From contig CAWASW010000003.1 in the NCBI GenBank assembly GCA_963784785.1, forward strand, positions 51,216 to 115,215: a DNA stretch of 64,000 bases, given 5' to 3'. The position numbers and the translations under genes are program-made. The DNA comes from Candidatus Woesebacteria bacterium. Its GTDB lineage: Bacteria; Patescibacteriota; Microgenomatia; UBA8517. Numbering within the stretch: the first letter of the stretch is position 1; each line of letters starts with the position of its first letter. Positions 1-64,000 of the stretch are shown here, piece by piece. The notes under the pieces are model-generated. The model had not been told where the DNA came from. It did not search any database and was given only the letters and a program-made list of their open reading frames with translations.

Positions 1-1
1 G

Positions 2-853
2 ATACAAGAAGAAGGGGAAAACCAATTAGGGCTTAAAGTTTTATCACTCCACGCCTTAATGAAAGTTATTATGGGTCAAATAACTCCAACCCAAGAAGCA
101 ATGCTAGATCGTGCTTTAATTATGACTTATAAAGCAAAGGGAATAACCAATGATCCTATTACTCAAACAAAAGAACCTCCTTTAATGGAAGATCTTTACA
201 AAACTTTAATCGGTATGGAAGTTCCAGAAGCTTTAGATTTGGCAGCGCGAATCGAAAAGTTTATAAGGGGATCTTTCCAAGGAATTTTTGACAAGCAAAC
301 AAATATCGACCTTGATAATCCATTTACAGTTTTCTCAGTTAAGGATATACAGGATGCTATCCGCCCTATTGTCATGTTTATGATTCTTGACTATATCTGG
401 ACTAGAGTTAAAAGAGATATCAAAAGAAGAATATTAATTGTTGAAGAGGCGTGGCAGATGATGAAATATCCAGACACCGCACAATTTTTATGGTCTGTTG
501 TCAAACGTGCAAGAAAATACTACCTAGGGCTTACTACAATAACTCAAGACGTTGAGGATTTCCTTGGACAAGACATTGGGAAGGCAATTGTTACAAACTC
601 TGCTTTAAGGCTATTACTAAAGCAATCACCAACAGCCATAGACAAACTAGGGGAGATATTCTATTTATCACAGGGTGAGAAACAACTATTAATGGCAGCA
701 AACGTCGGGGAAGGAATATTCTTTGCAGGACCTCATCATGCTCCAATCAGAATTGTTGCCAGTGAGGCAGAACATGCTTTAATTAACACAAAACCACAAG
801 ACAATCCAACTCCTACAATGCCTAATACTAAGGCGTGGAATAGACAAGAATAG
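2..853 (+). CDS. VirB4/TraC/CagE-family type IV secretion ATPase, C-terminal part. The reading frame is open to the window edge, so the gene is 5'-truncated by the window.
   Basis: Walker-B-like 'ILIVEEAW' (the DEAW box of VirB4) followed by 'GLTTITQ' (the ATQS-like motif). There is no stop between position 2 and the first ATG at 59. Confidence 0.6.
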   Translation: MQEEGENQLGLKVLSLHALMKVIMGQITPTQEAMLDRALIMTYKAKGITNDPITQTKEPPLMEDLYKTLIGMEVPEALDLAARIEKFIRGSFQGIFDKQTNIDLDNPFTVFSVKDIQDAIRPIVMFMILDYIWTRVKRDIKRRILIVEEAWQMMKYPDTAQFLWSVVKRARKYYLGLTTITQDVEDFLGQDIGKAIVTNSALRLLLKQSPTAIDKLGEIFYLSQGEKQLLMAANVGEGIFFAGPHHAPIRIVASEAEHALINTKPQDNPTPTMPNTKAWNRQE

Positions 854-855
854 TT

Positions 856-3456
856 ATGAATAAAGTATTAGCAGATATTTTAGAAAGACCTGTACCAAAA
901 GGGTTAACTGTTACAAAAGTAAAGAGCTTAATCCAAGATGTTGCAAAACTTGATGAACAACCTAAATTAGTTTATTCATCAAATGGAGAAAAGATATTAG
1001 GTGAACTAAATAAATATGGTGCAAAAGATATTCCTCAAAATTACAGAGGCGTTTTACTAGAACACTGGCTTGAAATACTATCACAAACTCAAGAAACAAT
1101 TACTGAGGTACCGAGACCCACGGGACCAGAAGCAACGACTTTAACTTCGGATCAATTAGAAAATCTTGGAGAACAAGCTGACGAACAGAAAAGAAAATAC
1201 AATCAAACAGTTAAAAACCAAAAAGAGGCTGTGGATAAATTCAAAAAAGCAGGAGAGAAAAGATATCAAGACCAACAGAAAGAAAAACAGACTCAAGAAT
1301 TATTAAATCAATTTTTCAAAGCAAAAGTTGTTGTTGTTCCAACTGAAGAAATTCCTGAAGTAAAGCTTTCAAAAGAAAACAAAGAAACATTAATAGCTGC
1401 TGAGACGGCCGCAAAAGAAGATCCTTTTACAACGAAAAAAATTTTTGAAGAAAAAATCAAAGAGGCCTTAAGTAAGACAGAACAAGAGTATAAAGACACT
1501 GTATCAAATGAATCAATTGAGAAAACAGCAACGCATCTAGTAGAGCAACTTAGAACTTTGCCGGATCATAAAACAGTGGATGATATTTCTGATTCTCCTA
1601 AGGCATTGAATATGCTTTCTATATTAAATCCTTTATCAGATCCCGACAGCGAACAAATGAAGAAAATTATTCCAGACAAAGAGGCAAGAAAAAAGTTTGC
1701 ACGAGAAGTCCAAACTTTATTATTAGCCACAGAAGCAGAAAGAACTGTTAACCTCGCAGGAGCAAAAGCTATTTTTGGGGAAAATATTGCATATTCTTTA
1801 TACGGAACAGATGCTATTACAGCTTTTCAAACTTCTAGCGAAGAAAAAGATAGTGAAGAGGGCGTAGAGATTAGTCCAAGAGATGTGTATGAAAAAGGGA
1901 AACAGATTTCTGATTTTATTAACAAAATAAAGGGATTCAGAAATGCTGAAGAAGTTACATCGACAGGACTAGCATATTATCCAACATATGGTTATTCAAA
2001 CGCAGCAGTAGCAACAAGAACTGCTTCCGCTCTCACAAAAGCACTACCTGCGGTTGGTGCAGTTTATGGATTTAAACAAGGGTTAATCTTGTCTCAATGG
2101 GCGAGGTCAGGAACACCACTTTTATCCGCTGGAAATCAGAATCTTGTTAGACTCCTAACATCACAGGCAGGAGTGCAAGAAATTGCGTCTGCTTCAATGG
2201 TTACATTTTCAAATCCAATTGGTTTTCAATTAGGCAAATTTTCAATCGGCATTGCAACTGGTGCAAATCAAGCAACCGGAACACAAATTGCAATAGGAGG
2301 TATTAGATTTGGGGAGAAAATGGCAGGGGCAATTGCAGTAAAAGGAGGTACACAAGTTGCAATAGTTACAGGAACTCAAGCAGGTGCTCAATTGGCTGTA
2401 GGAACATCAACAATATTAACTAAAGTTTTGACCTTTGTTGGAGGACTAAGTAGCTGGGCAACTTTTGGACTAAGTGCAATCGGTGGATATTTATTAGGAA
2501 AGATAATTGAAAAAGGTCCACAGATAAAAAAGTGGTTTAGTGAAAATGCTCCTGTACTAATAAGCATAGCAAGTCTTGGAGGATTGGCTTTTGGAGGACC
2601 TGGGGTTGGATTCGCTACATTAGGCGTTGGACTTGCGATTACTGGAACACTTGGATCTTTTGCAGCTGGGGCATTTGGAGTTTTAGGTTTTATAGGCAGA
2701 TCAATTGGTGTTGCAATCGCGACACCTGTAATTATTACGCTACTAGTTATACCTTCCCTTGTAGCTTTTATCATGTTAGTGATCAATAATTCCGCCTACG
2801 TTGTTCCACCAGCGCCAGTCGCAGAATCTGGCTTCGATATAGGACAAGACGGTTTTGAATGCACAACTGAAAAAACACCAACAACGATTACATCAAGTTC
2901 AACAGGAAGTTCAGCAATAGCAGAAAGAGCATGGGGAATAATGGAAGATATGTACCAAGGATTTTGGTGTTATTGGAACAGATCACCTGGTGATTTTCCA
3001 ACAGACACAGTTGAACATCCAGAGTCATATCCTGAGTTATTTGATGAAAAACTATATGCAATAACAACAAATCCAACAAGGCAACAAGTTCAATCAAGTG
3101 GGGAAGTATTATTTTGGTGCACGTGGCTCATTCAAAAATCATATGGCGAAAATGGTAACAACATAGCAAACACATTATGGTCACCGACAATGTTCAATGA
3201 CTTCAAAAATCGAAAAAAAATGTTAGAAGGAAATGAGATGACATTTGATAACATAAAATCTGGAGCAGTTATATTTTTTGACATTAAAAATTCTCTAGAT
3301 AGAGTAGATCATGTAGGAATTGTTCATACAATAACTCCCGCTGGAATAAAATTTTTACAATCTAATGCCGGAACAAAAGATGGTTTCTTACCAATTATTA
3401 ACGGGGTACTTCAAAGTCCAAGTTACGCTACAATAAAAGGAGTAGGGAACCCATGA
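856..3456 (+). CDS. Large membrane protein with a charged coiled-coil N-terminus, a Gly-rich multi-TM core and a C-terminal CHAP/NlpC-P60-like cysteine peptidase domain. It is probably the cell-wall hydrolase of the T4SS or conjugation apparatus.
   Basis: The C-terminal region has a Cys ('FWCTWLIQKSYG') and a His ('DHVGIVHTI') spaced as in CHAP domains. There are long Gly/Ala/Thr-rich hydrophobic segments. It is adjacent to and co-oriented with the VirB4-like ORF, which it follows after a 2-bp gap. Confidence 0.5.
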   Translation: MNKVLADILERPVPKGLTVTKVKSLIQDVAKLDEQPKLVYSSNGEKILGELNKYGAKDIPQNYRGVLLEHWLEILSQTQETITEVPRPTGPEATTLTSDQLENLGEQADEQKRKYNQTVKNQKEAVDKFKKAGEKRYQDQQKEKQTQELLNQFFKAKVVVVPTEEIPEVKLSKENKETLIAAETAAKEDPFTTKKIFEEKIKEALSKTEQEYKDTVSNESIEKTATHLVEQLRTLPDHKTVDDISDSPKALNMLSILNPLSDPDSEQMKKIIPDKEARKKFAREVQTLLLATEAERTVNLAGAKAIFGENIAYSLYGTDAITAFQTSSEEKDSEEGVEISPRDVYEKGKQISDFINKIKGFRNAEEVTSTGLAYYPTYGYSNAAVATRTASALTKALPAVGAVYGFKQGLILSQWARSGTPLLSAGNQNLVRLLTSQAGVQEIASASMVTFSNPIGFQLGKFSIGIATGANQATGTQIAIGGIRFGEKMAGAIAVKGGTQVAIVTGTQAGAQLAVGTSTILTKVLTFVGGLSSWATFGLSAIGGYLLGKIIEKGPQIKKWFSENAPVLISIASLGGLAFGGPGVGFATLGVGLAITGTLGSFAAGAFGVLGFIGRSIGVAIATPVIITLLVIPSLVAFIMLVINNSAYVVPPAPVAESGFDIGQDGFECTTEKTPTTITSSSTGSSAIAERAWGIMEDMYQGFWCYWNRSPGDFPTDTVEHPESYPELFDEKLYAITTNPTRQQVQSSGEVLFWCTWLIQKSYGENGNNIANTLWSPTMFNDFKNRKKMLEGNEMTFDNIKSGAVIFFDIKNSLDRVDHVGIVHTITPAGIKFLQSNAGTKDGFLPIINGVLQSPSYATIKGVGNP

Positions 3457-4121
3457 AGAAAAAGATATTAATCTTAGCAGGAACAATATTGGCATTTTTT
3501 TTTATATATTTATTATTAAATAATAAGAAAACTCCAACAGAATTACCCATAGCTGTTATATCTACAATACCAAAAAACAATGCTTTTTTTGTAAATGAAA
3601 AATCTGAAGTAGTATTAACTTTAAATAGAACAATAATAAATACAGAGGGAGAGAAAATAAAAATTGAGGTAGAACCAGATGTAAAAACTAAAATCGTGTA
3701 TCTCACTAATAAAATTAGAATATCACCTGAGACAGAATTCGGTATTAATATAGAATATAAAATTTCAGTAAAATACAATGAAAATTTGATTTATACATTA
3801 AATTTTAAAACCAATCCTTTTTCAAAAGAACAAACAAAAGAGGAGGGAGGAAAGCAATCAATAGGTGACGCTGCATTTAATGAATCTTATGACAAATTTT
3901 TAAAAGATTTTCCTTGGTATAGAAAAATCCCAATAGAAAGAAAAGATTATACAATTGTATATGATTTCGAATTATTGTCATTTAGAATAATAATGAACAG
4001 GAAAATAGACGACGAGCTTGATAAAACAGGTATAAAAAATGCAGCTATTAACGATTTGTTAAAAATCGGGGTTAAATTACCAATTAAAAATATTGTTGTA
4101 CAAGAAGTTAAAAATAATTAA
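3453..4121 (+). CDS. Hypothetical membrane-anchored protein (N-terminal TM/signal). The last gene of the putative T4SS operon.
   Basis: Has an ATGA start/stop overlap with the upstream gene. N-terminus is 'KKKILILAGTILAFFFIYLLL'. Confidence 0.45.
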   Translation: MKKKILILAGTILAFFFIYLLLNNKKTPTELPIAVISTIPKNNAFFVNEKSEVVLTLNRTIINTEGEKIKIEVEPDVKTKIVYLTNKIRISPETEFGINIEYKISVKYNENLIYTLNFKTNPFSKEQTKEEGGKQSIGDAAFNESYDKFLKDFPWYRKIPIERKDYTIVYDFELLSFRIIMNRKIDDELDKTGIKNAAINDLLKIGVKLPIKNIVVQEVKNN

Positions 4122-5227
4122 GTACTTTTGATAGGCATGATTATATGAAGGAAGTTTGAAGATTTGGAATCTAAAAACTTTGAGGCTTTGTTGTCACTAG
4201 CGAATATTATTTTTACTTCATCATCTGTTATGACTTTTAAGACATCTTCTACAAATGAGTAATTAAACATAATATTTATCTCTGATTCTATTTTTTCTTC
4301 TGATCGAATTTCTACACTTGTTTCCTGATTCCCTGATGAGCTACTTTCTGCAGTTATTCGTAATTCATCATTCATAATTCGTAATTTAATGATTTTTCCC
4401 GAGTCCCTTGCAAAAACTGAGGCCAGTTTAATTGATTTTTCAAGTTCTGCTTTATCTACATTTATTTCAGCAATGGATGAAGTAGGGATGATCTTTTCAT
4501 AATCGGGGAATTCACCTTCAATTATTCGAGACGAAAGGGTAGTATCACCAATTGCAAAGATTATTTGATTGCTTTCTTTGTCAAAGGAAACTTCTATTGA
4601 ATCTGAATCTGCTGCAATCTTTGTAAGCTCATACAAAACAGTTTTAGGTATAATTATTTTCAAGTCTTCAATATTTATTTCGCTTTTAAGCTTAACTTCA
4701 GAAAGTCTAAAACCATCTGTTGCTACTAGCTTTAAAGTTTTATTCGTAAATACAAACAAAACTCCAGTTAGAATAGGTCTTGTTTCATCAGTTGAGACTG
4801 CAAACAGCACTTTTGATAGAGAATTTACAAGTTCTTCTCTACTAAGAGCAAACTTATTTTTACCTGATTCCTGAGGAAGACTTGGAAAATCTGCAGAGTT
4901 CGAGCCTAAAACATTTGACTTAAATTTACCTGATGTAATTTTAATCTGCTCTTGAAAAGATTCAATTTCAATAGAGCCAGATGATAAATTAGAGATAACA
5001 TCATTAAAAGTTTTACCATTAACTGTAATTTCACCTTCTTCTTCAATTTTTGCGGCAATTGCTGTTTTAACTGAAATCTCTAAATTAGTAGAGGAGAGTG
5101 TTAATTTCGTTTTGTCTGTCTTTAATAGGATGTTTCCTAATATTGGAAGTTGTGCTTTAGGTGAAGTGAAGTGTGATGTAAGACTAACTGCATTTTTCAA
5201 GTTTTCTTGTAAGACCGTCAATTTCAT
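4118..5227 (-). CDS. dnaN: DNA polymerase III beta subunit (sliding clamp)
   Basis: 369 aa with a beta-clamp-like sequence, 'MKLTVLQENLKNAV...'. It is divergent from dnaA across a DnaA-box cluster. Confidence 0.9.
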   Translation of the reverse strand: MKLTVLQENLKNAVSLTSHFTSPKAQLPILGNILLKTDKTKLTLSSTNLEISVKTAIAAKIEEEGEITVNGKTFNDVISNLSSGSIEIESFQEQIKITSGKFKSNVLGSNSADFPSLPQESGKNKFALSREELVNSLSKVLFAVSTDETRPILTGVLFVFTNKTLKLVATDGFRLSEVKLKSEINIEDLKIIIPKTVLYELTKIAADSDSIEVSFDKESNQIIFAIGDTTLSSRIIEGEFPDYEKIIPTSSIAEINVDKAELEKSIKLASVFARDSGKIIKLRIMNDELRITAESSSSGNQETSVEIRSEEKIESEINIMFNYSFVEDVLKVITDDEVKIIFASDNKASKFLDSKSSNFLHIIMPIKST

Positions 5228-5269
5228 ATATGTGTTTTAACATATATTTAATAGTAGTACTAGTAGTAG

Positions 5270-5375
5270 AGGCTGTGGATAAGATGATAACAGCTATAAG
5301 CTAGGCAGGGGATAAATAGTGGATAAAACTGTGGATAACTGTGGACAAGTTGGGGATAAGTGGATATCATTAAAA
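5270..5375. promoter_or_regulatory. oriC: oriC-like cluster of about 7 co-oriented DnaA boxes (TGTGGATAA and one-mismatch variants) between dnaA and dnaN.
   Basis: ctgTGTGGATAAg, GGGGATAAA, GTGGATAAA, TGTGGATAAc, TGTGGACAA, GGGGATAAG and GTGGATATC lie within ~110 bp. An AT-rich stretch follows. Confidence 0.7.
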
Positions 5376-5383
5376 AGTTATCT

Positions 5384-6751
5384 TCAAAGAGATTTTTTTA
5401 TCCCCATGATGTCCTCTTGGATATCCACATTAGTTGAGAGTAAATTGGTTATCTTTTCCACAGAGTTCATTACAGTTGAATGATCTCTTCCTACAATCCT
5501 TCCTGTTTCTTGAAGAGACAATCTTAAATATACTCGAAGTAAATACATTACAATCTGCCTTGGCCTTACTATTGGAAGCTGTCTGGAGTCCCCTAGAAGC
5601 TGTCTTTTCCCAATTGAATAGTATTTACATACTTTATTTATTAAATTTTCTGGATCTATTTTTATTCTGACCTCATCTGCCTCACTTGCCTTTCCTAAAA
5701 GTGATTCTATTAATTCTGAAGTCACTTCTTTTTTGTTAAAATTTACTTCTGTAAAGAGTTTAACCAAAAAACCTTGTATTCCTCTAGCTGAATCGATATT
5801 TCCAGCGACCATTGCCACCATTTCGTTTGTCAGCATAATTCCCCTTTCTTCTGACTTAATCTGCACAATGGCTGAACGAAGTTCAAAATCAGGTGGAGCA
5901 ACGTCCACTATTAAACCTGCTTGAAATCTGGTTTTTAATCTTGCTTCTAGTTTTGATATTTCAGTTGGTGGTTTGTCAGAAGTAAGTATTACCTGCCCTC
6001 CAGCTGAGGTGACCGCATTAAAGGTGTGAAAGAATTCTTCTTGTGCAGTATCTTTCCCCGCAATAAACTGAATGTCATCAATAAAAAGGGCGTCAAGTTT
6101 CCTGTATTTTTTACGAACTTCTGCTGTTGTTTTATTTCTGATCCCGTCGACGATATCGTTGGTAAAGTCTTCGGCAGTACAGGCTAAAATTTTGGCTGAA
6201 GTATTTTTTAAAATCATGCTATGCCCTACTGCATGCATTAAATGAGTTTTACCAACTCCAACACCTCCATATATGAAAAGTGGATTATAGGAAACTCCTG
6301 GGTTATCAGCCACAGCTTGTGCAGCTGCATAGGCCATTTGATTACTGCCTGAAACAGCAAATTTATCAAAAGTAAAAAGCATTCTCAAATTTGCTTTTTT
6401 AACGGCCTCATTTACTGCCTCAGTATTAATTTTGGGAATATCAAAAAGAGGAGATAGAGATTCGGAATTAGGATTGAGTTGTTGTTTTGACGCTTTAACT
6501 ACAAAAGTTACGTCCACTATCTTTTCTAGTTGTTTAGTAAGTGTGTCTTGAAATAATCCAGAATATCTCTGTTCTATTTGCTGTTTTGTAAAAATAGAGT
6601 CGCATCCTACCTCTGCAATTATTCTATCCCCTACTTCTTTTAAATCAATTAAATGAGTGTGAGACAAATACGTTTTGTAAGCTGCATCAGAAACAGAAAT
6701 ACGTAAAGTCTCTAGTGTGTCTTTCCAAATCTTGTTAAAATCTTGTTTCAT
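5384..6751 (-). CDS. dnaA: Chromosomal replication initiator protein DnaA
   Basis: Walker A 'GGVGVGKTHLMHAVG', AAA+ box 'LFIDDIQF', and a C-terminal DNA-binding domain. Confidence 0.95.
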   Translation of the reverse strand: MKQDFNKIWKDTLETLRISVSDAAYKTYLSHTHLIDLKEVGDRIIAEVGCDSIFTKQQIEQRYSGLFQDTLTKQLEKIVDVTFVVKASKQQLNPNSESLSPLFDIPKINTEAVNEAVKKANLRMLFTFDKFAVSGSNQMAYAAAQAVADNPGVSYNPLFIYGGVGVGKTHLMHAVGHSMILKNTSAKILACTAEDFTNDIVDGIRNKTTAEVRKKYRKLDALFIDDIQFIAGKDTAQEEFFHTFNAVTSAGGQVILTSDKPPTEISKLEARLKTRFQAGLIVDVAPPDFELRSAIVQIKSEERGIMLTNEMVAMVAGNIDSARGIQGFLVKLFTEVNFNKKEVTSELIESLLGKASEADEVRIKIDPENLINKVCKYYSIGKRQLLGDSRQLPIVRPRQIVMYLLRVYLRLSLQETGRIVGRDHSTVMNSVEKITNLLSTNVDIQEDIMGIKKSL

Positions 6752-6929
6752 AAAAGTAGTACACAGTTAAACTAGTACTTAGTACATAGTACATAGAGAA
6801 AAAAACGAAGAAATAAACATGAGGCAGGTTGCTGTTTCTAAGTACTTTGTACTGTGTACTCTGTACTGCATATATTTACAAAGTTATCCACAATATACAA
6901 GTCCCAAAAAGTTTGCTATACTTGCATCT

Positions 6930-7079
6930 ATGGCGACGAAAAGGACATATCAACCACACAAATTGAAGAGAATTAAAAAATTTGGCTTTATGGCAAGAAA
7001 CGCTTCTACTGATGGTAGAAAGGTATTAAAAAGAAGAATGGCCAAAGGCAGAAAGAATTTAGTAAACGCTAGTAGATAA
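6930..7079 (+). CDS. rpmH: 50S ribosomal protein L34
   Basis: '[49 protein letters not shown]' (49 aa) is canonical L34. The ORF-track start at 6819 is an upstream extension. Confidence 0.9.
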
Positions 7080-7438
7080 TGTTATCTTCAAAATATAGAT
7101 TAAAGAAAAAAATAAACTTTGCCAGAATTGAAATAGATGGCAAAATGGTTCAATCAAGACCTTTTGGAATGGGAATTTACAATAGAAAAGATGACGAGCC
7201 CTCGCATTTCGGTTTTATCATCTCAACCAAAATTTCAAAGAAGGCAGTTATCAGAAATAGAATTAAGAGGATAATGTCTGAGGTCATTAGAATAAATCTA
7301 GACAAACTTAAAAATGGGTATGATATTTTGTTTTTAATTAAACATCAATCTGCTAAAATTACTAAGGAAGAACTCGAAAAAGAAACCTATGCGACTATTA
7401 TTAAAAATATACAAATCGACTCTATCTCCAATACTTAA
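7079..7438 (+). CDS. rnpA: Ribonuclease P protein component
   Basis: 119 aa with the 'AVIRNRIKRIMSE' RnpA motif. Sits in the conserved rpmH-rnpA arrangement. Confidence 0.85.
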   Translation: MLSSKYRLKKKINFARIEIDGKMVQSRPFGMGIYNRKDDEPSHFGFIISTKISKKAVIRNRIKRIMSEVIRINLDKLKNGYDILFLIKHQSAKITKEELEKETYATIIKNIQIDSISNT

Positions 7439-7580
7439 ATTCATGTTTGGTGGTGGAGGTTGCAGATACTCACCTACTTGTTCTGAGTACTCTGTAGACG
7501 TATTTGAGAAATATGGTATCATAAAGGGCGGAGTTTTAGCAGCTAAACGAATTGCTTCTTGTAACTCATGGTCAAAATAA
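7389..7580 (+). CDS. yidD: Membrane protein insertion efficiency factor YidD
   Basis: Has the 'CRYSPTCSEY' signature. Sits between rnpA and yidC. Confidence 0.75.
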   Translation: MRLLLKIYKSTLSPILKFMFGGGGCRYSPTCSEYSVDVFEKYGIIKGGVLAAKRIASCNSWSK

Positions 7581-8397
7581 TATGAATATCTTTCAAGTTG
7601 TCTTAATACAACCACTAACCAATGGGCTTATTCTGTTTTATAATCTTCTTTGGCAAAACATGGGGCTTGCCATAATTGGATTTAGTTTATTTCTTCGTTT
7701 TGCAACAAATCCACTAACAAAACCATATATGGCCTCTATGAAAAAGATCAAAGAAATAGAACCCTTAATTAAAAAACTTAAGTTAACGTACAAAAATGAT
7801 CAAAAAGGTTTAATGGCAGCTCAAACTGAGCTCTATAAACAAAAAGGAATTAATCCTTCTGCAGGGTGCCTTCCTTATATTCTAAATATTGTGATAATGA
7901 TTGCTTTGTTTAATGTCTTTACTCAGGTTTTGTCTGTAAATGGTGATGCTATGAGTAAATTAAATAATTTACTCTACTCTCCACTTAAAATGTCTGCAAA
8001 TTCTAATTTAAATACCGGATTTTTGTATCTGGACGTCAGAAAGCCAGATGTCTTTAATTTTTCAGGCATTCCATTTCCTATTCCAGGACCTTTTATTATT
8101 CTTGCAGGATTGTTGCAATTTTTGTCAGCTAAAATGATGGCTCCTGTTGTTAAGAAGGAAGAAAAGATTGCCAAAGAAACAAAGGGTGAAGCAGATGATA
8201 TGGCAGTAGCCATGCAATCATCAATGATTTATACATTTCCGTTAATGACTATATTTTTTGGAGTCAAGTTTCCTTCAGGACTTGCATTGTATTGGCTTCT
8301 ATTTTCAATTTTTCAAATGTATCAACAGTACAAATCTTCAGGCTGGGGTGGACTTACCCCTCTTATTCAGAGGTTGGGTCTGAAAAGCAAAAATTAA
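7552..8397 (+). CDS. yidC: Membrane protein insertase YidC/Oxa1 family (short form)
   Basis: Multi-TM with 'GCLPYILNIVIMIALF'. Sits in the rnpA-yidD-yidC-jag context. Confidence 0.85.
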   Translation: MLLVTHGQNNMNIFQVVLIQPLTNGLILFYNLLWQNMGLAIIGFSLFLRFATNPLTKPYMASMKKIKEIEPLIKKLKLTYKNDQKGLMAAQTELYKQKGINPSAGCLPYILNIVIMIALFNVFTQVLSVNGDAMSKLNNLLYSPLKMSANSNLNTGFLYLDVRKPDVFNFSGIPFPIPGPFIILAGLLQFLSAKMMAPVVKKEEKIAKETKGEADDMAVAMQSSMIYTFPLMTIFFGVKFPSGLALYWLLFSIFQMYQQYKSSGWGGLTPLIQRLGLKSKN

Positions 8398-8425
8398 TCT
8401 TATTAATTTTTCGCTAAAGCGGAGC

Positions 8426-8908
8426 TTGCAAAATCGAGGCAATCTTGTAAAATACTTCTACATGAACAAAGAAATCCAAAAGCTTACAGAAGAATTAATC
8501 AAACTTGCTGGTGTTTCGGCACAGGTTGAAGTAATTGACATGGGCGAGAATACTTATGAAGTAAATCTTTCTACAGATGATGAAACAGGATTGTTGATAG
8601 GTTTCAGAGGTGAAAACATTAATGCAATTCAAACTATTTTAGGAATGATGTTAAAGGGACAAACTGGAGAATGGTATAGATTGGTAGTCAATGTTGGAGA
8701 TTATAGAGAGAAACAAGAAGAAAAATTAAAAGAACTTGCAACCCAATCTGCAGATCGCGCTATTGAAACAAAAGAACCTCAACCAATTTATAATTTGAAC
8801 GCAGGACAGAGAAGAACTGTTCATATGCACTTGTCTCAGAGAAACGATATAACTACTGAATCAGAAGGTGTTGAACCAGAAAGATATTTAGTAATTAAAT
8901 CCAAGTAA
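8426..8908 (+). CDS. jag: Jag/KhpB-like RNA-binding protein (KH + R3H)
   Basis: Has the 'GFRGENINAIQ' KH-like motif and an R3H-like C-terminus. Lies downstream of yidC. Confidence 0.7.
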   Translation: MQNRGNLVKYFYMNKEIQKLTEELIKLAGVSAQVEVIDMGENTYEVNLSTDDETGLLIGFRGENINAIQTILGMMLKGQTGEWYRLVVNVGDYREKQEEKLKELATQSADRAIETKEPQPIYNLNAGQRRTVHMHLSQRNDITTESEGVEPERYLVIKSK

Positions 8909-8924
8909 ATAGTATAATGCAGCT

Positions 8925-10070
8925 ATGCTGTATTTAATTTCACTTCTTTCTTTTTTACTTCCCTTTCAGTTGTCACTTCATTTTAATAATTTTCAAAGTA
9001 CCGTGTACGGATTTAGAATAGATTATTTAATTCCGACATTATATATAACAGATATAGTGGCCTTACTAATAATATTTTTTGGCATCGGCGGCGTCATTGC
9101 GAGGAGTTTACGACGTGGCAATCTTAAAGCAAATTACTTCACTTACGTTCGTAATGACACACATGTTATTAAATATCTTATTTTTGCTCTTTTGTATTTG
9201 TCTTTTGCTTATATCAATATTCATAATTCATCATTCATAATTCCTGCAATTTACAAATGGCTTAAGGTTACTGAGATGGTTCTTCTTGGATTAGTTATCT
9301 ACAACAGTAAAAAATTTGATATCTTCAAAAATTTTGTTAAGCCTCTCTCCTATTCAGTTTTTATTGTATCCTTACTTGGAATTTGGCAATTTTTGGTAAA
9401 AGGATCAGTAGGCGGTTTTTTCTACTGGCTTGGTGAAAGAAGCTTTAGCTTCTCTGATCCAAATATTGCACCCTATCCTTACGCAACGTTTTCCCATCCA
9501 AATTCATTTGCAGGTTTTTTACTAGTTTTTGGAATATTTCTTTTGCAATATCGCAACAAATTCAACGCCAAATATTTCTGGTCGTCACTGTTTCTGGTTG
9601 CTACTAATTTAATTTTAACTAATTCGCTCAATATTTATTTAACAATATTTTTGTTATTGCTTCTTAAATTCAAAAATAACATTTCTATGCTTATGTTTAT
9701 TGATTTCACTCAAAGAACATTTACTTATAGAATTGAATTAATTAAGGCTTCTTGGCAGATGATTAAAAATCACTTTTGGTTTGGTGTTGGTCTAAATAAT
9801 TTTATTCCTAATCTTGTAAAGGTTTCTAATACTTTTGTTAACGCTTGGGAATTACAACCTGTTCATAATATATTTCTATTAATATTTTCAGAGACTGGAA
9901 TATTTGGTTTTGTTGCTTTTTGCTTTCTGGTTTTTTCATCTCTATCACCAATCACCTACTCGCTATTCGCTATACTGGCTACTGGTCTGTCTGATCACTA
10001 CTGGTTAACACTTCAACAAAACATGTTGCTGTTTGTTTACGTTATGGTAATATCAAAAAAGAAAATATGA
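8925..10070 (+). CDS. Polytopic membrane protein, O-antigen ligase (Wzy_C)-like
   Basis: About 10 TM segments with a 'WFGVGLNNF' loop motif. Confidence 0.4.
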   Translation: MLYLISLLSFLLPFQLSLHFNNFQSTVYGFRIDYLIPTLYITDIVALLIIFFGIGGVIARSLRRGNLKANYFTYVRNDTHVIKYLIFALLYLSFAYINIHNSSFIIPAIYKWLKVTEMVLLGLVIYNSKKFDIFKNFVKPLSYSVFIVSLLGIWQFLVKGSVGGFFYWLGERSFSFSDPNIAPYPYATFSHPNSFAGFLLVFGIFLLQYRNKFNAKYFWSSLFLVATNLILTNSLNIYLTIFLLLLLKFKNNISMLMFIDFTQRTFTYRIELIKASWQMIKNHFWFGVGLNNFIPNLVKVSNTFVNAWELQPVHNIFLLIFSETGIFGFVAFCFLVFSSLSPITYSLFAILATGLSDHYWLTLQQNMLLFVYVMVISKKKI

Positions 10071-10489
10071 TTATATATTGTGATGGTGGATCAAGAGGAA
10101 ACCCAGGGCCTGCGGCCTCTGCTTTTGTTGCAACTAAAGATGACGTAGTTATTTCAAAAGAAGGAAAGTATTTAGGAATAGAAACAAATAATTTTGCTGA
10201 ATATACGGCAGTTTTGCTCGCCACAGAATGGCTCGTAAAACAAAAAGCATTACAGGTATTACAAGTAGAACAAGTAATTTTCAATTTGGATTCGCAGTTA
10301 GTAGAAAGACAACTTAACGGTGTATACAAAATTAAAAGTGAAAAATTAAAACTGATATATGATCAGATCAAATTATTAATCATTGATTCTTCATTACAAG
10401 TAAAATTTCAGTGGGGGTATAGATCAAAAAATACATTAGCTGATTCATTAGTTAATGAGACATTAGACAATGCTTCAACGGGAAAATGA
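10067..10489 (+). CDS. rnhA: Ribonuclease HI-like
   Basis: N-terminal 'IYCDGGSRGNPGPAASAFV' is the RNase H catalytic N-terminus. Confidence 0.6.
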   Translation: MIIYCDGGSRGNPGPAASAFVATKDDVVISKEGKYLGIETNNFAEYTAVLLATEWLVKQKALQVLQVEQVIFNLDSQLVERQLNGVYKIKSEKLKLIYDQIKLLIIDSSLQVKFQWGYRSKNTLADSLVNETLDNASTGK

Positions 10490-10559
10490 GTTGATCTCTA
10501 CATTGTTCAATTTAATGATATGCGTTAAAAAATTGCATCATTTCGCTATCTGAAATACA

Positions 10560-13091
10560 ATGATAGTTATGCAAGATTTTGATGCAACTTTAGGGATCTA
10601 TTCAGCCCAATCTGAATTAATAGATAGATTGGAATTGAAGTTTAAAGATAAATATTTAGACGTTTTGGTCTTCGATGACGCCAATAATTCAAGGTTAAAA
10701 GATTTTAATTATTTAATAATAAATTTATTAAACGGAAATACAGATTTTGATTCTATTAAAAAACTTGTAACCGTTAACAACGGCAAGATAATTGTCCTAA
10801 TACCTCTATATGTTGAGTCGGAACAAAAATATATAATAGATACTTTTCTAAGCGACCTGTTAGATACTAACAGTAACCTAGGAGTAATACTTGTACCTGA
10901 GCTATTAGGAAACGGTGTTGAATTCGATAAGAATAATATTTCTCATAGTTTAATAATGCAGTCGTTAGTAAGTGAAAGGGTGAAAATTGTAAATGAAAAC
11001 ATTTTAATAAATACAGTTTCACTAAACAAATTAGTCGATACTGTAGTTAAGGAAATTTTTTCATTTGGAGTTTCAGGAGAACGACTTGCTCTAGTGGGAC
11101 CTAGAAGAAGCCCAAAAAGCTTTTCCGTCAATAATTTAGGAATAGAACCAGAGAATTTGATTGTACAAAATTCGATTCAAAGGAGAGAAGAGCTTATAAG
11201 GACGTCATCTTTAAAAGTAGATTTTTCATTAAATATGGCAGTGAAATCTACTATAAATACATTTTTGCCAAATATAAAGCTTGATGAAAATATAATAAAA
11301 AAAGAAAATCCACTTGTCATACAATATGTTGGAAAAAAGATTTTAAGAAGATTATTTAAAATCTCCCTTTTATTAATTTCAATTATTTCTATTCCGTTAG
11401 TTTCATTGATCGTATCAATCGTCTTGTTGTTTATGTCTACAAGATTCATGTTATTTGATAGTGTTAAGGCACATAAATATATAGATTATTCTCTTAATAC
11501 AATTGAATTTTCAAGAAGAATAAGTTTTAACATTCCTTTCTACTACGATCTTTCCAACATAATTTACAAAAGTGCCTCTCTTTTAAGTGAGGGTATTGAG
11601 CTATCAAAAGTGGGTAGCGAATTCATATCTAGAATTATGGGAGATACTGTATACGATTTGTCATCTTATTCTGATAATATTTCTGCCTCGCTTGATAAAA
11701 TACATACGGATATGAGTTTTTTGCAAAGTGACTTTAACGAACTAAATGGCCTGTCAGGTATATTTTCAAAAAAGATATTGAATAAGGCAAATATAGATAT
11801 CAAAAAAAACAAAGAAAAAGTTCTTCATATCAAGAATTTAGCTTCTCGTCTATCCTATTTACTAGGAATGGAAAGACCTATGAAATATTTGGTATTGTTT
11901 CAGAACAATATGGAACTTAGACCTACTGGCGGTTTTATAGGATCATTTGCTATTTTGTCTTTTGACAAAGGTAGAATGTCGGAAATTGTGGTAAGTGATG
12001 TTTACTCTGCAGATGGCCAATTAAAAGGCCACGTGGACCCACCAGAGCCAATAAGGATCTATTTAGGAGAAGGTGGTTGGTATATGAGAGATTCAAATTG
12101 GGATCCTAATTTTCCTGAAAGCGCTAAAAAAATTGAATGGTTCCTAGAAAAGGAAACAAACACTCAAGTAGATGGGGTAATTGCCATTGACTTATTTTTT
12201 GTACAAAAACTGTTAAGTGTAGTTGGCCCACTGAAACTAAATGACTACAATAAAGTCATCACTCCTGAAAATTTATATTCAAATACTCAAGAAGAAGTAG
12301 AATCTAACTTTTTCCCAGGTTCAATCAAAAAGGCAAGTTTTATTACAGGACTCGCTAAGCAACTCATAACAGAAGTTGAATCAATAAAAAGTGATAAATA
12401 CTTTTCTCTTATAAAGCAGATTTATGATTCATTAGAATCCAAACATATACAAATATATTTACATGATTTAAACTCTCAGGATTCAATCGATAAAATGGGT
12501 TACTCTGGAAGTCTTTTGCTAAACACTGAATGCGGACTCAGATGTTTTAAGGATCAATATTCAGTAATTGATGCAAATCTTGGTGTTAACAAAGCCAATT
12601 TGTTTGTAAAACGTAGTTCAGAAGTCAATTTAACTGTAGGAACAGAGTTTGTAAATCACGAGCTTTTAATTACATACGACAATACTGCAAATCCAGCGCT
12701 TGGTGATGCTGGTTTATACAAGACATACACTAGAGTTATAGTCCCTAACACTTCTAATATCGTCGGAGTCAGATCGTACAACGTTGACGGAGGATTTGAG
12801 GATATTCCTTTTGACATTACAGATTTAAACGGTAATAGAGAAGTTGGATTTTTGATAAAGGTGTTGCCAAATAGCACTGAGAAGATATTGATTTCATGGA
12901 ATATTAACACAGACAAGTTGAAAAATGGTGGTGAATTTGATCTAAGCGTAAGAAAACAGGCTGGTACTGAAAATGACAAATTGACATTAAATATTTCAAA
13001 TAGTGATCTAGCCTTGACTGGAAGGGCACCTTCAGTTTATACTACAGCATTGGACAGAGATTTTAATCTCAAATTATTTTTTAGACCATAA
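10560..13091 (+). CDS. Large membrane-anchored protein (843 aa) with a big extracytoplasmic domain. Function unknown (possibly DUF4012-like).
   Basis: Long ORF with a central TM ('ISLLLISIISIPLVSLIVSIVLLFM') and a C-terminal beta-rich region. Confidence 0.5.
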   Translation: MIVMQDFDATLGIYSAQSELIDRLELKFKDKYLDVLVFDDANNSRLKDFNYLIINLLNGNTDFDSIKKLVTVNNGKIIVLIPLYVESEQKYIIDTFLSDLLDTNSNLGVILVPELLGNGVEFDKNNISHSLIMQSLVSERVKIVNENILINTVSLNKLVDTVVKEIFSFGVSGERLALVGPRRSPKSFSVNNLGIEPENLIVQNSIQRREELIRTSSLKVDFSLNMAVKSTINTFLPNIKLDENIIKKENPLVIQYVGKKILRRLFKISLLLISIISIPLVSLIVSIVLLFMSTRFMLFDSVKAHKYIDYSLNTIEFSRRISFNIPFYYDLSNIIYKSASLLSEGIELSKVGSEFISRIMGDTVYDLSSYSDNISASLDKIHTDMSFLQSDFNELNGLSGIFSKKILNKANIDIKKNKEKVLHIKNLASRLSYLLGMERPMKYLVLFQNNMELRPTGGFIGSFAILSFDKGRMSEIVVSDVYSADGQLKGHVDPPEPIRIYLGEGGWYMRDSNWDPNFPESAKKIEWFLEKETNTQVDGVIAIDLFFVQKLLSVVGPLKLNDYNKVITPENLYSNTQEEVESNFFPGSIKKASFITGLAKQLITEVESIKSDKYFSLIKQIYDSLESKHIQIYLHDLNSQDSIDKMGYSGSLLLNTECGLRCFKDQYSVIDANLGVNKANLFVKRSSEVNLTVGTEFVNHELLITYDNTANPALGDAGLYKTYTRVIVPNTSNIVGVRSYNVDGGFEDIPFDITDLNGNREVGFLIKVLPNSTEKILISWNINTDKLKNGGEFDLSVRKQAGTENDKLTLNISNSDLALTGRAPSVYTTALDRDFNLKLFFRP

Positions 13092-13742
13092 ATGACAAAA
13101 ATTACACTCAAAACAGAAAAGAGAGAGTTATTCGGTAGAAAAGTATCTAGACTTAGAAAAGCTGGATTTATCCCTGCAAATATTTTTGGTAACAAAATTA
13201 AATCTGAAGCTATTTCAGTTGATGCAAAAGAGTTTGCAGATATATTTAAAAAAGCAGGTGAGACACAAATAATTGATTTAGGCGGTAAGTCTGTTCTTGT
13301 ATCTAATATTCAAAAAGATCCAATTTCTGATTTGGTTATTCATGTAGATTTTAGGCAAGTTAGTTTGACAGAAAAGATTGAAGCTAAAATACCTGTTGAA
13401 TTACAAGGTGAATCACCTGTAGAGAAACACGGATTAGGAACAGTTGTTCAACAGTTAAGTGAAATTGAAGTTGAGGCTTTGCCATCTGATTTACCAGAAA
13501 AGATAATTGTTGACGCTTCTATCTTGTCAGAAGTAGATCAAACAATTTATGTAAAGGACTTAAAGGTTGATAAGAAAGTTGAGATTAAGACTGATATGGA
13601 ATCAATTGTTGTTAAGGTGGAACCTCCAACTAAAGAAGAAGTAGTTGAAGTTCCAGTAGTTGCAGAAGGTGAAGTAGCAGCTGTAGAAGGTGCAAAACCT
13701 GCTGAAACTAAGGCTGAAGATAATTCGGATCAATCTGCTTAA
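13092..13742 (+). CDS. rplY: 50S ribosomal protein L25/general stress protein Ctc
   Basis: 'MTKITLKTEKRELFGRKVSRLRKAGFIPANIFG' with an acidic C-terminal extension. Confidence 0.8.
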   Translation: MTKITLKTEKRELFGRKVSRLRKAGFIPANIFGNKIKSEAISVDAKEFADIFKKAGETQIIDLGGKSVLVSNIQKDPISDLVIHVDFRQVSLTEKIEAKIPVELQGESPVEKHGLGTVVQQLSEIEVEALPSDLPEKIIVDASILSEVDQTIYVKDLKVDKKVEIKTDMESIVVKVEPPTKEEVVEVPVVAEGEVAAVEGAKPAETKAEDNSDQSA

Positions 13743-13939
13743 CTTTATCCATTCTTCCTAGTTCAATCCAAGCATCTCTGTAAGTAGGATGTTTTGCAAC
13801 CATTTCTTCCCAAAATACATTATCAGTTTCAGACCCCAAAACTTGTATGTGTTCTTCTCTACTGAAAGCAAGGTTAAATGCAGATAGCACTAGAATTAGT
13901 ACAGCAATATTAATGTAAAAAAGTGTGGAAAGTTCGTTA

Positions 13940-16000
13940 TTAAACTTTTTTATTTTGGCCATTATCCATACTAGGCCAAATTGAGTTGATTAGTAAAGTA
14001 TCATTTCCTAATTCTTTCCACACAGCTTCAGTAACAAAAGGCATAAATGGGTGTAATAATTTCAATAAAGTTTGCAAAGCAAATTTAAGTTGTGTTGAAC
14101 TGATTTCATTTCTTTTTGCTCTTTCTATCTCAATATCACAGAATTTGTGCCAAAAACTATCGTATAGCACCTCCGCAGCAAGACCAATTTTGTAATCGTC
14201 CAATAACTTTGTAATTCTTTTTGGAAGATTTTGTAGATAATACTTATTAAATTCTTGATCGTCTTTAACTTCGTTGTTTTGATCTATAACAAATCTTGCT
14301 GCATTCCAGATTTTATTTGAAAAATTTCTCATACCTTTAAAGGTATTTTCGCCTACACTTTTATCTGTTGCGGGGGTTGAGCTCATGATAAGAGCGAAAC
14401 GGAGTGCGTCAGTTCCATATTTTTCAACAATTTCTAGTGGATTAATTACATTTCCAATAGATTTGCTCATTTTTCTACCTTTTTCGTCTCTGACTAATCC
14501 ATGTAAATATACAGTTTTGAATGGGGATTTTCCTGTTACATAAATTCCAAGAAGCATCATTCTCATAACCCAAAATGGCAAAATGTCATAGCCAGTTTCC
14601 ATTACATCAGTAGGATAGTACTTTTTGAAATCATCTGAATCTGGATATCCAAGTGTTGCATATGGCCATTGTCCGGATGAAAACCATGTGTCAAAAGTAT
14701 CAGTTTCTTGCACCCAATCACCTTCTGGCTTTTCTATGCTAACTACATATTTTCCATCAGGAGAGTACCACGCCGGAATTTGAATTCCCCAAACTATGTT
14801 TCTCGAAATATTCCAGTCTTTTAAATTGTTTAACCAATGTCTTAATATCTTTTCTTGGCCAGCTCCAAGTACGACAGTCTCTTTATTATCAAGTGCCTTG
14901 AGTGCTTTCTCGGCTAGTGGTTTCACCTTAATAAAAAATTGTTCGAGTGGAAGTGGTTCTAAAATACTGTGACATCTGTAACAAGTTCCAACACTGTTTG
15001 TGTACTTTTCATCAATTCTCTCAATATTTCCTGATTCATTTAATATTTTAACAATTTCTTCACGAGCAGTAAAAACTCTTTTACCATCAGCTGGTCCACC
15101 TATCATTTTTCCTTGGGTACTTATTGCCTTAATGATTGGTAACCCTAATTTTTGAGCCACATCAAAATCTGTTTGGTCGTGTGCAGGGGTTAATTTAACT
15201 ATGCCTGTTCCGAATTCAGGATCCACAAATGAATCTTCAATAACTTCCATAACAGCTCCCGTCAAAGGGTTTAATAGTTTTTGCCCCTTTAGGTGTTTAG
15301 TCTTTTTATTTTTTGGATTAATTGCAAGGTGAGTATCAACATGAATTGGTTCTGGCCTTGTGGTTGCAACTGTTACAAATTTTGTTGGATCATCAGCATA
15401 AAAATATTTAATATAGTAAAGTGGACTATTTTTTTCTTCGTGAACGACTTCCAAGTCAGAATAACCAGTTCCACATTTAGTACAGTAATTAACAAGTCTT
15501 TCGCCTCTATAAATTAACCCGTCGTTGTTTAATTTTACAAAAGTTTCTTTTACTAGTTTAACTATGTCTGAATCGAGAGTAAATTTGTATTTACTCCAAT
15601 CTGCAGAGGCACCTAACTTCTTCATTTGATTTAAAGCCACACCAGAATTTTCCTGTACGTAATCCCAAATCATCTTGTAAAGTGTGTCTTTGTCAAAATC
15701 AAAACGGGACTGACCCTTTTTAGCTAACTTTTTCTCAAAAACGAATTGCGTTTCAATACCTGCATGATCTGTTCCGGGAAGCCATAAAGTAGATTCTCCA
15801 AGCATTCTGTGATATCTAATTAAAATATCTTCAACAGTAATAAACATTGCATGTCCGATATGGAGCGGATCGTTGGCATTTGGAGGAGGCATGATAATGG
15901 AAAATACTTTCTTTGAGGGATTTGGTTTAAAGCTGTCTGCCTTTTCCCACTCATTGTATATTTTGTCCTCGTATAATTTGTGGTTATAATTAGTATCCAT
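13940..16000 (-). CDS. valS: Valine--tRNA ligase (short form lacking the C-terminal coiled coil)
   Basis: 'PPPNANDPLHIGHA' (HIGH), 'GTDHAGIETQ' and 'KMSKS' motifs. Confidence 0.8.
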   Translation of the reverse strand: MDTNYNHKLYEDKIYNEWEKADSFKPNPSKKVFSIIMPPPNANDPLHIGHAMFITVEDILIRYHRMLGESTLWLPGTDHAGIETQFVFEKKLAKKGQSRFDFDKDTLYKMIWDYVQENSGVALNQMKKLGASADWSKYKFTLDSDIVKLVKETFVKLNNDGLIYRGERLVNYCTKCGTGYSDLEVVHEEKNSPLYYIKYFYADDPTKFVTVATTRPEPIHVDTHLAINPKNKKTKHLKGQKLLNPLTGAVMEVIEDSFVDPEFGTGIVKLTPAHDQTDFDVAQKLGLPIIKAISTQGKMIGGPADGKRVFTAREEIVKILNESGNIERIDEKYTNSVGTCYRCHSILEPLPLEQFFIKVKPLAEKALKALDNKETVVLGAGQEKILRHWLNNLKDWNISRNIVWGIQIPAWYSPDGKYVVSIEKPEGDWVQETDTFDTWFSSGQWPYATLGYPDSDDFKKYYPTDVMETGYDILPFWVMRMMLLGIYVTGKSPFKTVYLHGLVRDEKGRKMSKSIGNVINPLEIVEKYGTDALRFALIMSSTPATDKSVGENTFKGMRNFSNKIWNAARFVIDQNNEVKDDQEFNKYYLQNLPKRITKLLDDYKIGLAAEVLYDSFWHKFCDIEIERAKRNEISSTQLKFALQTLLKLLHPFMPFVTEAVWKELGNDTLLINSIWPSMDNGQNKKV

Positions 16001-16021
16001 GCCTATTATTGTACCATGAAG

Positions 16022-17068
16022 TTATATTTTAAGTCTTGGGTTACGGTCGATTGTTTTATAATCATAAAATTGTTTCAAATCTGATTTCCCATACTTTAAA
16101 TATGCGCAAACCCCAATCATTGCAGCGTTGTCTCCATTAAGCTTCTTATTGTAAGGAACGTGCAATGCAATTTTGTGTTTTTTGCATAGTTTACGTAGAC
16201 GTCTTTTGATTTCTACGTTGTTGGCTACACCACCCCCAAAGAGCAAATGATTTATGAATAATGATTTATGATTTATGATTTGGAACTCTAATACCTTCTC
16301 AACATGATTGAAGGCCACGGATTGAAAACTGGCTGCAAGGTCTGCTATATCTTCTTTAGTTGGATCTTTTATAGAATCAAACAGCCTAACGAATGCAGTT
16401 TTTAATCCTGAGTAACTAAATCTATTTTTCTCTTTGTCGTTTTGAAGGGGTAGGGGTAATTTATATTTTTTAGGGTCACCACTTTTGGCCAATTTTTCAA
16501 GTATCGCTCCACCTGGATAACCAAGTCCTAAAAGTCTTGCCCCTTTATCAAGTGCTTCACCTAATGCGTCATCTGAAGTTTCAGCAAGTATTTTATAATC
16601 TTCAATGCTCTTTACAAGACAAAGCGTAGTCGTGCCCCCAGAAAGAACTAGTCCAAAGGCGGGGAACGAGATTAAAGATTTTGGATTATGGATTAAAGAC
16701 TTCGGAACACAAAAGGACGATAGCAAATGAGCTTCGACATGATTTATTGGAATTAAAGGTTTATCGTATTTGGTGGCTAATTCTTCTGCTTTGTTTATGC
16801 CTACGCCAAGTGCAATTCCTAATCCTGGGCCAATTGTGACTGCTATTGCATCGATGCTACTCATTCCTAATTTCGCGTTCCTCATTGCTTTCTCAATTAC
16901 CCAATCAATTCTTTCTTCGTGCTGTCTTTGTGCGAGGCTAGGCATGACTCCTCCGAACGTAGAATGCATTGCCGCCTGAGACCAAACTACAGACGAATCA
17001 ATCTCGGTATTGTGGGTAACTGCTACTGCAGTCTCATCACAAGATGTATCAATTGAAAGTATCACCAT
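16022..17068 (-). CDS. tsaD: tRNA N6-adenosine threonylcarbamoyltransferase TsaD/Kae1
   Basis: 'MVILSIDTSCDETAVAV' with an ASKHA fold and an His pair. Confidence 0.9.
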   Translation of the reverse strand: MVILSIDTSCDETAVAVTHNTEIDSSVVWSQAAMHSTFGGVMPSLAQRQHEERIDWVIEKAMRNAKLGMSSIDAIAVTIGPGLGIALGVGINKAEELATKYDKPLIPINHVEAHLLSSFCVPKSLIHNPKSLISFPAFGLVLSGGTTTLCLVKSIEDYKILAETSDDALGEALDKGARLLGLGYPGGAILEKLAKSGDPKKYKLPLPLQNDKEKNRFSYSGLKTAFVRLFDSIKDPTKEDIADLAASFQSVAFNHVEKVLEFQIINHKSLFINHLLFGGGVANNVEIKRRLRKLCKKHKIALHVPYNKKLNGDNAAMIGVCAYLKYGKSDLKQFYDYKTIDRNPRLKI

Positions 17069-17071
17069 ATA

Positions 17072-18121
17072 TTAAAATATACCCCAACTAATAAGCCTAT
17101 CGTCTATACTTTTGCTGTATTTAATTTTTACCCAAACGATTATCGCATCATCAGAGTAATTTTTAATTTCTTGAATTGCTCTATCTGCCCATTCAATGGC
17201 TACTACAGAATTTTTTTTCAGAATATTTTTAATATCTAAATCCTTTAATTCTTGGTTAGGTTCTATCATTCGCCACGTGTCTATGTGTGTCAGTAAACCA
17301 TATGAATTAAGTAAATCGTATGATGGAGAGGTTATTTTTTCATCAATTTGCATAGCTCTAGCCAATCCTTTTGCAAATTGAGTTTTACCTGCCCCCATCT
17401 GTCCTTCTAGTGCAAAAATTATTGATCTTTTTTCAGCAAAACTTTCATATTTTTGCCATAGTTCTTTGGCTATGTTTTGTGTATTTTCTTCACTTCTACT
17501 TAGGACTTCATTTTCGTCTCTTAGTTTAATCTCACCTTGCCTTAATATAACAGGCTCATCGTCTAAAGTTGTATCTATTACTGTTGAAGGCTCATTGTGT
17601 GGAAGTTCTCCTGCATCGATCATCAGGTCAATTAACTTTTTTTGTTTCTCTGAAATATTATCTAAGATATCAGATAGTTTGTATGGACGCCTTTGATAAC
17701 TTGCATTAGCGCTAGTTGCTGTAATAGGTTTATTAAATTTTTTACAAACTTTTTGAAAGAAATCATAATCTGGAATTCTAATTCCCAGTGTGCCGTTTTC
17801 TGCTTCGACACCATTTGCAACTTTATGTGTTCCTGTTGAAACGACTGTAACTGGACCGGGGAGAAATCTCTTATATAAGTCTTTTGCAGTAGCATTGAGA
17901 ACTACATATTCACTGGCCATTGTAATATCAGTTACTCCAACAGAAAAAGGTTTTCCAAAAGGACGGTTTTTAAAACTCACCAGTTTTTTTACAGCTTCTT
18001 CATTTGTGGCATCAACCGCTGCGATGTATACAGTTTCTGTAGCCATAAAAATAAGCTGCCCTTTTTCTAAAGCTTCAACGGCAATTTCTATAGCACTTTC
18101 ATTTTCGGGAATTATTTTCAT
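17072..18121 (-). CDS. tsaC-tsaE: Fusion of threonylcarbamoyl-AMP synthase (TsaC/YrdC domain, N-terminal) and TsaE P-loop ATPase (C-terminal)
   Basis: N-terminal YrdC-like 'TETVYIAAVDATN...' and C-terminal 'EGQMGAGKTQFAKGLA' (the TsaE Walker A). Immediately upstream of tsaD. Confidence 0.7.
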   Translation of the reverse strand: MKIIPENESAIEIAVEALEKGQLIFMATETVYIAAVDATNEEAVKKLVSFKNRPFGKPFSVGVTDITMASEYVVLNATAKDLYKRFLPGPVTVVSTGTHKVANGVEAENGTLGIRIPDYDFFQKVCKKFNKPITATSANASYQRRPYKLSDILDNISEKQKKLIDLMIDAGELPHNEPSTVIDTTLDDEPVILRQGEIKLRDENEVLSRSEENTQNIAKELWQKYESFAEKRSIIFALEGQMGAGKTQFAKGLARAMQIDEKITSPSYDLLNSYGLLTHIDTWRMIEPNQELKDLDIKNILKKNSVVAIEWADRAIQEIKNYSDDAIIVWVKIKYSKSIDDRLISWGIF

Positions 18122-18145
18122 ACAATGAAGCTATTTTACCAGTTT

Positions 18146-18799
18146 TTACTTAATAATGCCCAATTCGTTATTAATTATTGGTTCTAATATTTTATAATCA
18201 CTATGAATTTGGCCGTGTGATGGATGACCATCCAACAAGATTATTGGCCAATTAAGTGTCTGAGGACTTTTAAACGGCGCTTTCAGGTCATTATCTGAAA
18301 AAATACTTAGTACTTTACCTTTAGAAGGGCTAATATTTCTTATCTCTCTTAAATAATCACTTCCACCAACTAATTCTTTTAAAGTTTCACCCATAAATTT
18401 AATTTTATTCGCAGGGGGTGAACCAAACAATGGGGATGCCACTGTTATTATTTTTTTAAATTTATCCCAACCATATTTATCAGCATATTTTAATGCGATG
18501 ATTCCACCAGCGCTAAATCCTAAAATAAAAGAATCTGGATATCTATTTATGTATTTATCTAATTGATCAATATATTTATCTAGCCCATCTTTAATATCTC
18601 CAAAATACGTTAGGATGCCACTGACCTGATTTTTAGCCATATACTTCCTAAATCCATTTTTTGCCCATCCACCTCCAAATCCATGAAGTGCTATTATTGG
18701 TCCACTAGTACCCTTAAACTCAAACTCACTTTTTGCATTTTCAAACATAACTTCATATCCATATTTAAAATCTTCTGTTAATTCAGTGAATATTGACAT
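18146..18799 (-). CDS. Alpha/beta-hydrolase fold protein (GxSxG 'GFSAGG')
   Basis: 'ALHGFGGG' oxyanion region and 'LGFSAGG' nucleophile elbow. Confidence 0.55.
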   Translation of the reverse strand: MSIFTELTEDFKYGYEVMFENAKSEFEFKGTSGPIIALHGFGGGWAKNGFRKYMAKNQVSGILTYFGDIKDGLDKYIDQLDKYINRYPDSFILGFSAGGIIALKYADKYGWDKFKKIITVASPLFGSPPANKIKFMGETLKELVGGSDYLREIRNISPSKGKVLSIFSDNDLKAPFKSPQTLNWPIILLDGHPSHGQIHSDYKILEPIINNELGIIK

Positions 18800-18809
18800 T
18801 ATCGATTAT

Positions 18810-18932
18810 AAAATAAGCGCGGTCTTAACGTATATTTCAACAATTTCTATTTCATTATTAATACCATTTACTGAAGGTATGGCAACCAATTTCTGAATAA
18901 ATTTAGTTATCTCTTGATTATAATCATTCATA
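18810..18932 (-). pseudogene. Remnant N-terminus of an M20-family peptidase/deacetylase (ArgE/DapE-like), 40 codons then a stop.
   Basis: 'MNDYNQEITKFIQKLVAIPSVNGINNEIEIVEIY' matches the M20 N-terminal 'LVxIPSVxG' signature. No downstream continuation. Confidence 0.35.
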
Positions 18933-19559
18933 TTAATTTATATGATCATTATCTTTAAAATGTTTGCGTTCGTGTTTGATTGCAAAAATAATGACAATTG
19001 CAGCGATTAATAGAAATACCCAAGATAACATGCCTGCGCTGCTTGCAATCTTCCTTAAATTTTCTTTTTCAAAACCTGCAAAATATCCCAACATTACCAT
19101 TAAAGTAACCCAAGTTAATGACGCTACATATGCAAAAATATTAAATTTAACAAAATTATATTTTTCTACCCCTGCAATGTAGCTTATCCAAAATCGGGTT
19201 AAATTGGCCATCATTGAGGTTGTTAATACAACTGCTCCATTATTTTTAAGCATTCTTTTAGCCATCTCTGCGTTTTTTTCTTGATGCAATTTTTTAATTA
19301 ACCAGTTGCCACTTCTTACACCTAACAAGTAGGCAATAATAAGTGCAATCCAAGCGCCGAATGTTCCCCAGATAATTATTGGAGCCAAATGTAGTAGCTG
19401 ACTGCCATTAGATAAGTATCCTGCGAGCAATAAAATCGCACCACCCGGCACAGTCCAACCAAGTGGAGTAATTTCTATTAAACTCCCAAAAAAAATTATT
19501 GGGTATCCCCAATGTTCAAAAAGACTTGCTAATGTATCTAAAATTTGGAGTAAATCCAT
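18933..19559 (-). CDS. DedA/VTT-family membrane protein
   Basis: 'GYPIIFFGSLIEITPLGWTVPGG'. Confidence 0.7.
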   Translation of the reverse strand: MDLLQILDTLASLFEHWGYPIIFFGSLIEITPLGWTVPGGAILLLAGYLSNGSQLLHLAPIIIWGTFGAWIALIIAYLLGVRSGNWLIKKLHQEKNAEMAKRMLKNNGAVVLTTSMMANLTRFWISYIAGVEKYNFVKFNIFAYVASLTWVTLMVMLGYFAGFEKENLRKIASSAGMLSWVFLLIAAIVIIFAIKHERKHFKDNDHIN

Positions 19560-19577
19560 ATTTAAAAAATTATAACA

Positions 19578-21257
19578 TCATTGTTTCGTTCCCTTTAAAT
19601 AAACTGCTTGCCATGGACGATAATTAGAAACAAATTTTTGATTAATTAATTCCTCTCCGTTTCTTGTGACTTTGTAGTCAAAGATAACTTTTGCTCCATA
19701 TGCACGATGTTCGATTTGCTTGATTGTTCCTAATGGTAGCGTCGCATCATCAACATATAAATCTGGTCCTGGTGTAACACTCGATACAATTATTGGTTTG
19801 GATACTACCGAAAGTCTACCATCGTTCGTTCCATAAATTTCGAATGTTAATGCCGGTTTAGACAGATCAATTGTCGGCTGAATTAATAAATATGCACCGG
19901 TATCATTTTTAAATTTAAAATCGGTAGTAGGCGAGTATACAGTCGCATCGAGTCCAGGAGCAAAACCTTGCTCATAATATCCTACTCTATATGCATGAGC
20001 TCTTCTTTCGATTACAGGTAACCCCGCTGCAAGCACAGCTCTGAATAAAGTAGTAGAAACTTGGCAAACTCCACCACCGTCACCCAAGACAGTTTTTCCA
20101 TCCATAATTACGTATGCTGATTTATATCCAGTTAAACTGGACACATCTCCTAGTATGTTATTAAATGAAACGATTTCATTAGGGGATATTAATATGCCTT
20201 TAAATTTTGATTGAGCCAAATTAACATTATGTATTCTATTTGGAATAGATCCAGAAAAGTTTGAATTGCCTTTTCCTAACAGAGTATTAATTCCTAAATC
20301 GTTTATGTCTTTATTTTTAATTTTTGGTGAAGTTTTAATAACTGGTATTTCAATTTCAGAATACAGATTTTTTATATCATTTAATAATGCTGTTTCATTT
20401 ACAACAATTCCTTCTTTTGAAGGGGAAAACTCAGCCACCTTACCGTTTTCTATAATAAACACAGAATCCTGTGGACTTCTGTTGAGTTGTCTTGAAATCT
20501 CTAAAATTCTTGATTTAATTAAATCATCTGAAAATCCTCTTGGAGTCAAAAAATTAATTAAATCACCGTCATTTAATACAATTGTTATGCCGTCCAACTT
20601 TAGAGTGATATTTTTACCTAGTAACTTTTCAGCTTCCATTTTGAATTTACTAGCCTCAATTTCAGTAAGACTAACTTTCGTCTCAGTTAACTTGATTTTA
20701 ATCTTATAATTTTTATCACTTAGTAAAGAATTTAAAATGTCTTGTTTTGCAGTTTCTAAATCGATGTTAACACCGTTTTTACCAGGATTTACCATAATGG
20801 AGTTACCGATTTTTGTTGCCTTAGGGAATTCTGGCTTTGTACCAACACTCTCTGAAAGAATCAGAAGCGTTTCCAAAAGTTTGCTTTCATCGACTGACAC
20901 TATTGGATAAAGATTAACAGGTTTAAAAATTAAATTAATTTTATTTAGGCCTTGACCATAATTATAAGCTCTTTCAATTGTTTTTTCAAAGTTTATATCT
21001 GTGATGATTTCATTAGTAAGTATGAGGCTACTCTTTCCTTCTATTTCTATCTGAAATTTTTCAGCTATTTTGTATTTCTCTTTAAAATATGACAAGGCTT
21101 CGGTTTTACTCTTATCTCCTAAATAGATCCCCGACACATATATGTTTGGGTAAATTTTACCAATAAAAGGCAATATAATAACGGCCAACAGAAGAAGAAT
21201 CGTAAATGCAAAATACAGAAACAATAAATATATATTTTTAATTCGTTTCTTAGTCAT
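19578..21257 (-). CDS. VanW-domain protein
   Basis: 'GDGGGVCQVSTTLFRAVLAAGLPVIERRAHAY' is the VanW core motif. Has an N-terminal TM. Confidence 0.8.
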   Translation of the reverse strand: MTKKRIKNIYLLFLYFAFTILLLLAVIILPFIGKIYPNIYVSGIYLGDKSKTEALSYFKEKYKIAEKFQIEIEGKSSLILTNEIITDINFEKTIERAYNYGQGLNKINLIFKPVNLYPIVSVDESKLLETLLILSESVGTKPEFPKATKIGNSIMVNPGKNGVNIDLETAKQDILNSLLSDKNYKIKIKLTETKVSLTEIEASKFKMEAEKLLGKNITLKLDGITIVLNDGDLINFLTPRGFSDDLIKSRILEISRQLNRSPQDSVFIIENGKVAEFSPSKEGIVVNETALLNDIKNLYSEIEIPVIKTSPKIKNKDINDLGINTLLGKGNSNFSGSIPNRIHNVNLAQSKFKGILISPNEIVSFNNILGDVSSLTGYKSAYVIMDGKTVLGDGGGVCQVSTTLFRAVLAAGLPVIERRAHAYRVGYYEQGFAPGLDATVYSPTTDFKFKNDTGAYLLIQPTIDLSKPALTFEIYGTNDGRLSVVSKPIIVSSVTPGPDLYVDDATLPLGTIKQIEHRAYGAKVIFDYKVTRNGEELINQKFVSNYRPWQAVYLKGTKQ

Positions 21258-21280
21258 ATGTTATATGATATCATTTAAGT

Positions 21281-22645
21281 ATGGAATCAAGCCAGCCAAT
21301 AACTACTGTACAGCAGCCTCCAGCTCCAAAGAAACAGTTGCCTATAAAGATGATTGGAATAGCCCTCGGAATATTATTACTAATAATAGTAGGTTATTTT
21401 TTAACTAGTTATTTATTGCGAAAAAATTCTAAAACCACATCAGGTGGTGAGGTCGTGTGGTGGGGTTTATGGGAAGATGAAAGTGTAATCAAATCAGTTA
21501 TCTCTGACTTTGAGTCAAAGAACCCTGGTGTGAAAATAAAATACGTTAGACAATCAAAAGAGGATTATAGAGAAAGATTGACAAATGCGCTTGCAAAGGG
21601 AGTTGGACCAGATATATTTAGATTCCACAATTCCTGGGTACCTATGTACAAGACAGAATTGGACAAAATGCCTTTTAATGTATATTCAAACTCAGAGTTT
21701 ACTAGTATGTTTTATCCAATCGCCTCATCTGATTTAACTTTAGGTTCAAATATTGTTGGAATGCCTATCGAGTATGATGGTTTGTCTTTGTACATTAATG
21801 AAGAGATTTTTGAGAAGGCAGGTAAAAGCGTTCCAAATACTTGGAATGAGTTAAGGCAGACTGCCAGAGAGCTAACTGTTAAGGATCAAAATGGGACGAT
21901 TACTCAAGCAGGTGCGGCCTTGGGCCGTACTGAAAATGTAGATCATTGGCCTGAGATATTAGGATTGATGATGTTGCAAAATGGTGTCGACTTAACGAAA
22001 CCAACAGGAAAACTTGCAGAAGATGCTTTGGACTTTTTTACTATATTTTCTTCATCTGACGGTGTTTGGGATGCGACATTGCCTTCTTCAACAGTAACTT
22101 TTGCAAGCGGAAAACTTGCAATGTACTTAGGGCCATCTTGGAGAGCTTTTGAAATAAGATTACAAAATCCTAATTTGAGGTTCAAAACTGTTGCTGTTCC
22201 TCAACTTCCAAAAACTGAGGCAAATGAAGTAGATATAAATTATGCTTCATACTGGGCTGAGGGAGTGTGGTCGAGAAGTAAAAATAAGGTAGCTGCTTGG
22301 AATTTTTTGAAGTTTCTTTCGCAAAACGATAATTTGCAAAAAATATACAATCAGGCATCTAAAACTAGAATGTTTGGAGAACCTTACCCAAGAACAGATA
22401 TGTCTTCGCTTTTATTAGATCACCCTATCATAGGATCTACAATCGCTGGTGCAAAGACATCACAAAGTTGGTTTTTGCAAAGTAGAACTTGGGATGGACC
22501 AACTGGGATAAATTCTCAAATTAATAAATATTTTGAGGATGCAGTTAATTTGGTAAATACCGGTAAAGAGTCTAAAATTGCGTTAGAGCCTGTTGCTGCC
22601 GGCGTAATTCAGGTATTATCTCAGTATGGCATTAAAGTCCAATAA
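21281..22645 (+). CDS. ABC transporter extracellular solute-binding protein (family 1, sugar-type), membrane-anchored
   Basis: N-terminal TM followed by 'VVWWGLWEDE...' typical of SBP_bac_1. Confidence 0.7.
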   Translation: MESSQPITTVQQPPAPKKQLPIKMIGIALGILLLIIVGYFLTSYLLRKNSKTTSGGEVVWWGLWEDESVIKSVISDFESKNPGVKIKYVRQSKEDYRERLTNALAKGVGPDIFRFHNSWVPMYKTELDKMPFNVYSNSEFTSMFYPIASSDLTLGSNIVGMPIEYDGLSLYINEEIFEKAGKSVPNTWNELRQTARELTVKDQNGTITQAGAALGRTENVDHWPEILGLMMLQNGVDLTKPTGKLAEDALDFFTIFSSSDGVWDATLPSSTVTFASGKLAMYLGPSWRAFEIRLQNPNLRFKTVAVPQLPKTEANEVDINYASYWAEGVWSRSKNKVAAWNFLKFLSQNDNLQKIYNQASKTRMFGEPYPRTDMSSLLLDHPIIGSTIAGAKTSQSWFLQSRTWDGPTGINSQINKYFEDAVNLVNTGKESKIALEPVAAGVIQVLSQYGIKVQ

Positions 22646-23414
22646 TCAAACCTCAATTAGGTATCATAATATCTTTGATTTTAAATTAACAAAGGAAGAA
22701 ATTAATAAGTGGCAATACAAAAGAGAAAAACCAAGTATTACAGGTATTACAAGTATAAAAAGTAAAAATAGAATTGAACGGGAAAAACACTCACAAAAAA
22801 AATTAAAGATTGCAAATAGAGCTGCAACTTTAATTTCTAAAATTCCATCGGTCAAATTTGTTGGAATTACAGGATCTCTTGCTATGATGAATTCAAATCG
22901 TGATTCTGATATCGATTTAATGATTATTACAGAAAGTAATACTCTTTGGTTAACGCGTCTTTTGATACTTTTGATACTTTTGATACTTCGTATACCTTTT
23001 CGAAGAGCTGGTAAGCGAGACGAAAAAAATAGGCTATGTCTTAATATGTGGCTAGATGAGACAGATTTTGTTTGGGATAAGAAAGACAGAAATATCTATA
23101 CTGCTCATGAAATTGCACAAATTGTGCCGCTTGTTAATAAAGATAAAACTTATGAAAAATTTATTTATTTAAATCGATGGATTTTAAATTATTGGCCAAA
23201 CTCTGTAGCAATACAAAGTACACGGTACACAGTACAAAGACAGCAAAATCTAAGTACTAAGTACTATGTACTAAGTACTATAGTTGAAAGACTTGCCTAC
23301 AAAATTCAATATTGGTATATGTCCAAAAAGATTACTCGTGAAGTTATAACTCCCACTCGTGCTATTTTCCATCCAAATGATTGGGGAAAGGTAGTAATTA
23401 AGAAACTAAATTAG
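22626..23414 (+). CDS. Minimal nucleotidyltransferase (Pol-beta superfamily) domain protein
   Basis: 'GITGSLAMMNSNRDSDIDLMI' (the GS...DxD motif). Contains in-frame micro-repeats (see findings). Confidence 0.5.
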   Translation: MALKSNNQTSIRYHNIFDFKLTKEEINKWQYKREKPSITGITSIKSKNRIEREKHSQKKLKIANRAATLISKIPSVKFVGITGSLAMMNSNRDSDIDLMIITESNTLWLTRLLILLILLILRIPFRRAGKRDEKNRLCLNMWLDETDFVWDKKDRNIYTAHEIAQIVPLVNKDKTYEKFIYLNRWILNYWPNSVAIQSTRYTVQRQQNLSTKYYVLSTIVERLAYKIQYWYMSKKITREVITPTRAIFHPNDWGKVVIKKLN

Positions 23415-23469
23415 GGTCTTCCCAGTTCTCAATTTCTTGCTGAGGGAGTTTTATTTTTTTTGGTGTAAC

Positions 23470-23531
23470 AACGATAAGAACTGAGCTTACTGCAGAAATA
23501 AATATTCCGAGATAAGTAAAGCTTAATTTCT
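23470..23531. repeat. 62-bp target-site duplication (left copy) of IS1634-like copy 1
   Basis: Identical 62-mer 'aacgataagaactgagcttactgcag...gcttaatttct' at 23470-23531 and 25178-25239. Confidence 0.85.
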
Positions 23532-25177
23532 CCTGACTTCGCCAATTAAGTGCCCTGAATAAAAGATAGAAGTTTGGTATTTTTAAGAAGTTGAAGTTGC
23601 TCTGTTGTTGGTTCTGTAAATTTTGATATTTCTTCATTTGAGATTTTGTCTTTGATAGTAATTTCTTTTAAGCTTGATAGAATTTGTAGTATCTTTTTTG
23701 TGCTTTTGTTGTTTTTAATTTCTGCATATCTTGTAATTGCAAGACTGGTAAAAACAATTAACATGTGGGTTAATATTTTTTCTTTGGCTGTATGAAATAT
23801 TGGTCTAGCTTGGAGGTCTGATTTTGTGATTCTAAATGCCTTTTCAACTTGCCAGAGTTCTTGATATTTGGTAATTATTTCTGTGTTTGTTAATTCTAGT
23901 GCATTTGTAACATAACCTTTTAAGCCTTCAAGCTGTTCTGCTTTTTTAAGTTTAGCTTCATTTATTTTCCATTCTTTTTTAATTCCCTTTTCTTTTTTTA
24001 GAAATTTGTAGTTTTTAGTTAAGTTGCTTGGATTATTTAGTGCATAATTTGCTCTTTTTAATTGTTTTTCTCTGTCTGATTTGTCTTTTGATGCTCTTTT
24101 GACTGAGTAGTTGATAATTAAAAATTTAGTTTTTGTAAGTTCAAATCTTTCTGTAGAGCCATCTATTTTAGGTACACTAATTACTTTTTCAAAAATAGTT
24201 TTGTCTAAATTACCAAGTCTTGCTCCAACTATAAACTTTAAGTTTTCTTTTTCCAATTCATCTGTATTTTTCTCACTTAACATACCAGCATCTGCAACAA
24301 GAATAATGTCTTTCAAGGAATGCTTTTTGATGAGGTCTTTCATTACAGGAAGCATTGTGTGGCCTTCAAAAGTATTTCCTTCAAAAGCCTGCATATGAAC
24401 AGGGAAACCTTGTTTTGTGACTGTTAAGGAAACAACTATTTGAGGTTGATTTGATTTTTTGTCTTTTGAAAAGCCATTTTTTCTAAAATCATCTTCTGTA
24501 AAAGATTCATAATATAAAGTTGTGACATCAAAAAATAAAACTGAAATTACAGATGAAATATTTGTTTTGGCAAAATTAAATAACAAATCCTCAACTATCT
24601 CTTTGTAGCCACCATCAAAGGCTTTTTTCATGCCTCTGTAGATTTCTGTAAGTGAGTATTTGTGATTTAATTTCTCTTCAAGATAATTTCTAGTTTCAAG
24701 TTTTGAAGTTGGATTTAAAATTCTTGCAATAACAAGATCCTTAAAACAATTGTCTTTTAAGTCATTTAAACCTAAAAAATGATAGTAAAAATCAAAAAAA
24801 TTGTAAGAGACAGTATCCATTACTTTGCCAAAAGTTACCTTTGAAAGTAGCTCTTTAAGTTCAGATTGATTAAATCTGTTGTCAAAAAGTGAAATTCTTC
24901 CTTCTTTGATACGACAATCATCAATGTATTTTAAGCCTAATTTTGTAAGTTCAATTAGCTCCAACTCATTTCTTGCAGTTCCAATGTGCTTCACTATTTT
25001 TCTTCTTCCTGAAACTTTTTGGGCAACTTGAACTGATGTATTAGATTTGTTTTTGACCTTTCTTAAGTACATTCAAACCTAATTTTAGCAAATAAAACAG
25101 TAAGTGCCCTAAAGTACATAAAAATACAAACAATTAGCCTCAAGAAGTTACATAAAAACTAGGTTGGCGAAGTCAGG
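23532..25177 (-). mobile_element. IS1634-family (IS4-related) insertion sequence, 1646 bp, copy 1. Has 12-bp terminal IRs (CCTGACTTCGCC) and is flanked by a 62-bp direct repeat of the MFS gene 3' end.
   Basis: Perfect terminal inverted repeats, a long TSD characteristic of IS1634-type elements, and an identical second copy at 44410-46055. Confidence 0.75.
23546..25072 (-). CDS. DDE transposase of the IS1634-like element (508 aa)
   Basis: Identical to the ORF at 44424-45950. Large IS4-superfamily-like transposase. Confidence 0.7.
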   Translation of the reverse strand: MYLRKVKNKSNTSVQVAQKVSGRRKIVKHIGTARNELELIELTKLGLKYIDDCRIKEGRISLFDNRFNQSELKELLSKVTFGKVMDTVSYNFFDFYYHFLGLNDLKDNCFKDLVIARILNPTSKLETRNYLEEKLNHKYSLTEIYRGMKKAFDGGYKEIVEDLLFNFAKTNISSVISVLFFDVTTLYYESFTEDDFRKNGFSKDKKSNQPQIVVSLTVTKQGFPVHMQAFEGNTFEGHTMLPVMKDLIKKHSLKDIILVADAGMLSEKNTDELEKENLKFIVGARLGNLDKTIFEKVISVPKIDGSTERFELTKTKFLIINYSVKRASKDKSDREKQLKRANYALNNPSNLTKNYKFLKKEKGIKKEWKINEAKLKKAEQLEGLKGYVTNALELTNTEIITKYQELWQVEKAFRITKSDLQARPIFHTAKEKILTHMLIVFTSLAITRYAEIKNNKSTKKILQILSSLKEITIKDKISNEEISKFTEPTTEQLQLLKNTKLLSFIQGT

Positions 25178-26377
25178 AACGATAAGAACTGAGCTTACTG
25201 CAGAAATAAATATTCCGAGATAAGTAAAGCTTAATTTCTCACCTACAGCAGTTGTAATAAAACCAGCAATGATTGGACCTAAAATATAACCTAGACTTAC
25301 TGCTGATGATGAAAAACCTAAGAGGTGCCGTTTACTTTTACCCATTCTCCCTAAAAAATCAGATACTACAGCTTGTATTAGAGGATATCCAATTGCTATA
25401 AAAAGGCTAGCTAAAAACGTTATTAATAGTAACAATATTATGTTTTGCTGAAGACCTAAAAAAATCATAAAAACACCCGCGAGCAGAAATAAAAACTCAG
25501 ATACCTTCTTTTTACCTTGATATGGTTTCCACTTTGCAATGATTAGGCCAATAAATAAAGGGGGAAGCATGTATAGAGATAAAAACCATCCACCCCAAAA
25601 GCTTTCAACTGCTAACTTTTCAGTTAATACAGCTCCTGTTGTCCAAAAAAAAGAATCAATAATACCAACCATAAAGCTTAGAATAATCACTGGCCAGATT
25701 CTATAAAACAAAATTCTCCACTTATACATTTCATCTATTATGTTAATCTTTTTAACCTCGATGACTATTTTTGTCGGTTTTCTTTTATAAAATACAAATA
25801 TTCCAATAAGCGCTATTGTTGACATGACGATAGCACTTACACCCATATATTTTTCAGATCTGAGAATTATAATTGGTGCTAAAAGTGGACCTAAAAAATA
25901 GGCAAGATTTTTGAATATTCCTAGTATGCCCCATGCTGATGCGTGTAAATTATAGGGAATGTGACCTGTAACAAATTCTTGATCTGCAAAAGAAAGAAAT
26001 TCATAATATATGCCCCACACGGCCATTGAAAGTAGAAATATAAGTACTAAAGGCCATGACAAACCGAGTATAAGTAATATTGCAAATAGGATTCCTAAAA
26101 TGCACGTTATTAAAAGCATCTTAATAAATGATGTATTTCGAATTATTTGAGGTAAGATTAGATCTGCTAAAAAACCGATTGCTGAGGAAAAGGAAAATAT
26201 TATACCCATTAGCTGAGGACTTCCAAGTTTCTCGCTCATTAAATTAGGGACCCAGAATGATAATATTGAATCAGACATAAAAATGAAGAATGTTATAATT
26301 GCAAAGAGAGCAACGCTTCGCCAGATAGGATTAAATCTTCTGCACATTAATCCCCAGCCTTTAGGCTGGTGGAGCAA
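25148..26377 (-). CDS. MFS transporter. The 3' end is replaced by the IS1634-like insertion; the original C-terminus survives in the left TSD copy (ORF 23398-23637). The predicted N-terminus runs into the IS200 left end.
   Basis: 12-TM MFS-like sequence. The C-terminal 'EKLSFTYLGIFISAVSSVLIV' is duplicated on both sides of the IS. Confidence 0.65.
   Translation of the reverse strand: MLHQPKGWGLMCRRFNPIWRSVALFAIITFFIFMSDSILSFWVPNLMSEKLGSPQLMGIIFSFSSAIGFLADLILPQIIRNTSFIKMLLITCILGILFAILLILGLSWPLVLIFLLSMAVWGIYYEFLSFADQEFVTGHIPYNLHASAWGILGIFKNLAYFLGPLLAPIIILRSEKYMGVSAIVMSTIALIGIFVFYKRKPTKIVIEVKKINIIDEMYKWRILFYRIWPVIILSFMVGIIDSFFWTTGAVLTEKLAVESFWGGWFLSLYMLPPLFIGLIIAKWKPYQGKKKVSEFLFLLAGVFMIFLGLQQNIILLLLITFLASLFIAIGYPLIQAVVSDFLGRMGKSKRHLLGFSSSAVSLGYILGPIIAGFITTAVGEKLSFTYLGIFISAVSSVLIVPDFANLVFM
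25178..25239. repeat. 62-bp target-site duplication (right copy)
   Basis: See the left copy. Confidence 0.85.
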
Positions 26378-26853
26378 GTATAGTTTGTGGCATACTTGAG
26401 GGAAATGTTAAAGTACTGGCATGGTGCACACACAAAGCACAGAATTATGATTCATTTGGTATTTTTACCAAAATACAGAAAAAGGATATTACGTGGCAAA
26501 GTAGCTACAAGACTTAAAGACTTATTCTTCAAAGCATGTGAGGTTAACAACTGGTGGATTGAAGAAATTACAATATTGCATGATCATGTACATATGCTTA
26601 TACAAATCCAACCAAACTTGTCCATCTCAAAAGTTGTTAACCAACTGAAAGGTGGTTCATCAAGAATCTTAAGGAAAGAATTTCCAGAGTTAGAAGAATT
26701 TCTTTGGGGTGACTCATTCTGGTCTGATGGCTACTTTGCAGAATCAGTGGGTGCAACAAGTTTCATCCAGGTTAAAAAATACATTAAAAATCAAGTGGAA
26801 AGTATGCCACAGAAGGGGTAAAACCATGGCATTTATGCCATGTGTTTTTTATT
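26331..26853 (+). mobile_element. IS200/IS605-family element (TnpA only), copy 1, ~523 bp
   Basis: Left-end hairpin CCAGCC-TTTA-GGCTGG and right-end hairpin CATGGCAT-TT-ATGCCATG. Three identical copies are in the window. Confidence 0.8.
26387..26821 (+). CDS. tnpA: IS200-type HUH (Y1) transposase TnpA
   Basis: 'ILHDHVHMLIQ' HUH motif and the catalytic Tyr in 'SDGYFAESVG'. 144 aa. Confidence 0.9.
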   Translation: MAYLREMLKYWHGAHTKHRIMIHLVFLPKYRKRILRGKVATRLKDLFFKACEVNNWWIEEITILHDHVHMLIQIQPNLSISKVVNQLKGGSSRILRKEFPELEEFLWGDSFWSDGYFAESVGATSFIQVKKYIKNQVESMPQKG

Positions 26854-27044
26854 GATTTGTTGTTTTTCGTTAAAATAATAACACTTTCGTCCGATTACTC
26901 GGACAATGCTGAAATTGGTTGTAGAAGCGTTTACTTAGTGAAACTACCTTTTTAGGCCGAAAGTATAGTAAAATCAGTGTGTTTTAGGAGACCGAAATGT
27001 AACGGTCTCGTAATTTACACCGTTCATATTTGTCTCCTTGTTTG

Positions 27045-27300
27045 ATGAATTTACTTTGATTTTTCAATTTTGATCAGGATGTCTCGAACAAGAACATAGA
27101 CAAAGAACATCCAAAGCAAAAAGCCACCCCAATGACATAATCTCACGATGTTGTCTCGCCACTCGAGTTCGAGATAATCCCGATCGATGACAAGATCGAA
27201 CACGCGATTTTGTATGCCAAAGGGTCCACCATCTGATGAGGTAACAATCTGAATTACAAATCAGTTAATTGCAAGGCTTGCAAAATAGATAGTAAAAATA
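27045..27300 (-). pseudogene. Broken small membrane-protein gene. A 21-codon ORF (MENVLFVVGGIFTIYFASLAIN) is followed after an in-frame TGA by ~75 more in-frame codons (...FGIQNRVFDLVIDRDYLELEWRDNIVRLCHWGGFLLWMFFVYVLV...).
   Basis: Manual translation of the minus strand. The segment is not in the ORF track because it is split by the TGA. Confidence 0.3.
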
Positions 27301-27539
27301 CCTCCGACTACAAACAAAACGTTTTCCATAATCTTTCTCCTTTTAAGTTGGTTGAATAAGTAGAACTTTAAACACTAAACAAATATTCAAAATACTACTT
27401 ACCAATCATAAGTAAAAAGAGATAAACAATTCTGCAATTTTAAAGTGCAAGAAACAAAACTAAAAAAATACAAATCAGAGAAACTATAAGTAGCAAATTG
27501 AACTCTAATTTCTCAAAATTTGTATCGTAATACTAGCAT

Positions 27540-27910
27540 CATTTCATCAGTTAGTCCATGTTTAATGTCCAATTTTGTCCCAACGGCTAGCCGTTAACCG
27601 TCCGCTGGACGGTAACACGGACAAAAGGCCGTAAATACGGCCAGTTAACGGAGTCGATGGACCATCTTCCTGACACCGTTAACTACCCGTCAGGAGCCCG
27701 CAGGCGAACTGACTATAAACCCCCTTTTCCTTTCAATTGGGTTAGCGAACCCCACGAAGTGGGGTGAGCGCAAAGCTCGGCTTTGCTGTGTTAAGCGAAG
27801 CCACGCAGTGGCTGAGCGAACAAACCCGAGCGCGTAGCGCATGACCGAGGCTCCGCAACAATTCCTTCCCCTTTGACCCCTCCCTTGTTGCTCCGCACAA
27901 CAACTCAAAA
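27540..27910. other. GC-rich, highly base-paired non-coding island (candidate structured RNA of unknown class)
   Basis: GC content is far above the surrounding ~32%. Contains nested hairpins (CCGTCC-GCTG-GACGG, GGCCGTA-AA-TACGGCC, CCCCAC-GAA-GTGGGG, GCCAC-GCA-GTGGC, GCAAAGC-TCGG-CTTTGC). There is no ORF of 60 aa or more on the + strand. Confidence 0.4.
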
Positions 27911-27955
27911 ATTTGTGATAAAATAGGTTCGAGCCAAACTGTAAATACGCGCAGG

Positions 27956-28672
27956 ATGAAAATAATTTTTCTTAATTGTTATAGTGGTCATCTTGAAAAA
28001 GCACTTTTGGATTTTATTTCACTTGTGAATGAAGATGCTGACATTTTATGTTTTCAAGAAGTTTCTGTGAGTTTAGAAAAAAAGATTTCTCATATTTTGG
28101 TAAATTATTCAAAATCCTTTGAAATAGGTTTTTTACTTTCGGACTGCAACGAAGAAGCGGGTCAAGCAATTTACGTCAAAAAGGATCTTGCTATCATAAA
28201 ATCTGAAAAGATATTGCTACACGAATTAAAAATGAGGGATATTGGTTTTTTACTAAAGGTTGATATCAAGATAAAAAACAAAATATTATCTGTGGGTAAT
28301 GTGCACGGAACTGCTGCACCTGGTGATAAGAAAGATACAGATTCTAGAATTGAGCAATCAAATTTGATTTTAAATAGTTTCGAAACTAAAGGGAATATAA
28401 TAATTGGTGGAGACTTCAACTTGTTGCGCAATACACAAAGTGTAGAAGTATTCGAGAAACTAGGGTATAAAAATTTAATTAATGATTTTAATATTAAGTC
28501 CACAAGAAATAATATTGCTTGGGAAAGATTCAAAAATGATCCTGGTTTTGTAAAACAGTTTGACTCAGATTATATTTTTGCTTCAGATGGTATAAAAATA
28601 AAAAGTTTTGAAGTGCCTGATGTCGAAGTCTCCGATCACCTACCTCTAATTTTAGAGTTTGAAGTTTCTTGA
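27956..28672 (+). CDS. Endonuclease/exonuclease/phosphatase (EEP) family protein
   Basis: 'IIGGDFNLL' and the C-terminal 'SDHLPL' EEP motifs. Confidence 0.7.
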   Translation: MKIIFLNCYSGHLEKALLDFISLVNEDADILCFQEVSVSLEKKISHILVNYSKSFEIGFLLSDCNEEAGQAIYVKKDLAIIKSEKILLHELKMRDIGFLLKVDIKIKNKILSVGNVHGTAAPGDKKDTDSRIEQSNLILNSFETKGNIIIGGDFNLLRNTQSVEVFEKLGYKNLINDFNIKSTRNNIAWERFKNDPGFVKQFDSDYIFASDGIKIKSFEVPDVEVSDHLPLILEFEVS

Positions 28673-28751
28673 GGGCTTCCTCATTATCTGTTATCTCATA
28701 ATTATTATCAACAGTTGAAATAATCCTATTTGAACCTAAAATCCAGAGTAG

Positions 28752-30692
28752 ATGACAGCAGATCACAGACCAATCACTACTTTTGGAATTCGACCTCGAG
28801 AGTTTACTTCACTTCAAATATTGAATCAGATTGAAAAGACACAGAGACAAACTGAAAATTTAAGAGGCATGCTTTTGCAACCACAACCAGAAATCACAGT
28901 AAATATTGATGCCAGTCAACCAGTCAGAATCATAGAGGTATCAGACACACATTTGTTTACTGCTCTAACTAATTACGACTCTGTGAGAAAACTTTTTAAA
29001 AAATTTGAAGACCCCTATACATTGATGGTAGTGTGCGGTGACTTTTTGGAATTTGCTAATCCTGGAATAGGATCTCATATTGGTGAGGTTATGCTGTCTG
29101 GTGGAGATCAAATGAGATTAGGCAAAAAGTTTTTGAGGCAATATGCAGAAAGCGGTCAGTTATTAGGAATGGTGGCTGTGTTTAATGGGCATGAAGGTTG
29201 GGCAGAGAAAAATGCAACCATTAACGCAGTAGTTAATATGGCTGATGACTTGTATCATCCAGACGGTTCACCGGTGCAAACACTTATTAACGGTGGTGAC
29301 ATTGTCATTAAATTGCCAAATAAAAAAATATTTAGATTTAGTGAATTTCATAACGCTGGCGTTGGTGGATCGGATGATATTAATCCTCTTGGGTCAGAGA
29401 GATACCAAGGATGGAAAAGACCATTAAATTCTGACGATAGGGCTGATGCAGTTGTTGGTGGGCATATGCATCATAGAGCTGCAGTAAGCAAGGAACGTGT
29501 TTTAAATAAATTGAATGGTAAAACAGAAACAATTGTTTACATGGCTTTGGGAACGCATAAATCCATTGAAAGAAAAAAGCCTGACGGTTTTATCAATGCC
29601 ATGGGTAAGGAAGAAAACAAAAAACCTGGCGCTGGTATTGTTCTAAATTTTAGTAACTCGGAACATTCTTCTTGGACGACCTTTGGATATGACAAACTTG
29701 GTCATATGTATAGAGCTGCAAAACTTTGGGATAAAGCGGAGAGAAGCGGAATTACAGAAGAATTGCATCAAAAAGTTATGGACAGAAATCCAAAACCTGA
29801 AATTAAATTTGAGAGATCAAAATCTAGAGCTCAAACTAACGAAGACGATGAAGTCAAAGTCCCGTTGTTTGAGCTGGCGAGATGGAAATCTTCAAACGGT
29901 GAATTACCGGTGGCAGTATATTTTTTAGGTAACGCTAGATATGGAAGTACAAGTGGAGAGCGAGATAGAGAAAAGTTTAAAGCTGTTGTAAATATTGTGT
30001 CAAAAAACAATCTCGCTTGTTTAGTTGGAATGAGGCATCTAATTGACAACGGAGTGGGATCTCTACTTGATAGAAAAGGTGTGCTCTCCGAAATGGCTGA
30101 TGATTTGAGACCGGCCTATGACTCTAATTCACTGTTGGGTATTGTGTTATCATCTTCGCTTAGAAATAATGCGTGGAAGAGAGATCTAAAAGATGATGGT
30201 AAAGTCTACCCAGGGTTCTTACCTGGTAATTTGCTATATAAAAAGCTGTTGCCAAAAACACCACTGCTTTTAAATGAATCAATTTTGACGTTTGCTATGA
30301 ATGGTTTTGAATATAACATGCTTTTGATGGATAGGTTGCAAGGATCTGGGAGTTTCTTTGATCCATTTAGGGGACTTGTTCAATCTCACAGGAAAACTCA
30401 ACTTGGTTTGGATGTTGTTGCCGGAGGACATATGATGGGTTCAGGATTCATGCAAACTGAAAAAACTGTGTATATTGCACCAGGATGGTTTTCAGATTTT
30501 GATTCAGGTGGAAAAGGAAATCAAAAGAGAGTTACAGAAGGTGGACAGGCAGTTATACTTTTACCAAAAGATAAAGGCGTAATTCCTGCGTCGTCTCTTA
30601 CTGAAGCCGTTGATATTCACACTGCTTTAACTTTGAAGTTTGGATTAACTGATAAAGAAAAGGCTTCGTTAATGAGACGAAAAGTTAGATAA
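28752..30692 (+). CDS. Large calcineurin-like metallophosphoesterase. The N-terminal MPP domain has complete motifs and the C-terminal half is a degenerate second MPP-like domain.
   Basis: 'SDTH', 'CGDFLEF', 'NGHEG' and 'GGHMHH' in the N-terminal half; 'GNARYG' and 'AGGHMMG' in the C-terminal half. Confidence 0.55.
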   Translation: MTADHRPITTFGIRPREFTSLQILNQIEKTQRQTENLRGMLLQPQPEITVNIDASQPVRIIEVSDTHLFTALTNYDSVRKLFKKFEDPYTLMVVCGDFLEFANPGIGSHIGEVMLSGGDQMRLGKKFLRQYAESGQLLGMVAVFNGHEGWAEKNATINAVVNMADDLYHPDGSPVQTLINGGDIVIKLPNKKIFRFSEFHNAGVGGSDDINPLGSERYQGWKRPLNSDDRADAVVGGHMHHRAAVSKERVLNKLNGKTETIVYMALGTHKSIERKKPDGFINAMGKEENKKPGAGIVLNFSNSEHSSWTTFGYDKLGHMYRAAKLWDKAERSGITEELHQKVMDRNPKPEIKFERSKSRAQTNEDDEVKVPLFELARWKSSNGELPVAVYFLGNARYGSTSGERDREKFKAVVNIVSKNNLACLVGMRHLIDNGVGSLLDRKGVLSEMADDLRPAYDSNSLLGIVLSSSLRNNAWKRDLKDDGKVYPGFLPGNLLYKKLLPKTPLLLNESILTFAMNGFEYNMLLMDRLQGSGSFFDPFRGLVQSHRKTQLGLDVVAGGHMMGSGFMQTEKTVYIAPGWFSDFDSGGKGNQKRVTEGGQAVILLPKDKGVIPASSLTEAVDIHTALTLKFGLTDKEKASLMRRKVR

Positions 30693-31012
30693 TGAAAGAT
30701 ACTGATTTTAGATACAAGGTCGTTACTCAGAATATGGAATCATTGGGGCTTCGTAAAAATCCTAATATTATGAAATTTGTTGAAGGTAAATGGATTGAAT
30801 TAGAGGCAGATCAAATTCAATATGGGAACGGTGATTGGGGCGGAATTTGGGTGGCAAGAGCAATCGGAGGTGCAAATACCCTTCATAAATATATGGAAGA
30901 AAAACATCATCAAATATGTTTAGTATATAAATGCGAAATTGGAGATGTACTTTATGAAAATTCTTACAGAATTAAAACAAATAAAGTTAAGTTGGTTTCA
31001 AGAATTAAATGA
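30692..31012 (+). CDS. Hypothetical protein (106 aa)
   Basis: ORF start/stop-coupled with the upstream gene (ATAATG). Confidence 0.4.
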   Translation: MKDTDFRYKVVTQNMESLGLRKNPNIMKFVEGKWIELEADQIQYGNGDWGGIWVARAIGGANTLHKYMEEKHHQICLVYKCEIGDVLYENSYRIKTNKVKLVSRIK

Positions 31013-31042
31013 ACCTTTGTTTCTGATGATATAATCTCCTTA

Positions 31043-32701
31043 ATGGCCAATAATCAAATTGACGAAGTTAAAAATAAAACTGATATTGTATCTCTCATTT
31101 CTGAATACATTGAAGTTAAAAAGGCTGGCAGAAACTACAAGGCCAATTGTCCATTCCATGGTGAGAAGACTCCATCGTTTATGATTACTCCAGAACTCCA
31201 AATGTATAAATGCTTTGGTTGTGGAAGGCATGGCGACGTTTTCACTTTTCTTGAAGAACATGAGGGGATGGAATTCTCGGAAGCTTTAAAATATTTAGCT
31301 GAAAAAGCAGGGGTAACGCTAACCTTAGTTAAAAATGAAGAGACTTCAGAAAAAGAAAAAATAATTGAAATAAATAAGTCTGCATTAAATTTTTACGATT
31401 ATGTTCTGCATGAACATGAATCGGGAAAAAAAGTTTTGGAGTACCTCAAAAAAACTAGGGGACTTGGTGATGATTCTATTAAACTTTTTAAACTTGGTTA
31501 TTCTCCAGAAAGTTTTGATGCCTTATCAAATTATTTAATTCAAAAAAAGAAATTAAATAAAAACGATTTAGAAAAAGCTGGACTATTAGTTGGACGTGGA
31601 ATTGACAGATTTAGAGGTCGTGTAATTTTTCCTCTTTCAGATCATCGAGGAAATATTGTAGGTTTTGCAGGTAGAATTTTGCCATGGGTAAATCAAGACA
31701 TGGCAAAATACATAAATTCTCCTGATACTCCTGCATACCATAAATCCCATATTTTATATGGAATGGATATTACCAAATCTGAAATTAGAGATAGTAAGTT
31801 TGCTGTAATAGTTGAAGGAGAACTAGATATGATTTCCTCATATTCGGCTGGAATTAAAAATGTAATTGCAATTAAAGGTTCAGCACTTACTGAAGATCAA
31901 CTCAGGTTAATTGGAAGATTTTGTAAAAAAATTGTTCTCTGTTTGGACTCAGATTTTGCAGGAGATGAAGCTGCTAAAAGAGGATCTGTAATGGCGGTTA
32001 ATATGGGATTTGAAGTAAAAGTTGCTCACTTAGAGGGTTATAAAGACCCTGATGAAATTGCCAAAAAAGATCCAGAAGCTTACAAAAAAGCAATTGTTAA
32101 CGCAGTTGATATCTGGGAGTTTTTAATAAATTCTGTATTTAATAAATACGATTCAGGAACTGGAAATGGAAAATCTGCAATAAGTAAAGAAATAATTCCA
32201 TTACTAAGATTAATCGATGACAAAATTGTGCAAGCATTTTATGTGGAAATTGTTGCTAGAAAATTATCTGTTCCTACAGATGTCGTTATTAGTGAAGTGA
32301 ACAGGGTCGCTGCTGAAAATAGTAACCCAAAAACTAGTTTATCTGTAGACAAAATAAGCAAAACAAGAAGGGAGTTGCTAGAAGAAAAATTGTTAGTAAA
32401 TTCTCTCGATAAAGTAATTGAAATTCCTAAAGAATTAATTTCTTCAAAATTTATATTAAAAATTATTGATTACCTTTTGATAAATAAATTTCCATTACCA
32501 AAAGAATTGGAAGAAGGATATGCTGATATGATCCTAGAAAATCCTGACAAGGAAGACACTAAGTTAATAATTAAAGAACTACTAATATTGGATACTAAAC
32601 AAAAATTAGAGGATTTAGGTGAAAGAATTAAAACAGAAAGTGATGATGAAGAGTTATTAAAAGAATTTAGTATTTTGAGCAAAAAACTTTCAACTCTTTA
32701 A
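31043..32701 (+). CDS. dnaG: DNA primase
   Basis: CHC2 zinc finger 'CPFHGEKTPSF...CFGCG' and a TOPRIM region. Confidence 0.9.
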   Translation: MANNQIDEVKNKTDIVSLISEYIEVKKAGRNYKANCPFHGEKTPSFMITPELQMYKCFGCGRHGDVFTFLEEHEGMEFSEALKYLAEKAGVTLTLVKNEETSEKEKIIEINKSALNFYDYVLHEHESGKKVLEYLKKTRGLGDDSIKLFKLGYSPESFDALSNYLIQKKKLNKNDLEKAGLLVGRGIDRFRGRVIFPLSDHRGNIVGFAGRILPWVNQDMAKYINSPDTPAYHKSHILYGMDITKSEIRDSKFAVIVEGELDMISSYSAGIKNVIAIKGSALTEDQLRLIGRFCKKIVLCLDSDFAGDEAAKRGSVMAVNMGFEVKVAHLEGYKDPDEIAKKDPEAYKKAIVNAVDIWEFLINSVFNKYDSGTGNGKSAISKEIIPLLRLIDDKIVQAFYVEIVARKLSVPTDVVISEVNRVAAENSNPKTSLSVDKISKTRRELLEEKLLVNSLDKVIEIPKELISSKFILKIIDYLLINKFPLPKELEEGYADMILENPDKEDTKLIIKELLILDTKQKLEDLGERIKTESDDEELLKEFSILSKKLSTL

Positions 32702-32732
32702 GTAAAGGCTATTCCTGAGTATAATATACAAC

Positions 32733-33812
32733 ATGATCCGAAAACAAGTAATTGAAATAATTAAAAAAGCAAGAGATCAGGGTTTTTTAACTCAAGAAGA
32801 GATACTAGAAATTTTCCCAGATGCTGAAAGCCGTATAAATGAACTGGATGATTTATATGATCAACTTCTTTCAGAAGGGATTGACGTTTTTGAGTCAGTA
32901 ACTACAGAAGATGGAGAATTGGGTGAAACTTCAAAAGATAAATTAGACAAAGAAATTGAGATGCTTACTCGTCTTGAAGGCATTGAGTCTACTGACCCAG
33001 TGAGACAATATTTAAGAGAAATTGGAAGAGTAACACTTTTAAATGCCGAAGAAGAAATTGAATATGCGAAACGTTATGAAAAGGCAGATAAAAGAGCTAA
33101 AGACAAATTAACTGAAAGCAATCTTCGTTTGGTTGTTTCAATTGCTAAGAAGTATATAGGACGAGGCCTGTCGCTTCTTGATTTGGTTCAAGAGGGCAAT
33201 CAAGGTCTTATTCGTGCAGTTGAGAAGTATGACTGGAGAAAAGGCTTTAAATTCTCAACCTATGCGACGTGGTGGATTAGACAAGCAATCACTAGGGCAA
33301 TTGCAGATCAAGCAAGAACAATCAGAATTCCAGTTCATATGGTAGAAACTATTAATAAACTTTACAGAATTAGTAGAAGACTTATGCAAGAATTGGGAAG
33401 AGAACCAACACCTGAAGAAATTGGAGCAGAAGTGGAACTTGATGCTGATAGAGTTCGAGAAATATTTAAAATTGCACAAGAAACAACTTCTTTGGAAGCG
33501 CCTGTTGGAGAAGATCAAGAAAGTATTCTTGGCGACTTTATTCCAGATGAAAGTCAGCTTTCACCAGTTGATCAGGCAAGTAAACAACTATTAAAAGATC
33601 ACTTGGATGAAGTATTGGGAACACTCACAGAAAGAGAGTCAAAGGTGCTAAAACTTAGGTTTGGATTAGAGGGAACAAAGCAAATGACCTTGGAAGAAGT
33701 TGGTAAAGTGTTTGGTGTTACAAGAGAAAGAATAAGGCAAATTGAGGCTAAAGCGCTCAGAAAACTTAAGCATCCATCTCGTCGTAAAAAACTTCAGGAT
33801 TATTTGGATTAA
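32733..33812 (+). CDS. rpoD: RNA polymerase sigma-70 factor (primary sigma)
   Basis: Region 2 '[38 protein letters not shown]' and region 4 HTH. Sits in the dnaG-rpoD operon. Confidence 0.95.
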
Positions 33813-34330
33813 TATCGTTCTCCCCTTGGTTTTTCTACAAAAGGTCTGATTTCAGAGACGCCTGTAGGCATCTGTTTGTATGTAAATAGAATTTTGTCAA
33901 TATAATTACCTAAATCTCTATACAAATAAACATCATTTATTTCAATATCGTCAGCTGAAAGAGAGTGTCTCGATTCTTCGTCGATTGTTTTGACTGTAGT
34001 TCTTGCATGAACTATAACTGTTCCAATTTTTAATTGTTTCCATAATATGTTTGGCGCAAATGTTTTTACTTTTACAGCTTCGTCCCAGGAAAGCGATCTA
34101 ATATTAGTTGCGAAAAACGTTGTTGGTTCAAATCTAACGATTCTTCTGTCCGTAATGTAACTAATGTTTTTTTGTTGAAAATTTTTTACTAATTTTAATC
34201 CTAAAAAAATTGTTAGTATCGGTATTAATATCATTAGCAGGTAAAAGACGCTAGATAGATTACTAGCTTCATTTCCGATAAACATAAATATCAAAAAAGT
34301 AATTAAAGCAATTATAATAGTCTTAAACAT
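33809..34330 (-). CDS. Membrane protein with a bacterial PH (bPH_2/YdbS-like) domain
   Basis: Two N-terminal TMs then '[10 protein letters not shown]...KIGTVIV'. Confidence 0.5.
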
Positions 34331-34411
34331 ACCAAAAACAGCGGAAATTTGGTGAGGCTTTGTAACATAGAGTATCTTTTCACGGCTTAATGGAACTAAT
34401 GTGTTGTTTTT

Positions 34412-34939
34412 CTAATCCTGTTTTGTTTTATTATCGGCCTTCATTTTTTCAAAGTTGTAATAATATACAAACCATTTAAGGTAACTTTCCCAACGAGTCT
34501 TTTTAAGGCCTTTATGTCTTAACCATCTTTGTCCTATATGCCCAAATGTAGCTTCAATTTCATTTGTTGTTTTTGGCATAGTTGGGTGGTCTAAAAACTT
34601 GAATGAGGTTTTTGGAAGTTTAATTAGGATCCTGACAGCTTTTCTCACACCTTTATGAATATACCAACTGTGGCCAGAATCATCTGTCCTCATCTCTTTC
34701 AGAAAGAAGAAATTAGCCTTAACCCAATCTTTTAAGATTGTTTCCCAGTATTTCAAAGCTTCATGACTTTCTATGAACCAAATGTGGTTTGCAATTTTTA
34801 TTAATTCTTCAATTCTTCTATCTTTTGAGTGTCTACCAAGTGCATTTACAATATCTCTATGCATATGAGCAAGACATATCTGATGTGGAGAGTGGGGGAT
34901 ACACTTCATCAACCGCAGAACAAATGGCAGTTCCTCCAT
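34412..34939 (-). CDS. IS1-family transposase, C-terminal ORF (overlaps ORF1 in another frame; probable programmed frameshift)
   Basis: See the mobile element. Confidence 0.55.
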   Translation of the reverse strand: MEELPFVLRLMKCIPHSPHQICLAHMHRDIVNALGRHSKDRRIEELIKIANHIWFIESHEALKYWETILKDWVKANFFFLKEMRTDDSGHSWYIHKGVRKAVRILIKLPKTSFKFLDHPTMPKTTNEIEATFGHIGQRWLRHKGLKKTRWESYLKWFVYYYNFEKMKADNKTKQD

Positions 34940-35435
34940 CTGTTACAGAGCCTGAAAATGTGTATTTTAATTCCTCCTTTATGAACCTCAAATCCTTAAC
35001 TATTTTTGTTGAAGCCTCTCTACCAGCAATAGATACATGCAAAAGGTACAAAGTTCCACTTTGTCTATACAGCATCAAGACAAACCATCTTCCAAACCAA
35101 AGCCCATCAATCAAAAGATATGCAGTATCAATTCTTCCAGACAAAGTTTGATCAAATCTAGGAAGTTTTGGAGGATCAAGAAGCAATAACTTATGAAATT
35201 CACCCTCCAAATATCTTACAGACAAACCTGAGACAGAAGACAGCATTTCATATGTCAAACCCCACAAAATATACTGTCTGAAAAGATCAACTACTTTAAA
35301 ATCTTTCTTTTTATTGTGGTAAATTCTTGAAGTTTTACAAACTTTACAAAACCATCTTTTCTTTCCAGTTCCAGTCTTTCCCCACAGAAACATTTTACTA
35401 TTACAGGATATGCACAAAAGTGTTCTTTGACCCAT
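34857..35435 (-). CDS. IS1-family transposase, N-terminal ORF (InsA-like zinc finger/HTH plus the first DDE Asp)
   Basis: See the mobile element. Confidence 0.6.
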   Translation of the reverse strand: MGQRTLLCISCNSKMFLWGKTGTGKKRWFCKVCKTSRIYHNKKKDFKVVDLFRQYILWGLTYEMLSSVSGLSVRYLEGEFHKLLLLDPPKLPRFDQTLSGRIDTAYLLIDGLWFGRWFVLMLYRQSGTLYLLHVSIAGREASTKIVKDLRFIKEELKYTFSGSVTDGGTAICSAVDEVYPPLSTSDMSCSYA

Positions 35436-35558
35436 TGAATACTATTCAAACTCAAAATGAGGCGTATTATCAACTATATCTTTCTGTTATATCAACACAC
35501 TATGCTATTAAGCCCTTTTCACCCTCTTGCTGTCCGTAAAAAAGATTTTCGGTGTTAA

Positions 35559-35930
35559 TCATATACTCAAGTTAGATTCTATCAGAGGAATGTTCAATTT
35601 GCTTTCTGGAAAAGTCATTACTTTTATTCTAGTTTCAAGATTTAATATTTCTTTCTCCACAGCAGTTAATTCTTTTTGAGGCTCTGGTGTTGTGCTGTTT
35701 ACAATGTTTGGTTTTTTTAAGATAGTATCTGTACTTTGCTGATTGTTTCTAAAAGGGGATAACAATAGCCCCAACACTATAATTATAAGCATAACACTGA
35801 AAAGTGATCCTATACCTATATAAAGGATCTTTTTTATCTTTGGATTAGGTATTAGTACTGTTACTTTATTGTCTAATGATAAAAGACCAATAGCTAAAGA
35901 CTGTTTTGCTTTTTCAAATATATCTTTCAT
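35559..35930 (-). CDS. Hypothetical membrane-anchored protein
   Basis: ORF with an N-terminal TM. Confidence 0.4.
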   Translation of the reverse strand: MKDIFEKAKQSLAIGLLSLDNKVTVLIPNPKIKKILYIGIGSLFSVMLIIIVLGLLLSPFRNNQQSTDTILKKPNIVNSTTPEPQKELTAVEKEILNLETRIKVMTFPESKLNIPLIESNLSI

Positions 35931-37153
35931 CTTTTGTTTGATATTATATTTTCCAATTCTTTAACAAAACCATTTAATTTAAGTAAGCTTGTTTTCGAAG
36001 GACTGAGTTCTTCATTAGCCTTGTTATATGCTGATGATCGCTCATATTCATCGTTACCAAGTATCTTGTCTATTTGAGTTTGGGTCAATGATTCAATGTT
36101 TGATACAGTAGATAATTCTTGGTTAATATCTTTAAACCATCGATCAAATATCCCTGAATCTGCTCGGCCAAGTTTTATGAGTTGCTCTGACTCGTTTTTA
36201 AGACTTGAAAAGATTTTAATATGATCGTTCTTTGTTGTTCTAACTTCACCTAAGCTAATTTGAGACAGTGATAAATATATAACAGGTAAGGTCTCGTTAT
36301 TGTATCTAGTATCTTCATCTTTTGACTTAGCTAACATGTTTTCGACATTTTCTGAATTCGAATAAGCATTTTTTTGGGATATATATAAATTAACTTCTGA
36401 ATCAATTTTTGAATAAATTGATTCTTTTGCAGATTTGTCTATTCCTTGTGACTCTGACATCTTGACTCTGATCATTGTTAAATAATTTTTAATCAATTCG
36501 TCTCTAGACTTCAAAAAATTAGCCAAAGCAATTCTTAGCTCCTCTTTTAATGACAGCGTCTTATTCTGTTGATATGCTGCTCTTTTTAAGTTAAAGTCGA
36601 ACAGATCTTTTTTGTAGTTATCTTCAGAAAAGATATAATCTTCTCTTGCTTTGGAGAAGTTAAAATCTTGCGCAAAAACGTTTTTGACGCTATTTTGAGG
36701 GTTCAATTTCCAAATCGAAAAGTTAAGCATAGAAGCAAAACTGATCCATAATAGATAAGGTATAAGTAAATATGCTGAGATCCTGTTTGTTTTTAACAAT
36801 CTTTTTGTAATAATGATGAGAGATATATCCATCATTAAAATTATTAAAAAGGCTAATCCTAAATTTTTAAGTCCAAAGAAGATTGGCGACCAAATTGCAT
36901 TAAGAACTAGATGAAAAAAGAATAACTTTAAATCTCCTTTTTTGATCCATATTTTATACAAAGAAATTCCGATTAAAGTATAAAGAATTGTCCAAACAGG
37001 TCCAAATAACCAATTTGGAGGTGAAAAAGATGGCTTATTTAAAAATGCATACCAAGTAGGAATGGCGTTAATGGTAAAGAAAGTTCCTACAAATCCTGCA
37101 GATTGGCTTATGAGTATTGAAATCAATAATTTGGGCCACGATTTAACTTTCAT
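35927..37153 (-). CDS. tspO: TspO/MBR (tryptophan-rich sensory protein) family membrane domain fused to a ~250-aa C-terminal soluble domain
   Basis: 'FSPPNWLFGPVWTILYTLIGISLY' canonical TspO motif, with 5 TMs. Confidence 0.6.
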   Translation of the reverse strand: MKVKSWPKLLISILISQSAGFVGTFFTINAIPTWYAFLNKPSFSPPNWLFGPVWTILYTLIGISLYKIWIKKGDLKLFFFHLVLNAIWSPIFFGLKNLGLAFLIILMMDISLIIITKRLLKTNRISAYLLIPYLLWISFASMLNFSIWKLNPQNSVKNVFAQDFNFSKAREDYIFSEDNYKKDLFDFNLKRAAYQQNKTLSLKEELRIALANFLKSRDELIKNYLTMIRVKMSESQGIDKSAKESIYSKIDSEVNLYISQKNAYSNSENVENMLAKSKDEDTRYNNETLPVIYLSLSQISLGEVRTTKNDHIKIFSSLKNESEQLIKLGRADSGIFDRWFKDINQELSTVSNIESLTQTQIDKILGNDEYERSSAYNKANEELSPSKTSLLKLNGFVKELENIISNKR

Positions 37154-37171
37154 AGTATTATAATATCAGAA

Positions 37172-37723
37172 ATGAAACAGTTTGTATCGAGGGCTGGCAA
37201 CAAATTGCAATTTGCGTTAGATGAATTTAAGTTTGACGTAACAGGACTAATTACCGCGGATTTTGGATCGTCTACAGGCGGTTTTGTGGATTGCCTTTTG
37301 CAAAATGGAGCAGGGAAAATTTATTCGATAGATACATCATATGGAGAGCTCGCTTGGACGCTTCGAAATAATCCAAAAGTAGTTGTGATGGAGAGGACAA
37401 ATGCTATGCATGCGAAACTTCCTGAACAGGTTGATTTAATAACCATTGATACTGCTTGGACAAAACAAATTTTAACAATTCCAAATGCTTTAGATAATTT
37501 AAAATCTGATGGTTCTATTATTTCTTTGATCAAACCTCATTATGAAGCGCAACGAGAATGTCTTGAGAAGGGAAGATTAAAAGACGAATATGTTGACGAA
37601 GTTTTAGAAAAAGTAAAAAACGATATCATTGCTGTCGGTGGAAAAGTAATTAATATTGTCGAATCACCAATAGTAGGAGAAAAAGGCAAAAACAGAGAAT
37701 TTTTGGTTTTGGTTACAAAGTAA
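37172..37723 (+). CDS. tlyA: TlyA-family rRNA 2'-O-methyltransferase (FtsJ-like, without S4 domain)
   Basis: 'GSSTGGFVDCLLQNGAGKIYSIDTSYGELAWTLRNNPKVVVMERTN' closely parallels the TlyA core. Confidence 0.65.
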   Translation: MKQFVSRAGNKLQFALDEFKFDVTGLITADFGSSTGGFVDCLLQNGAGKIYSIDTSYGELAWTLRNNPKVVVMERTNAMHAKLPEQVDLITIDTAWTKQILTIPNALDNLKSDGSIISLIKPHYEAQRECLEKGRLKDEYVDEVLEKVKNDIIAVGGKVINIVESPIVGEKGKNREFLVLVTK

Positions 37724-39086
37724 TTTCTTCTTCAAGCTTTGGAAGATTTATATCGGTGATACCCAGTTCTTTTTCTACCTTTTCCTTAAAATTAATTCTA
37801 GAATGATCATCTCCGTGTGTGAGAACTAATTTCTTAACTCCTTTAATTGCTTTTAACCATTCAAAAAGTTGAGATTGATCTGCGTGCGAGCTTAGACCTT
37901 GAGTATCGTGGACTGATCCGTTCACTAATACTTTTTGACCATCAATTATAACTTCTGTTTTGCCATTTAGTAGTTCTCTGCCGAGGGATCCTTCGCCTTG
38001 ATATCCTACGATCATTAATCTTGTCGATTTCAAAGGTAAATAATAAATTGCATGACCTACTATTCTTCCTCCTGTCATCATTCCTGCCCCTGCAATTATT
38101 ACTTTCGCTTCTTGCCTTTGGTGTAGCGCTTGGCTGGCTCTCCAATCCTTGGTTACTTCAAGTCCTGGAAAATCAAACATTTCACCTAATTTATATTCTG
38201 CTTCAATGTGCGGATTAAAATATTTTGGATAATCAACATAAATTTTAGTTGCTTTCTCGGCCATCGGGCTATCCAATATAATTGGTGTTTCGTTTAAAAC
38301 TTTTCCCTCCTTTTTTAAATGCATAATCATATGCAGTAGTTCCTGTGCTCTATCTAGAGAAAAGGAAGGGATAAGCAGAGTTCCTCCGTTAATTTCAATA
38401 GCATTTATTTCTGATTGCAAAGCTTCAATTGGACTTTCCACTGGATGAAGCCTATCTCCATAGGTTGTTTCCATAACCACAGCGTCGCTTGAAGTTAAAA
38501 ACTCAGTTTTATCCTCCAGATATGCTGGAAAATTTCCAATGTCTCCGCTAAATACAATTTTTTTGATATCGGTTGTAGCTTTTGTATCGGTAACTGAAAG
38601 GGAAGCAGCTCCTAATATGTGACCAGCATCATATAATGTAGCTATAAAGTCTCCAATATGAATCTCTTGATGGTATTCAATCACAACAAAATGTTTAACC
38701 AGATCAATAACATCTTTGGTTGAATAAAGAATACTTCGTCCAGAGGACGATCGTCCTCTGGACGAATCTTCCTTTGCAATTTTTGCGCTATCCAAAAGAG
38801 AAAGCTCTGCAAGATCTCTGGTTGGAGGAGTCATATAGATATTGCCACTAAAACCTTTTTGCATAACAATCGGCAGTCTTCCACAGTGATCTAAATGAGC
38901 GTGAGTTAGGATAATTCCTGATAACTTAGAGATATCGAAATCAAAAGGTTCGTAATTTAATTTCTCAATTTCTGGTGGACCTTGAAACATACCTAAATCA
39001 ATTAAAATTGATTGTCCTGAATCTGATGTTAAAACATATGAAGATCCAGTTACTGTCCCAGCCGCACCGAGAAATTTTACTTTCAT
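37713..39086 (-). CDS. MBL-fold beta-CASP family hydrolase (RNase J/CPSF-like ribonuclease)
   Basis: 'HAHLDHCG' (HxHxDH) plus beta-CASP and C-terminal His motifs. 457 aa. Confidence 0.7.
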   Translation of the reverse strand: MKVKFLGAAGTVTGSSYVLTSDSGQSILIDLGMFQGPPEIEKLNYEPFDFDISKLSGIILTHAHLDHCGRLPIVMQKGFSGNIYMTPPTRDLAELSLLDSAKIAKEDSSRGRSSSGRSILYSTKDVIDLVKHFVVIEYHQEIHIGDFIATLYDAGHILGAASLSVTDTKATTDIKKIVFSGDIGNFPAYLEDKTEFLTSSDAVVMETTYGDRLHPVESPIEALQSEINAIEINGGTLLIPSFSLDRAQELLHMIMHLKKEGKVLNETPIILDSPMAEKATKIYVDYPKYFNPHIEAEYKLGEMFDFPGLEVTKDWRASQALHQRQEAKVIIAGAGMMTGGRIVGHAIYYLPLKSTRLMIVGYQGEGSLGRELLNGKTEVIIDGQKVLVNGSVHDTQGLSSHADQSQLFEWLKAIKGVKKLVLTHGDDHSRINFKEKVEKELGITDINLPKLEEEITL

Positions 39087-39144
39087 ATTTATATTTATCT
39101 AATAAAAAGTATACAGTAAATGTAATTTAAAGTAATATAAAGTT

Positions 39145-40977
39145 ATGATCGGAATTTATTCAGACATTGGTTTAGTTGCAATTTTTTTATCGACCCTCAT
39201 TTTAGACTATTTTAACCTTCTCCCTCATTCTGATTTGATAATGTCTGTATTTGCTTTAATAGGTACGATTCCAATTTTAATTAATTCAGTTAAATCTTTA
39301 GTAAAAAAGGAAGTGGCTGTTGACCACCTGGCAAGTGTTGCCTTGATATTCTCTTTTGTGACAAAGGAATGGCATTCTGCAGTTTTTATTAATTTGATGC
39401 TAGCTTCAGCCAGGATTTTTGATAAATGGACAGAAAAAAGAAAAGATGGAATTATCAAAAGTCTATTAAAATACAGACCCACAGAAATTAAGGTTTTAAT
39501 CGATGGAGATCTTGTAATTAAAAAAATTGATGAGGTAGTAGTTGGAGATATAATTTCAGTTGAAGAAGGAGTTCGAATTCCTGTTGATGGGGAATTAATT
39601 GAAGGCCAAGGCAGCGTTGATGAATCGACATTAACTGGCGAGAGTGTGCCATTAACCAAGAAAAAAGGAGACAAAGTTTATTCATCTACCCTAAACTCCT
39701 CTGGATCGTTTTATATGAAAGCTGAAAAAATTGCAGCCGATAGTACACTAGCGAAAATAATAATTTTGATAGAAGAATCTTCATTAAAGAAATCAAAAAC
39801 GGTTAAAATAGTTTCTAAATTTACCAAATGGTATATCTTGGTGACATTATTTGGTTCGCTTGTTTTGTACTTTTATACTCGTAATACAAACATGGTCTTG
39901 GCGGTACTTTTGGTAATTTGTGCCGATGATATTGCCGTTTCAGTGCCGCTAGCTTTTACTGTTGCAACAGCCAAGGCCGCACAAAGGGGCATTTTGATTA
40001 AAAGTTCGGATGTCTTAGAACGGATTTCTAAGATAAAAACTTTTGTGACAGATAAAACTGGGACATTAACGTTTGGTAAACCGAAAATTGAAGATATCAA
40101 TATAATAGAAAAATATTCAGAAAGAAATTTTACAAGTCTTCTTGGTTCTGCAGAAGCTAATTCAAATCATCCAATAAGCAAAGCGATTATAAAATATATG
40201 TCAGATAAGAAAATTGAGGCTTCTAAACCTGACAGTTTCAAAGAAGATTTTGGTGACGGAATGGTTGCAAAGATTAATAAGTATAACGTTGTTGCTGGTA
40301 AAGAATCGTTTGTCATAAAAAATGGGATTGCTATTAGTAGTAAATACAAAAATATTTTTGAAGAATTAAATAATAAGGGATTTTCTTTGACGATAGTAGG
40401 CATTAATAAAAAACTAGCTGGGTATTTGAGTTTTATTGATAAAGTTAGACCTTCCGCAAAATATTTAATTGAAGACACAAAAAAAATGGGGGTTTTAAAA
40501 TGGATTATGTTAACTGGTGATAATGAAATAATGGCAAAAAGAGTATCGGACGAAGTAAAACTAGACGGATATAAAATGGGTTTAAAACCTGAAGAAAAAA
40601 TAAAAGAAATACAAAAAATTAAGTTAGAAAATAATGGATTAATAGCTATGATAGGAGATGGAGTGAATGACACAGCTTCTCTTGCAATGGCTGATGTTAG
40701 CTTTGCAATGGGAGTAGTTGGTTCTGACGCTGCGATTAATGCAGCAGATGTTGCTTTAATGACTGATAACTTAGAAAAAATTCCTGAAGTAATGAAGCTA
40801 GGAAAATTGACAAACCAGGTAGTTATGCAGAATTTTGCTATATGGGGAGGAACTAATTTAATAGGTTTAATCTTGGTTTTTACTGGCGTGTTATCACCAA
40901 CCGGTGCAGCCACCTTTAACTTTTTGACAGACTTTGTACCAATATTTAATTCACTTCGACTGGGAATGAAAAATTAA
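39145..40977 (+). CDS. P-type cation-transporting ATPase (compact, without an N-terminal metal-binding domain)
   Basis: 'DKTGTLT' and 'GDGVNDTASL'. The TM region has 'ICADD' where P1B pumps have CPC. Confidence 0.75.
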   Translation: MIGIYSDIGLVAIFLSTLILDYFNLLPHSDLIMSVFALIGTIPILINSVKSLVKKEVAVDHLASVALIFSFVTKEWHSAVFINLMLASARIFDKWTEKRKDGIIKSLLKYRPTEIKVLIDGDLVIKKIDEVVVGDIISVEEGVRIPVDGELIEGQGSVDESTLTGESVPLTKKKGDKVYSSTLNSSGSFYMKAEKIAADSTLAKIIILIEESSLKKSKTVKIVSKFTKWYILVTLFGSLVLYFYTRNTNMVLAVLLVICADDIAVSVPLAFTVATAKAAQRGILIKSSDVLERISKIKTFVTDKTGTLTFGKPKIEDINIIEKYSERNFTSLLGSAEANSNHPISKAIIKYMSDKKIEASKPDSFKEDFGDGMVAKINKYNVVAGKESFVIKNGIAISSKYKNIFEELNNKGFSLTIVGINKKLAGYLSFIDKVRPSAKYLIEDTKKMGVLKWIMLTGDNEIMAKRVSDEVKLDGYKMGLKPEEKIKEIQKIKLENNGLIAMIGDGVNDTASLAMADVSFAMGVVGSDAAINAADVALMTDNLEKIPEVMKLGKLTNQVVMQNFAIWGGTNLIGLILVFTGVLSPTGAATFNFLTDFVPIFNSLRLGMKN

Positions 40978-40979
40978 AA

Positions 40980-41462
40980 ATGTTTTTAATTTCCAAAGAT
41001 TACTTCAAGATAGAAAAGACTAAAAATAAGGGGAGAGGAGTGTTTTGTAAAAAAGAAATAAATAAAAAAACAATTATTGGAGAATATACAGGAACTAAAG
41101 TTAAAATTGAAGAATATGATTTAGATAAGGATAAAGATGGGCTTTATCTAATGTTTTTAGATGACAAATACGCAATTTATCCTGATTTAGGTACAGAAGA
41201 TATTCACTTAATTAATCATTCTTGTGAACCTAATTGCTGGATACTGAATCGCAAAAACCATATCTACTTCTTTGCGCTTCGAGATATCAAAATTGGTGAA
41301 GAACTAACAATTTCTTATTTATTGCCTCCAAAAGACAAAACTTGTAACCCTTGTACACATAACTGCAGCTGCGAAAGCAAAAACTGTATAGGAACAATGC
41401 ATCAAACTAAAGAAGGTTTTGCTAAATGGCAAGAGTTTCAGGATCTTTTAGGTAGAGAATAG
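40980..41462 (+). CDS. SET-domain protein (putative lysine methyltransferase)
   Basis: 'LINHSCEPNC' (the NHSCxPN motif), 'ELTISY', and a Cys-rich post-SET region. Confidence 0.7.
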   Translation: MFLISKDYFKIEKTKNKGRGVFCKKEINKKTIIGEYTGTKVKIEEYDLDKDKDGLYLMFLDDKYAIYPDLGTEDIHLINHSCEPNCWILNRKNHIYFFALRDIKIGEELTISYLLPPKDKTCNPCTHNCSCESKNCIGTMHQTKEGFAKWQEFQDLLGRE

Positions 41463-42004
41463 TAAAGTATAACGATTCCAATTATTCCGAAAGTTATTGC
41501 AACTGGAGCACCATTTATAAAACTAACAAGTGTGGTCCAATTGGCTCCAAAAAAGTATCCTAAATAAACATACCCAAAGGCCCAAAGAAATTCGCCAATT
41601 AATACACATATAGAAAACTTTTTAAAATTAAATTTAGTGTATCCTGCAATTAAATTGACAGGGACTGTTAAGGGAAGAGGAAGCCAACGAGTAATAAATA
41701 CAATAAATGTATTTGCCTTAATTTTGTTTATTTTAAACTTACTTAAGTATGCGTCAACTTTAGTTTGACCTAACTTCTTTCCGACATAATATCCTAGGAA
41801 ATCGCCGATGACTGAAGTTACGGTAGCAATTAAAACTAATAGATAAAAATTTAAACTCCCATTGCTGCTAAATGATCCTGCAGCAATTAAAAGAGTTCCT
41901 GTGGGTAACGGTAGTCCAATTTCGCTGCCGATTATCATTAGAACTATGATTGGATAACCATAGATAAGGACATTGGTTAAAAGAAAGTTTAGAACTAAGG
42001 TCAT
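41438..42004 (-). CDS. DedA/VTT-family membrane protein (second paralog)
   Basis: 'YGYPIIVLMIIGSEIGLPLPTGTLLIAAG'. Confidence 0.65.
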   Translation of the reverse strand: MTLVLNFLLTNVLIYGYPIIVLMIIGSEIGLPLPTGTLLIAAGSFSSNGSLNFYLLVLIATVTSVIGDFLGYYVGKKLGQTKVDAYLSKFKINKIKANTFIVFITRWLPLPLTVPVNLIAGYTKFNFKKFSICVLIGEFLWAFGYVYLGYFFGANWTTLVSFINGAPVAITFGIIGIVILYYSLPKRS

Positions 42005-42333
42005 TTCTTATAGTTTGTAATTATCTCGCTGATTTTTTCGATAACTATTTTATTATCAACTTTATTGTCTATTGCGATTTTTTCGATACTAACTTTACCA
42101 TTTTGGAAATTATACCTGAGGTTCTTTTTGAATTCTGGCATAGGAACTGCGTAAGTTCTTGAGATGTAATCAATTGTCATCCAACTTTGTATAAGTGAGA
42201 TGTTTGTTTCTCTTGGAGTGGGGAATGGCCTTTTGTTTATATTTTTATAGATTTTAAAACCGATAAAAAATGAAATTACAATAAAAATAATACCAATAAC
42301 TTTTGCCAAATTTTTATTCTTTTTCGAAGACAT
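42001..42333 (-). CDS. Hypothetical membrane-anchored protein
   Basis: ORF with stop/start overlap with the DedA gene. Confidence 0.4.
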   Translation of the reverse strand: MSSKKNKNLAKVIGIIFIVISFFIGFKIYKNINKRPFPTPRETNISLIQSWMTIDYISRTYAVPMPEFKKNLRYNFQNGKVSIEKIAIDNKVDNKIVIEKISEIITNYKK

Positions 42334-42359
42334 CTACTAATTATATATCTTTGCCCAAC

Positions 42360-42536
42360 TTATTTTTGTGCATTGTTTTTAATCTCTTGAATTTTGTATT
42401 CAGTTTCAAGCCTAACGGCTTTAATTTCTTCATTGGCAGCCAAATCTCTGGCCTTTATTGCATCAGAGTCAACTTTGTCTTTTGCAATTTGCGCCTGTCT
42501 ATCTATTTCATCCTTTGTTTGTTGCAGTGTTGCCAT
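42360..42536 (-). CDS. Small coiled-coil protein (58 aa), not in the ORF track
   Basis: Manual translation gives MATLQQTKDEIDRQAQIAKDKVDSDAIKARDLAANEEIKAVRLETEYKIQEIKNNAQK. It fills an otherwise empty 200-bp gap. Confidence 0.3.
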   Translation of the reverse strand: MATLQQTKDEIDRQAQIAKDKVDSDAIKARDLAANEEIKAVRLETEYKIQEIKNNAQK

Positions 42537-42545
42537 TTTTTATCT

Positions 42546-42791
42546 TTACCCTCTTGAAAATAACCTGCTAATAAAAATTACGACAAGCGATCCTCCTACT
42601 GCAACAATAAATGAAGTTGCATTAAATCCTGTTACTCCGGTACTAAAATATCTTTCTCCTATCCATCCACCAACGACTGCTCCAATAATACCTAAAATGA
42701 TTGATGAAAGAATACCACCTGTGCTCGGTGCTATAAAGTTTGCAATTGATCCTGTAATAAGTCCAAAAACTATCCAATATAATATACTCAT
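42546..42791 (-). CDS. GlsB/YeaQ/YmgE-family (transglycosylase-associated) stress membrane protein
   Basis: 'MSILYWIVFGLITGSIANFI...GIIGAVVGGWIG'. Confidence 0.7.
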   Translation of the reverse strand: MSILYWIVFGLITGSIANFIAPSTGGILSSIILGIIGAVVGGWIGERYFSTGVTGFNATSFIVAVGGSLVVIFISRLFSRG

Positions 42792-42794
42792 ATG

Positions 42795-43148
42795 TTATTC
42801 ACCCCCTTCAATTTGTTTCTCTCCTGATGAAATTCTAATTAATTTGACTATTCCAACTGCTAAAAATCCATAAACTATTAATGCCACAATAGCAGATGGT
42901 TCTACGACTGAGCTAGTTTCAATTCCTTTTGATGTAACTCTTCTGAATATTCCTTCAAACGGTAAAATAAAAATTTTGCTGACGTTATATACAAAATTTA
43001 CAAAATAGCTTCCAGTACCTGCGCCAAGTAACTTAAGGGTAATTCTAAATGCGAGTATTGTGTCTAATATCCCAAAAAAATAATATACAAGGTATTCGTA
43101 TGTTTGCGAGTTGGTCGCCTCTATCTTAACTGGGGTTATTGCCGTCAA
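42795..43148 (-). CDS. Hypothetical small membrane protein (YggT-like?)
   Basis: ORF with 2-3 TMs. Confidence 0.4.
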   Translation of the reverse strand: MTAITPVKIEATNSQTYEYLVYYFFGILDTILAFRITLKLLGAGTGSYFVNFVYNVSKIFILPFEGIFRRVTSKGIETSSVVEPSAIVALIVYGFLAVGIVKLIRISSGEKQIEGGE

Positions 43149-43206
43149 TTACCTGAGTATGTTCCAATTATTAGCTAATAGCAAATATATGTGTTAAGAT
43201 CCATCT

Positions 43207-43710
43207 ATGGCTTATTTTAATAGAGACACAAGTAATAGAGGTGAAAGAGACAACCGTGGTGGGGGAAGAGGATTTTCCTCCAGAGGCGGATCGTCCCTTG
43301 GACGAGGTGGCGGTAACGATGGCCCAAGAGAAATGTTTAAAACTGTTTGTTCTTCTTGTGGTAAAGAATGTGAAGTTCCATTTAAACCTACAAATGGTAA
43401 ACCAGTATATTGCTCTGAATGTTTTGATAGAATAAGCCCTCGAACAGACAGACCTGAGAGAAGTGAGAGACCAGAAAGAAGAGACAGACCATCTTTTGAC
43501 AGACATCAGGCTCCTTCAACACCAAGAGTTGATTATGGACAGCAATTTGAAGCCTTGAATACAAAAATGGACAAGCTAATAGTATTGTTAACACCTAAAG
43601 AAACTGCAGAAGTACCAGAAGTATCAGAGGTATCAAAAGTAGAAGTCAAACCCACAAAAGTATTAAAGGCCAAAAAAGCAAAAGTAGCCAAAGAGGTTGT
43701 TGCTGAATAA
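43207..43710 (+). CDS. RGG-rich protein with a CxxC...CxxC zinc ribbon, putative nucleic-acid binding
   Basis: 'RGGGRGFSSRGGSSLGRGGG' and 'CSSCGKECEVPFKPTNGKPVYCSECF'. Confidence 0.5.
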   Translation: MAYFNRDTSNRGERDNRGGGRGFSSRGGSSLGRGGGNDGPREMFKTVCSSCGKECEVPFKPTNGKPVYCSECFDRISPRTDRPERSERPERRDRPSFDRHQAPSTPRVDYGQQFEALNTKMDKLIVLLTPKETAEVPEVSEVSKVEVKPTKVLKAKKAKVAKEVVAE

Positions 43711-43725
43711 CTATTTGTTTCTTCA

Positions 43726-44013
43726 ATGGACAATGTTCTTCGAAAATATGGTAAGATGATTCATATGAAAAATAAGTATTTGTTAGTTAGCCTAATCGCA
43801 ATTGCAATAGTATTATTGAGTTTTGTTTTTTTGTTTAAGAAAAACGGATCGTCAATGGTGGGTGATTGTTCGAAATACTCTAATAAAGATGGATATACAG
43901 GATGTATGAGTATCGAAAAAGGCGGCAAAAAGAAATGTAAATTCAAAGTAGATAACAAAATTAATCAAGAAACTCAACAAATGGAATTTGCCTATTCTTG
44001 TTTGGAAAAATAG
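43726..44013 (+). CDS. Hypothetical membrane-anchored small protein
   Basis: ORF whose stop overlaps the IS1-like TSD. Confidence 0.4.
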   Translation: MDNVLRKYGKMIHMKNKYLLVSLIAIAIVLLSFVFLFKKNGSSMVGDCSKYSNKDGYTGCMSIEKGGKKKCKFKVDNKINQETQQMEFAYSCLEK

Positions 44014-44409
44014 GCTTAATAGCATAGTGTGTTGATATAACAGAAAGATATAGTTGATAATACGCCTCATTTTGAGTTTGAATAGTATTCAATGGGTCAA
44101 AGAACACTTTTGTGCATATCCTGTAATAGTAAAATGTTTCTGTGGGGAAAGACTGGAACTGGAAAGAAAAGATGGTTTTGTAAAGTTTGTAAAACTTCAA
44201 GAATTTACCACAATAAAAAGAAAGATTTTAAAGTAGTTGATCTTTTCAGACAGTATATTTTGTGGGGTTTGACATATGAAATGCTGTCTTCTGTCTCAGG
44301 TTTGTCTGTAAGATATTTGGAGGGTGAATTTCATAAGTTATTGCTTCTTGATCCTCCAAAACTTCCTAGATTTGATCAAACTTTGTCTGGAAGAATTGAT
44401 ACTGCATAT

Positions 44410-46055
44410 CCTGACTTCGCCAATTAAGTGCCCTGAATAAAAGATAGAAGTTTGGTATTTTTAAGAAGTTGAAGTTGCTCTGTTGTTGGTTCTGTAAATT
44501 TTGATATTTCTTCATTTGAGATTTTGTCTTTGATAGTAATTTCTTTTAAGCTTGATAGAATTTGTAGTATCTTTTTTGTGCTTTTGTTGTTTTTAATTTC
44601 TGCATATCTTGTAATTGCAAGACTGGTAAAAACAATTAACATGTGGGTTAATATTTTTTCTTTGGCTGTATGAAATATTGGTCTAGCTTGGAGGTCTGAT
44701 TTTGTGATTCTAAATGCCTTTTCAACTTGCCAGAGTTCTTGATATTTGGTAATTATTTCTGTGTTTGTTAATTCTAGTGCATTTGTAACATAACCTTTTA
44801 AGCCTTCAAGCTGTTCTGCTTTTTTAAGTTTAGCTTCATTTATTTTCCATTCTTTTTTAATTCCCTTTTCTTTTTTTAGAAATTTGTAGTTTTTAGTTAA
44901 GTTGCTTGGATTATTTAGTGCATAATTTGCTCTTTTTAATTGTTTTTCTCTGTCTGATTTGTCTTTTGATGCTCTTTTGACTGAGTAGTTGATAATTAAA
45001 AATTTAGTTTTTGTAAGTTCAAATCTTTCTGTAGAGCCATCTATTTTAGGTACACTAATTACTTTTTCAAAAATAGTTTTGTCTAAATTACCAAGTCTTG
45101 CTCCAACTATAAACTTTAAGTTTTCTTTTTCCAATTCATCTGTATTTTTCTCACTTAACATACCAGCATCTGCAACAAGAATAATGTCTTTCAAGGAATG
45201 CTTTTTGATGAGGTCTTTCATTACAGGAAGCATTGTGTGGCCTTCAAAAGTATTTCCTTCAAAAGCCTGCATATGAACAGGGAAACCTTGTTTTGTGACT
45301 GTTAAGGAAACAACTATTTGAGGTTGATTTGATTTTTTGTCTTTTGAAAAGCCATTTTTTCTAAAATCATCTTCTGTAAAAGATTCATAATATAAAGTTG
45401 TGACATCAAAAAATAAAACTGAAATTACAGATGAAATATTTGTTTTGGCAAAATTAAATAACAAATCCTCAACTATCTCTTTGTAGCCACCATCAAAGGC
45501 TTTTTTCATGCCTCTGTAGATTTCTGTAAGTGAGTATTTGTGATTTAATTTCTCTTCAAGATAATTTCTAGTTTCAAGTTTTGAAGTTGGATTTAAAATT
45601 CTTGCAATAACAAGATCCTTAAAACAATTGTCTTTTAAGTCATTTAAACCTAAAAAATGATAGTAAAAATCAAAAAAATTGTAAGAGACAGTATCCATTA
45701 CTTTGCCAAAAGTTACCTTTGAAAGTAGCTCTTTAAGTTCAGATTGATTAAATCTGTTGTCAAAAAGTGAAATTCTTCCTTCTTTGATACGACAATCATC
45801 AATGTATTTTAAGCCTAATTTTGTAAGTTCAATTAGCTCCAACTCATTTCTTGCAGTTCCAATGTGCTTCACTATTTTTCTTCTTCCTGAAACTTTTTGG
45901 GCAACTTGAACTGATGTATTAGATTTGTTTTTGACCTTTCTTAAGTACATTCAAACCTAATTTTAGCAAATAAAACAGTAAGTGCCCTAAAGTACATAAA
46001 AATACAAACAATTAGCCTCAAGAAGTTACATAAAAACTAGGTTGGCGAAGTCAGG
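44410..46055 (-). mobile_element. IS1634-family IS copy 2 (1646 bp), nested in the IS1-like element with a 52-bp TSD (44358-44409 and 46056-46107)
   Basis: CCTGACTTCGCC IRs and an identical 508-aa transposase (44424-45950). The 52-mer 'aaaacttcctagatttgatc...gatactgcatat' is duplicated. Confidence 0.75.
44424..45950 (-). CDS. DDE transposase of IS1634-like copy 2
   Basis: 100% identical to the 23546-25072 product. Confidence 0.7.
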   Translation of the reverse strand: MYLRKVKNKSNTSVQVAQKVSGRRKIVKHIGTARNELELIELTKLGLKYIDDCRIKEGRISLFDNRFNQSELKELLSKVTFGKVMDTVSYNFFDFYYHFLGLNDLKDNCFKDLVIARILNPTSKLETRNYLEEKLNHKYSLTEIYRGMKKAFDGGYKEIVEDLLFNFAKTNISSVISVLFFDVTTLYYESFTEDDFRKNGFSKDKKSNQPQIVVSLTVTKQGFPVHMQAFEGNTFEGHTMLPVMKDLIKKHSLKDIILVADAGMLSEKNTDELEKENLKFIVGARLGNLDKTIFEKVISVPKIDGSTERFELTKTKFLIINYSVKRASKDKSDREKQLKRANYALNNPSNLTKNYKFLKKEKGIKKEWKINEAKLKKAEQLEGLKGYVTNALELTNTEIITKYQELWQVEKAFRITKSDLQARPIFHTAKEKILTHMLIVFTSLAITRYAEIKNNKSTKKILQILSSLKEITIKDKISNEEISKFTEPTTEQLQLLKNTKLLSFIQGT

Positions 46056-46868
46056 AAAACTTCCTAGATTTGATCAAACTTTGTCTGGAAGAATTGATAC
46101 TGCATATCTTTTGATTGATGGGCTTTGGTTTGGAAGATGGTTTGTCTTGATGCTGTATAGACAAAGTGGAACTTTGTACCTTTTGCATGTATCTATTGCT
46201 GGTAGAGAGGCTTCAACAAAAATAGTTAAGGATTTGAGGTTCATAAAGGAGGAATTAAAATACACATTTTCAGGCTCTGTAACAGATGGAGGAACTGCCA
46301 TTTGTTCTGCGGTTGATGAAGTGTATCCCCCACTCTCCACATCAGATATGTCTTGCTCATATGCATAGAGATATTGTAAATGCACTTGGTAGACACTCAA
46401 AAGATAGAAGAATTGAAGAATTAATAAAAATTGCAAACCACATTTGGTTCATAGAAAGTCATGAAGCTTTGAAATACTGGGAAACAATCTTAAAAGATTG
46501 GGTTAAGGCTAATTTCTTCTTTCTGAAAGAGATGAGGACAGATGATTCTGGCCACAGTTGGTATATTCATAAAGGTGTGAGAAAAGCTGTCAGGATCCTA
46601 ATTAAACTTCCAAAAACCTCATTCAAGTTTTTAGACCACCCAACTATGCCAAAAACAACAAATGAAATTGAAGCTACATTTGGGCATATAGGACAAAGAT
46701 GGTTAAGACATAAAGGCCTTAAAAAGACTCGTTGGGAAAGTTACCTTAAATGGTTTGTATATTATTACAACTTTGAAAAAATGAAGGCCGATAATAAAAC
46801 AAAACAGGATTAGAAAAACAACACATTAGTTCCATTAAGCCGAAAAATAAGAATATTAAATACTAATT

Positions 46869-47126
46869 TTACTTTGCAATAAGTTTGTTGTAAATAAGGC
46901 CAAACAGCCCTATGTGAACAAATCCTTCGACAAACCCCCAAAATGCTCCCGTAAATATTCCAGTTACTGATATTGAATATCCATATGCACCATATATATC
47001 AATTAACGATTTTGTAAATTGAGGAAAGCCTGGAAAATTGATAAGACTCATAATTGTGACAAGAGCACCGCATCCTGCTAAATAAATTCCTCCCGCTAAA
47101 GCAAATTTTAAAGTGTTTAATTTCAT
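46869..47126 (-). CDS. Hypothetical small membrane protein
   Basis: ORF with 2 TMs. Confidence 0.4.
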   Translation of the reverse strand: MKLNTLKFALAGGIYLAGCGALVTIMSLINFPGFPQFTKSLIDIYGAYGYSISVTGIFTGAFWGFVEGFVHIGLFGLIYNKLIAK

Positions 47127-47135
47127 CCCTTTTGG

Positions 47136-47894
47136 TTATATAATTTTTTTCTTAATTATCAGAATAAAGTTTGAAATAATAAGTAAAGATATACAGACTA
47201 CAATAGTCGTAATAACTGCTGGATAAGAATTATTAAATCCACTTGGCATGGTGTGTTTTAACCAGATATCATAGTAGGCCCAAACAGGGACAAGACCATA
47301 TGCCAAGTTTTTATCTTTATGCATTCTCCAAATGGTAATAACAAGTCCCACTAATAATACTATTATCATCCAGAAGACTTCAGATAAACCAAAACGATTC
47401 CATCCGATATTAACTAAAAAGCCAGTTATATTGGCGATTGTTGCAACTGTTACCCATCCAAAATAAATTCCAAAGGGAATTTTATAAATTAATTTTTCCT
47501 TTAAACTTAATTTTTCTTTGTTAATTGCATCCGAAATTTTGATAAGAGTAAAGAGAAGGACCAGCATCAATAATATTGTTAGCCATATTACTTTATAATG
47601 CCAAGCGAATATCCAAGCACTATTAGCCAGAGAGCTAATGATGAATAATGTATTAACATTTTTGGATAGTTTTTTATTTATTTTTTTGGAAAAAAGCTGA
47701 TACATCAAATAGACGGCAAGAAGTAAGTAAATGACACCCCAAATTGAGAAAGTTAAACCTGTTGGAGCAAAAAGATTTGGAAACGAATCAGAAATCTCAC
47801 CTGTGGTTAAATTATTGATTGGCAATATGTTTGCCAAGGCGTTGACACCAATCATTATGATAAATGTTATTAAAGCCAAAATTTTCAAAGCCAT
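47136..47894 (-). CDS. TspO/MBR-like membrane protein (second, divergent paralog)
   Basis: 'FAPTGLTFSIWGVIYLLLAVYLMYQ' TspO-like motif. Confidence 0.45.
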   Translation of the reverse strand: MALKILALITFIIMIGVNALANILPINNLTTGEISDSFPNLFAPTGLTFSIWGVIYLLLAVYLMYQLFSKKINKKLSKNVNTLFIISSLANSAWIFAWHYKVIWLTILLMLVLLFTLIKISDAINKEKLSLKEKLIYKIPFGIYFGWVTVATIANITGFLVNIGWNRFGLSEVFWMIIVLLVGLVITIWRMHKDKNLAYGLVPVWAYYDIWLKHTMPSGFNNSYPAVITTIVVCISLLIISNFILIIKKKII

Positions 47895-48157
47895 GTTGTT
47901 TATTGCTATTTAATAATATCATCAAAAACTCTCAACAATCAATGAATCTCTCAACATGGTTTTTTTGTTATTTCAAATTTAGGTTTGAAAAGTTAAACGC
48001 ATTCATGAACAATGAAGTTGAATTTAATTATAATTAACTACCAAATATAATGGACTACTTAAGACTGTATCCGCCGTCAATAAACCAGCCTATACAGAAG
48101 TAGGATTGCACTAGGACTACTTAATTATGAATAAGCCAGAGAAAAAGGAGATTGTTG

Positions 48158-48676
48158 TTATTTTTGCGCACCAATGAAAACTGTATATACTCTTCCTGCA
48201 TTTGATCCTGACGAATCAGCAACGCAACCATAAATGAAATCAGGATTCGATGCCGCCTTAGTCCCTTGGTATAAAAACATTTGCGCTAAATTGTTATCAG
48301 GTCTTTTTAATTTTCCACCACCCTGATAATTTAATCCCAAAGTTTTGAAGTCATTAAAATAGGTCTGATTAGCTGAATCCTTTATCTCATTAGCAAAATT
48401 AATTTGTGGTGATTCATCTAGACTTATTGCCAACTCTGTGGATTTTTTCCTTGCGTACGCACATAGGTTTTGATCAACGATTAATTCAGAAATGCCGATT
48501 CTCTTTCTTTCTTGGTTCACGGCATTAAAAGTGCTTATTGCATATTCTGCTTGTTGGGCTTTATCTACCATTTTATCTGGAGCGAAACTCGAACCAAAAC
48601 CGCTTAAAAAGGCTTTTCCTAAAAATAAACCGAGAACAACTCCCAAGCCGACTAAAACATATTTAAACACCTTCAT
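48158..48676 (-). CDS. Secreted or membrane-anchored hypothetical protein
   Basis: Signal/TM N-terminus. Flanked by ~55-bp direct repeats. Confidence 0.45.
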   Translation of the reverse strand: MKVFKYVLVGLGVVLGLFLGKAFLSGFGSSFAPDKMVDKAQQAEYAISTFNAVNQERKRIGISELIVDQNLCAYARKKSTELAISLDESPQINFANEIKDSANQTYFNDFKTLGLNYQGGGKLKRPDNNLAQMFLYQGTKAASNPDFIYGCVADSSGSNAGRVYTVFIGAQK

Positions 48677-48862
48677 AGTTTTATTCTATCATAAATACCA
48701 CCACCAAACAAATTGCTCCCACTAATAAAAATTTTGATTTTTTGCAATCAAACCTCTTGTCATTCCAAACAAAAGTTTGAAAAGTTAAACGCGTTTATGA
48801 ATAGAAGGGTAGAGTTTGGATTCACTTATCAGAATATTAAAACAGTGGTTGATAAACAATTA

Positions 48863-49410
48863 TTATTCAACACTTGTAATGTCCAGATTAACTGATCCTC
48901 CCTTGGATAGATCTACGATTGAAGTTATTTTAGCCTTTTGAAAATCCCTAGTTTGAATGCCCTCAGCTGTTTTAATCCAAGCTTCACCAAGATTCATATT
49001 AGTTAAAGAAGTGGATATTATTTTTACCCCTTCGATTTTTCCGTTCATAGGAATAACTAAATCTAAATTACCTGATCCGATTGCTAGATTAAATTTGCTT
49101 GAAACATCCTGTGGTAATACTAGCCTAACATTTGAAGCGCCTGAGCTGAGAGACAACTCTTGGACATTTGTCATTTTAAGGTCTAAATCTAAGTTACCAG
49201 CACCTAAAACTAACGACACTTCTGAAAGTTTCGTATTTTTTGGAAGGTCTACGTTTCCGTTTACCTTAGATGTAGTTAGATTGAACTCATTTGAGTTTTG
49301 GACAAAACCAACTTTTGAAAAGATTTTGTGGTTAAAATATCCTGAGAGAGTAGAATCGTTTGAATTAGAAGTAAAATTTACGTTACCTGCACCACTATTG
49401 ATTTTAATTT
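48863..49410 (-). pseudogene. C-terminal portion of a secreted beta-helix (DUF4097/adhesin-like) protein gene disrupted by IS200 copy 2. The N-terminal signal-peptide exon lies at 49934-50032.
   Basis: The minus-strand frame stays open upstream of the track ORF all the way into the IS200 left end. 'MKKVFIILGILVLALIIVNGVNIKSNYSYKISD' on the other side of the IS reads straight into the IS. Confidence 0.5.
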
Positions 49411-49933
49411 TTAAATCTTCTGCACATTAATCCCCAGCCTTTAGGCTGGTGGAGCAAGTATAGTTTGTGGCATACTTGAGGGAAATGTTAAAGTACTGGC
49501 ATGGTGCACACACAAAGCACAGAATTATGATTCATTTGGTATTTTTACCAAAATACAGAAAAAGGATATTACGTGGCAAAGTAGCTACAAGACTTAAAGA
49601 CTTATTCTTCAAAGCATGTGAGGTTAACAACTGGTGGATTGAAGAAATTACAATATTGCATGATCATGTACATATGCTTATACAAATCCAACCAAACTTG
49701 TCCATCTCAAAAGTTGTTAACCAACTGAAAGGTGGTTCATCAAGAATCTTAAGGAAAGAATTTCCAGAGTTAGAAGAATTTCTTTGGGGTGACTCATTCT
49801 GGTCTGATGGCTACTTTGCAGAATCAGTGGGTGCAACAAGTTTCATCCAGGTTAAAAAATACATTAAAAATCAAGTGGAAAGTATGCCACAGAAGGGGTA
49901 AAACCATGGCATTTATGCCATGTGTTTTTTATT
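49411..49933 (+). mobile_element. IS200/IS605-family element copy 2
   Basis: Identical to copy 1 over ~523 bp. TnpA is at 49467-49901. Confidence 0.8.
49467..49901 (+). CDS. tnpA: IS200-type transposase TnpA
   Basis: Identical 144-aa product. Confidence 0.9.
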   Translation: MAYLREMLKYWHGAHTKHRIMIHLVFLPKYRKRILRGKVATRLKDLFFKACEVNNWWIEEITILHDHVHMLIQIQPNLSISKVVNQLKGGSSRILRKEFPELEEFLWGDSFWSDGYFAESVGATSFIQVKKYIKNQVESMPQKG

Positions 49934-50091
49934 TGTCTGATATTTTATATGAATAGTTTGATTTTATATTTACACCGTTAACTATAATTAGTGCTAAAAC
50001 CAATATTCCAAGAATAATAAACACCTTTTTCATATAAATATATTAACAACAATTTTAGACTAATAAAATAGACAGATCCTATTTGGTTTAA

Positions 50092-50110
50092 TTGCTCCTC
50101 GGGCACGATT
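50092..50110 (-). repeat. 19-nt duplicate of the tRNA-Asn 3' end (gaatcgtgcccgaggagca), direct repeat with 50478-50496
   Basis: Exact 19-mer match, same orientation, bracketing the GIY-YIG gene. Confidence 0.7.
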
Positions 50111-50123
50111 CCCTTCGGTAGAC

Positions 50124-50437
50124 TCAGGGTGAACTCACAACGTTCTTACTTGCCACGAGTGCTTCAGCGAACTCAGTGCAAGTATTGGTTCCCAATTTAC
50201 CGTTTATCAACATTTGCTTCTTTGCTCTGGACCAACCCTTAATTTGTCTTTCTCTTTTTGCCGCAAGATATTTACCTAGACATTTTTCAGAGTATATAAG
50301 TTTAAGATCAGAAAATTTTTTGGTAAAAAAGATTTCTTGTCTAGATGAGTTTGAAATCTTTTAACAATGTCGGGCGTTATTCCAACATAAAAAGTTTTCT
50401 GATCGCAAAGTAGCATATAAACATACCACATAGACAT
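50124..50437 (-). pseudogene. GIY-YIG nuclease family (YhbQ/UPF0213-like) gene with one frameshift
   Basis: 'MSMWYVYMLLCDQKTFYVGITPDIVKRFQTH' (GIY...YIG) and, in the next frame, 'GKYLAAKRERQIKGWSRAKKQMLI' (the conserved C-terminal motif). Confidence 0.55.
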
Positions 50438-50476
50438 TGGTTTTTGACAAGTCAGATTGCACTGAGCTTGCCGAAG

Positions 50477-50761
50477 TGCTCCTCGGGCACGATTCGAACG
50501 TGCAACCTTGATCTTACAATTCCCCTCTTGTTACCAAAAGGATTGGACTATCTCATCATCAAAAAATTGATGTCAGGTATATAGTCTCTACACATTTATC
50601 ATTCGACTTCGCTCATGACGAGTTGGTCAAACAAATTTAGCTCGGGATTGACCAAAAATTAATTTGGCGTTCCCCGAATTAGCCTGATTTTTCTTTCCCA
50701 CTTCACAATGAGATGCTGCCATCTAAAACAGGATCCTGCTCTGCCGTTGAGCTACCGAGGA
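50477..50761 (-). tRNA. tRNA-Asn(GUU) split by a ~211-nt intervening sequence in the anticodon loop (5' exon 50728-50761, 3' exon 50477-50516)
   Basis: Exons read UCCUCGG-UA-GCUC-AACGGCA-GAGC-A-GGAUC-CUGU|UAA-GAUCA-AGGUU-GCACG-UUCGAAU-CGUGC-CCGAGGA-G. The anticodon loop CUGUUAA is identical to bacterial tRNA-Asn and the T-loop is canonical. Confidence 0.6.
50517..50727 (-). ncRNA. Putative group I intron inside tRNA-Asn
   Basis: Follows an exon U, with an internal GCAG that can pair with exon CUGU (U·G at the splice site). Ends in G. Contains GGGAAAG (P-like), AAUCAGGC (Q-like), AGAGACUAUA (R-like) and GAUAGUCC (S-like) giving a GACUA/UAGUC P7. Confidence 0.5.
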
Positions 50762-50795
50762 TTATAATTAAAAAGAGCAAGGCTATTATACCATT

Positions 50796-51318
50796 TTAAA
50801 TCTTCTGCACATTAATCCCCAGCCTTTAGGCTGGTGGAGCAAGTATAGTTTGTGGCATACTTGAGGGAAATGTTAAAGTACTGGCATGGTGCACACACAA
50901 AGCACAGAATTATGATTCATTTGGTATTTTTACCAAAATACAGAAAAAGGATATTACGTGGCAAAGTAGCTACAAGACTTAAAGACTTATTCTTCAAAGC
51001 ATGTGAGGTTAACAACTGGTGGATTGAAGAAATTACAATATTGCATGATCATGTACATATGCTTATACAAATCCAACCAAACTTGTCCATCTCAAAAGTT
51101 GTTAACCAACTGAAAGGTGGTTCATCAAGAATCTTAAGGAAAGAATTTCCAGAGTTAGAAGAATTTCTTTGGGGTGACTCATTCTGGTCTGATGGCTACT
51201 TTGCAGAATCAGTGGGTGCAACAAGTTTCATCCAGGTTAAAAAATACATTAAAAATCAAGTGGAAAGTATGCCACAGAAGGGGTAAAACCATGGCATTTA
51301 TGCCATGTGTTTTTTATT
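50796..51318 (+). mobile_element. IS200/IS605-family element copy 3
   Basis: Identical to copies 1 and 2. TnpA is at 50852-51286. It lies 34 bp from the tRNA 5' end and ~25 bp from the IS481-like right IR. Confidence 0.8.
50852..51286 (+). CDS. tnpA: IS200-type transposase TnpA
   Basis: Identical 144-aa product. Confidence 0.9.
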   Translation: MAYLREMLKYWHGAHTKHRIMIHLVFLPKYRKRILRGKVATRLKDLFFKACEVNNWWIEEITILHDHVHMLIQIQPNLSISKVVNQLKGGSSRILRKEFPELEEFLWGDSFWSDGYFAESVGATSFIQVKKYIKNQVESMPQKG

Positions 51319-52398
51319 TAGCATTTTTAAATGCTGTGTATAAGTCAAGGACATTTGCGACATTCCACCTTCATCCATAAAGTACTGAAGTGGTGATTTG
51401 TTTTTAAGTGAGTGATGGGGTCTTTGGGAATTATAATAGATACTAATTTCTGTTAGCTTTTCTCCAAAGACCCCTTTGTTGTGGATGAGGTATAGATATG
51501 GATCAATAATGTCATCTTGTAATGTTCTGTTGTATCTTTCAATGAAGCCATCTACTTTTGGACAATGTGGGTAGATAAAATAATGTGGTATTTGATCTTG
51601 TTTTAACTTTTGATCAAATAAACCTAAATTTTCTTTTCCATTGTCAGATTGCCATGTTTTGATAATTCCAGGATAGACAGATTTGAAGTGATTGTAAAAA
51701 TCTGTCATGTTTTCTGAGTTTTGGTGCTTGTACATTAAGGTCATGCAGAATTTAGATTTAACATCAATTGCTGAGATAAAATAGTCTTTGACACCATCTG
51801 TGATCCTTTCTACAGTATCTGAAATTATATAACCAAAATATGTAGGTTTTGGAGAATACTTAACTCTCAATCTCTTTGTTTTAATTCTGTCCTTTTGTGC
51901 CCACTTTGAACTTGGATCATGATATATTTTTCTTGCAGTTTGATGGAAATAATTATTTCTTTTGATAATATTTCCAATTGTAGATTCTGAAACTGACTTA
52001 ACTCCATTTTCTTTGCAGTAAAAATCAAGGAACACTTTAATCTTTTCCTTTCCGATCCTAAAGTGAGCTTCTCTTTGAGATTTGATAAACTCCACAATTT
52101 TAAGCCTAGTTTGAGGTGTCCTAACATTAATAGGTCTTGTGGAGTTTGGAGCAAGAGAAGCTAAACTACCTTTTGAAACTTTTAACCTTTGTTTCCACCT
52201 TGAAATAACTTTCCTGTCTGCGCTAAAAGCTTCAATACATGCTTGTTCACCATGAACATCATAGAAATTAATTATTTTTAATCTTTGTTTTGCAACTTCA
52301 TCAATATCAAACCTTCTTAAAGATTCAATCATTTTAATCAACTTCTTTGAGCCTTTGATTCTACCAAGTTTGAAGCGTGCCTGAGAGTAGAAGTTCAT
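51298..52398 (-). CDS. DDE (rve) integrase-type transposase with an N-terminal HTH. Its last ~7 codons and stop run past the right IR into the IS200 right end, so its 3' end has been altered.
   Basis: 'ISDTV', 'WQSDNGKEN' and 'VDGFIERYNRTLQ' DDE signature, and 'YNSQRPHHSL'. Confidence 0.75.
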   Translation of the reverse strand: MNFYSQARFKLGRIKGSKKLIKMIESLRRFDIDEVAKQRLKIINFYDVHGEQACIEAFSADRKVISRWKQRLKVSKGSLASLAPNSTRPINVRTPQTRLKIVEFIKSQREAHFRIGKEKIKVFLDFYCKENGVKSVSESTIGNIIKRNNYFHQTARKIYHDPSSKWAQKDRIKTKRLRVKYSPKPTYFGYIISDTVERITDGVKDYFISAIDVKSKFCMTLMYKHQNSENMTDFYNHFKSVYPGIIKTWQSDNGKENLGLFDQKLKQDQIPHYFIYPHCPKVDGFIERYNRTLQDDIIDPYLYLIHNKGVFGEKLTEISIYYNSQRPHHSLKNKSPLQYFMDEGGMSQMSLTYTQHLKMLNKKHMA

Positions 52399-52445
52399 AT
52401 AAACATGCGTTTGTTAATGTCGCATATGTATCTTAACTTGTTCAT
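51340..52445 (-). mobile_element. IS481-family-like insertion sequence (single rve-integrase transposase), ~1.1 kb, with imperfect ~19-bp terminal IRs (AATGTCGCAnATGTnnCTT)
   Basis: Inverted repeats at 51341-51359 and 52421-52440. Transposase ORF at 51298-52398. Confidence 0.55.
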
Positions 52446-52481
52446 GCTGAATCTAGCCTAGATGTTATATAATACACTTAT

Positions 52482-53030
52482 ATGAAAAATGTTGATGAAG
52501 CTAGTAAAGAACAGGCTAAAAAACTTTTTGGGAGTGAGGAAATTACAAATTTTGAAATAGGAACAACTTGCGGGCTTCAAGAAATTCACAAATATCTTTT
52601 TGATGGGTTGTACGATTTTGCAGGGGAAATACGTACTAAAAATATCAGTAAGGGAAATTTTCGTTTTGCTAATACCCTTTATTTGTCAGAAGTTTTAACA
52701 AAAATCGAAAAAATGCCTGAGGCTACTTTCGAACAAATTGTAGAAAAGTACTCAGAAATGAATATTGCCCATCCTTTTATGGAAGGTAACGGGCGTAGCA
52801 TGCGAATTTGGCTGGATTTAATCTTGAAAAAACAATTGAATAAATGTATCGATTGGCAAAAAATTGATAAAAACGAATACTTAAGCGCAATGATACGAAG
52901 CCATGTAAATAACTTAGAATTACAAGAGCTTCTTCGCACAGCACTCACTGAAAAAGTTGATGACCGTGAAGTTTTTATGAAAGGTATTGAACAGTCGTAC
53001 TATTACGAGGAACCTGATCTAACAAGATGA
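52482..53030 (+). CDS. fic: Fic/Doc-family protein (AMPylase-type)
   Basis: '[14 protein letters not shown]' is the canonical Fic motif HxFx(D/E)GNGRxxR. Confidence 0.8.
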
Positions 53031-54796
53031 AAAATATCTTTAAGATCTTCAAAATTAGTAAACCACAACACAAGTGGATATTGTTTGCTTGTATTTTAAT
53101 TACTATTCAAGCAGTTTTGCAGCAGGCTTCACCTGTTACTTTGAAATTTGTCATCGACCAATTATCAGCTCAAATTGCCACAAAATCTGGTAATTATCAG
53201 ACAGTTACTTCACTTTTTGCTTTGATTTTAGTTATCAACTTATCAGTTGCTATTTTAAACTCTGTTAATCAAAGAATTGGAGATTTTATAGCCTCTCGTC
53301 TTGGTCGTTTCTTGACAGAAATATTTTATAAAAAAATATTTACTCTTCCTCAAAGTTACTTTGATGGAGAAATTTCAGGAAAAATAGTAAATCAATTAAA
53401 TAGGGGAATAAACTCAATTCGAGATTTTATAAATAGTGCTACTAACTTTATAATTCCTGCACTTTTACAAACGATTTTTGGAGTTGCAGTCCTTTCATAT
53501 TTTGATCCAACCATAGGGCTTTTGGCTCTGTCTGTTTTTCCTGTTTATATTTTTATTACGGCTTATTCAACTAAGAGGTGGGGAAAGATACAAGTGGAGA
53601 AAAATGTATACGAAGATGGAGTAAGAGGCCGAATTCAAGAGGTTATAAATAACATTAGATTAGTTAAAACTTATAACACTCAAAAGCATGAATGGGAATA
53701 TGTATCTACAAACTTTGGAACAATTAATAAGCTATATGATAAACAATCAAATGGTTATCATATCCTAAATTTTGTTCGGGAATTTGGATTAGAAGTTGTC
53801 CTTGTTGTAATTCTTTACCTCATTTTTAACAGAACTTTCTATGGCAATTTAACGTTAGGAGAAATGATACTTATTATTCAGCTATTAAATCAGCTAAGGT
53901 GGCCTTTATTTGCCATGAGTTTTATATTAGAACAAGTTCAAAGGGCAGAAGCGGACAGCAAAACATTTTTTGAACTTTTAAGTCTTGAATCAACTGAAAA
54001 GTATGAGGATTCTAAGCTTTCTGCATTGTCTAAAAAACCTGAAGTGGCATTTAAAAATGTAAGCTTCTCGTATCAAGATGGCGGAGAAGTGCTTCGTAAT
54101 TTAAACATTAAATTTAAATCTAATGAAACTGTAGCCCTTGTTGGTCACTCTGGTGCAGGAAAAACAACTCTCATTAATTTAATTCTAAAACTATATGAAC
54201 CAGCAAAGGGAGATTTATTACTTTCTGGAAAGAAATACTCAACATACTCACATGCGTGGATTAGAAGTCATATGGCTTTGGTTTTCCAAGATACTGAACT
54301 ATTTTCATCAAATATCAGAGAAAATGTAGCATATGGTTTAGAAAATAAGTCAGATGCTGAAATAAATTCAGCACTAAGGCAGGCGAACGCTTGGGACTTT
54401 GTAGAGAAATTTAAAAACGGTTTAGATGAACAGATTGGAGAAAGGGGTGTAAAGCTCTCTGGAGGTCAAAAGCAACGTATTCAGATAGCACGTGCCATAT
54501 TGCAAGATAAACCAATCTTAATTCTTGATGAGGCAACCTCAAGCCTTGACTCTAAATCTGAAAGTCTCGTACAAGAAGCGCTAGAAAAATTATTTAAAAA
54601 CAGATTAACAATAATTATCGCTCATAGATTTTCAACTATTCAGAATGCAGATAGAATAATAGTTTTGGATAACGGAACAATCGTAGGGGATGATACTCCT
54701 CAGAAACTAGCAAAGAAAAAAGGTCTGTACCAAGAGCTATTGCAGTATCAAATTGCAGGAAACAAAAAATTATTAAGCAAATATGAGTTGAGGTAG
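53027..54796 (+). CDS. ABC exporter, fused permease + ATPase (MsbA/lipid-A-exporter type)
   Basis: 6 TM plus Walker A '[10 protein letters not shown]', signature '[14 protein letters not shown]' and Walker B 'ILILDEATS'. Confidence 0.85.
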
Positions 54797-54809
54797 TATA
54801 ATAACTATT

Positions 54810-56000
54810 ATGGCAGGCAAAACTGATTGGATTAAAACGGAAGTAGACAGTCTAAAAGAACAGGGGTTATTTAACAACATTCTTGTAATTGAAAGTGGAA
54901 TTTCTGGAGAAATAACTCTAAATGGAAAAAAAGTTTTAAATTTTTGCTCCAATAACTATTTAGGTTTGGCAAATGACAAAAGACAAGGAGATGCTGCAAT
55001 TTCTGCAATTAATGAATTTGGAATTGGACCTGCGGCAGTTAGAAGTATTGCAGGCACGACATCACTGCATAAAAAATTGGAAGAAAAATTAGCCACTTTC
55101 AAAAAAGTTGAAGCAGTTATCACTTTCCAAGGAGGATTCATTGCAAACCTTGCCACAATTCCAGCCCTAGTTGGTGAAGGGGATTTTATTTTTTCAGACG
55201 AACTTAATCATGCCTCAATTATTGATGGCTGTAAATTAACCAAAGCAGAAGTTGTTAGATATAAGCATGCAGATGTAGCAGATCTTGAAGAAAAACTATC
55301 CGCCCAAGGTGGACCTGCCTCTGGCAGGAAACTTGTAATTACTGACGGAGTTTTTTCAATGGATGGAGATATTGCTCCACTCGACAAAATATATGAAGTA
55401 ACTTCAAAATTTGAAAATACTCTTCTAATGGTTGACGACGCTCATGGTGAAGGTGTTTTAGGAGAGAGTGGACGGGGAATAGTTGACCATTTTGGACTAC
55501 ATGGAAAAGTAGACATTGAGGTAGGAACAATGAGCAAAGCCTTTGGAGTAGTAGGTGGAATGGTTGCGGGGAAGAAAGAAATAATTGAATGGCTAAGTCA
55601 AAGAGCAAGGCCTTTCTTATTTTCCTCCGCTATGACAATTCCTGATGTTGCAGCTTGCATAAAATCTGTTGAGATCCTTTCTGAATCAGGAGAAGTTGTT
55701 AAAAAACTTTGGAGTAATGCAGAATTCTTAAAAGATGGCTTAAAGAAATTAGGCTTTGATACAGGAAACAGTCAAACCCCTATAATTCCTGTCATGTTAG
55801 GTGAAGAAAAACTTGCTCAGGAATTTAGTAAGAAACTTCTTGAGAATGATTTATTTGCTAAGGCAATTGTCTATCCAACTGTAGCAAAGGGAAGAGCAAG
55901 AGTAAGAGTAATGAATTCAGCAGCTCACACAAAAGAAAATTTAGAAAGTGCGCTTTTGATTTTTGAAAAAGTAGGAAAAGAATTAAAAGTTATTTCATAA
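54810..56000 (+). CDS. Alpha-oxoamine synthase family PLP enzyme (glycine C-acetyltransferase Kbl / BioF / serine-palmitoyltransferase-like)
   Basis: '[13 protein letters not shown]', PLP-lysine region 'GTMSKAFG', and a Kbl-like C-terminus. Confidence 0.75.
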
Positions 56001-56470
56001 ATTAAAAATCCAAGTGGTACAAAAAATAAAGTACTTGTAAGGCTATACTTCAGAAAGGGTAGACCATTAAAAAATGAGCTAATAAGTCCTAATAGTGTTT
56101 TGGGATACATTCCCCAAGAATCAAGAGCCCAGACTCCAAAGTTAGTCCAAAAAAAGAAGAATAAATTAGATGAAATTCCTGCCAATGTTCCTGATAATAT
56201 TTTATTCACCTTTAAGTTTTTAAACATATTTATGGCTAAAATTGGGAGAATAAATCCACTCCATGTAAATAAAAATATATTGGAGTTACCAATGAATAAA
56301 TCTGATAAGACTAATGTTCCGAGAGTTAACAACAAAGCAAGTTTTTTATCAAAATAAAAAGCAGAAAGAATAGAAGCTAAAGTAATAAGTTCGATGTTAG
56401 GACCTAAATCAAACCAAACTCTTTCAATTAACGCAAGTAAAAATATCACACAGACGAATATCTTTTTCAT
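55925..56470 (-). CDS. Polytopic small membrane protein, possibly an ECF-transporter S-component-like protein. Has a 76-bp convergent overlap with the upstream AOS gene.
   Basis: About 6 TMs. Adjacent to a DUF4430-like lipoprotein gene. Confidence 0.4.
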
Positions 56471-56892
56471 AATTTTGGTGCTTCGAATTTCCAAAGAATT
56501 TTATCATTGTTTTTAACAAAGTTTTTGTCTGCTGCGATTTGACCTGATTCTCCATTAACGTAATAAATCCAAGATTTCTTAGCAGTGCTTTCAAAAGTAC
56601 CAATTTTTTTAACAAATACTCCAAAATCATATTGCTTTGTTTCTAAATTTATTTTCTCTTTTTCTGTTGTGTTCTTTAATATTGAATAAGCTGTATCTTC
56701 TGCTTTTATTATTAAATCGTAGTTTTTTATATCTTGGTTTCCAAAATCTATACTTAGGCTAACCCTTTGTTCGTATCCGGTATTTTGTGCCGGGGTAGGG
56801 ATGTTATTGAAATTATATTTTTTGAATAAAAAAGATCCGATAGCTAAAGTTAAGATCAATATAGGAAATAAATACTTTTTCATAGTTTTCAT
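56467..56892 (-). CDS. DUF4430-like secreted/lipoprotein
   Basis: 'SWIYYVNGESGQIAADKNFVKNNDKILWKF' matches the DUF4430 'WxYxVNG...GD.I.W.Y' pattern. Confidence 0.5.
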   Translation of the reverse strand: MKTMKKYLFPILILTLAIGSFLFKKYNFNNIPTPAQNTGYEQRVSLSIDFGNQDIKNYDLIIKAEDTAYSILKNTTEKEKINLETKQYDFGVFVKKIGTFESTAKKSWIYYVNGESGQIAADKNFVKNNDKILWKFEAPKL

Positions 56893-56921
56893 ATTTAAAT
56901 CTATGATATCATTTTTGTAAA

Positions 56922-57446
56922 GTGGGAATAACAAATAAATTACAGAACAAAGCAGATTATGTAAGAGATATAGTTCTCTCTGCTAATGATGGTGTGGTTA
57001 CAACCTTTGCGGTAGTTGCAGGATCTCTTGGGGCTTCACTTCCTCCATCAGTTGTCATAGTCTTGGGTCTTGCCAATTTATTTGCTGATGGATTATCGAT
57101 TTCGACCAGTGCTTATTTAGGTGTTAAGTCAGAGATTGAGTATGAACAAAGTTCTGGACAGAAGATAAAAATTGGTAGCAGGCCATTTAAAAATGGATTT
57201 ATTTCCTTTGTTTCTTTTGGAATAGCAGGTTTTATTCCTCTTGCCTCGTATCTGTTCAAAATGAAAAATAGCTTTGAAGTGTCAATGATACTAGTTGCTG
57301 TATCATTGTTGATAGTCGGGATTTTTAGAGGAGTGATATCAAATAAGCATATAGCCAGAACTGCTGTGGAAAATTTATTTATTGGAGGCGCTTCTGCAGT
57401 AGTTGCATTTGTAGTTGGAGAATTGGCTAAAAAATACCTCATCTAA
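56922..57446 (+). CDS. VIT1/CCC1-family (iron/manganese transporter-like) membrane protein
   Basis: '[20 protein letters not shown]' VIT-family motif. Confidence 0.6.
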
Positions 57447-57529
57447 CCCTTGCGTTAATAGTGCGTTAAATCTGCGGAGATTACTAATCTTTTAACTAGC
57501 TTCAGATAAGTATGTGATATTATTAAATA

Positions 57530-58039
57530 ATGCAGAAATTTATATTATTTTTTATACTCTCCCTTCTTTTTGTTGCATTTGGTGCTTTTTTGTTTAATTC
57601 ATACGTATTACAAAATAACTATTTTAAAACAAAAACTGTCGCGGTCGAAAATCAAACAATTCCTACAGAATTACCAAAAAATCCATCGTCAACATATAAA
57701 AATTATGTAAAAGAGGACTATGATAAAGCAGTCTTAGAAAACAGGGTGGTTTTTCTATTTTTTACCTCAAATTGGTGCTCTAATTGTTTATCTCAAGAAG
57801 AAATTAACAAATCACTTTTCAACGAAATGCAGATTCAAGCTATTGTGGGACTGAACATTCATATATTAGATTCAGAGACAACTAGCGAAACGGATGCTTT
57901 AGCTAAGAAATTTGATATAACTAAGGAAAATACTTATGTTATTTTAAATAAAAAAGGGGCAGTTAATTTTAAATATACTGGAGAGATTACAAAAGAACTA
58001 TTGATTGAAAAAATAATGAAAGCAGGTGAATCAAATTGA
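57530..58039 (+). CDS. Membrane-anchored thioredoxin-fold protein (CxxC 'WCSNC')
   Basis: 'VVFLFFTSNWCSNCL'. Confidence 0.55.
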   Translation: MQKFILFFILSLLFVAFGAFLFNSYVLQNNYFKTKTVAVENQTIPTELPKNPSSTYKNYVKEDYDKAVLENRVVFLFFTSNWCSNCLSQEEINKSLFNEMQIQAIVGLNIHILDSETTSETDALAKKFDITKENTYVILNKKGAVNFKYTGEITKELLIEKIMKAGESN

Positions 58040-58284
58040 ATTTTACTATATATTCCACAACTTCATGCCCTTACTGTAAGATGTTAAAGGACTATTTGAC
58101 ATCCAAACAAGTTGCTTATGTAGAAAAACTTGTAGATCAAGATGAAGCGTCAAAAAATGAATTAGAAAATATTTCAGGAGGTTTTTTAGGTGTTCCATTT
58201 TCAGTCATAACCAAAGATAATGGAGAAGTTGTTACAGTTGTAGGCTTTGACAAAGGAAAACTAGATGATATTTTTAAACTTTAA
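58036..58284 (+). CDS. Glutaredoxin/NrdH-like redoxin
   Basis: 'IYSTTSCPYCKMLKDYL' (CPYC). Confidence 0.7.
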   Translation: MNFTIYSTTSCPYCKMLKDYLTSKQVAYVEKLVDQDEASKNELENISGGFLGVPFSVITKDNGEVVTVVGFDKGKLDDIFKL

Positions 58285-58906
58285 AACTTATGAAAATGGC
58301 ACAGGTAAAAATGCCATTTCTATTATAAAAATTGCAAATGATATTTCTGAAGAAACAGGAATTAAAATAATTTCCTGTGTTCAACCAATGGATATCAGTA
58401 ATGGGACGTGGTCTCAGAAAGTTGATCCTGATGAATATGGTGCACACACTGGTTCAATTTTACCTGAGGCTGTTTTTGCAGCCGGAGCTGTAGGTACGCT
58501 TCTCAATCATTCAGAAGATAGATTTCCAAATTTTGATCTTTTATCAAAAACACATGACAGAGCCAAAAAAATTGGATTGAAAACTTTAATCTTTGCAAAG
58601 GATTTAGAAGAACTTGAAAAAGTAGCAGGTCTTAAACCTGATTATATTTCGTATGAACCACCGGCTCTAATTGGAAGCAAAGATGTATCTGTCGCTACCG
58701 CAGAGCCTGAAATAATTGCTCAAGCTTCTTTGATTTCAAAAAAGTACAATATTCCATTAATTGTCGGAGCAGGTGTTCATTCAAAGGAAGATGTTAGAAA
58801 ATGTTTAGAACTTGGCGCAGTTGGAGTTGCTGTGGCATCAGATGTAATGAACGCAATCGACCCTAGAAAAGAATTGTTAGACCTGGCAGAAGGATTTAAA
58901 AAATAA
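58265..58906 (+). CDS. tpiA: Triosephosphate isomerase, short archaeal-type
   Basis: 'NFKTYENGTG', 'GAHTGS' and 'LLNHSEDR' resemble archaeal ~220-aa TIMs rather than the 250-aa bacterial form. Confidence 0.55.
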   Translation: MIFLNFKTYENGTGKNAISIIKIANDISEETGIKIISCVQPMDISNGTWSQKVDPDEYGAHTGSILPEAVFAAGAVGTLLNHSEDRFPNFDLLSKTHDRAKKIGLKTLIFAKDLEELEKVAGLKPDYISYEPPALIGSKDVSVATAEPEIIAQASLISKKYNIPLIVGAGVHSKEDVRKCLELGAVGVAVASDVMNAIDPRKELLDLAEGFKK

Positions 58907-58907
58907 T

Positions 58908-59360
58908 ATGTTAAAAATATTTTTGGGGGCAGATCACAGAGGATACGAGCTGAAAGAAAAAATAGCTACATGGCTATTTGATTTGAATTATGATTTCGAG
59001 GATCTAGGTGCAAATCATTTAGATAGCTCTGACGACTATACAAAATATGCTGCAGATGTTGCTTCTATTGTTTCTAAGAGACCTCATTCAAAAGGCGTTT
59101 TGCTTTGTGGAAGTGGAGTAGGGGTGGAAGTTGTTGCCAACAAGTTTGATGGTATACGGGCGGCAATTGGAAAAAATGTTTTGCAAGTTAAAGCTGGAAG
59201 AAGAGACGATGACATGAATGTCTTGGTTATTGCATCGGACTTTACAATTGAAAAAGAAGCGAAGGCTATGCTAATAGCTTTTATTGAAACAAAATATGAA
59301 GAGAACGTAAGAAGAGAAAGAAGACTGGAAGAGATTGAAAAAATAGAGGCTAATAACTAA
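58908..59360 (+). CDS. rpiB: Ribose-5-phosphate isomerase B (RpiB/LacAB family)
   Basis: 'IFLGADHRGYELKEKI...LLCGSGVGVEVVANK'. Confidence 0.8.
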   Translation: MLKIFLGADHRGYELKEKIATWLFDLNYDFEDLGANHLDSSDDYTKYAADVASIVSKRPHSKGVLLCGSGVGVEVVANKFDGIRAAIGKNVLQVKAGRRDDDMNVLVIASDFTIEKEAKAMLIAFIETKYEENVRRERRLEEIEKIEANN

Positions 59361-59417
59361 AAGTAATAAAAGTATTACAAGTACCAAAAGTATGAAAGGT
59401 TTTGATACAATTAATAT

Positions 59418-60365
59418 ATGAATCTTCCACGAACTACAGATGTCGATGTTGCTGGCAAGAGAGTTTTGCTTCGATTAGATTTAGATACAGATCCAAACGC
59501 AGAAGACATTAGAATAAAATCGTCCTTTAAAACACTGGATTTTTTAAGAGGTAAAGCTTCAGAAATAATTATTTTAGCCCACAAAGGTAGACCAGATGGA
59601 AAATTTGATGAGTCTTTAAGTTTAAAGCCATTTCAGCAAATTTTTGATAAATGGGGAGCTAAAGTAGAGGAGAATTTAAGATTTGATAAAGGGGAAGAAG
59701 AAAACAATCCTGAATTTGCCAAGAAACTATCATCACTCGGAGATGTATTTATAAATGATGCTTTTGCCAGTTCACACAGAAACCATGCATCAATTGTAGG
59801 TATTCCAAAACTATTACCGTCAGCTTTTGGGTTTAGATTTATTGAAGAAATAGAAACACTTTCAAAAGAATTTGTTAAACCAGTTTACGTAGTGATTAGT
59901 GGTATTAAGGAAGATAAAAAAGAAATGGCTGTAAAATTATCCGAAATATACGACAAAGTTTTAGTGGGAGGTCGCCTACCTGAGTATTTTGGAGATGCAA
60001 GATTAGAGTCGATCAGATTGCAACAAACCAATTTAATTATTGGAAATTTAAACCAAGATAAAGAAGATATTACTTTAAACACAATTGAAAGATTCAAAGA
60101 AGAACTATCTCACGCTGGGACTGTGATTCTTGCAGGAGCACTTGGTAGATATGAAGATGAGGGACATACACAGGGGACAAAAGAGATATTTGAATATATC
60201 TCAAAGCTTAATTGTTATAAGATTGCTGGTGGAGGAGATACTGAAAAGTGTCTTCAGACATATAATTTAACTGACAAATTTGATTGGGTCTCTGTCGGCG
60301 GTGGGGCAATGTTGGAATTCTTGGTTAATAAAACTCTTCCTGCAATTGAAGCCTTACTTAAATAA
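59418..60365 (+). CDS. pgk: Phosphoglycerate kinase (unusually short, 315 aa)
   Basis: 'GKRVLLRLDLDTD', 'IILAHKGRP', 'FINDAFASSHRNHAS', 'AGGGDT' and 'SVGGGAMLEFL'. Confidence 0.7.
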   Translation: MNLPRTTDVDVAGKRVLLRLDLDTDPNAEDIRIKSSFKTLDFLRGKASEIIILAHKGRPDGKFDESLSLKPFQQIFDKWGAKVEENLRFDKGEEENNPEFAKKLSSLGDVFINDAFASSHRNHASIVGIPKLLPSAFGFRFIEEIETLSKEFVKPVYVVISGIKEDKKEMAVKLSEIYDKVLVGGRLPEYFGDARLESIRLQQTNLIIGNLNQDKEDITLNTIERFKEELSHAGTVILAGALGRYEDEGHTQGTKEIFEYISKLNCYKIAGGGDTEKCLQTYNLTDKFDWVSVGGGAMLEFLVNKTLPAIEALLK

Positions 60366-61157
60366 ATCTAAGAAAATATCTTTGATTTTTCTTTCACTTT
60401 TCTTATCTACTTTATAGTACGTGCCACCAGTCATGGGGTAAAGCAATTTTGAATCAATTATATTGTCTAGTTTTGTAATTCTGGCCATTTCCATTTGAAT
60501 TATCTTTTGCAACATTGAGAATTTACCTAATTTTCGTAATCTTCTAAATGAATATGTGTATTTAAGATCTTTAATAACTTCAAACTTCATACTTTGACCA
60601 CGTGATCTTCTTAATAAATCATTTCCTTCACTCCAATGAATATTTGTATCGAAACCCTTTAATTTTAGAAATGATTTTCTTTTGGCAAGTATCATAGATT
60701 CTAGAACTAATGGATTTGGTGTATTTTTACTAATGTCTATTGCAGCATTTATTATATTTGCTGTTGCTGAATCTAATGAATTGTTTGTATCTGGTTTGAT
60801 CGATGTCGTAATAAAATCTGCCTTAATCATTTCGGAATAGAATTTTAGTCCCTGCATAAAGTATTTAGGAATCCTATTATCAGCATCCATAAATACAATC
60901 CATTCAGTTTTAGTATTTTCAGCGCCCATGTTCCTCTGAAAAGTAACTCCTCTTTCACTACAAACTAGTACTTTTAGATTTTTAATTTCTTTTTTGTATG
61001 AATTAGCTTTTTTGATTGTATCGTCTTCAGATTTAGCATCGACAATTATTACGTTGAAGTTGGTAAAAGTTTGGTTGACTAGATCTTTTAATAAATTAGG
61101 CAAGTTCTTTTCTTCGTTGAGAGTGGGAATAATAATTGTTAATTTTTTGTCTTTCAT
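60354..61157 (-). CDS. Family 2 glycosyltransferase
   Basis: 'LTIIIPTLNEEKNLPNLL...NVIIVDAKSEDDT'. Confidence 0.75.
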   Translation of the reverse strand: MKDKKLTIIIPTLNEEKNLPNLLKDLVNQTFTNFNVIIVDAKSEDDTIKKANSYKKEIKNLKVLVCSERGVTFQRNMGAENTKTEWIVFMDADNRIPKYFMQGLKFYSEMIKADFITTSIKPDTNNSLDSATANIINAAIDISKNTPNPLVLESMILAKRKSFLKLKGFDTNIHWSEGNDLLRRSRGQSMKFEVIKDLKYTYSFRRLRKLGKFSMLQKIIQMEMARITKLDNIIDSKLLYPMTGGTYYKVDKKSERKIKDIFLDLFK

Positions 61158-61204
61158 ACTTTAATTATACCAAGAGAACATATAATATGTATGTATACTG
61201 CTCT

Positions 61205-62317
61205 ATGGTTACAATTGGAATTAATGGATTTGGAAGGATAGGACGTTTAGCGTTTAGGATTGCTGTATCCAAACATTCAGATGAAATTAAAATAGGGGCA
61301 ATAAACACTTCAGGAAGTATGCCAGCTTCTGGTTGGGCACATCTAACAAATTTTGATACGATGTATCGAAAATTTGAGTATGAAGTACAAAGTACAGAGT
61401 ACACAGAAAAAAACGAAGATACAAAGATTGGAACGATAAAGGTTCCGGAGCGCAATGTTGATGTTCCGCTTTTGGCTCAGAGAGATCCTGCCCTTATTCC
61501 ATGGAGTAAATATGGAGTAGACGTTGTTATAGAATCTACTGGTCATTTTACTGATGAAGAGGGTGCTAAAAAACATGCCATAGGCGGAGCAAAGAGGGTA
61601 ATAATATCAGCTCCTAGCAAGGGTGGTAATGTGGGTACCTATGTACTAGGTGTTAACGAACTTGAAGGTCAAGTTCCACAAGGTGAGGTAATATCAAATG
61701 CTAGTTGCACTACAAATTGTGTTGCTCCAGTTGCTGCAGTAATGCACGCGGCCTTTGGAATAGAAAAAGCCATGATGACTACAGTTCATTCATATACAGA
61801 TGATCAAAATTTACAGGATGGTTCACATAAAGATCTTCGACGTGCAAGAGCAGCAGGAGTTAATATTGTTCCGACATCAACAGGAGCTGCAATTGCTGTC
61901 ACCGAAACCATTCCAGAATTAAAAGGGCTCTTTGATGGAATGAGCTTAAGAGTTCCTATAGCTACAGGATCTATTACTGACTTCACATTTCTTTTGAAGA
62001 AAAATGTCACAGTTGAAGAAGTAAATAACGCCTTTAGGGAGGCTGTTAAAAATCCCATATATAAGGGAATAATGGCAGTTTCTGACGGATTTTTAGTTTC
62101 AAGTGATATTGTTGGAAGATCGGAATCTGCAATTGTTGATTTACCATTAACGCAAGTTGTTGCAGGTAATATGGTCAAAGTTTTTGCATGGTATGACAAC
62201 GAGTGGGGATATGCAAATAGACTTGTGGAACAAGTAATAAGAGTAGGTAGAAGTATTGAAAGTAATAAAATTCCTACAGATGCAATTACTATGACTAACG
62301 CCGTAATTTCCAATTAA
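61205..62317 (+). CDS. gap: Glyceraldehyde-3-phosphate dehydrogenase (the start is at 'MVTIGINGFGRIGR'; the track start at 61136 is an upstream extension)
   Basis: 'GINGFGRIGR' and the active site 'SNASCTTNC'. Carries a ~13-aa in-frame insertion that coincides with a GTAC micro-repeat. Confidence 0.9.
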   Translation: MVTIGINGFGRIGRLAFRIAVSKHSDEIKIGAINTSGSMPASGWAHLTNFDTMYRKFEYEVQSTEYTEKNEDTKIGTIKVPERNVDVPLLAQRDPALIPWSKYGVDVVIESTGHFTDEEGAKKHAIGGAKRVIISAPSKGGNVGTYVLGVNELEGQVPQGEVISNASCTTNCVAPVAAVMHAAFGIEKAMMTTVHSYTDDQNLQDGSHKDLRRARAAGVNIVPTSTGAAIAVTETIPELKGLFDGMSLRVPIATGSITDFTFLLKKNVTVEEVNNAFREAVKNPIYKGIMAVSDGFLVSSDIVGRSESAIVDLPLTQVVAGNMVKVFAWYDNEWGYANRLVEQVIRVGRSIESNKIPTDAITMTNAVISN

Positions 62318-62326
62318 CAATTTTTT

Positions 62327-62971
62327 ATGGAAGAAAAGAAATATTCTAATCAAAAAGGTTATATAAAAAACATTGCCTTCTTCGGTGATGCTGACATATC
62401 TGTAACCGACGAAACGTACACACAAGCCTTCAAGGTTGCCGAAATACTAGCAAGTGAAAAATATGTGATTGTCGATGGCGGTGGCCCCGGCGTTATGGAG
62501 GCAGCTACAACTGGTGCTCAAAAAGCTAATGGTGAAACAATCACGGTTACTTTTGATCCGACAAACGCTCCTGGGTTTGAAGGAAAATATATCGGAAATG
62601 TTCCTGACGAAGAAATTGTTACCACTAACTATATTGAAAGAATGTTTAAGTTAATGGAATATAGTGATGCATTCATTTTGTTTAAAGGCGGGAGTGGCAC
62701 AATTTCAGAATTTGGTACAGCTTGGGTTTTAGCAAAATTATATTATGGTCATCACAAACCATTTATTTTATTTGGTAGTTATTGGGCTGAGATAATTGAC
62801 GTCTTCAGAAAAAATATGAACATTGACGCTAAAGAACTTTCTGTCTTTGAAATAGCAAATAGAGTAGAAGATGTATTGCCAATTATAAAAAAGTTTGAAA
62901 AACAAATGGCAGCTAGAGATCATTCGAAAGATGATGAGATGGATAAATATGACAAGGCTTTTCAGATCTAG
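62327..62971 (+). CDS. LOG-family / TIGR00730 Rossmann-fold nucleotide-binding protein
   Basis: 'VIVDGGGPGVMEAA' and 'GGSGTISEF'. Confidence 0.7.
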   Translation: MEEKKYSNQKGYIKNIAFFGDADISVTDETYTQAFKVAEILASEKYVIVDGGGPGVMEAATTGAQKANGETITVTFDPTNAPGFEGKYIGNVPDEEIVTTNYIERMFKLMEYSDAFILFKGGSGTISEFGTAWVLAKLYYGHHKPFILFGSYWAEIIDVFRKNMNIDAKELSVFEIANRVEDVLPIIKKFEKQMAARDHSKDDEMDKYDKAFQI

Positions 62972-62995
62972 AAGACTAGATAAATAGTTAATTAG

Positions 62996-63385
62996 ATGAA
63001 TAGTAATCCAGCTTCAAGTAAAACAAATTCATATAAAGATTTAATTGTCTGGAAGAAATCGTATGAACTATCAATTTTAATTTATAAATTAACTAAAAAA
63101 TTTCCAAAGGACGAAGTTTATGGTTTAACATCTCAGATCAGAAGATGTGCTGTTTCGATTCCGTCGAATATCGCTGAAGGTTATTCTCGATACAGAAAAT
63201 TAGAATTTGCCCATTTTTTACAGATATCTTTTGCTTCAGGGGCTGAACTAGAAACACAAATTTTGATATCAAAAGATTTGAATTATATTTCACAAAGTGA
63301 ATTTGATGAAGTTAGCTCACTATTAATTGAGGTGATGAAAATGCTAAACTCTTTAATGAGTAAGGTTAGACTATCTGGTAAGTAG
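62996..63385 (+). CDS. Four-helix-bundle protein (23S rRNA intervening-sequence protein family)
   Basis: 'IVWKKSYELSILIYKLTKKFPKDEVYGLTSQIRRCAVSIPSNIAEG'. Confidence 0.65.
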   Translation: MNSNPASSKTNSYKDLIVWKKSYELSILIYKLTKKFPKDEVYGLTSQIRRCAVSIPSNIAEGYSRYRKLEFAHFLQISFASGAELETQILISKDLNYISQSEFDEVSSLLIEVMKMLNSLMSKVRLSGK

Positions 63386-63431
63386 TTGTTTTTACTATTT
63401 ATCTAGTTATCTAATTCACTATTTATCTACA

Positions 63432-64000
63432 ATGAAATACACAATTGACGAATTAAACGATATCTCCAAAGAGGTGCGTGGTGATGTTATCAAGATGATT
63501 CTAAAATCTGGTTATGGTCACCCTGCAGGATCATTAGGAATGGTTGATGTTTTTGTTGCACTTTATTACGGAGTTTTACTTCACGATCCAAAAAAACCTG
63601 ATTGGGAGGATCGTGACAGATTAATCCTTTCTAATGGTCATATTTGTCCTGCAAGGTATGCAGTAATGGCACATAGTGGTTACTTTGATCACAAAGAACT
63701 TATGCATTTAGGTGAAATGGGAGGAATACTTCAAGGTCATCCAGACAAAAGATATTTACAATCTGTTGAAACAACATCAGGTCCATTAGGTTCCGGTCTG
63801 GCTCAAGCTTCGGGAATTGCATTCTGCGCGCGCGCAGATAAAAAAAGATTTAGGACATATGTAATAACTTCTGATGGAGAACACGATGAAGGAAATCATT
63901 GGGAAGCTGTGATGTTTGCTGGAAAAAATAATCTGAGTAATCTCACAATGATTATTGATAGAAATAATATCCAAATAGATGACTTTACAGAAAATGTAAT
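63432..64000 (+). CDS. tkt: Transketolase, N-terminal (TPP-binding) subunit. Truncated by the window end.
   Basis: 'GHPAGSLGMVDV', 'LSNGH', 'GPLGSGL' and 'TSDGEHDEGNHWEA'. Confidence 0.8.
   Translation, partial: MKYTIDELNDISKEVRGDVIKMILKSGYGHPAGSLGMVDVFVALYYGVLLHDPKKPDWEDRDRLILSNGHICPARYAVMAHSGYFDHKELMHLGEMGGILQGHPDKRYLQSVETTSGPLGSGLAQASGIAFCARADKKRFRTYVITSDGEHDEGNHWEAVMFAGKNNLSNLTMIIDRNNIQIDDFTENV

Follow-up and report, generated by a model that had tools for sequence, protein, structure and literature searches.

A putative type IV secretion-like operon beside the probable replication origin of a Woesebacteria-like bacterium, with an exchangeable wall-hydrolase cassette

[quoted passage not shown] What looks unreported in this otherwise known kind of system is the exchange, as a cassette, of a predicted wall-cutting protein tail together with the gene that follows it.

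Results

Organization of the operon next to dnaN

The operon genes and the adjoining replication genes are arranged as follows.

2–853, + strand: 3' part of virB4, a partial ORF for the last 283 residues of a T4SS ATPase of the VirB4 type
440–454, + strand: Walker B-like box VEEAW of VirB4, read from the sequence and aligning with VDEAW of 4AG5
856–3456, + strand: ORF of the 866-aa protein, a membrane protein linked to the T4SS, whose C-terminal hydrolase domain varies
3453–4121, + strand: ORF of the 222-aa protein, signal-anchored, with an Ig-like (Big_5-like) extracytoplasmic domain
4118–5227, − strand: dnaN, an ORF whose identical copy on contig L001 matches Pfam DNA_pol3_beta
5274–5359, no strand: cluster of five DnaA boxes in the dnaN–dnaA spacer, probable oriC by box density and gene order
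5384–6751, − strand: dnaA, an ORF whose orthologues in loci L013 and L015 match Bac_DnaA

The virB4 stop codon ends at 853 and the ATG of the 866-aa gene lies at 856, leaving a gap of 2 nt. The 222-aa gene overlaps the 866-aa gene upstream by 4 nt and is itself overlapped by 4 nt by the convergent dnaN. The five DnaA boxes, each with 0–1 mismatch, lie about 1.2 kb from the end of the 222-aa gene, and three further boxes follow at 5398–5462; box density and gene order make 5274–5359 the probable oriC. All coordinates and ORFs of an initial annotation were reproduced for 2–4121, including the 2-bp gap and the closure of the operon against dnaN and oriC by a small membrane protein. Because homologues reach E=0 and the gene order is conserved, we regard the three operon ORFs as genuine genes and not chance.

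Profile searches placed the product of 2–853 in NCBIfam conju_CD1110 (E=1e-47) and Pfam P-loop_TraG (E=1e-18), with further matches to NCBIfam TraC-F-type and VirB4_CagE and to the VirB4 structure PDB 4AG5 (E=2e-30). The ATPase is thus of the VirB4/TraC type with a DEAW-like box, as had been proposed, and not an FtsK/HerA protein. The remainder of the system was expected upstream, and further T4SS genes were found there on the 9.9-kb contig L001, which is identical to the window where the two overlap. This contig carries a PrgI/VirB3-like gene (PF12666, 28.0 bits, with the cut-off at 27), a TrsD/TraC-like gene and the N-terminal half of virB4, which starts 3.5 kb upstream of the window and is interrupted in its Walker A/P-loop by an intein of the homing-endonuclease type. 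The full-length VirB4 on L001 scored 343.7 bits against the CD1110 cut-off of 325. The full order is therefore prgI/virB3-like, trsD-like, virB4, 866-aa gene, 222-aa gene, convergent dnaN, DnaA boxes and dnaA.

Conservation among related genomes

The same gene order was present in 19 of 19 related loci from Woesebacteria/Microgenomates MAGs. In 11 of the 13 loci compared, the VirB4 C-terminal half was 87–97% identical to ours; the two most distant genomes, which contribute three loci, gave 78% and 61%. The corresponding values were 64–86% for DnaA (43–54% in those two genomes) and 48–79% for DnaN (32–43%), so that the VirB4 C-half was better conserved than either replication protein. Neither VirD4, a relaxase, a recognisable VirB8 nor a pilin was found in the 59 kb downstream or in about 5–10 kb upstream in relatives, which gives no support to the earlier description of a full T4SS; the window ORFs and the upstream flanks of relatives likewise included no relaxase or coupling protein near the system. 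A recognisable VirB6 and a VirB2-like pilin array were absent from the stretch examined, and a check of the locus for a tRNA, an att site or an integrase found none of them. Nor is such a system uncommon in a CPR-like genome, as had been suggested: VirB4 has been recorded in 2,417 of 3,035 Patescibacteria genomes, in most cases with no accompanying relaxase, and proximity of T4SS genes to dnaA/dnaN has been described for Microgenomatia (Quinonero-Coronel et al. 2025, PMC12102498).

A membrane protein with a variable hydrolase tail

Directly 3' of virB4 in every locus examined lies the gene of the 866-aa protein, for whose family an exhaustive profile search returned 398 representatives at E≤1e-3. 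Its parts, and the cassette to which its tail belongs, are listed below.

856–1965, + strand: hydrophilic N-terminal region, residues 1–370 (composition, hydropathy, alignment)
1102–1173, + strand: conserved motif TEVPRPTGPEATTLTSDQLENLGE, residues 83–106 (two homologue alignments)
1996–2811, + strand: Gly/Ala-rich membrane core, residues 381–652 (hydropathy, composition)
2782–2811, + strand: anchor motif INNSAYVVPP, the last conserved residues of the family (invariant columns in two alignments)
2812–3456, + strand: variable tail, residues 653–866, predicted CHAP-like papain-fold peptidase (sub-threshold Pfam match, homologues, model)
3118–3120, + strand: Cys755, predicted catalytic, invariant among aligned homologues
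3310–3312, + strand: His819, predicted catalytic, invariant among aligned homologues
2812–4118, + strand: swappable cassette of hydrolase tail and downstream gene, about 1.3 kb (co-variation, sister genomes, breakpoints)

The N-terminal region has no signal peptide, is K/E-rich (29%) at residues 100–260 and is presumed to be cytoplasmic. Residues 380–655 contain about 29% G+A, with hydrophobic helices at about 513–647 and 10 GxxxG motifs where composition predicts about 6, 'glycine zipper' being a description only. The AlphaFold model of the core, beta-hairpins followed by long helices, is not usable at a pLDDT of 42.6. The core has no Pfam or NCBIfam model, and searches of Pfam, NCBIfam and PDB sequences revealed no relative among known T4SS subunits; its role is assigned by position only.

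The tail itself matches Pfam CHAP at E=1.3e-3 and 19.6 bits, below the gathering threshold of 26, and homologues at 62% and 45% identity score above that threshold. Asn837, like Cys755 and His819, is predicted to be catalytic and is invariant among aligned homologues. The structure model places the Cys where a helix begins and the His where a strand begins, and the best PDB fold matches are CHAP domains (Gsp amidase, PlyPy, Ly7917), although these matches are weak (Foldseek E about 5e-3, TM 0.25–0.30) and only the last ~90 residues are modelled with confidence. Together, homologues and model support the earlier call of a CHAP-like Cys/His peptidase at this C-terminus. A lytic transglycosylase or lysozyme domain was not detectable in the 866-aa protein by profile search. 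Relatives replace the CHAP tail by an M23 domain, an amidase_2 domain, a second CHAP type or an Ig-like+HExxH domain, and the tail types of 138 representatives were distributed as follows.

Ig-like + HExxH: 50
M23: 37
CHAP-like (the type found here): 25
Amidase_2: 12
Ig-like + M23-like: 11
Other CHAP: 3

The tail is exchanged together with the next gene, as a cassette, between close relatives. Clusters of tails and clusters of downstream proteins matched 1:1 in 17 of 18 loci, and each of four sister pairs, 96.7–99.4% identical in the VirB4 C-half, differed internally in its cassette. DNA similarity to relatives ends sharply at codon 652 (L001 position 7353, window position 2811) and returns at the dnaN stop codon, so that the cassette is bordered by INNSAYVVPP on the left and by that stop codon on the right. 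A K-rich N-terminus followed up by no more than one hydrophobic anchor (residues 5–23 in the 222-aa protein) is common to all 18 downstream proteins, which argues for an extracytoplasmic location; 6 of 10 homologues of the 222-aa protein carry a precomputed PF13205 match. The exchange is in the style of toxin–immunity modules, and the likeliest role of the 222-aa protein is that of a cognate partner to the tail, as its inhibitor, regulator or immunity protein. The window held no orphan cassettes.

Proposed function and alternative readings

In the machine that we propose, VirB4 would power assembly or transport, tethered to the membrane through the VirB3-like protein, while the 866-aa protein would expose its CHAP peptidase outside the cytoplasm, with the Gly/Ala-rich core in the membrane and the N-terminal region inside the cell. 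The peptidase is predicted to cut peptide stems or cross-links of peptidoglycan at the site of the machine, in the wall of the cell itself or of a host, a job likened to that of the VirB1-type hydrolases PrgK, TraG of pIP501 and CwlT in Gram-positive conjugation systems. An apparatus for host interaction, one of two alternatives offered at the outset, accords with the current literature view: a Saccharibacterium is reported to depend on its T4SS to grow as an epibiont (PMC10633639, PMC12857230), Southlakia epibionticum being the experimental example (Wang et al. 2023, PMC10633639).

The other alternative, that the genes belong to a conjugative element (ICE), either a remnant or a resident one, with the rest of it located upstream, is close to refuted. 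The best VirB4 matches are to conjugation families (CD1110, Mycoplasma ICE, TraC) and IS elements occur elsewhere in the window, but chromosomal position and gene order are constant across the 19 loci even where DnaN is only 32–79% identical to ours, VirB4 is under stronger constraint than DnaA, and relaxase, T4CP, integrase, tRNA and att site are all absent at the locus; no more than 103 of 3,035 Patescibacteria genomes carry a relaxase (PMC12102498). It is rather unlikely that the core is a highly divergent VirB6/PrgH-type channel subunit, missed by surveys of Microgenomatia and fused to a VirB1-type hydrolase. Such a subunit would fit the position immediately after virB4 and the several hydrophobic helices at residues 513–647; VirB6 homologues are 'scarce' in Microgenomatia, 'suggesting extreme sequence divergence' (PMC12102498), and VirB6 proteins enlarged by extensive hydrophilic domains have been described under the name 'Extended VirB6' (PMC12857230). 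However, no family member matches a VirB6, TrbL or PrgH profile in Pfam or NCBIfam, a PDB sequence search gave no hit, the core model is too poor for a fold comparison, and relatives carry upstream a better-looking polytopic candidate, a protein of about 550 aa that has a signal peptide and seven or more strongly hydrophobic helices and is kept in 8 loci.

In T6SS, T7SS and the Xanthomonas T4SS, genes for effectors that hydrolyse peptidoglycan are accompanied by adjacent genes for extracytoplasmic immunity proteins. With this in mind, the tail may, as a tentative and somewhat improbable reading, be a polymorphic effector, a weapon or tool that the T4SS displays or releases at the contact site, against the wall of the host bacterium to which the CPR cell attaches to live, with the 222-aa protein as cognate immunity protein shielding the wall of the producer. 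The sharp end of the conserved part at INNSAYVVPP ahead of unrelated enzyme domains, the paired tail and downstream types, the sister pairs, the DNA breakpoints and the extracytoplasmic downstream proteins, which are on the side of the membrane that inhibiting a wall hydrolase would require, all speak for it. Against it, the tail forms part of a polytopic membrane protein and has no evident mechanism of release or cleavage; there are no orphan cassettes in the window and no known host, the commonest tail type (HExxH) has no assigned activity, and a cognate regulator or scaffold would co-vary equally. An effector role would refine the T4SS-like operon that we favour and is compatible with it.

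Comparison with known systems

Polymorphic toxin–immunity systems, such as CdiA/CdiI, Rhs, LXG and the peptidoglycan-hydrolase effector–immunity pairs of T6SS or the Xanthomonas T4SS, combine a conserved N-terminal delivery part, a short boundary motif and unrelated C-terminal enzymes with a co-exchanged cognate small gene. The 866-aa/222-aa pair resembles them in all these respects, the small gene being adjacent. In contrast to these toxins, the carrier here belongs to a T4SS operon and is an integral membrane protein, signs of secretion, toxicity or orphan cassettes are absent, and the immunity function is putative.

With PrgK (pCF10), TraG (pIP501) and CwlT (ICEBs1), the 866-aa protein shares its predicted nature as a membrane-anchored peptidoglycan hydrolase in a T4SS operon, a Cys/His peptidase domain of the CHAP or NlpC/P60 type and the presumed role of opening the wall for the machine. 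These proteins also have a lytic transglycosylase or muramidase domain (PMC12102498), which is not detectable in the 866-aa protein, and a single N-terminal anchor in place of the ~370-aa N-terminal region and multi-helix Gly/Ala-rich core. No sequence similarity was found outside the CHAP domain. Of the 'PrgK/TraG-style' label, the functional analogy therefore stands; since a lytic transglycosylase domain is lacking, the protein is an analogue of PrgK/TraG and not a member of their group, and its N-terminal region and core have no detectable counterpart there.

A patescibacterial operon noted by Burroughs et al. likewise combines a single membrane-anchored N-terminal scaffold with peptidase domains that alternate between papain-like and M23, next to a TM protein with an external beta-sandwich domain. 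Its description includes a VanZ-2 protein and an ABC ATPase transporter, and the present locus showed neither.

Among the nearest described systems is the Patescibacteria-clade T4SS, for which an MPF-FATA origin and TrsD/PrgI adjacency have been reported (PMC12102498). Both are chromosomal, place virB4 beside PrgI/VirB3-like and TrsD-like genes and have no relaxase or coupling protein nearby; the adjacency to dnaN/dnaA is as reported for Microgenomatia, and a predicted wall hydrolase directly follows virB4, as in S. epibionticum. The present locus differs in that the stretch examined lacks a VirB2-like pilin array as well as any VirB6 or VirB8 that could be recognised. Instead of being a separate VirB1-like protein, its hydrolase forms the C-terminus of a membrane protein whose family, of ~900 aa, is absent from the PMC12102498 survey. 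Unlike in the surveyed systems, virB4 carries an intein, and the hydrolase domain and the next gene swap as a cassette.

A VirB4-centred operon beside the probable replication origin

Mapping of open reading frames (ORFs) bore out the gene layout that the initial annotation had proposed for 2–4121, in which an ATPase gene is followed after a 2-bp gap by a gene for an 866-aa protein and then by a small gene set against dnaN.

Gene map at the left end of the window
2–853, + strand: ORF open at the window start, VirB4 C-terminal fragment (283 residues)
856–3456, + strand: 866-codon ORF, starting 2 nt after the stop at 853
3453–4121, + strand: 222-codon ORF, overlapping the 866-codon ORF by 4 nt and the 3' end of dnaN by 4 nt
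4118–5227, − strand: dnaN, convergent with the cluster
5384–6751, − strand: dnaA
beyond dnaA, + strand: rpmH, rnpA, yidD, yidC and a jag-like gene

Searching with TTATCCACA located five DnaA boxes (0–1 mismatch) inside 86 nt of the dnaN-dnaA spacer (5274–5359) and three further boxes at 5398–5462, compared with 30 in the entire 64 kb. Judged by this clustering of motifs, the spacer is probably the origin, which would put the origin about 1.2 kb beyond the T4SS cluster.

The ATPase fragment matched the NCBIfam model conju_CD1110 (NF045971) at E=1e-47, its score of only 162.8 bits being due to its partial length; the full-length VirB4 of 1,177 aa, encoded on a contig that extends the window upstream (L001), reached 343.7 bits, above the cut-off of 325. 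The fragment also matched Pfam P-loop_TraG (PF19044; E=1e-18, 67.4 bits against a cut-off of 25.8) and the NCBIfam models TraC-F-type (E=2e-28), Mycoplasma-ICE VirB4 (E=1e-25) and VirB4_CagE (E=5e-18), and the best solved structure was Thermoanaerobacter VirB4 (PDB 4AG5, E=2e-30). The top NCBIfam matches were VirB4, TraC or TrbE throughout, with FtsK/HerA-type models offering no competition, and VirD4-type and CedD models reached E ≥ 1e-8 at best against an intein-free VirB4 orthologue. Together with a Walker B-like box, VEEAW, at 440–454, these matches confirm the earlier reading of a VirB4-type ATPase with a 'DEAW-like' box.

The Walker A motif lies upstream of the window, on L001, where an intein splits it as GAGK/S; splicing would restore GAGKS. 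This 584-aa intein carries a LAGLIDADG homing endonuclease and occupies the VirB4 P-loop (GAGK/S…HN/SYF; L001 2627–4378). Two related loci have an intein at the same site (L002 7227–8978 and L013 7219–8967), which brings the count to three among 14 compared loci, with 74–87% identity among the three. VirB4 inteins were rare in a 2015 survey, which listed five cases from Firmicutes and Proteobacteria (PMC4760082), and they go unmentioned in a survey of Patescibacteria T4SSs (PMC12102498).

L001 (9,866 nt) was found by exact-protein look-up; an aligned stretch of 201 nt showed no difference from the window, the 866-aa product translates identically, and L001 coordinates equal window coordinates plus 4542. 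The contig adds prgI/virB3-like, trsD-like and full virB4 genes, so that further T4SS genes do lie upstream, as had been predicted; of the two outcomes that would have refuted the initial reading, an upstream region free of T4SS genes and a non-VirB4 ATPase, neither was observed. The PrgI/VirB3-like protein (349 aa, L001 1–1050) scored 28.0 bits with PF12666, just above the cut-off of 27, and carries a C-terminal CarboxypepD_reg-like beta-sandwich. The 249-aa TrsD/'TraC-like' protein resembles the N-terminal region of VirB4; it has a precomputed PF26593 match and sub-threshold NCBIfam matches to TrsD (E=1.5e-5) and to the VirB4 N-terminal region (E=8e-7). Upstream of prgI, relatives encode a protein of about 550 aa that begins with a signal peptide and has seven or more strongly hydrophobic helices; it is conserved in eight loci (L013 496–2154; homologues in L003, L004, L005, L006, L008 and L015). 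Pfam, NCBIfam and PDB searches with this polytopic protein gave no match, and we regard it as a candidate for the VirB6 analogue 'missing' in Microgenomatia. The second gene upstream of prgI in relatives, on the opposite strand, encodes a divergent soluble protein of about 470–860 aa with no family match.

Several identical insertion-sequence genes lie in an otherwise housekeeping stretch of the window, a high load for a reduced genome.

Insertion-sequence genes in the window
23546–25072 and 44424–45950: 508-aa DDE transposase, 2 copies
26387–26821, 49467–49901 and 50852–51286: 144-aa protein, IS200/IS605-type TnpA-like by motif only, 3 copies
34412–34939 and 46286–46813: 175-aa IS66-like fragment, 2 copies
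51298–52398: rve-type integrase

At E ≤ 0.001, Pfam gave no match for a 646-aa ORF (28752–30692) that shows metallophosphoesterase-like motifs by eye (GDxxE, GHMHH) and adjoins an endonuclease/exonuclease/phosphatase-family gene (27956–28672). ARAGORN found no tRNA or tmRNA genes in window 1–64000.

A vertically inherited T4SS-like operon, probably of the ordinary Patescibacteria kind

The initial annotation had called such a system uncommon in CPR-like genomes, which is contradicted by a survey that found VirB4 in 2,417 of 3,035 Patescibacteria genomes (PMC12102498). In that survey, 2,425 Patescibacteria VirB4 proteins grouped as a single clade inside the monoderm MPF-FATA class, the commonest virB4 neighbours were TrsD and PrgI/VirB3 homologues, relaxases occurred in just 103 genomes, and in Microgenomatia and Paceibacteria virB4 lay near dnaN, dnaA, rnpA and rpmH; VirB6 homologues were 'scarce' in Microgenomatia, and VirB1 homologues seldom adjoined virB4 (PMC12102498). 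The window cluster shares these traits: it has PrgI/VirB3-like and TrsD-like genes beside virB4, is chromosomal and close to dnaA/dnaN, and has no relaxase in the flanks examined. The best family model for its VirB4 is the MPF-FATA-type CD1110, and its nearest relatives are all Candidatus Woesebacteria/Microgenomates MAGs. Given this kinship and the published prevalence, it is probably an ordinary member of the Patescibacteria T4SS.

As an alternative, the cluster had been read as a possible remnant of a conjugative element, a reading that its distribution opposes. Thirteen further loci, from 11 species representatives and two contigs, have the identical order prgI-trsD-virB4-large protein-small protein-dnaN-dnaA, five additional contigs agree as far as each extends, and the cluster occupies the same site in 19 of 19 loci. 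The C-terminal half of VirB4 is 87–97% identical to that of the window in 11 of the 13 loci, in which DnaA reaches 64–86% and DnaN 48–79%; the two genomes most distant from that of the window, which supplied three loci, still show VirB4 identities of 78% and 61%, as against 43–54% for DnaA and 32–43% for DnaN. Relaxase, coupling-protein and integrase genes were absent from the relatives' flanks, no relaxase or coupling protein was found among the other ORFs of the 64-kb window, and no tRNA genes or att sites were found at the locus. A fixed site and order, a VirB4 better conserved than DnaA and DnaN, and flanks free of mobility genes argue against a remnant, and an integrative conjugative element is likewise made very unlikely by the constant location and by flanks in which neither a relaxase or coupling protein nor an integrase or att sites were found. 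What lies beside the probable origin is a T4SS-like operon built around virB4 and inherited vertically.

The constraint on the VirB4 C-terminal half (window 2–853 compared with the related loci L002–L020) is unusually strong for an ATPase of 'secretion' and is in keeping with an essential function. Epibiotic growth of Southlakia epibionticum, the one species tested, requires the T4SS genes SEML1_0006–0019, among which neither a relaxase nor a coupling protein is recognisable (PMC10633639, PMC12857230). Six of the compared contigs (L003, L004, L005, L010, L011 and L012) were deposited as 'uncultured Gammaproteobacteria bacterium'; they show a CPR-typical gene order and DnaA up to 85% identical to that of the window, and their titles resemble mislabels.

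An unannotated membrane scaffold with a CHAP-like tail

Pfam and NCBIfam assigned no family to the 866-aa protein, apart from a sub-threshold CHAP match in its tail (residues 653–866) and a match to NCBIfam Spx that is not significant (E=0.24). A word-indexed search found 20 homologues. With residues 1–655 as query, an exhaustive profile search recovered 398 representatives at E ≤ 1e-3, or 257 when E ≤ 1e-10 was required, and almost all are 800–1,000 aa long. The conserved part begins with a hydrophilic region that lacks a signal peptide and contains the motif TEVPRPTGPEATTLTSDQLENLGE and a K/E-rich stretch, continues with a Gly/Ala-rich section and closes with hydrophobic helices that end in the near-invariant …TPVIVTLLVLPPLVAFIMLVINNSAYVVPP. 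A Kyte-Doolittle scan of the core gave about 4–5 Gly-rich, weakly hydrophobic segments and a single strong one at 625–643, and a K-rich loop at 545–562, ahead of the last helices, suggests that the C-terminus may be extracellular. The AlphaFold model of the core was unusable (pLDDT 42.6), a profile search of the core against PDB sequences was negative, and VirB6, TrbL and PrgH profiles from Pfam and NCBIfam did not match the core of this protein or of nine other family members; a strongly diverged VirB6 is a conceivable, though less likely, identity for the core. The central core is mosaic, with at least two variants that are independent of tail type. A giant version of about 1,917 aa with an M23-like tail occurs on two near-identical contigs of one MAG from the same assembly (L010 5324–11077 and L011 5330–11080).

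The initial annotation had placed a CHAP-like Cys/His peptidase at the C-terminus. With Pfam CHAP (PF05257), the protein itself scored 19.6 bits against a gathering threshold of 26 (E=1.3e-3), whereas three relatives exceeded it, the tail homologues P0021 (62% identical; 29.8 bits) and P0023 (45%; 37.5 bits) and the family member P0057 (27.1 bits); membership of the tail in the CHAP family is thus supported through these relatives. Cys755, His819 and Asn837 are invariant in an alignment of five tail sequences. In a structural model of the tail (mean pLDDT 55.6; poor over the first 100 residues, 70–90 over the last ~90), the Cys starts helix 99–110 and the His starts strand 164–172 (domain numbering), a papain-like arrangement. 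The top Foldseek PDB matches were CHAP domains, namely the E. coli Gsp amidase (3A30 and 2IO8, probability 1.0), PlyPy (5UDM) and Ly7917, all of them weak (E ~5e-3, TM 0.25–0.30, 76–104 columns aligned). The proposed peptidase is supported by the relatives above threshold and the invariant Cys755 and His819, and the 866-aa product is a membrane protein with a CHAP-type tail.

Typing the sequence after the anchor motif INNSAYVVPP in 138 representatives revealed six tail types.

Tail types following the anchor motif
Ig-like plus HExxH: 50 representatives; no Pfam match
M23: 37 representatives; Pfam Peptidase_M23
CHAP-like (type of the window): 25 representatives; Pfam CHAP, some above threshold
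Amidase_2: 12 representatives; Pfam Amidase_2
Ig-like plus M23-like: 11 representatives; weak Peptidase_M23
second CHAP type: 3 representatives; weak CHAP

The commonest tail (50 of 138; P0002, P0004, P0008 and others) consists of an Ig-like domain and then a domain with an invariant HExxH, which may be an undescribed zincin-like wall peptidase.

Tail and downstream gene are exchanged as a cassette

Clusters of tails and clusters of the small downstream proteins paired one to one in 17 of 18 loci, the exception being a divergent tail with an HExxH-type partner. Their distribution departs from phylogeny, as four times the cassettes differ between two loci that are each other's nearest relatives.

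Nearest-relative pairs with different cassettes (identity of the VirB4 C-terminal half)
L002 and L007, 99.4%: M23 and HExxH
L013 and L016, 99.1%: HExxH and amidase_2
L015 and L017, 97.9%: HExxH and CHAP
L008 and L009, 96.7%: M23 and HExxH

DNA similarity between loci breaks off with codon 652, where YVVPP ends (window 2811), and returns at the dnaN stop codon (window ~4119), and these breakpoints define the unit exchanged in the window as 2812–4118. Tail and partner gene are swapped together as a cassette, and the 64-kb window holds no orphan cassettes or paralogues elsewhere. The 18 downstream proteins share a K-rich N-terminus and, behind it, a single hydrophobic segment, which argues that they are signal-anchored and extracytoplasmic; types A (that of the window) and D gave weak matches to the Ig-like family Big_5, and the other types had no family match. 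Some relatives have toxin-antitoxin genes of HepT/MNT type and an AAA ATPase gene inserted between cassette and dnaN (L015 13610–15725; L002 14046–15470; L007 10661–11474), so that this junction is also an insertion hot spot.

Implications and comparison with known systems

That the Patescibacteria T4SS exists, is widespread and sits close to the origin was known already, and the window adds nothing new there; a 2024 perspective described the role of the system as 'completely unknown' (PMC11665869). What the window offers is a testable handle on that role, an unannotated membrane protein gene directly after virB4 in Microgenomatia. Hydrolase domain and neighbouring gene behave as an exchangeable cassette while VirB4 is almost frozen, a pattern suggesting that diversifying pressure falls on the part of the machine that meets the cell wall. 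The system itself being known, it is the cassette behaviour of the hydrolase subunit and the unannotated family, with about 400 representative proteins that have no family assignment for their core, that are worth following up.

As in polymorphic toxin-immunity modules, the 866-aa family combines a conserved N-terminal part, a sharp boundary and unrelated C-terminal domains, and the adjacent gene co-varies with the tail independently of phylogeny. The partner is most likely a cognate regulator, inhibitor or immunity factor of the tail. Scaffold, boundary motif, unrelated enzymes and co-swapped neighbour together form the pattern of polymorphic effector-immunity systems. We tentatively raise the possibility, on balance a doubtful one, that the Microgenomatia T4SS has a polymorphic subunit whose tail and cognate partner are recombined between anchor motif and dnaN as an effector-immunity pair aimed at the wall of the host bacterium. 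The conserved membrane part would then be the scaffold, the exchanged extracytoplasmic enzyme domain would be CHAP, M23, amidase_2 or HExxH zincin-like, and the partner would be the cognate signal-anchored protein. The tail may act on the producer's own wall or on that of the host, the host-directed reading being less likely than not. If the host-directed reading were true, the essential, functionally unexplained T4SS of Patescibacteria would be a host-breaching device under arms-race selection.

A 2025 domain survey describes a patescibacterial operon that includes VanZ-2 and an ABC ATPase and in which a papain-like or M23 peptidase sits on one membrane-anchored coiled-coil scaffold, accompanied by a TM protein that has Ig-like domains (PMC12419801); the scaffold protein may belong to the same family as the 866-aa protein. 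The initial annotation had compared the 866-aa protein with the wall-remodelling subunits PrgK and TraG. Like PrgK, TraG (pIP501) and CwlT, it is encoded within a T4SS operon (here 2 nt after virB4) and anchored in the membrane (here by hydrophobic helices at 513–647), to which the CHAP-type tail adds a further point of agreement. By cutting peptidoglycan peptides outside the membrane, this tail would provide the VirB1-type wall-opening function of the T4SS. Unlike those proteins, the 866-aa protein has no lytic transglycosylase or muramidase domain, as SLT, lysozyme and glucosaminidase families gave no match at E ≤ 1 in its sequence and none in nine other family members. The comparison therefore holds for function and not for domain composition, making the 866-aa protein a functional analogue of PrgK, TraG and CwlT and not an architectural member of their group.

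Follow-up and report, generated by a model that had tools for sequence, protein, structure and literature searches.

A GC-rich island ahead of an EEP gene as a probable 5′-truncated copy of an undescribed structured RNA element of Candidate Phyla Radiation bacteria

Results

Setting and base composition of the island

The stretch of DNA analyzed here, 64 kb in length and hereafter called the window, harbors a compact island of unusual base composition between an IS200 copy (copy 1, 26331-26853, one of three identical 523-bp copies in the window) and a gene encoding an EEP (Exo_endo_phos) protein (Table 1). The EEP gene is followed in turn by a metallophosphoesterase-like ORF, dnaG, and rpoD. 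Its homologs belong to Woesebacteria-type bacteria of the Candidate Phyla Radiation (CPR), and syntenic relatives preserving the EEP-dnaG-rpoD order were found at two loci, L001 and L003, with 70% and 63% EEP identity, respectively.

Upstream of the island, the minus strand carries a small hydrophobic ORF that the earlier note described as a membrane-protein gene broken by an in-frame TGA at 27045-27300. The interrupted frame is real; its limits, however, are 27048 and 27329. TGA is an ordinary stop codon in the source genome, where it terminates 7 of 31 long ORFs, and the small ORF, which has no Pfam match, is probably a pseudogene or two mini-ORFs. The AT-rich segment separating this ORF from the island is homologous to intergenic DNA in L055 (~1000-1240) and L049 (~6550-6790) and includes two conserved boxes, ATTCYGCAATTTTAAAGTGCAAGAAAC (27429-27455) and AACTATAAGT (27482-27491).

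Profiles of G+C content, computed in 100-nt and 150-nt steps over the whole window, bear out the earlier impression that the island is far more GC-rich than its surroundings. Positions 27554-27953 are 52.5% G+C compared to a window mean of 33.5%, and the island is the sole one of its kind in 64 kb: a 150-nt G+C of at least 0.50 is reached only at 27529-27967, where it peaks at 0.607, more than 5 sd over the window mean of 0.335 (sd 0.05), and the second-best value elsewhere is 0.49. The two parts of the island distinguished below are similarly rich (0.517 for 27554-27733 and 0.532 for 27734-27953), and the flanks fall to 0.25 (27330-27553) and 0.30 (EEP gene). Nine of the 37 short GC-rich hairpin calls in the window start within 27.5-27.9 kb, and every hairpin previously quoted from the island is present. 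Computational folding of 27560-27920 gives z = -5.4 on the plus strand, a value equaled by none of 100 shuffles, and z = -3.2 on the minus strand. Across the island the plus strand has no ORF of at least 60 amino acids, as the earlier note stated; the minus strand has the 72-aa ORF reported there (27690-27908) and another of 53 aa (27742-27903).

Table 1. Positions of the features at the island and its flanks, in window coordinates.
Feature	Position	Strand	Remarks
Hairpin GTCCGA-TTAC-TCGGAC	26889-26904	-	Terminator-like; 3′ of the small broken ORF; outside the conserved element
Small ORF, 92 codons, two hydrophobic segments	27048-27329	-	In-frame TGA at 27261-27263
AT-rich intergenic segment (25% G+C)	27330-27553		No relation to the RNA family
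Central domain of the conserved element	27554-27733	+	P7-P10 plus linker
P7	27573-27580/27619-27626	+	Closes a three-way junction with P7a and P7b
P7a	27582-27586/27591-27595	+	
P7b	27597-27603/27607-27613	+	
P8	27627-27632/27637-27642	+	
P9	27643-27651/27676-27684	+	Extension 27653-27655/27672-27674
P10	27689-27693/27709-27713	+	Inner stem 27696-27698/27703-27705
C/U-rich linker	27719-27733	+	After P10
3′ module	27734-27953	+	H1-H4, conserved block, terminal hairpin region
H1	27745-27769	+	GC-GA-A[stem]U-GA-GC hairpin with tandem G-A pairs
H2	27770-27786	+	
H3	27795-27817	+	GC-GA-A[stem]U-GA-GC hairpin with tandem G-A pairs
Mini-hairpin	27830-27840	+	Present in the window copy only
H4	27855-27861/27885-27891	+	Encloses a 23-nt C/U-rich loop, 27862-27884
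Extended -10-like TGTGATAAAAT	27914-27924	+	In the conserved block
TTCGAGCC	27928-27935	+	In the conserved block
Terminal hairpin region	27932-27953	+	Degenerate in the window copy
EEP (Exo_endo_phos) gene	27956-28672	+	ATG 3 nt past the module end; neighbor, not a family member

A family of homologous loci and the truncation of the window copy

Seventeen other loci carry the element, all of them in DNA of 33-41% G+C from low-GC CPR/Microgenomates-like genomes and groundwater metagenomes. A scan of genome contigs using a degenerate pattern on the thrice-repeated motif CCGTTAAC returned 43 matches, of which four are true homologs: L005 (Candidatus Woesebacteria GW2011_GWB1_33_38), L020, L026, and L031. 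A metagenome scan with a 20-mer of the core added 13 loci, L048-L060, mostly from groundwater; L048, L049, L054, L057, and L058 stem from assemblies of the Hainich wells H41, H43, and H51. Homology to the window spans 27554/27564 to ~27950 at 77-96% identity. The idea that the triple CCGTTAAC motif forms a protein-binding array was rejected, as the other 39 genome matches proved to be unrelated GTTAAC tandem repeats; true family members carry it as the strands of P7a and P9. Viral contigs gave 0 matches with four exact patterns, and phage and plasmid records gave 0 BLAST matches, on which ground a phage or plasmid origin was likewise rejected. The earlier suggestion of horizontally acquired DNA does not stand in that form, the island not being simply foreign GC-rich DNA. 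Within the window, neither a profile HMM nor a covariance model run with filters off detected a further copy, such that the element is single in the 64 kb.

Most loci have a longer conserved region, likewise GC-rich and dense in hairpins, that reaches ~250 nt further 5′ than in the window. Complete copies, such as L049:10917-11497, are ~575 nt long (570-580) and comprise a 5′ domain of ~250 nt (P1-P6), a central domain (P7-P10), and a 3′ module of ~220 nt. Against a profile of four complete copies (~588 positions), full copies align over 2-589 and the window over 209-586 only. The most similar copies, L057 (95.7% over 92 aligned nt) and L048 (84% over 325 nt), both possess the 5′ domain, and homology to full-length relatives breaks at 27553/27554. 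Since a BLAST search of the entire 64 kb detected no 5′ domain, the window copy is 5′-truncated at this position. On the evidence of these alignments, the island is the 3′ two thirds of a ~575-nt element; the genome may still hold a complete copy outside the window, or the element may be able to do without its 5′ domain. This domain occurs in two very different forms across the family, with L005, L050, and L052 carrying a strongly diverged version. In L051, L053, and L060, an IS4-like element interrupts the copy inside hairpin P7b. A direct repeat, CTCAAAA(A)TTTGT, at 27512 and 27904 was considered as a target-site duplication and discarded, alignment of the left flank with the element scoring 18-22 against a shuffle mean of 20.

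Compensatory changes and strand-specific signals

The structural model of the window part of the element contains 77 pairs in 12 helices. Paired cells in the alignment amount to 87%, compared to 30-44% when the partners are slid by 1-3 columns. Double-sided changes occur at 14 pairs, compared to 7.3 for shuffled data, and none of 500 shuffles attained that number; the alignment comprised only 13-18 related sequences gathered with exact-word seeds. The covarying helices are P10, H1, H4, and P9x. P10 is rebuilt from wholly different sequences between lineages, H4 alternates GCAACAA/UUGUUGC with CAUUCUCCAA/UUGGAGAAUG, and in L031-type copies H1 is swapped for a helix of alternating G-C and tandem G-A pairs. 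In the 5′ domain, 11 of 56 consensus pairs show double-sided changes.

Several features set the two strands apart. A full-length copy folds with z = -8.9 on the plus strand versus -6.0 on the minus strand; G-U pairs outnumber A-C by 13:1 in the well-aligned 3′ helices and by 39:8 in the 5′ domain; and the plus-strand loops include GUAA, GACA, and GGAA. Taken together, the compensatory changes, GNRA loops, stacked tandem G-A pairs, and G-U excess favor an RNA read from the plus strand. Judged from sequence, the element is structured, non-coding, and RNA-like, and we infer that the family is transcribed on the plus strand as a stable large non-coding RNA. The view of the island as a structured RNA, put forward in the earlier note, is thus strengthened by conservation in relatives and by covariation.

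Across lineages with protein identities of only ~50-70%, a core of 120 nt is virtually unchanged, and the P7-P9 portion is close to invariant across all homologs; part of this invariance is ascertainment, because both scans demanded exact words from the core. Most core pairs are uninformative with respect to covariation because the core is so conserved that they never vary. The pseudoknot-like pairing of CCTGAC with GTCAGG proposed earlier is not borne out, as GTCAGG is the 5′ strand of the covarying hairpin P10, homologs with CCCGTAT in the loop cannot make the proposed pairing, and no covariation supports it. Possible long-range pairings of the 5′ strand of P7 with the -10 block, and of the 5′ domain with the P9 loop, were also set aside, as comparison of the sequences by eye showed no covariation for either.

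Comparison with models of known RNAs

Scans with Rfam 15 (4227 models) uphold the earlier failure to match the island to RNase P, tmRNA, SRP, introns, or riboswitches. At gathering score, the sole match in the window is a group I intron at 50524-50739, and eight homolog loci return tRNAs only. At E <= 10, using short windows and lax filters, 26800-28100 yields only microRNA-like hairpin noise, and full-length L049, the one full copy scanned in this manner, yields only the neighboring tRNA and noise. Models of RNase P, tmRNA, SRP, 6S, and introns gave no match at E <= 10, nor did RF03087, RF01998, or RF01071.

Searches for individual motifs gave similar results. Five full or partial members, and the window, essentially lack the RNase P P4 motifs GGAAAGUCC and ACAGAA; L050, a type-B copy, has a lone ACAGAA at position 10, with the other RNase P motifs missing. 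Neither group II domain 5 (D5) nor the GUGYG motif was found, group I and II models have no match at the island, and the element is intergenic. ARAGORN identified no tmRNA in the window or the homolog loci, and the element has no CCACCA end; the related locus L003 encodes a normal tmRNA. A search of the literature found no description of a large non-coding RNA of CPR bacteria.

Genes beside the element

A tRNA gene lies 13-40 nt 3′ of the element on the same strand in L005/L050, L026/L055, and L049. Other 3′ neighbors are a guanylate-kinase-like gene, a serine recombinase, or a convergent gene; in L026, the tRNA is the sole 3′ gene on the element strand and a convergent gene comes next. All-against-all BLASTP of ORFs within 3.5 kb uncovered no gene common to all loci. 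Linkage to EEP or to the guanylate-kinase-like gene of L031 was rejected because relatives of both genes lack the element. In the syntenic relatives L001 and L003, the EEP gene has tRNA-Ser(GGA) immediately 5′ and no GC island, and this tRNA was not detected ahead of EEP in the window. The absence of the island from EEP orthologs and the presence of a tRNA in its place indicate that the island is not an EEP leader, contrary to the riboswitch-like leader for the EEP/phosphoesterase genes considered in the earlier note.

A separable 3′ module adjoining recombinase genes

The 3′ module also occurs alone, at L049:1045-1246, at L054:89-283, and, in degenerate form, at L049:11598-11759. The extra copies in L049 and L054 come after SNase genes that are orthologous to each other, and each lies 8-10 kb from the main copy in inverted orientation. 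Identity to the main copy is exact over 202 nt in L049 and 195 nt in L054, yet the two genomes are 13% apart. Identity within genomes despite this divergence between them points to concerted evolution of the module.

Genes encoding large serine recombinases (Resolvase + Recombinase + Zn_ribbon_recom) start 85-190 nt past the module at the L054 main copy, L052, and the L049 second copy. These genes, directly 3′ of the module, carry a conserved upstream arm of ~150 nt. Because the recombinase elements begin immediately past it, the 3′ end of the module behaves as an integration site, and the standalone modules together with the abutting recombinase genes make a role at the DNA level possible.

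The module ends in a conserved block, AAATTTGTGRTAAAATARGTTCGAGCC, in which the window has a TGnTAWAAT site (27916-27924) 31 nt ahead of the EEP ATG. The window has 16 other such sites. Seven of them precede the ATG of an ORF of at least 200 aa, dnaG among these ORFs, by 6-11 nt; two of these seven belong to two copies of one IS. One further site lies ~20 nt before an intron-bearing tRNA. The motif is not enriched in the window (17 sites versus 16.8 expected), and its placement before ATGs makes it look like the promoter type of this organism, with mostly leaderless mRNAs. A consensus promoter scan missed 27914-27924 because a -35 element is absent. No canonical terminator was found 3′ of the element.

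Discussion

A truncated copy of a probable structured RNA element

The findings described above lead us to regard the island, with reasonable though far from complete confidence, as a 5′-truncated copy of a hitherto undescribed element, a structured RNA of CPR (Microgenomates/Woesebacteria-like) bacteria. Recurrence of the element in tiny groundwater bacteria and the lack of any described family argue for a probable new class of large non-coding RNA. The broader proposition, namely a large (~575 nt), ornate, modular non-coding RNA class that is specific to CPR/Microgenomates, is made together with tRNAs, is organized around a near-invariant three-way-junction core, and ends in a 3′ module that is both gene-converted and a landing site for serine recombinases, strikes us as evenly poised between right and wrong.

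A working model can be outlined. Where a tRNA follows within 13-40 nt, the element RNA would be co-transcribed with it and would then be freed as RNase P cuts at the 5′ end of the tRNA. The invariant P7-P9 core could constitute the working center, for example a partner-binding or assembly surface. As a portable unit, the module could end or stabilize the upstream transcript through H1-H4, and its extended -10 TGTGATAAAAT could start the next transcription unit. In the window, the front of the RNA gene may have been lost by rearrangement in an IS-rich region, and the remnant probably no longer yields a complete RNA. What remains of the element, the 3′ module in particular, probably supplies the EEP-phosphoesterase genes with a promoter and a ~24-nt leader, in place of the tRNA-Ser(GGA) of relatives.

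Alternative explanations

Two explanations that dispense with a functional RNA deserve the most attention. The first holds that the element is a DNA-level recombination target or scar, either a large-serine-recombinase attachment region or a set of inversion repeats, with the hairpins being dyad-symmetric sites and the window copy a leftover. The recombinase genes abutting three modules speak for it, as do the identical inverted modules 8-10 kb apart that flank a recombinase-adjacent segment, the IS4-like insertion within three copies, and the truncation of the window copy in an IS-rich region. Serine-recombinase att sites, however, measure ~40-50 bp rather than 575 nt, most copies have no recombinase nearby, and RNA-type signals (compensatory changes, GNRA loops, tandem G-A pairs, and G-U bias) span the whole element, far from the junctions. 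Moreover, use as an integration target is compatible with an RNA gene, as tRNA and tmRNA genes illustrate. We consider this reading unlikely.

The second holds that the element is a regulatory cassette only, a promoter with a structured leader or a terminator-promoter unit having no independent RNA function. The conserved extended -10 motif and TTCGAGCC block at its 3′ end, the genes or tRNAs that begin 3-40 nt past it, the promoter-like behavior of TGnTAWAAT in this genome, and the module-only copies situated between an SNase gene and the next unit are all in keeping with such a cassette. In L026, by contrast, the only downstream gene that could be served on that strand is the tRNA. A cassette or a DNA-level target could each explain the 220-nt module; neither explains the ~350 nt of helices 5′ of the module, which covary and are near-invariant, and the cassette by itself is improbable in our estimation as well.

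Strong divergence from a known housekeeping RNA, with RNase P RNA as the most plausible candidate, would agree with the size of the element, its conserved core, and its proximity to tRNA genes. RNase P RNAs of CPR bacteria are diverged and escape default Rfam thresholds, yet they are recovered with RF00010 (PMC8172020). The element gives no RNase P, tmRNA, SRP, 6S, or intron match even at E <= 10 and has no GGAAAGUCC/ACAGAA P4 motif, tmRNA CCACCA end, or group II D5. A related genome (L003) has a normal tmRNA, and an essential single-copy RNA is not expected to be truncated by a deletion or an IS. Contradicted by the comparative data, this possibility is in our view very unlikely.

A cis-acting riboswitch or leader of the EEP/phosphoesterase operon is suggested by the island abutting the EEP start codon, but this is highly improbable and contradicted by the comparative results, since EEP orthologs of 63-70% identity in EEP-dnaG-rpoD synteny lack the island, homologs sit before unrelated genes or tRNAs, and relatives of the guanylate-kinase-like gene that follows one of them lack it too. 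Least credible of all is a non-coding element linked to IS200/IS605, either a cluster of PATE/REP-like hairpins or a guide-RNA gene. IS200/IS605 elements do employ DNA hairpins and guide RNAs, and an IS200 copy ends 700 nt 5′. The reading is nevertheless contradicted: the other two IS200 copies of the window have no such island, no window repeat matches it, no IS200 was seen beside those homologs for which flanking ORFs were scanned, HEARO and other omega-RNA models give no match, and a TnpB/IscB gene is absent.

Significance of a probable large RNA in CPR bacteria

Large, intricately folded RNAs of unknown function are rare in bacteria, and OLE, ROOL, GOLLD, and raiA each opened new biology, most recently that of RNA-only cages. 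To our knowledge, the Candidate Phyla Radiation has so far yielded no RNA of this kind, and its very small genomes can accommodate little sequence that is not essential. A ~575-nt element with a 120-nt near-invariant core would have a strong claim to being a new functional RNA class; if this is correct, it would stand on a par with OLE, ROOL, and GOLLD and probably play an important role in minimal-genome organisms. The family is a candidate new class of large non-coding RNA that merits follow-up. The window itself holds a remnant that now probably serves mainly as promoter and leader of the EEP operon.

Relation to known systems

Comparison with described RNAs and integration systems places the element near several of them without equating it with any. 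Like RNase P RNA (RF00010/RF00011), it has a housekeeping-like conserved core and a connection to tRNAs; it differs in having neither P4/CR-I/CR-V motifs nor even a weak match, and in that its copies are found truncated or disrupted. Like OLE (RF01071), at ~600 nt of comparable size, it has very conserved stretches among covarying helices, but OLE is tied to oapA/B/C in Bacillota and no such genes occur at the element loci. The recombinase elements positioned exactly at its conserved 3′ end in three loci recall integration at tRNA and tmRNA genes, except that large serine recombinases are involved here and the target is not tRNA-like.

The resemblance to GOLLD (RF01998) lies in a large, ornate, tRNA-adjacent RNA with one half more variable than the other. 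GOLLD, however, is ~800 nt and phage-linked, and the variable half of the element is its 5′ domain. ROOL RNA (RF03087) is ~580 nt long, with many helices and GNRA loops, and is typically found beside tRNA genes (PMC5737381, PMC12286853). The element shares this length, helical complexity, loop type, and neighborhood, with tRNA adjacency of the ROOL/GOLLD kind observed at L005/L050, L026/L055, and L049 but not in the window. It is distinguished from ROOL by its hosts, which are CPR groundwater bacteria with 0 viral or phage matches rather than Bacillota and phages, and by its separable 3′ module, the copies of which stay identical.

Additional copies of the RNA core and module

In the metagenome loci L049 and L054, each of which carries a homolog of the RNA element, the ~200-nt module from the 3' part of the element occurs as exactly identical inverted pairs (L049:1045-1246 versus 11290-11491; L054:89-283 versus 8289-8483). 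These pairs bracket segments of 8-10 kb adjoined by a large serine recombinase gene, and the module copy beside which this gene sits differs between the two genomes. Two kinds of event would fit the arrangement: integration at two equivalent sites, or a segment inversion.

A third metagenome locus, L055, carries the RNA core a second time, in divergent form and without the outer helix P7 (L055:1301-1407, plus strand; 33.6 bits with the core model); downstream of this copy come TGTGATATAAT and the remnant of a serine-recombinase N-terminus. As in the window, this partial core copy follows an AT-rich intergenic segment that is conserved among the window, L055 and L049, contains the box ATTCYGCAATTTTAAAGTGCAAGAAAC and AACTATAAGT, and adjoins the ribosome-binding region of a minus-strand gene. 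The longest GC-rich hairpin of the window is located elsewhere, at 38735-38766, and forms a perfect 14-bp palindrome, TTCGTCCAGAGGAC-GATC-GTCCTCTGGACGAA.

Coordinates of mobile elements, the split tRNA gene, promoter-like motifs and the conserved intergenic segment (in the window unless a locus is named)
Feature	Coordinates	Strand	Details
IS200 (TnpA-only), three copies	26331-26853, 49411-49933, 50796-51318		523 bp each, exactly identical
IS4-like DDE transposase element, two copies	23470-25240, 44409-45470		
tRNA gene split by group I intron	50463-50765	-	
Group I intron	50524-50739	-	Rfam RF00028, 76.6 bits
TGnTAWAAT, examples	31027-31035, 61164-61172, 25082-25090, 19569-19577, 18133-18141, 11693-11701		
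Conserved AT-rich intergenic segment	27330-27553; L055 ~1000-1240; L049 ~6550-6790		

Insertion sequences and genomic context

An MFS transporter gene (25148-26377, minus strand) borders IS200 copy 1 at its start or is cut there by the insertion sequence. An exact 63-nt repeat (23470-23532 and 25178-25240) brackets IS4-like copy 1, and its second unit falls within the 3' end of the same MFS gene. The contig end of L049 is 98% identical to a 53-nt end of the window's IS4-like element. Public records for three genome-contig loci with RNA-element homologs (L020, L026, L031) and for P0004 read 'Gammaproteobacteria' or 'Alphaproteobacteria'; the contigs have 33-36% G+C. Their gene content, with genes and insertion sequences in common with CPR loci, suggests that these labels may be unreliable.

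Immediately upstream of the intron-bearing tRNA gene lie IS200 copy 3 and a promoter-like motif, TGGTATAAT; the exon sequences around the intron read CCTCGGTAGCTCAACGGCAGAGCAGGATCC... on one side and ...GGTTGCACGTTCGAATCGTGCCCGAGGA on the other. ARAGORN called no tRNAs over the whole 64-kb window, including the tRNA-Ser(GGA) that lies 5' of EEP in relatives (L001:1457-1541, L003:3872-3960). Motifs of the form TGnTAWAAT stand 6-11 nt 5' of the ATGs of long ORFs in the window, dnaG included, a placement suggestive of an organism that commonly uses extended -10 promoters and leaderless mRNAs.

The relative L001 begins, upstream of its syntenic EEP region, with a 19-nt unit (ATCTCATAGCGTGAGCTGA) in tandem repeat (L001:1-145). 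Compared with L001, the EEP-dnaG interval of the window has two inserted ORFs, one of 646 aa (metallophosphoesterase-like) and one of 106 aa.

Follow-up and report, generated by a model that had tools for sequence, protein, structure and literature searches.

The window analysed here (the whole stretch of DNA, 64 kb in length) contains on its minus strand a tRNA-Asn(GTT) gene that is interrupted in the anticodon by a group I intron, and that is followed by a small unit in which an open reading frame (ORF) for a GIY-YIG nuclease lies between two hairpins, the second of which precedes a copy of the 3' end of the tRNA itself. The features of the locus, in 5' to 3' order of the minus strand, are the following.

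50728-50761, minus strand: 5' exon of tRNA-Asn(GTT), positions 1-35, canonical once joined with the 3' exon (ARAGORN)
50517-50727, minus strand: group I intron that splits the anticodon after U35 and before U36 (Rfam RF00028, 76.6 bits, E=1e-17)
50479-50516, minus strand: 3' exon of tRNA-Asn up to discriminator G73, read from the sequence and with ARAGORN
50477-50495, minus strand: 19-mer, upstream copy, corresponding to the genuine 3' end of tRNA-Asn, G57-G73 plus CA (exact repeat)
50460-50478, minus strand: left terminal hairpin, CACT-TCGGCAAGCTC-AGTG (exact match to the family motif)
50438-50459, minus strand: short 5' leader without a promoter of its own (promoter scan against shuffles)
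50325-50437, minus strand: N-terminal part of the GIY-YIG ORF, from the ATG at 50437 to the T6 run at 50325-50330
50124-50324, minus strand: C-terminal part of the GIY-YIG ORF, in the -1 frame, with all family-invariant residues present
50157-50181, minus strand: internal inverted copy of the left motif, over the codons for CTEFAEAL (inverted repeat I6)
50111-50129, minus strand: right terminal hairpin, CCCT-GA-G...C-GA-AGGG, which repeats the left motif in inverted form (covariation)
50093-50111, minus strand: second, downstream occurrence of the tRNA 3' end, termed the "tail", which matches the upstream one at 19/19 positions

Placement of the intron's splice sites relied on a U at the 5' site, a G as the last intron base and ARAGORN analysis of the spliced product, and in-silico splicing at 50727/50517 gave a canonical 73-nt tRNA-Asn. 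On the unspliced window ARAGORN did not call tRNA-Asn(GTT), because the group I intron breaks the anticodon. A sequence-only reading of this DNA had already placed a group I intron in the tRNA, and the RF00028 match of 76.6 bits bears this out; the intron is part of the context of the element described below and lies outside the element itself. The same reading had reported an exact 19-nt duplication of the tRNA 3' end. The repeat, GAATCGTGCCCGAGGAGCA, is indeed exact and present twice, although its coordinates had been one base off: the two copies span 50477-50495 and 50093-50111 of the minus strand. The 64-kb window contained no further copy, even when three mismatches were allowed, and the expected count in 100 shuffles was 0; the concern that the 19-mer might occur at many unrelated sites was thus not borne out in the window. 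Comparison across the family suggests that the true duplication at this site comprises A58-G73 (50479-50494), and that the insertion point lies directly after G73. The entire unit of tRNA and insert is flanked by two identical 526-bp IS200 copies, and the region is rich in insertion sequences, with an IS481-like gene present as well. The window's Y1 transposases are encoded by these flanking IS200 copies, which are separate from the element. The IS200 pair, like the end hairpins and the 25-nt inverted repeat I6, had not been noted in the sequence-only reading.

After correction of its frame, the ORF encodes a product of 104 aa that matches the Pfam GIY-YIG profile (PF01541) with E=1.8e-15 and 57.5 bits (cutoff 22.6) over profile positions 1-76 of 78, which confirms the domain assigned in the sequence-only reading; the uncorrected N-terminal fragment of 53 aa alone gives E=3.2e-8. 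The ORF terminates at a TGA (50124-50126) located within the right hairpin. The single frameshift that had been proposed is real, but it is not located near 50280, which is where the first frame stops: the lesion is one missing T in the run at 50325-50330, which is T6 here and T7 in P0001/L001, an intact element that is 94% identical to the window copy. This gap is unique to the window copy among 34 aligned elements, which makes a mutation or a homopolymer sequencing error likelier than programmed frameshifting, and programmed -1 frameshifting at the U_UUU_UUA heptamer was rejected on these grounds (1/34). The window copy is either freshly inactivated or the product of a homopolymer sequencing error. 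The window copy has all of the residues Y17, G19, R27, H31, E63 and N85, which do not vary among 16 family members; the spacing of the catalytic residues is the same as in I-TevI (Y6, Y17, R27, H31). Most family proteins have a size of 92-105 aa with PF01541 as their sole domain, i.e., they consist of a bare catalytic domain of about 100 aa without a DNA-binding domain. When the family profile was compared with solved structures, the best matches were the UPF0213 proteins 1ZG2 (E=9.2e-10) and 1YWL (E=1.7e-6), and the match to the NCBIfam group I intron endonuclease profile TIGR01453 (17.8 bits, E=0.0027) is far under the cutoff of 56. By sequence comparison, the element protein is thus nearest to UPF0213/Ssn-like proteins and not to intron endonucleases, and the matches to Pfam and PDB sequences suffice to establish its fold. 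The earlier suggestion of a homing nuclease in the classical sense does not fit such a protein, which is a catalytic domain of about 100 aa, has no DNA-binding domain and has UPF0213/Ssn-like proteins as its nearest relatives.

The window copy has many relatives. There are 277 close homologues of 60-92% identity, mostly labelled Patescibacteria, and a genome scan confirmed at least 464 relatives among 600 candidate stretches. In 25 of 39 close relatives a tRNA lies immediately upstream on the same strand, and the layout follows a fixed order: tRNA, left hairpin, GIY-YIG ORF of about 100 aa, right hairpin, and copy of the host tRNA 3' end. The right end of the element (CCCT-GAG..CCGA-AGGG) is directly followed by the last 16-19 nt of the host tRNA, a segment that runs from T-loop position 57/58 to the discriminator N73 (+CA). 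All full copies have both the left and the right hairpin. A search with the left motif only retrieved at least 120 metagenome stretches, and the motif is located downstream of at least 14 tRNA types (Ala, Arg, Asn, Asp, Gln, Glu, Ile, Leu, Lys, Phe, Ser, Thr, Trp and Tyr). None of 2.9 million viral contigs contains the motif, and carriage by phages was rejected on that basis. Besides single full copies, there are tandem copies (L013, L031, L033, L116, L120), ORF-less minis of about 100 bp (L094, L115, L140, L164, L171, L196), truncated copies and solo hairpins, and some genomes harbor two copies (L015 and L038; L017 and L040). In a distant clade (L051, L061) both hairpins are upstream and the tail is absent. 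Terminators are found directly 3' of the tail in several loci (L009, L020, L024, L032), and in many metagenome contigs the element forms the contig end. Full-text literature searches found no published description of tRNA-linked GIY-YIG mini elements, and this family of elements of about 380 bp at tRNA 3' ends in ultra-small bacteria (Patescibacteria, or Candidate Phyla Radiation, CPR) has apparently not been described before.

The ends of the element are conserved as structures. The stem of the left hairpin covaries across the family (GCCCT/AGGGC, ACCCT/AGGGT, GCATT/AATGC), and the right hairpin shows compensatory changes at all 5 pairs, with 98.2% of cells paired. On the RNA strand the left hairpin has U-C/C-U mismatches and the right hairpin G-A/A-G mismatches. 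The inverted repeat I6 has a length of 25 nt and is 80% complementary; in it, 50157-50181 pairs with the 5' end at 50457-50481, which links the 5' leader to the C-terminal coding region. The helix is retained in 34 elements with alternation of G-U and G-C pairs, and its tolerance of G-U hints at a role at the RNA level, besides one at the DNA level. At its right end the element has the conserved sequence GGGAATCC, which is similar to GAATCC of the T-loop/T-stem and may contribute to the link between the element and its target. No Rfam family was detected within the element at gathering thresholds or at E<=10, the intron being the only match. An internal guide complementary to the tail was considered and rejected: the longest match was 5.18 nt as compared to 5.01 +/- 0.09 for permuted tails, a marginal difference, and hence the pairing of the tail in the window's own fold is probably due to chance. 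Promoter-like matches are no commoner in the region than in shuffles, and none lies within the leader.

The arrangement seen in the window recurs behind other tRNAs, since a 16-19-nt copy of the tRNA's own 3' end is present at 43 of 61 distinct tRNA-type junctions. The copy is perfect in 39 of these 43 cases and has one mismatch in the other 4; in terms of distance, it is located 341-508 nt downstream in 39/43 and about 100 nt downstream in 4/43. The upstream tRNA remains complete, because its last 16-19 bases are duplicated by the element. The duplicated segment tracks the host tRNA, including T-loop positions 59-60, which argues that it is made from the target, either as a target-site duplication or as a repair copy, and that it is not a fixed att site. 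Evidence on presence and absence comes from one contig pair, L120 (filled) and L123 (unfilled), which share an identical tRNA-Glu and flanks that are 86% identical, and which differ by 404 nt, comprising the element and the duplicated AATCCCCTTGGCGGTA, directly after A73; this difference could equally be explained by a precise deletion between 46-nt direct repeats. An empty-site allele of the kind sought is thus available for this pair and not for the window: an exact search of metagenome contigs did not find the predicted junction of the window's own site, and look-ups of neighbouring window proteins returned either no record or one short contig ending at the IS200 copy.

The Ssn proteins are single-domain GIY-YIG nucleases specific for hairpins in single-stranded DNA (Chenal et al., Nat Commun 2025, PMC11893778). 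These 94-aa nucleases attach to a single-stranded DNA hairpin and cleave a few bases to its 5' side; their genes are flanked by hairpins in a layout that was called identical to that of insertion sequences ("IS-like"), and they were assigned to CDD cd10448 (GIY-YIG_unchar_3) (PMC11893778). Neither "tRNA" nor "Patescibacteria" is mentioned anywhere in the text of that paper (PMC11893778). By analogy, the element protein resembles this family of single-strand hairpin nucleases in several respects. Both are proteins of about 94-105 aa with a GIY-YIG domain only, and their catalytic Tyr/Tyr/Glu residues occupy near-equal positions (Y6, Y17 and E64 in SsnA; Y5/Y7, Y17 and E63 in the element). In both, short hairpin repeats lie on the two sides of the gene and also occur without a gene, and the hairpin is followed by a GGGAATC-type sequence (...GCGGGAATCYRG in the NTS, ...AGGGAATCC in the element). 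On the other hand, the hairpin sequence itself is different, and the element is associated precisely with the 3' end of tRNA genes and with the duplication of that end. The SRM pattern HGTCWYN(0-2)YYVSBRHN(0-5)WNVSBRGN(0-2)RNCYNB gave 0 matches on both strands of the window, and likewise 0 on both strands of L001, L010, L012, L166, L180 and L203. A homologue from Sphingomonas (35% identity; hhalign probability 98.7%) has CCCTTCGAC..GCTCAGGG hairpins and GGGAATCC on its flanks. The UPF0213/YhbQ proteins (1ZG2 BH0048, 1YWL EF2693) share length and domain-only build with the element protein and are its best matches among solved structures, but their H-x-x-G-x-G-A-K-Y-T stretch is replaced in the element family by H-x-x-K-x-S-F-F-T-K-K-F (in the alignment, HasgKGAkYTrg in 1ZG2 versus HkdKkSFFTKKF). 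To our knowledge, UPF0213 proteins have not been reported to be linked to tRNAs, to have terminal hairpins or to be mobile.

Two groups of mobile DNA show a partly similar layout. Free-standing homing endonuclease genes, such as the mitochondrial "mobile ORFs" and the seg genes of phage T4, including SegB in a tRNA cluster, duplicate the 3' end of their host gene. As in the element, a GIY-YIG ORF lies at the end of an essential gene that is kept whole by a short duplicate, and spread presumably proceeds via host repair. Unlike the element, however, these enzymes have extra DNA-binding domains and long double-stranded sites, and their genes are without terminal hairpins or miniature derivatives. 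With IS200/IS605 and REP/RAYT the element shares a very small size, short hairpins recognised in single-stranded DNA, and scattered copies without a gene. Those systems differ in that they use an HUH tyrosine transposase and covalent intermediates, have hairpins in the same orientation and make no target duplication, whereas the element has a GIY-YIG hydrolase, inverted ends and a 16-19-nt duplication, and its ORF contains no HUH Y1 transposase.

We consider it probable, at roughly 70%, that window positions 50093-50478 (minus strand) constitute one copy of a selfish element of Patescibacteria that occupies the 3' boundary of tRNA genes, is co-transcribed with the tRNA, has its duplication made from the target, and inserts with the help of its nuclease. 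The sequence-only proposal of a miniature tRNA-targeting nuclease element is in this respect upheld, by a unit of about 380 bp at dozens of independent loci at which the host tRNA's own end is duplicated. The element, which is promoterless and lies between the tRNA and its terminator, is probably transcribed along with the tRNA, and it would be released as a 3' trailer by the RNase Z cut after N73. As to the chemistry of insertion, we infer by analogy with Ssn that the nuclease may recognise its own terminal hairpins as well as the T-arm hairpin of the tRNA gene in single-stranded DNA, and that its nicks may fall at N73 and within the T-loop, at 57/58. Host replication or repair, which is invoked because GIY-YIG enzymes cannot ligate, would then copy the element in, and filling of the stagger of about 16 nt would generate the duplication.

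About one third of the copies lack a recognisable upstream tRNA and nevertheless have a right tail that is tRNA-3'-like, their left flank sharing just the last 5-8 nt with it. Taken at face value, these copies are better explained by a tail that is carried along than by a new duplication, i.e., the element would always bring along an attP-like tRNA-3' segment and integrate beside matching sequence by homology or microhomology, and the perfect matches at tRNA sites would reflect homing into the same tRNA species or later gene conversion. The pattern is found in L001, L005, L009, L014, L016, L026, L027, L030, L032, L034 and L035, and L001 and L005 bear exactly the tRNA-Asn tail of the window with no tRNA upstream; in addition, L003, L004 and L127 are located behind a tRNA from which their tail differs at several positions. 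We nonetheless hold this explanation to be unlikely. Tails that are carried between genomes should often mismatch, and 39 of 43 are perfect with respect to their own host tRNA, including the species-specific T-stem/acceptor bases and T-loop positions 59-60. Moreover, three contig pairs have the element and downstream DNA in common and differ in their upstream DNA, so that some non-tRNA cases may be due to recombination between copies or to assembly chimeras, and such flank exchange can produce the carried-tail pattern. Many of the "non-tRNA" flanks also consist of a distinct repeated unit with a tRNA-like 16-mer at its own end. No known RNA genes were found upstream of the non-tRNA sites. It should be noted that GTTC sits at exactly -28 in the non-tRNA flanks; the reading of it as a pseudo-T-loop was dropped, and a ruler model with cutting at a fixed distance from GTTC was rejected, as this GTTC belongs to a separate repeated unit of about 75 nt.

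It could also be argued that the host keeps the gene, at present immobile, in its tRNA trailers. The hairpins and tail would then act as signals in the RNA, directing its processing (by RNase Z or the CCA-adding enzyme), stabilising the mRNA or controlling translation, and the nuclease would serve the cell, for instance by restricting incoming single-stranded DNA like SsnA in Neisseria. The nested long-range helices in the mRNA, with their G-U-tolerant pairs and compensatory changes, agree with this, as do the strong purifying selection on the protein (60-92% identity, catalytic residues invariant), the distant clade with both hairpins upstream and no tail (L051, L061), and the precedent of a domesticated role for Ssn (PMC11893778). 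Occurrence behind at least 14 tRNA types, however, is hard to square with such a function, and so are the multiple copies per genome, the tandems, ORF-less minis and truncated or frameshifted copies, and the presence/absence pair bounded by the duplication (L120/L123), while the inverted mismatch symmetry of the hairpins suits DNA ends rather than one RNA; we regard this explanation as quite improbable. The sequence-only reading had offered decay of a larger island as another option, namely that a tyrosine-integrase island inserted in tRNA-Asn, duplicated its att core and was later deleted down to the GIY-YIG gene. Direct repeats of a tRNA 3' end that flank cargo and leave the tRNA functional are the classic mark of such islands and prophages, and the surroundings are IS-rich, with two IS200 copies and the IS481-like gene. 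But the unit has a size of 0.38 kb as compared to many kilobases, falls within a fixed range of 341-508 bp, and recurs with the same ends in dozens of unrelated loci behind different tRNAs; its ends are inverted hairpins that adjoin the repeats to the base, and the repeat is made per target and varies with the host tRNA, unlike an element-borne att site. Neither a tyrosine nor a serine integrase is encoded between the repeats, where the GIY-YIG gene is the sole significant ORF, and there is none beside the unit. Judged from the comparison of family sequences, descent from an island is very unlikely and effectively refuted. The remaining proposal, a link with the intron, would make the protein a homing endonuclease that belongs to the intron of this tRNA and has been moved to the trailer. 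GIY-YIG enzymes are common among intron endonucleases, five loci combine an intron-containing tRNA with an element (the window, L004, L020, L021 and L095), and there is the weak NCBIfam match mentioned above (E=0.0027, far below cutoff). Set against this, only about 5 of some 65 tRNA-adjacent copies are behind intron-containing tRNAs, most being behind intron-less ones, the DNA-binding domains that intron endonucleases possess are missing from the protein, and the ORF, with conserved ends and a duplication of its own, is not within the intron, so that we give this proposal hardly any credence.

Returning to the tRNA-boundary element, a more far-reaching and tentative possibility, which we regard as somewhat doubtful, is that it would represent the first case of a transposon-like element powered by a GIY-YIG nuclease of the Ssn type, with no other domain. 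Such an element would have its hairpins read in single-stranded DNA, together with the T-arm of tRNA genes, have N73 and the T-loop nicked, be pasted in by the host with a 16-nt duplication, and be expressed through the tRNA promoter and RNase Z. If this is true, it would define a new mechanistic class of insertion sequence and explain the solo hairpins and N73-CA trailers that are common in tRNA genes of CPR bacteria. With about 380 bp and one protein of about 100 aa, the elements would be among the smallest autonomous mobile elements known, spread across CPR tRNA genes, and would account for recurrent contig breaks in CPR metagenome bins, as well as for spurious small ORFs and unusual trailers of tRNAs there. 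The newly described class of hairpin-reading single-strand GIY-YIG nucleases would thereby gain a genomic function and a natural DNA target; with that predictable single-strand target, the T-arm/acceptor region of tRNA, such nucleases would also be of use for single-stranded DNA tools. The element would then exemplify a parasitic strategy in which insertion takes place one base beyond the mature tRNA end, the displaced sequence is restored, and the promoter and processing of the tRNA are borrowed.

In the window, the tRNA-Asn gene and the insert behind it are read on the minus strand and are laid out as follows:

50761-50728, minus strand, 5' exon of tRNA-Asn
50727-50517, minus strand, group I intron (Rfam RF00028, 76.6 bits)
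ending at 50479, minus strand, 3' exon of tRNA-Asn, with the discriminator G73 at 50479, then CA
following G73-CA, minus strand, 384-nt insert, the last part of which repeats the final tRNA bases

The intron lies in the anticodon of the tRNA-Asn(GTT), between positions 35 and 36. ARAGORN gave no tRNA call in the unspliced window because the intron interrupts the gene; spliced in silico, the same program reports a canonical tRNA-Asn(GTT) of 73 nt. Intron-bearing tRNAs of a like kind, all missed by ARAGORN, are present in the Patescibacteria (CPR) comparison loci L004, L020, L021 and L095.

The sequence-only reading had reported an exact 19-nt repeat of the tRNA 3' end, and this pair was confirmed, the earlier coordinates being one base out. 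The 19-mer GAATCGTGCCCGAGGAGCA occurs exactly twice in the window, at 50477-50495 and 50093-50111 (minus strand); allowing three mismatches revealed no further copy there, and shuffled sequences predict none, so that it is not a sequence found at many unrelated sites. The GIY-YIG assignment also held, as the frame-corrected 104-aa ORF product matches Pfam PF01541 with E=1.8e-15, and the uncorrected N-terminal 53 aa alone with 3.2e-8. The single frameshift proposed earlier is real, but its position near 50280 is merely where the wrong frame stops: the lesion is one missing T in the T-run at 50325-50330 (T6 in the window, T7 in L001). The element of this related locus L001 is 94% identical to the window copy and has an intact 104-aa ORF, whose product, P0001, is 92% identical. 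With a tail that equals the tRNA at 19 of 19 positions, both ends intact, and an ORF one T short of that of its intact relative, the window copy is either a recent, just-disabled copy or the product of a homopolymer sequencing error. The zero-frame reading at 50325-50331 (minus strand) is U_UUU_UUA, a classic -1 slippery heptamer, from which some full-length protein could be made by the broken copy. Programmed -1 frameshifting is not favoured, because the gap is found in the window alone and the 33 other elements of the 34 aligned lack it.

Relatives of the window protein number in the hundreds, are 60-92% identical and come mostly from Patescibacteria. When 1.84 billion representative proteins were searched exhaustively, 5,653 matched with E<=1e-3, of which 232 reached E<=1e-10 and 8 reached E<=1e-30; the window protein thus belongs to a compact subfamily inside a large superfamily. 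We compared 80 genome loci, gathered by protein similarity, and at least 120 metagenome loci, gathered by a 24-nt post-tRNA motif. On the left side of the recurrent layout, the tRNA ends in N73(CA) and is followed by CACT-TCGGCAAGCTC-AGTG, a leader of 25-60 nt and the ORF. On the right side, the inverted motif CCCT-GAG..CCGA-AGGG runs directly into (G)AATCC, after which come the 3' strands of the T-stem and the acceptor and then the discriminator, all from the host tRNA. The arrangement of a GIY-YIG gene and a duplicated tRNA end recurs behind many tRNA types (Asn, Glu, Gln, Ser, Arg, His, Ala, Asp, Ile, Leu, Lys, Phe, Thr, Trp and Tyr). Upstream sequence was long enough for 39 close protein relatives; 25 of them have a same-strand tRNA directly upstream, and three of these tRNAs contain introns that hide them from ARAGORN.

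Downstream sequence was long enough at 61 distinct tRNA-type junctions, and 43 of these have the duplicate. It measures 16-19 nt, is perfect in 39 cases and has one mismatch in four; its distance from the junction is 341-508 nt for 39 and about 100 nt for four. The T-loop positions 59-60 are also copied, the GACT, GAGT, GATT and GAGC variants being tracked from the host tRNA; thus, the repeat is made from each target, without a constant att core. The proposal of a miniature tRNA-targeting nuclease element was therefore right in substance, since the same unit recurs with a duplicate of its own tRNA. Decay of a larger island is not supported, as the repeat changes with the host tRNA, unlike a fixed att core. 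Nor is a partnership with group I introns, because the NCBIfam match to an intron endonuclease is below threshold and introns occur in few of the host tRNAs. In a distant clade (L051 1337-1822 and L061 1333-1855, at tRNA-Met), direct and inverted hairpins both lie upstream of the GIY-YIG ORF, and the ORF directly abuts the following tRNA-Met, the duplicated tail being absent; this arrangement is different, possibly older or domesticated.

After N73, many right-hand copies continue with CCA, whereas CA followed by CTTCGG stands at the left junction (...GGGGTCA, then CTTCGG, at tRNA-Glu; ...TCACA, then CTTCGG, at other loci). In the simplest reading of these junctions, the element proper would extend from CACT to AGGG, hairpin to hairpin, insertion would occur directly after the discriminator N73, and the duplication would span A58 (or G57) to N73, 16-17 nt; the extra matching CA in the window would be native trailer or junction microhomology. 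A search for empty-site alleles yielded one filled/unfilled pair that supports this reading. In unfilled L123, tRNA-Glu (...GGCGGTA) is followed by CACTTCGG.., a solo motif, and then flank. In filled L120, the identical tRNA-Glu is followed by a full 404-nt unit ending ...CCGAAGAG, then AATCCCCTTGGCGGTA, after which come the solo motif and flank of L123, 86% identical over 630 nt. The same pattern would result from a precise deletion between 46-nt direct repeats.

About one third of the copies have no recognisable upstream tRNA. On the right, these copies keep a tRNA-like tail, with which the left flank has only the last 5-8 nt in common, a pattern that would favour a tail carried by the element rather than copied from the target. 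This view is weakened by three contig pairs (L020/L191, L086/L104 and L190/L176) that share the element and downstream DNA but differ upstream, showing that flanks are exchanged, either because copies recombine or because contigs are misassembled. It is weakened further because many of the non-tRNA flanks are a separate repeated unit whose last 16 nt are tRNA-Asn-like. This unit is up to about 75 nt long (...GGTTCTAAC-N-TCGTCC...GGAGCA, also written ..ATATAAATATAcTCATTTTG..GGTTCTAAC..GCGGAGC) and is intergenic, spaced at about 0.9-1.1 kb between small cassette-like (toxin/antitoxin-like) genes, often with a terminator after it. Its positions, in oriented coordinates, are:

L166, 1144, 2260, 3160 and 6698, separate unit
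L180, 1650 and 2452, separate unit
L106, 1458 and 2965, separate unit
L098, 375 and 1709, separate unit

The GIY-YIG element is inserted directly after this unit, which has no Rfam match and is absent from the 64-kb window; an attC-like site, a small RNA and the end of another element are candidates for what it is.

Structure was examined in an alignment of 34 diverse full copies. The right hairpin shows compensatory changes at five of five pairs (CCCT/AGGG, CTCC/GGAG, CCTT/AAGG, TCCT/AGGA, CAGT/ACTG etc.), including a G-C to A-U change at the inner pair; 98.2% of cells are paired in this helix, and its stem contains two G-A/A-G mismatches. For the whole tested structure, covariation exceeded every shuffle, and pairing fell from 92% to about 50% when partners were slid by 1-3 columns. 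The left motif is an inverted copy of the right and its stem also covaries, a symmetry that resembles transposon ends. We argue for a DNA-level role, because in RNA form the left hairpin would contain U-C/C-U mismatches. Three nested long-range helices were kept: the element 5' end with an internal inverted copy over the CTEFVEAL codons, alignment columns 114-121 with 302-309, and a 16-bp helix of codons 7-12 with 36-41. They show some compensatory and many G-U-tolerant changes, and third codon positions are unusually conserved there; the helices may act in mRNA or in single-stranded DNA. Two nested coding-region helices with compensatory changes (A2 columns 114-137 with 206-221 and 302-309; window about 50300-50410 and 50205-50215) pair codons LLC with AKK and DQKTF with KKFSD, which is more structure than is usual for an ORF of this size.

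Two copies occur within one genome (L015/L038 and L017/L040), and others stand head to tail (L013, L031, L033, L116 and L120), lack the ORF but keep both hairpins and the duplication in about 100 bp (L094, L115, L140, L164, L171 and L196), or are cut by other insertions (L108, L131, L179 and L187). Contig ends often fall at the element, and the left motif was absent from 2.9 million viral contigs. Multiple, tandem, ORF-less, truncated and frameshifted copies, together with solo motifs, are signs of a selfish repeated element. Solo 24-nt left hairpins stand in the tRNA trailer, before host sequence or a terminator, in L092, L114, L123, L142, L152, L161, L173 and L188, where several element-free tRNA genes end N73-CA, not CCA; such sites may be footprints of excision, or the hairpin may serve some role of its own. 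An extra motif, GCATT-TCGGCGAGCTC-AATGC, is nested in the right hairpin loop of L007, L010, L020, L024 and L037; L090, L189 and L201 also have extra hairpin motifs, and some contigs bear motif-only arrays, so the hairpin seems able to multiply alone.

The tRNA-Asn unit sits in a mobile-element-dense neighbourhood. Two IS200/IS605-family copies in direct orientation (49409-49934 and 50794-51319; 526 bp each, 100% identical, 144-aa Y1 transposase, Pfam E=9e-41) enclose the tRNA-Asn, the GIY-YIG unit and a 34-aa ORF; they are unrelated to the element ends and could form a composite unit or reflect a recent double insertion. Beside the second copy lie an IS481-like transposase gene with rve domains (51298-52398, minus strand) and a Fic/DOC-family gene (52482-53030, plus strand).

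What the loci show directly is the architecture of the unit, its target (the base after N73), a duplication derived from that target, terminal hairpins that covary, derivative copies and a single presence/absence pair; the mechanism outlined next is inferred. Expression would depend on read-through from the tRNA promoter; no promoter-like site was found in the element leader, and host terminators come after the tail. RNase Z cleavage at N73 would make the mRNA 5' end. For mobility, the nuclease would nick single-stranded DNA beside hairpins, both at N73 and within the T-loop; the T-arm is likened to the right end of the element (a hairpin, then a GAATCC-type sequence). A GIY-YIG hydrolase is unable to ligate and host functions are therefore required; copying the element and filling the stagger of about 16 nt would fall to host replication or repair.

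The element protein is little more than a GIY-YIG catalytic domain, with Y17, G19, R27, H31, E63 and N85 invariant in 16 family members, and its best solved relatives are the UPF0213 proteins 1ZG2 and 1YWL. Ssn proteins are likewise GIY-YIG-domain-only nucleases, of 94 aa, whose substrate is single-stranded DNA: they bind its hairpin repeat and cleave a few bases 5' of the hairpin, and are inactive on duplex DNA and on RNA. Hairpins usually lie on both sides of the Ssn genes, a layout equated by the authors with insertion sequences (PMC11893778). The domain-only protein and the hairpins on both sides of the gene are thus common to both, whereas the tRNA link is a feature of the element: the words "tRNA" and "Patescibacteria" do not occur in PMC11893778. 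The published Ssn repeat pattern (SRM) has no match in the window or in L001, L010, L012, L166, L180 and L203, and for this reason we call the element Ssn-like: by analogy, it may work like an Ssn unit, and it is a possible rather than a proven Ssn member. A homologue on a Sphingomonas plasmid is 35% identical to the window protein (hhalign probability 98.7%). In L203 (Sphingomonas parapaucimobilis plasmid NZ_CP155752.1, 295515-296542), the GIY-YIG gene lies between nrdR and an RNA methyltransferase gene; it is bordered by long hairpins, CCCTTCGAC..GCTCAGGG, and by GGGAATCC, which resemble those of the element and are also read with GGGAATCCC; the same hairpin theme is therefore found far outside CPR, without a tRNA. 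Full-text literature searches gave no description of a tRNA-linked GIY-YIG unit. As far as the searchable literature goes, the element is an undescribed, tRNA-end-specific variant of hairpin-flanked single-domain GIY-YIG units.

Follow-up and report, generated by a model that had tools for sequence, protein, structure and literature searches.

A compact group I intron at 35/36 in the anticodon loop of a tRNA-Asn(GUU) gene that also carries a GIY-YIG cassette at its 3' end

Run in its default mode over the whole 64-kb window (by which we mean the full stretch of 64,000 nucleotides analysed here), ARAGORN calls zero tRNAs. A preliminary description of the same DNA had read two minus-strand pieces as the exons of a tRNA-Asn(GUU) separated by a probable group I intron. 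We wondered whether the locus is indeed an interrupted tRNA-Asn gene, where precisely it is interrupted and whether the gene is live. As we argue below, the locus is very probably a functional tRNA-Asn(GUU) gene interrupted at 35/36 by a compact self-splicing group I intron.

Exons, cloverleaf and anticodon

The gene and its parts are as follows.

50761..50479, minus strand: tRNA-Asn gene including the intron, its stems read from the sequence
50728..50761, minus strand: 5' exon (tRNA positions 1-35, 3' end GGAUC-CUGU), from the sequence and from ARAGORN on the spliced product
50517..50727, minus strand: group I intron of 211 nt between anticodon-loop positions 35 and 36, placed by the RF00028 match, the U(-1)/omega-G rule and the 7-nt loop
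50479..50516, minus strand: 3' exon (UAA and the GAUCA stem strand, variable loop, T arm, acceptor 3' strand and discriminator G)

Every stem named in the preliminary description was confirmed on the minus strand: the acceptor UCCUCGG/CCGAGGA, the D arm GCUC-AACGGCA-GAGC and the T arm GCACG-UUCGAAU-CGUGC, followed by the discriminator G. The anticodon stem GGAUC/GAUCA contains a G27.A43 mismatch that is common to the orthologues; otherwise the cloverleaf is free of defects. CCA is not encoded. The gene had been given as 50477-50761, of which the start at 50761 holds; the 3' end lies at 50479, as 50477 takes in two trailer bases. Excision in silico of the 211 nt (50727-50517) left a 72-nt product that ARAGORN called tRNA-Asn(gtt), with the anticodon loop CUGUUAA (anticodon GUU).

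Bacterial AsnRS recognizes an identity set made of the anticodon GUU and the discriminator G73. The spliced product has both on a canonical cloverleaf, and its U1-A72, C2-G71 and C3-G70 pairs match the orthologues. Among the matches listed, the nearest mature tRNAs are those of loci L114 and L025 (92% and 90% identity, respectively); both retain the GGAUC/GAUCA anticodon stem and their T-stem changes are compensatory.

The register of the splice sites was determined with a rule-based exon caller, which accepts a candidate if it has acceptor and anticodon stems, a T arm and an anticodon loop of 7 nt (U33, purine at 37), with U as the last base of the exon and G as that of the intron. A single register passed, CUGU|UAA, so that the insertion site is 35/36. 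A brute-force enumeration of U/G splice sites, with ARAGORN run on each product, was discarded as too permissive: it yielded dozens of spurious tRNAs per locus.

Fold and relatives of the intron

An Rfam scan of the whole window returned one match above threshold, the expected group I intron model RF00028, over its full length (50739..50524, minus strand, model positions 1-253, 76.6 bits against a gathering score of 50, E 1.1e-17). The insert proved to lie where it had been placed, after the U of CUGU and ending in G (50727..50517). This terminal omega-G is at 50517, and the last intron position is a G in all 36 aligned relatives. The intron folds into the following helices, all on the minus strand.

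50716..50731, minus strand: P1, exon CUGU plus intron +1 (50731-50727) with the guide GGCAG (50720-50716); U35.G43 is the splice-site wobble
50696..50713, minus strand: P2 hairpin with a GUGA (GNRA) loop; compensatory changes in 7/7 pairs
50687-50683 with 50577-50573, minus strand: P3, enclosing P4-P6; 100% paired, 3/5 pairs covary
50677-50672/50647-50642, minus strand: P4, nearly invariant
50668-50663/50656-50651, minus strand: P5; 5/6 pairs covary
50634-50626/50607-50599, minus strand: P6; 6/6 pairs covary
50586-50582 (GACUA) with 50550-50546 (UAGUC), minus strand: P7, forming a pseudoknot with P3 and enclosing P8
50572-50567/50562-50557, minus strand: P8; 6/6 pairs covary
50524..50541, minus strand: P9 hairpin with a GUAA (GNRA) loop; 97% paired, 3/7 pairs covary

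No endonuclease gene lies within the intron. P1 is short, with four exon pairs and a U.G. This U.G is shared by 36/36 sequences and the four exon pairs are invariant because the tRNA requires them, while the fifth pair, between intron +1 and the base 5' of GCAG, covaries (CG 27, GC 4, AU 2, UG 2, UA 1). The guide GCAG had been predicted to pair with exon CUGU through a U.G at the splice site; the pairing stands, with the guide at intron +9 to +12 and not at +10. The R-like and S-like elements had likewise been recognized correctly as the strands of the GACUA/UAGUC P7. The P and Q assignments, on the contrary, have to be replaced: GGGAAAG, taken for P-like, is the P2 3' strand plus J2/3, and AAUCAGGC, taken for Q-like, is the P3 5' strand. 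The true P4 strands (P/Q) are UUCGGGG (50678-50672) and UCCCGAG (50647-50641).

Relatives were collected with a P7 core pattern, GTAGAGACTATANACC...GATAGTCC, searched in one genome per species, which gave at least 118 loci. The rule-based caller resolved at least 82 of these as tRNA-Asn(GUU) and at least 9 as tRNA-Asp(GUC), all interrupted at 35/36 (the Asn tally is 83 with the window included); the exons of the remaining loci, most of them at contig ends, were not resolved. Among the matches listed, the hosts are mostly Microgenomates-type Patescibacteria MAGs with a few Clostridia. The nearest relatives of both tRNA and intron in that list are Patescibacteria/Microgenomates MAGs, and the G+C content of the window is ∼33–35%. 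The nearest introns among the matches listed are those of L025, with 83.5% identity over aligned intron columns, and L114, with 77%.

We aligned 36 precursors, including the experimentally active tRNA-Asp intron of GCA_001029755.1 (L027), and scored them on a hand-drawn P1-P9 structure with P7 as a pseudoknot. Standard pairs filled 95.0% of the cells, versus 36–51% when the partners were slid by 1–3 columns. Changes on both sides were found in 31/53 pairs, and 0/500 shuffles reached any of the five measures. The invariance of P7 is uninformative because the search pattern had fixed it. The window intron aligns along its whole length with L027 and the 34 other members, and it has every invariant core column of the alignment. 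The covariation fully supports the published fold.

That fold belongs to a class already in the literature. The preliminary description knew of no group I intron in a tRNA-Asn, a claim that is superseded: Nakagawa et al. [quoted passage not shown] Precise self-splicing in vitro at 35/36 was shown for the tRNA-Asn of GCA_016700035.1 and the tRNA-Asp of GCA_001029755.1; splicing of the latter is GTP-dependent, and an omega-G to C mutant is blocked and accumulates an intermediate (PMC13011429). According to Nakagawa et al., the class was first listed, as 'Asn.4Ug', by Williams 2020 (bioRxiv 10.1101/2020.01.27.920355). No exact 16- to 24-mer match to the window intron was found in Table S3 of Nakagawa et al.; the window sequence being missing from that table and on a draft contig, it is a further member and not a published case. 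The window intron is thus a further member of a known, experimentally validated class of Patescibacteria tRNA-Asn/Asp introns at 35/36.

With the published tRNA-Asn cases the window intron shares the host tRNA, the insertion site, the CUGU/GCAG P1 with its U.G wobble, the omega-G and the conserved core AAUUCGGGG..., GUAGAGACUAUA..., GAUAGUCC; as in most members, an endonuclease gene is absent. Unlike those cases, which come from complete genomes, it lies on a draft contig with a GIY-YIG cassette at the tRNA 3' end and an IS200 copy on either side. The tRNA-Asp(GUC) intron of L027 (Candidatus Woesebacteria GW2011_GWF1_31_35) is 60.6% identical to it over 188 aligned columns. The two have an identical core, the same CUGU P1 target and the same compact P1-P9 layout with GNRA loops L2 and L9, but they differ in host tRNA, in 3' exon (CAC... 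in L027 versus UAA... in the window), in length (196 versus 211 nt) and in the P6 extension.

The classical bacterial introns, in tRNA-Leu(UAA) of cyanobacteria and plastids (34/35), tRNA-fMet (33/34), Azoarcus tRNA-Ile and Agrobacterium tRNA-Arg (both 36/37), are self-splicing; they are also small, lack an endonuclease gene, sit in the anticodon loop, build P1 from anticodon-loop nucleotides and have a 9-helix core. They differ from the window intron in host tRNA and insertion position. The compact architecture and the GNRA loops L2/L9 of the window intron superficially resemble those of the Azoarcus intron; in the literature the classical bacterial tRNA introns form subgroup IC3 whereas those of Patescibacteria are assigned to IA.

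Several observations were made along the way. In two genomes the tRNA-Asp and tRNA-Asn introns are mutual best matches: L028/L086 in the MAG JADHUT01 (83%) and L111/L117 on contig DAITMO010000001.1 (79%). Both tRNA genes offer CUGU as the target for P1, and the mutual closeness of their introns suggests that the intron may move, or that gene conversion may occur, between the two within one genome. Patescibacteria-type tRNA-Asn/tRNA-Asp introns are also borne by many MAGs whose titles read 'uncultured Gammaproteobacteria' or 'uncultured Pseudomonadales' (e.g. L079, L025, L035); the organism labels of all these records look unreliable, their biggest contigs being CPR-sized (e.g. OZ246397.1 of L079, a 615-kb chromosome). 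A T-arm-like segment containing GGTTCGA(A/G) recurs at a fixed spacing, ∼60–70 nt downstream of the tRNA-Asn 3' end, in L004, L030, L035, L042, L074, L084, L097 and L112; ARAGORN called no tRNA there, and the segment is absent from the window. A trial on viral contigs gave a sole match to the P7 pattern, on the IMG/VR contig IMGVR_UViG_3300025087_000769 (L002, 5973-6192), with the same intron core (RF00028, 60.4 bits). An HNH-type ORF C-terminus lies before this intron and apparent protein-coding sequence after it; it was set aside as a tRNA intron, being apparently within a protein-coding gene.

Promoter, surroundings and proposed splicing

The locus had been described as lying in a patch rich in mobile elements, and this was borne out. 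The promoter element and the neighbouring elements are listed here.

50785..50793, minus strand: extended -10 promoter element TGG-TATAAT, ending 24 nt upstream of the mature 5' end
49409..49934, plus strand: IS200-family copy A (tnpA 49467-49901; PF01797 Y1_Tnp, E 9e-41)
50794..51319, plus strand: IS200-family copy B (tnpA 50852-51286), its left end one base from the TG-extended -10
44424-45950, minus strand: DDE_Tnp_1 transposase, 508 aa, in a mobile-gene stretch (44092-46813)
46286-46813: IS66-like fragment
51298-52398, minus strand: rve-type integrase
52482-53030: Fic-domain gene, next after the rve-type integrase

IS200 copies A and B, 100% identical over 526 bp, stand on either side of the tRNA-Asn gene in direct orientation. 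Both contain subterminal hairpins and code for a Y1 transposase of 144 aa. In the Logan assembly of this sample, the sequence is interrupted at the IS200 repeat. The end of an IS200 copy has replaced the former sequence upstream of the tRNA -10 box. For lack of a -35, the extended -10 escaped a scan with a promoter consensus. When the 70 nt upstream were examined, the TATAAT box and a leader (...ccttgytcttt..ttataa) were found at the same distance in L114, L025, L016 and L061. This conservation with the orthologous loci makes the gene look live.

Could the locus be something other than a tRNA-Asn gene? From the raw sequence, ARAGORN in intron mode reports tRNA-Thr(tgt) i(33,211), that is, a tRNA-Thr(UGU) with its intron at 33/34, exon 1 ending in ...CU and exon 2 beginning with UGUAA. 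The check by intron detection proposed in the preliminary description thus recovers the 211-nt intron but attaches it to a tRNA that is a known artefact of the class: both ARAGORN and tFind often name such genes wrongly, as Thr(UGU) or Ala(UGC) with the intron at 33/34, and the window gene shares the Thr(UGU) miscall of the tRNA-Asn members. Sequenced spliced products place the excision at 35/36, documenting the exact two-base shift (Nakagawa et al., PMC13011429). The Thr register moves both boundaries by two bases, so that the intron would end in U, against the group I U(-1)/3' G rule, and the splice site would leave the P1 U.G pair that is invariant in 36/36 sequences; the acceptor UCC... 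and G73 are moreover of the Asn type, as in all orthologues. We regard a tRNA-Thr gene as very improbable. Fainter still, to the point of being negligible, is the idea that AT-rich DNA resembles a group I intron here by chance or through its composition, for which the low G+C content (∼35%) speaks and nothing else. The RF00028 match is far beyond chance at E 1.1e-17, more than 90 homologous introns occupy the same site with extensive compensatory changes, and this reading is already refuted by the match and the covariation.

The gene might instead be a decaying or silent copy, unexpressed or unspliced, with a functional tRNA-Asn elsewhere. Its surroundings would fit such a fate, with two identical IS200 copies on its flanks, a frameshifted GIY-YIG cassette at its 3' end and rve, DDE_Tnp_1 and IS66 transposase genes or fragments nearby; no other tRNA occurs within the 64 kb. 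On the contrary, the cloverleaf stems and the conserved positions of the intron core are all intact, the -10 box and leader are conserved among orthologues, and insertion of the cassette restores a complete tRNA 3' end. According to the literature, intron-bearing and intronless copies of the same anticodon rarely coexist in one genome. A dead copy is therefore unlikely in our view, even if the IS end upstream and the cassette at the 3' end may locally disrupt expression.

For the functional tRNA-Asn gene that we favour, we propose the following course of splicing. A precursor would be transcribed from the TGG-TATAAT promoter. Exon CUGU would pair with the intron guide GCAG as P1, U35.G marking the 5' splice site, and the core would fold through the P3-P7 pseudoknot, P4-P6, P8, P9 and the GNRA loops L2 and L9. 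Exogenous guanosine would attack after U35; the omega-G (50517) would then occupy the G site, and the freed 3'-OH of U35 would attack before U36. Ligation of CUGU to UAA would yield the CUGUUAA loop, with ...GGAUCCUGUUAAGAUCA... as the expected spliced junction. We infer catalysis by the window copy from its relatives, in which self-splicing was demonstrated experimentally.

A GIY-YIG cassette at the tRNA 3' end

What is the insertion that adjoins the gene? Directly after the discriminator base of the tRNA begins a small element, which is bracketed by a partial duplication of the tRNA gene.

50112..50478, minus strand: GIY-YIG mini-cassette of 367 nt, left end CACTTCGGCAAGCTCAGTGCA, right end ...CCCTGAGTCTACCGAAGG
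50437..~50124, minus strand: frameshifted GIY-YIG gene within the cassette (PF01541, E 6.8e-16 on the frame-repaired protein)
50095..50111, minus strand: second copy of tRNA positions 57-73, GAAUCGUGCCCGAGGAG, a 17-nt duplication with 50479-50495 that brackets the cassette

A like architecture was found in L003, L080, L088, L097, L129, L141, L161, L165, L174, L177, L185, L190, L209, L215 and L235. Such cassettes are ∼370–415 bp long, with inverted terminal repeats of ∼16 bp (CACTTCGGCAAGCTCAG... and ...CTGAGCnnGCCGAAGG) and a single GIY-YIG ORF of ∼100 aa. Over all fetched loci there are 14 distinct complete cassettes, each with the 17-nt duplication of positions 57-73, at a spacing of 371–432 nt. 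Their host tRNA genes (Asn, Asp, Gln, Glu and Ser) include both interrupted and intronless ones. Nine of the 13 GIY-YIG matches in the fetched loci lie at most ∼110 nt downstream of an intron-bearing tRNA, on the same strand. The protein family comprises more than 500 clusters at E <= 1e-5, each of ∼100 aa with a GIY-YIG domain only.

The left-end 21-mer occurs in metagenomes at least 134 times, on at least 120 stretches (L130-L249). At least 27 of the 134 occurrences listed start exactly after the discriminator of a tRNA (Asn, Gln, Arg, Glu, Ile, Ser or Tyr), whether intron-bearing or not, and a GIY-YIG ORF follows in at least 33. Many copies were seen alone: 87 of the 134 listed have no tRNA, GIY-YIG gene or duplication nearby (e.g. 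L144 7-142, L147, L163). Some of these solo 21-mers are preceded by TTCGA, the 5' half of the T loop, and one contig holds six tandem 23-nt units.

L097 (filled) and L035 (empty) differ by an exact 409-nt insertion, made up of 392 nt and the 17-nt duplication; a filled/empty pair that differs by so precise an insertion indicates that the cassette is independent of the intron. Collaborative homing, in which the GIY-YIG gene would serve the intron as a free-standing homing endonuclease, was rejected because the cassette is found at many intronless tRNAs. An integrase-type genomic island, which would account for the repeat of the tRNA 3' end, was rejected as well: the element lacks an integrase, measures ∼370–390 bp, has inverted repeats at its termini and is invariably bracketed by a duplication of 17 nt. 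Our literature searches turned up no description of a tRNA-3'-end GIY-YIG cassette.

Taken together, these observations lead us to suggest, tentatively and at somewhat less than even confidence, an undescribed family of mobile mini-cassettes that encode a GIY-YIG protein only, insert after tRNA discriminators and duplicate positions 57-73, leaving the tRNA intact. The target tRNAs probably include, in addition, Arg, Ile and Tyr.

The intron result matters mainly for annotation. Because ARAGORN misses the gene by default and misnames it Thr(UGU) in intron mode, genomes of this kind seem to be without tRNA-Asn and completeness estimates suffer. Earlier work has made this point before; what is added here is scale, with over 90 additional tRNA-Asn and tRNA-Asp cases from species-representative genomes. 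The cassette raises a different prospect. If the GIY-YIG protein makes a staggered cut that is specific to tRNA genes, the cassette would amount to a homing element of a new kind, site-specific and transposon-like. Should it truly be undescribed, it would represent a new route by which a selfish nuclease gene enters essential tRNA genes without harm.
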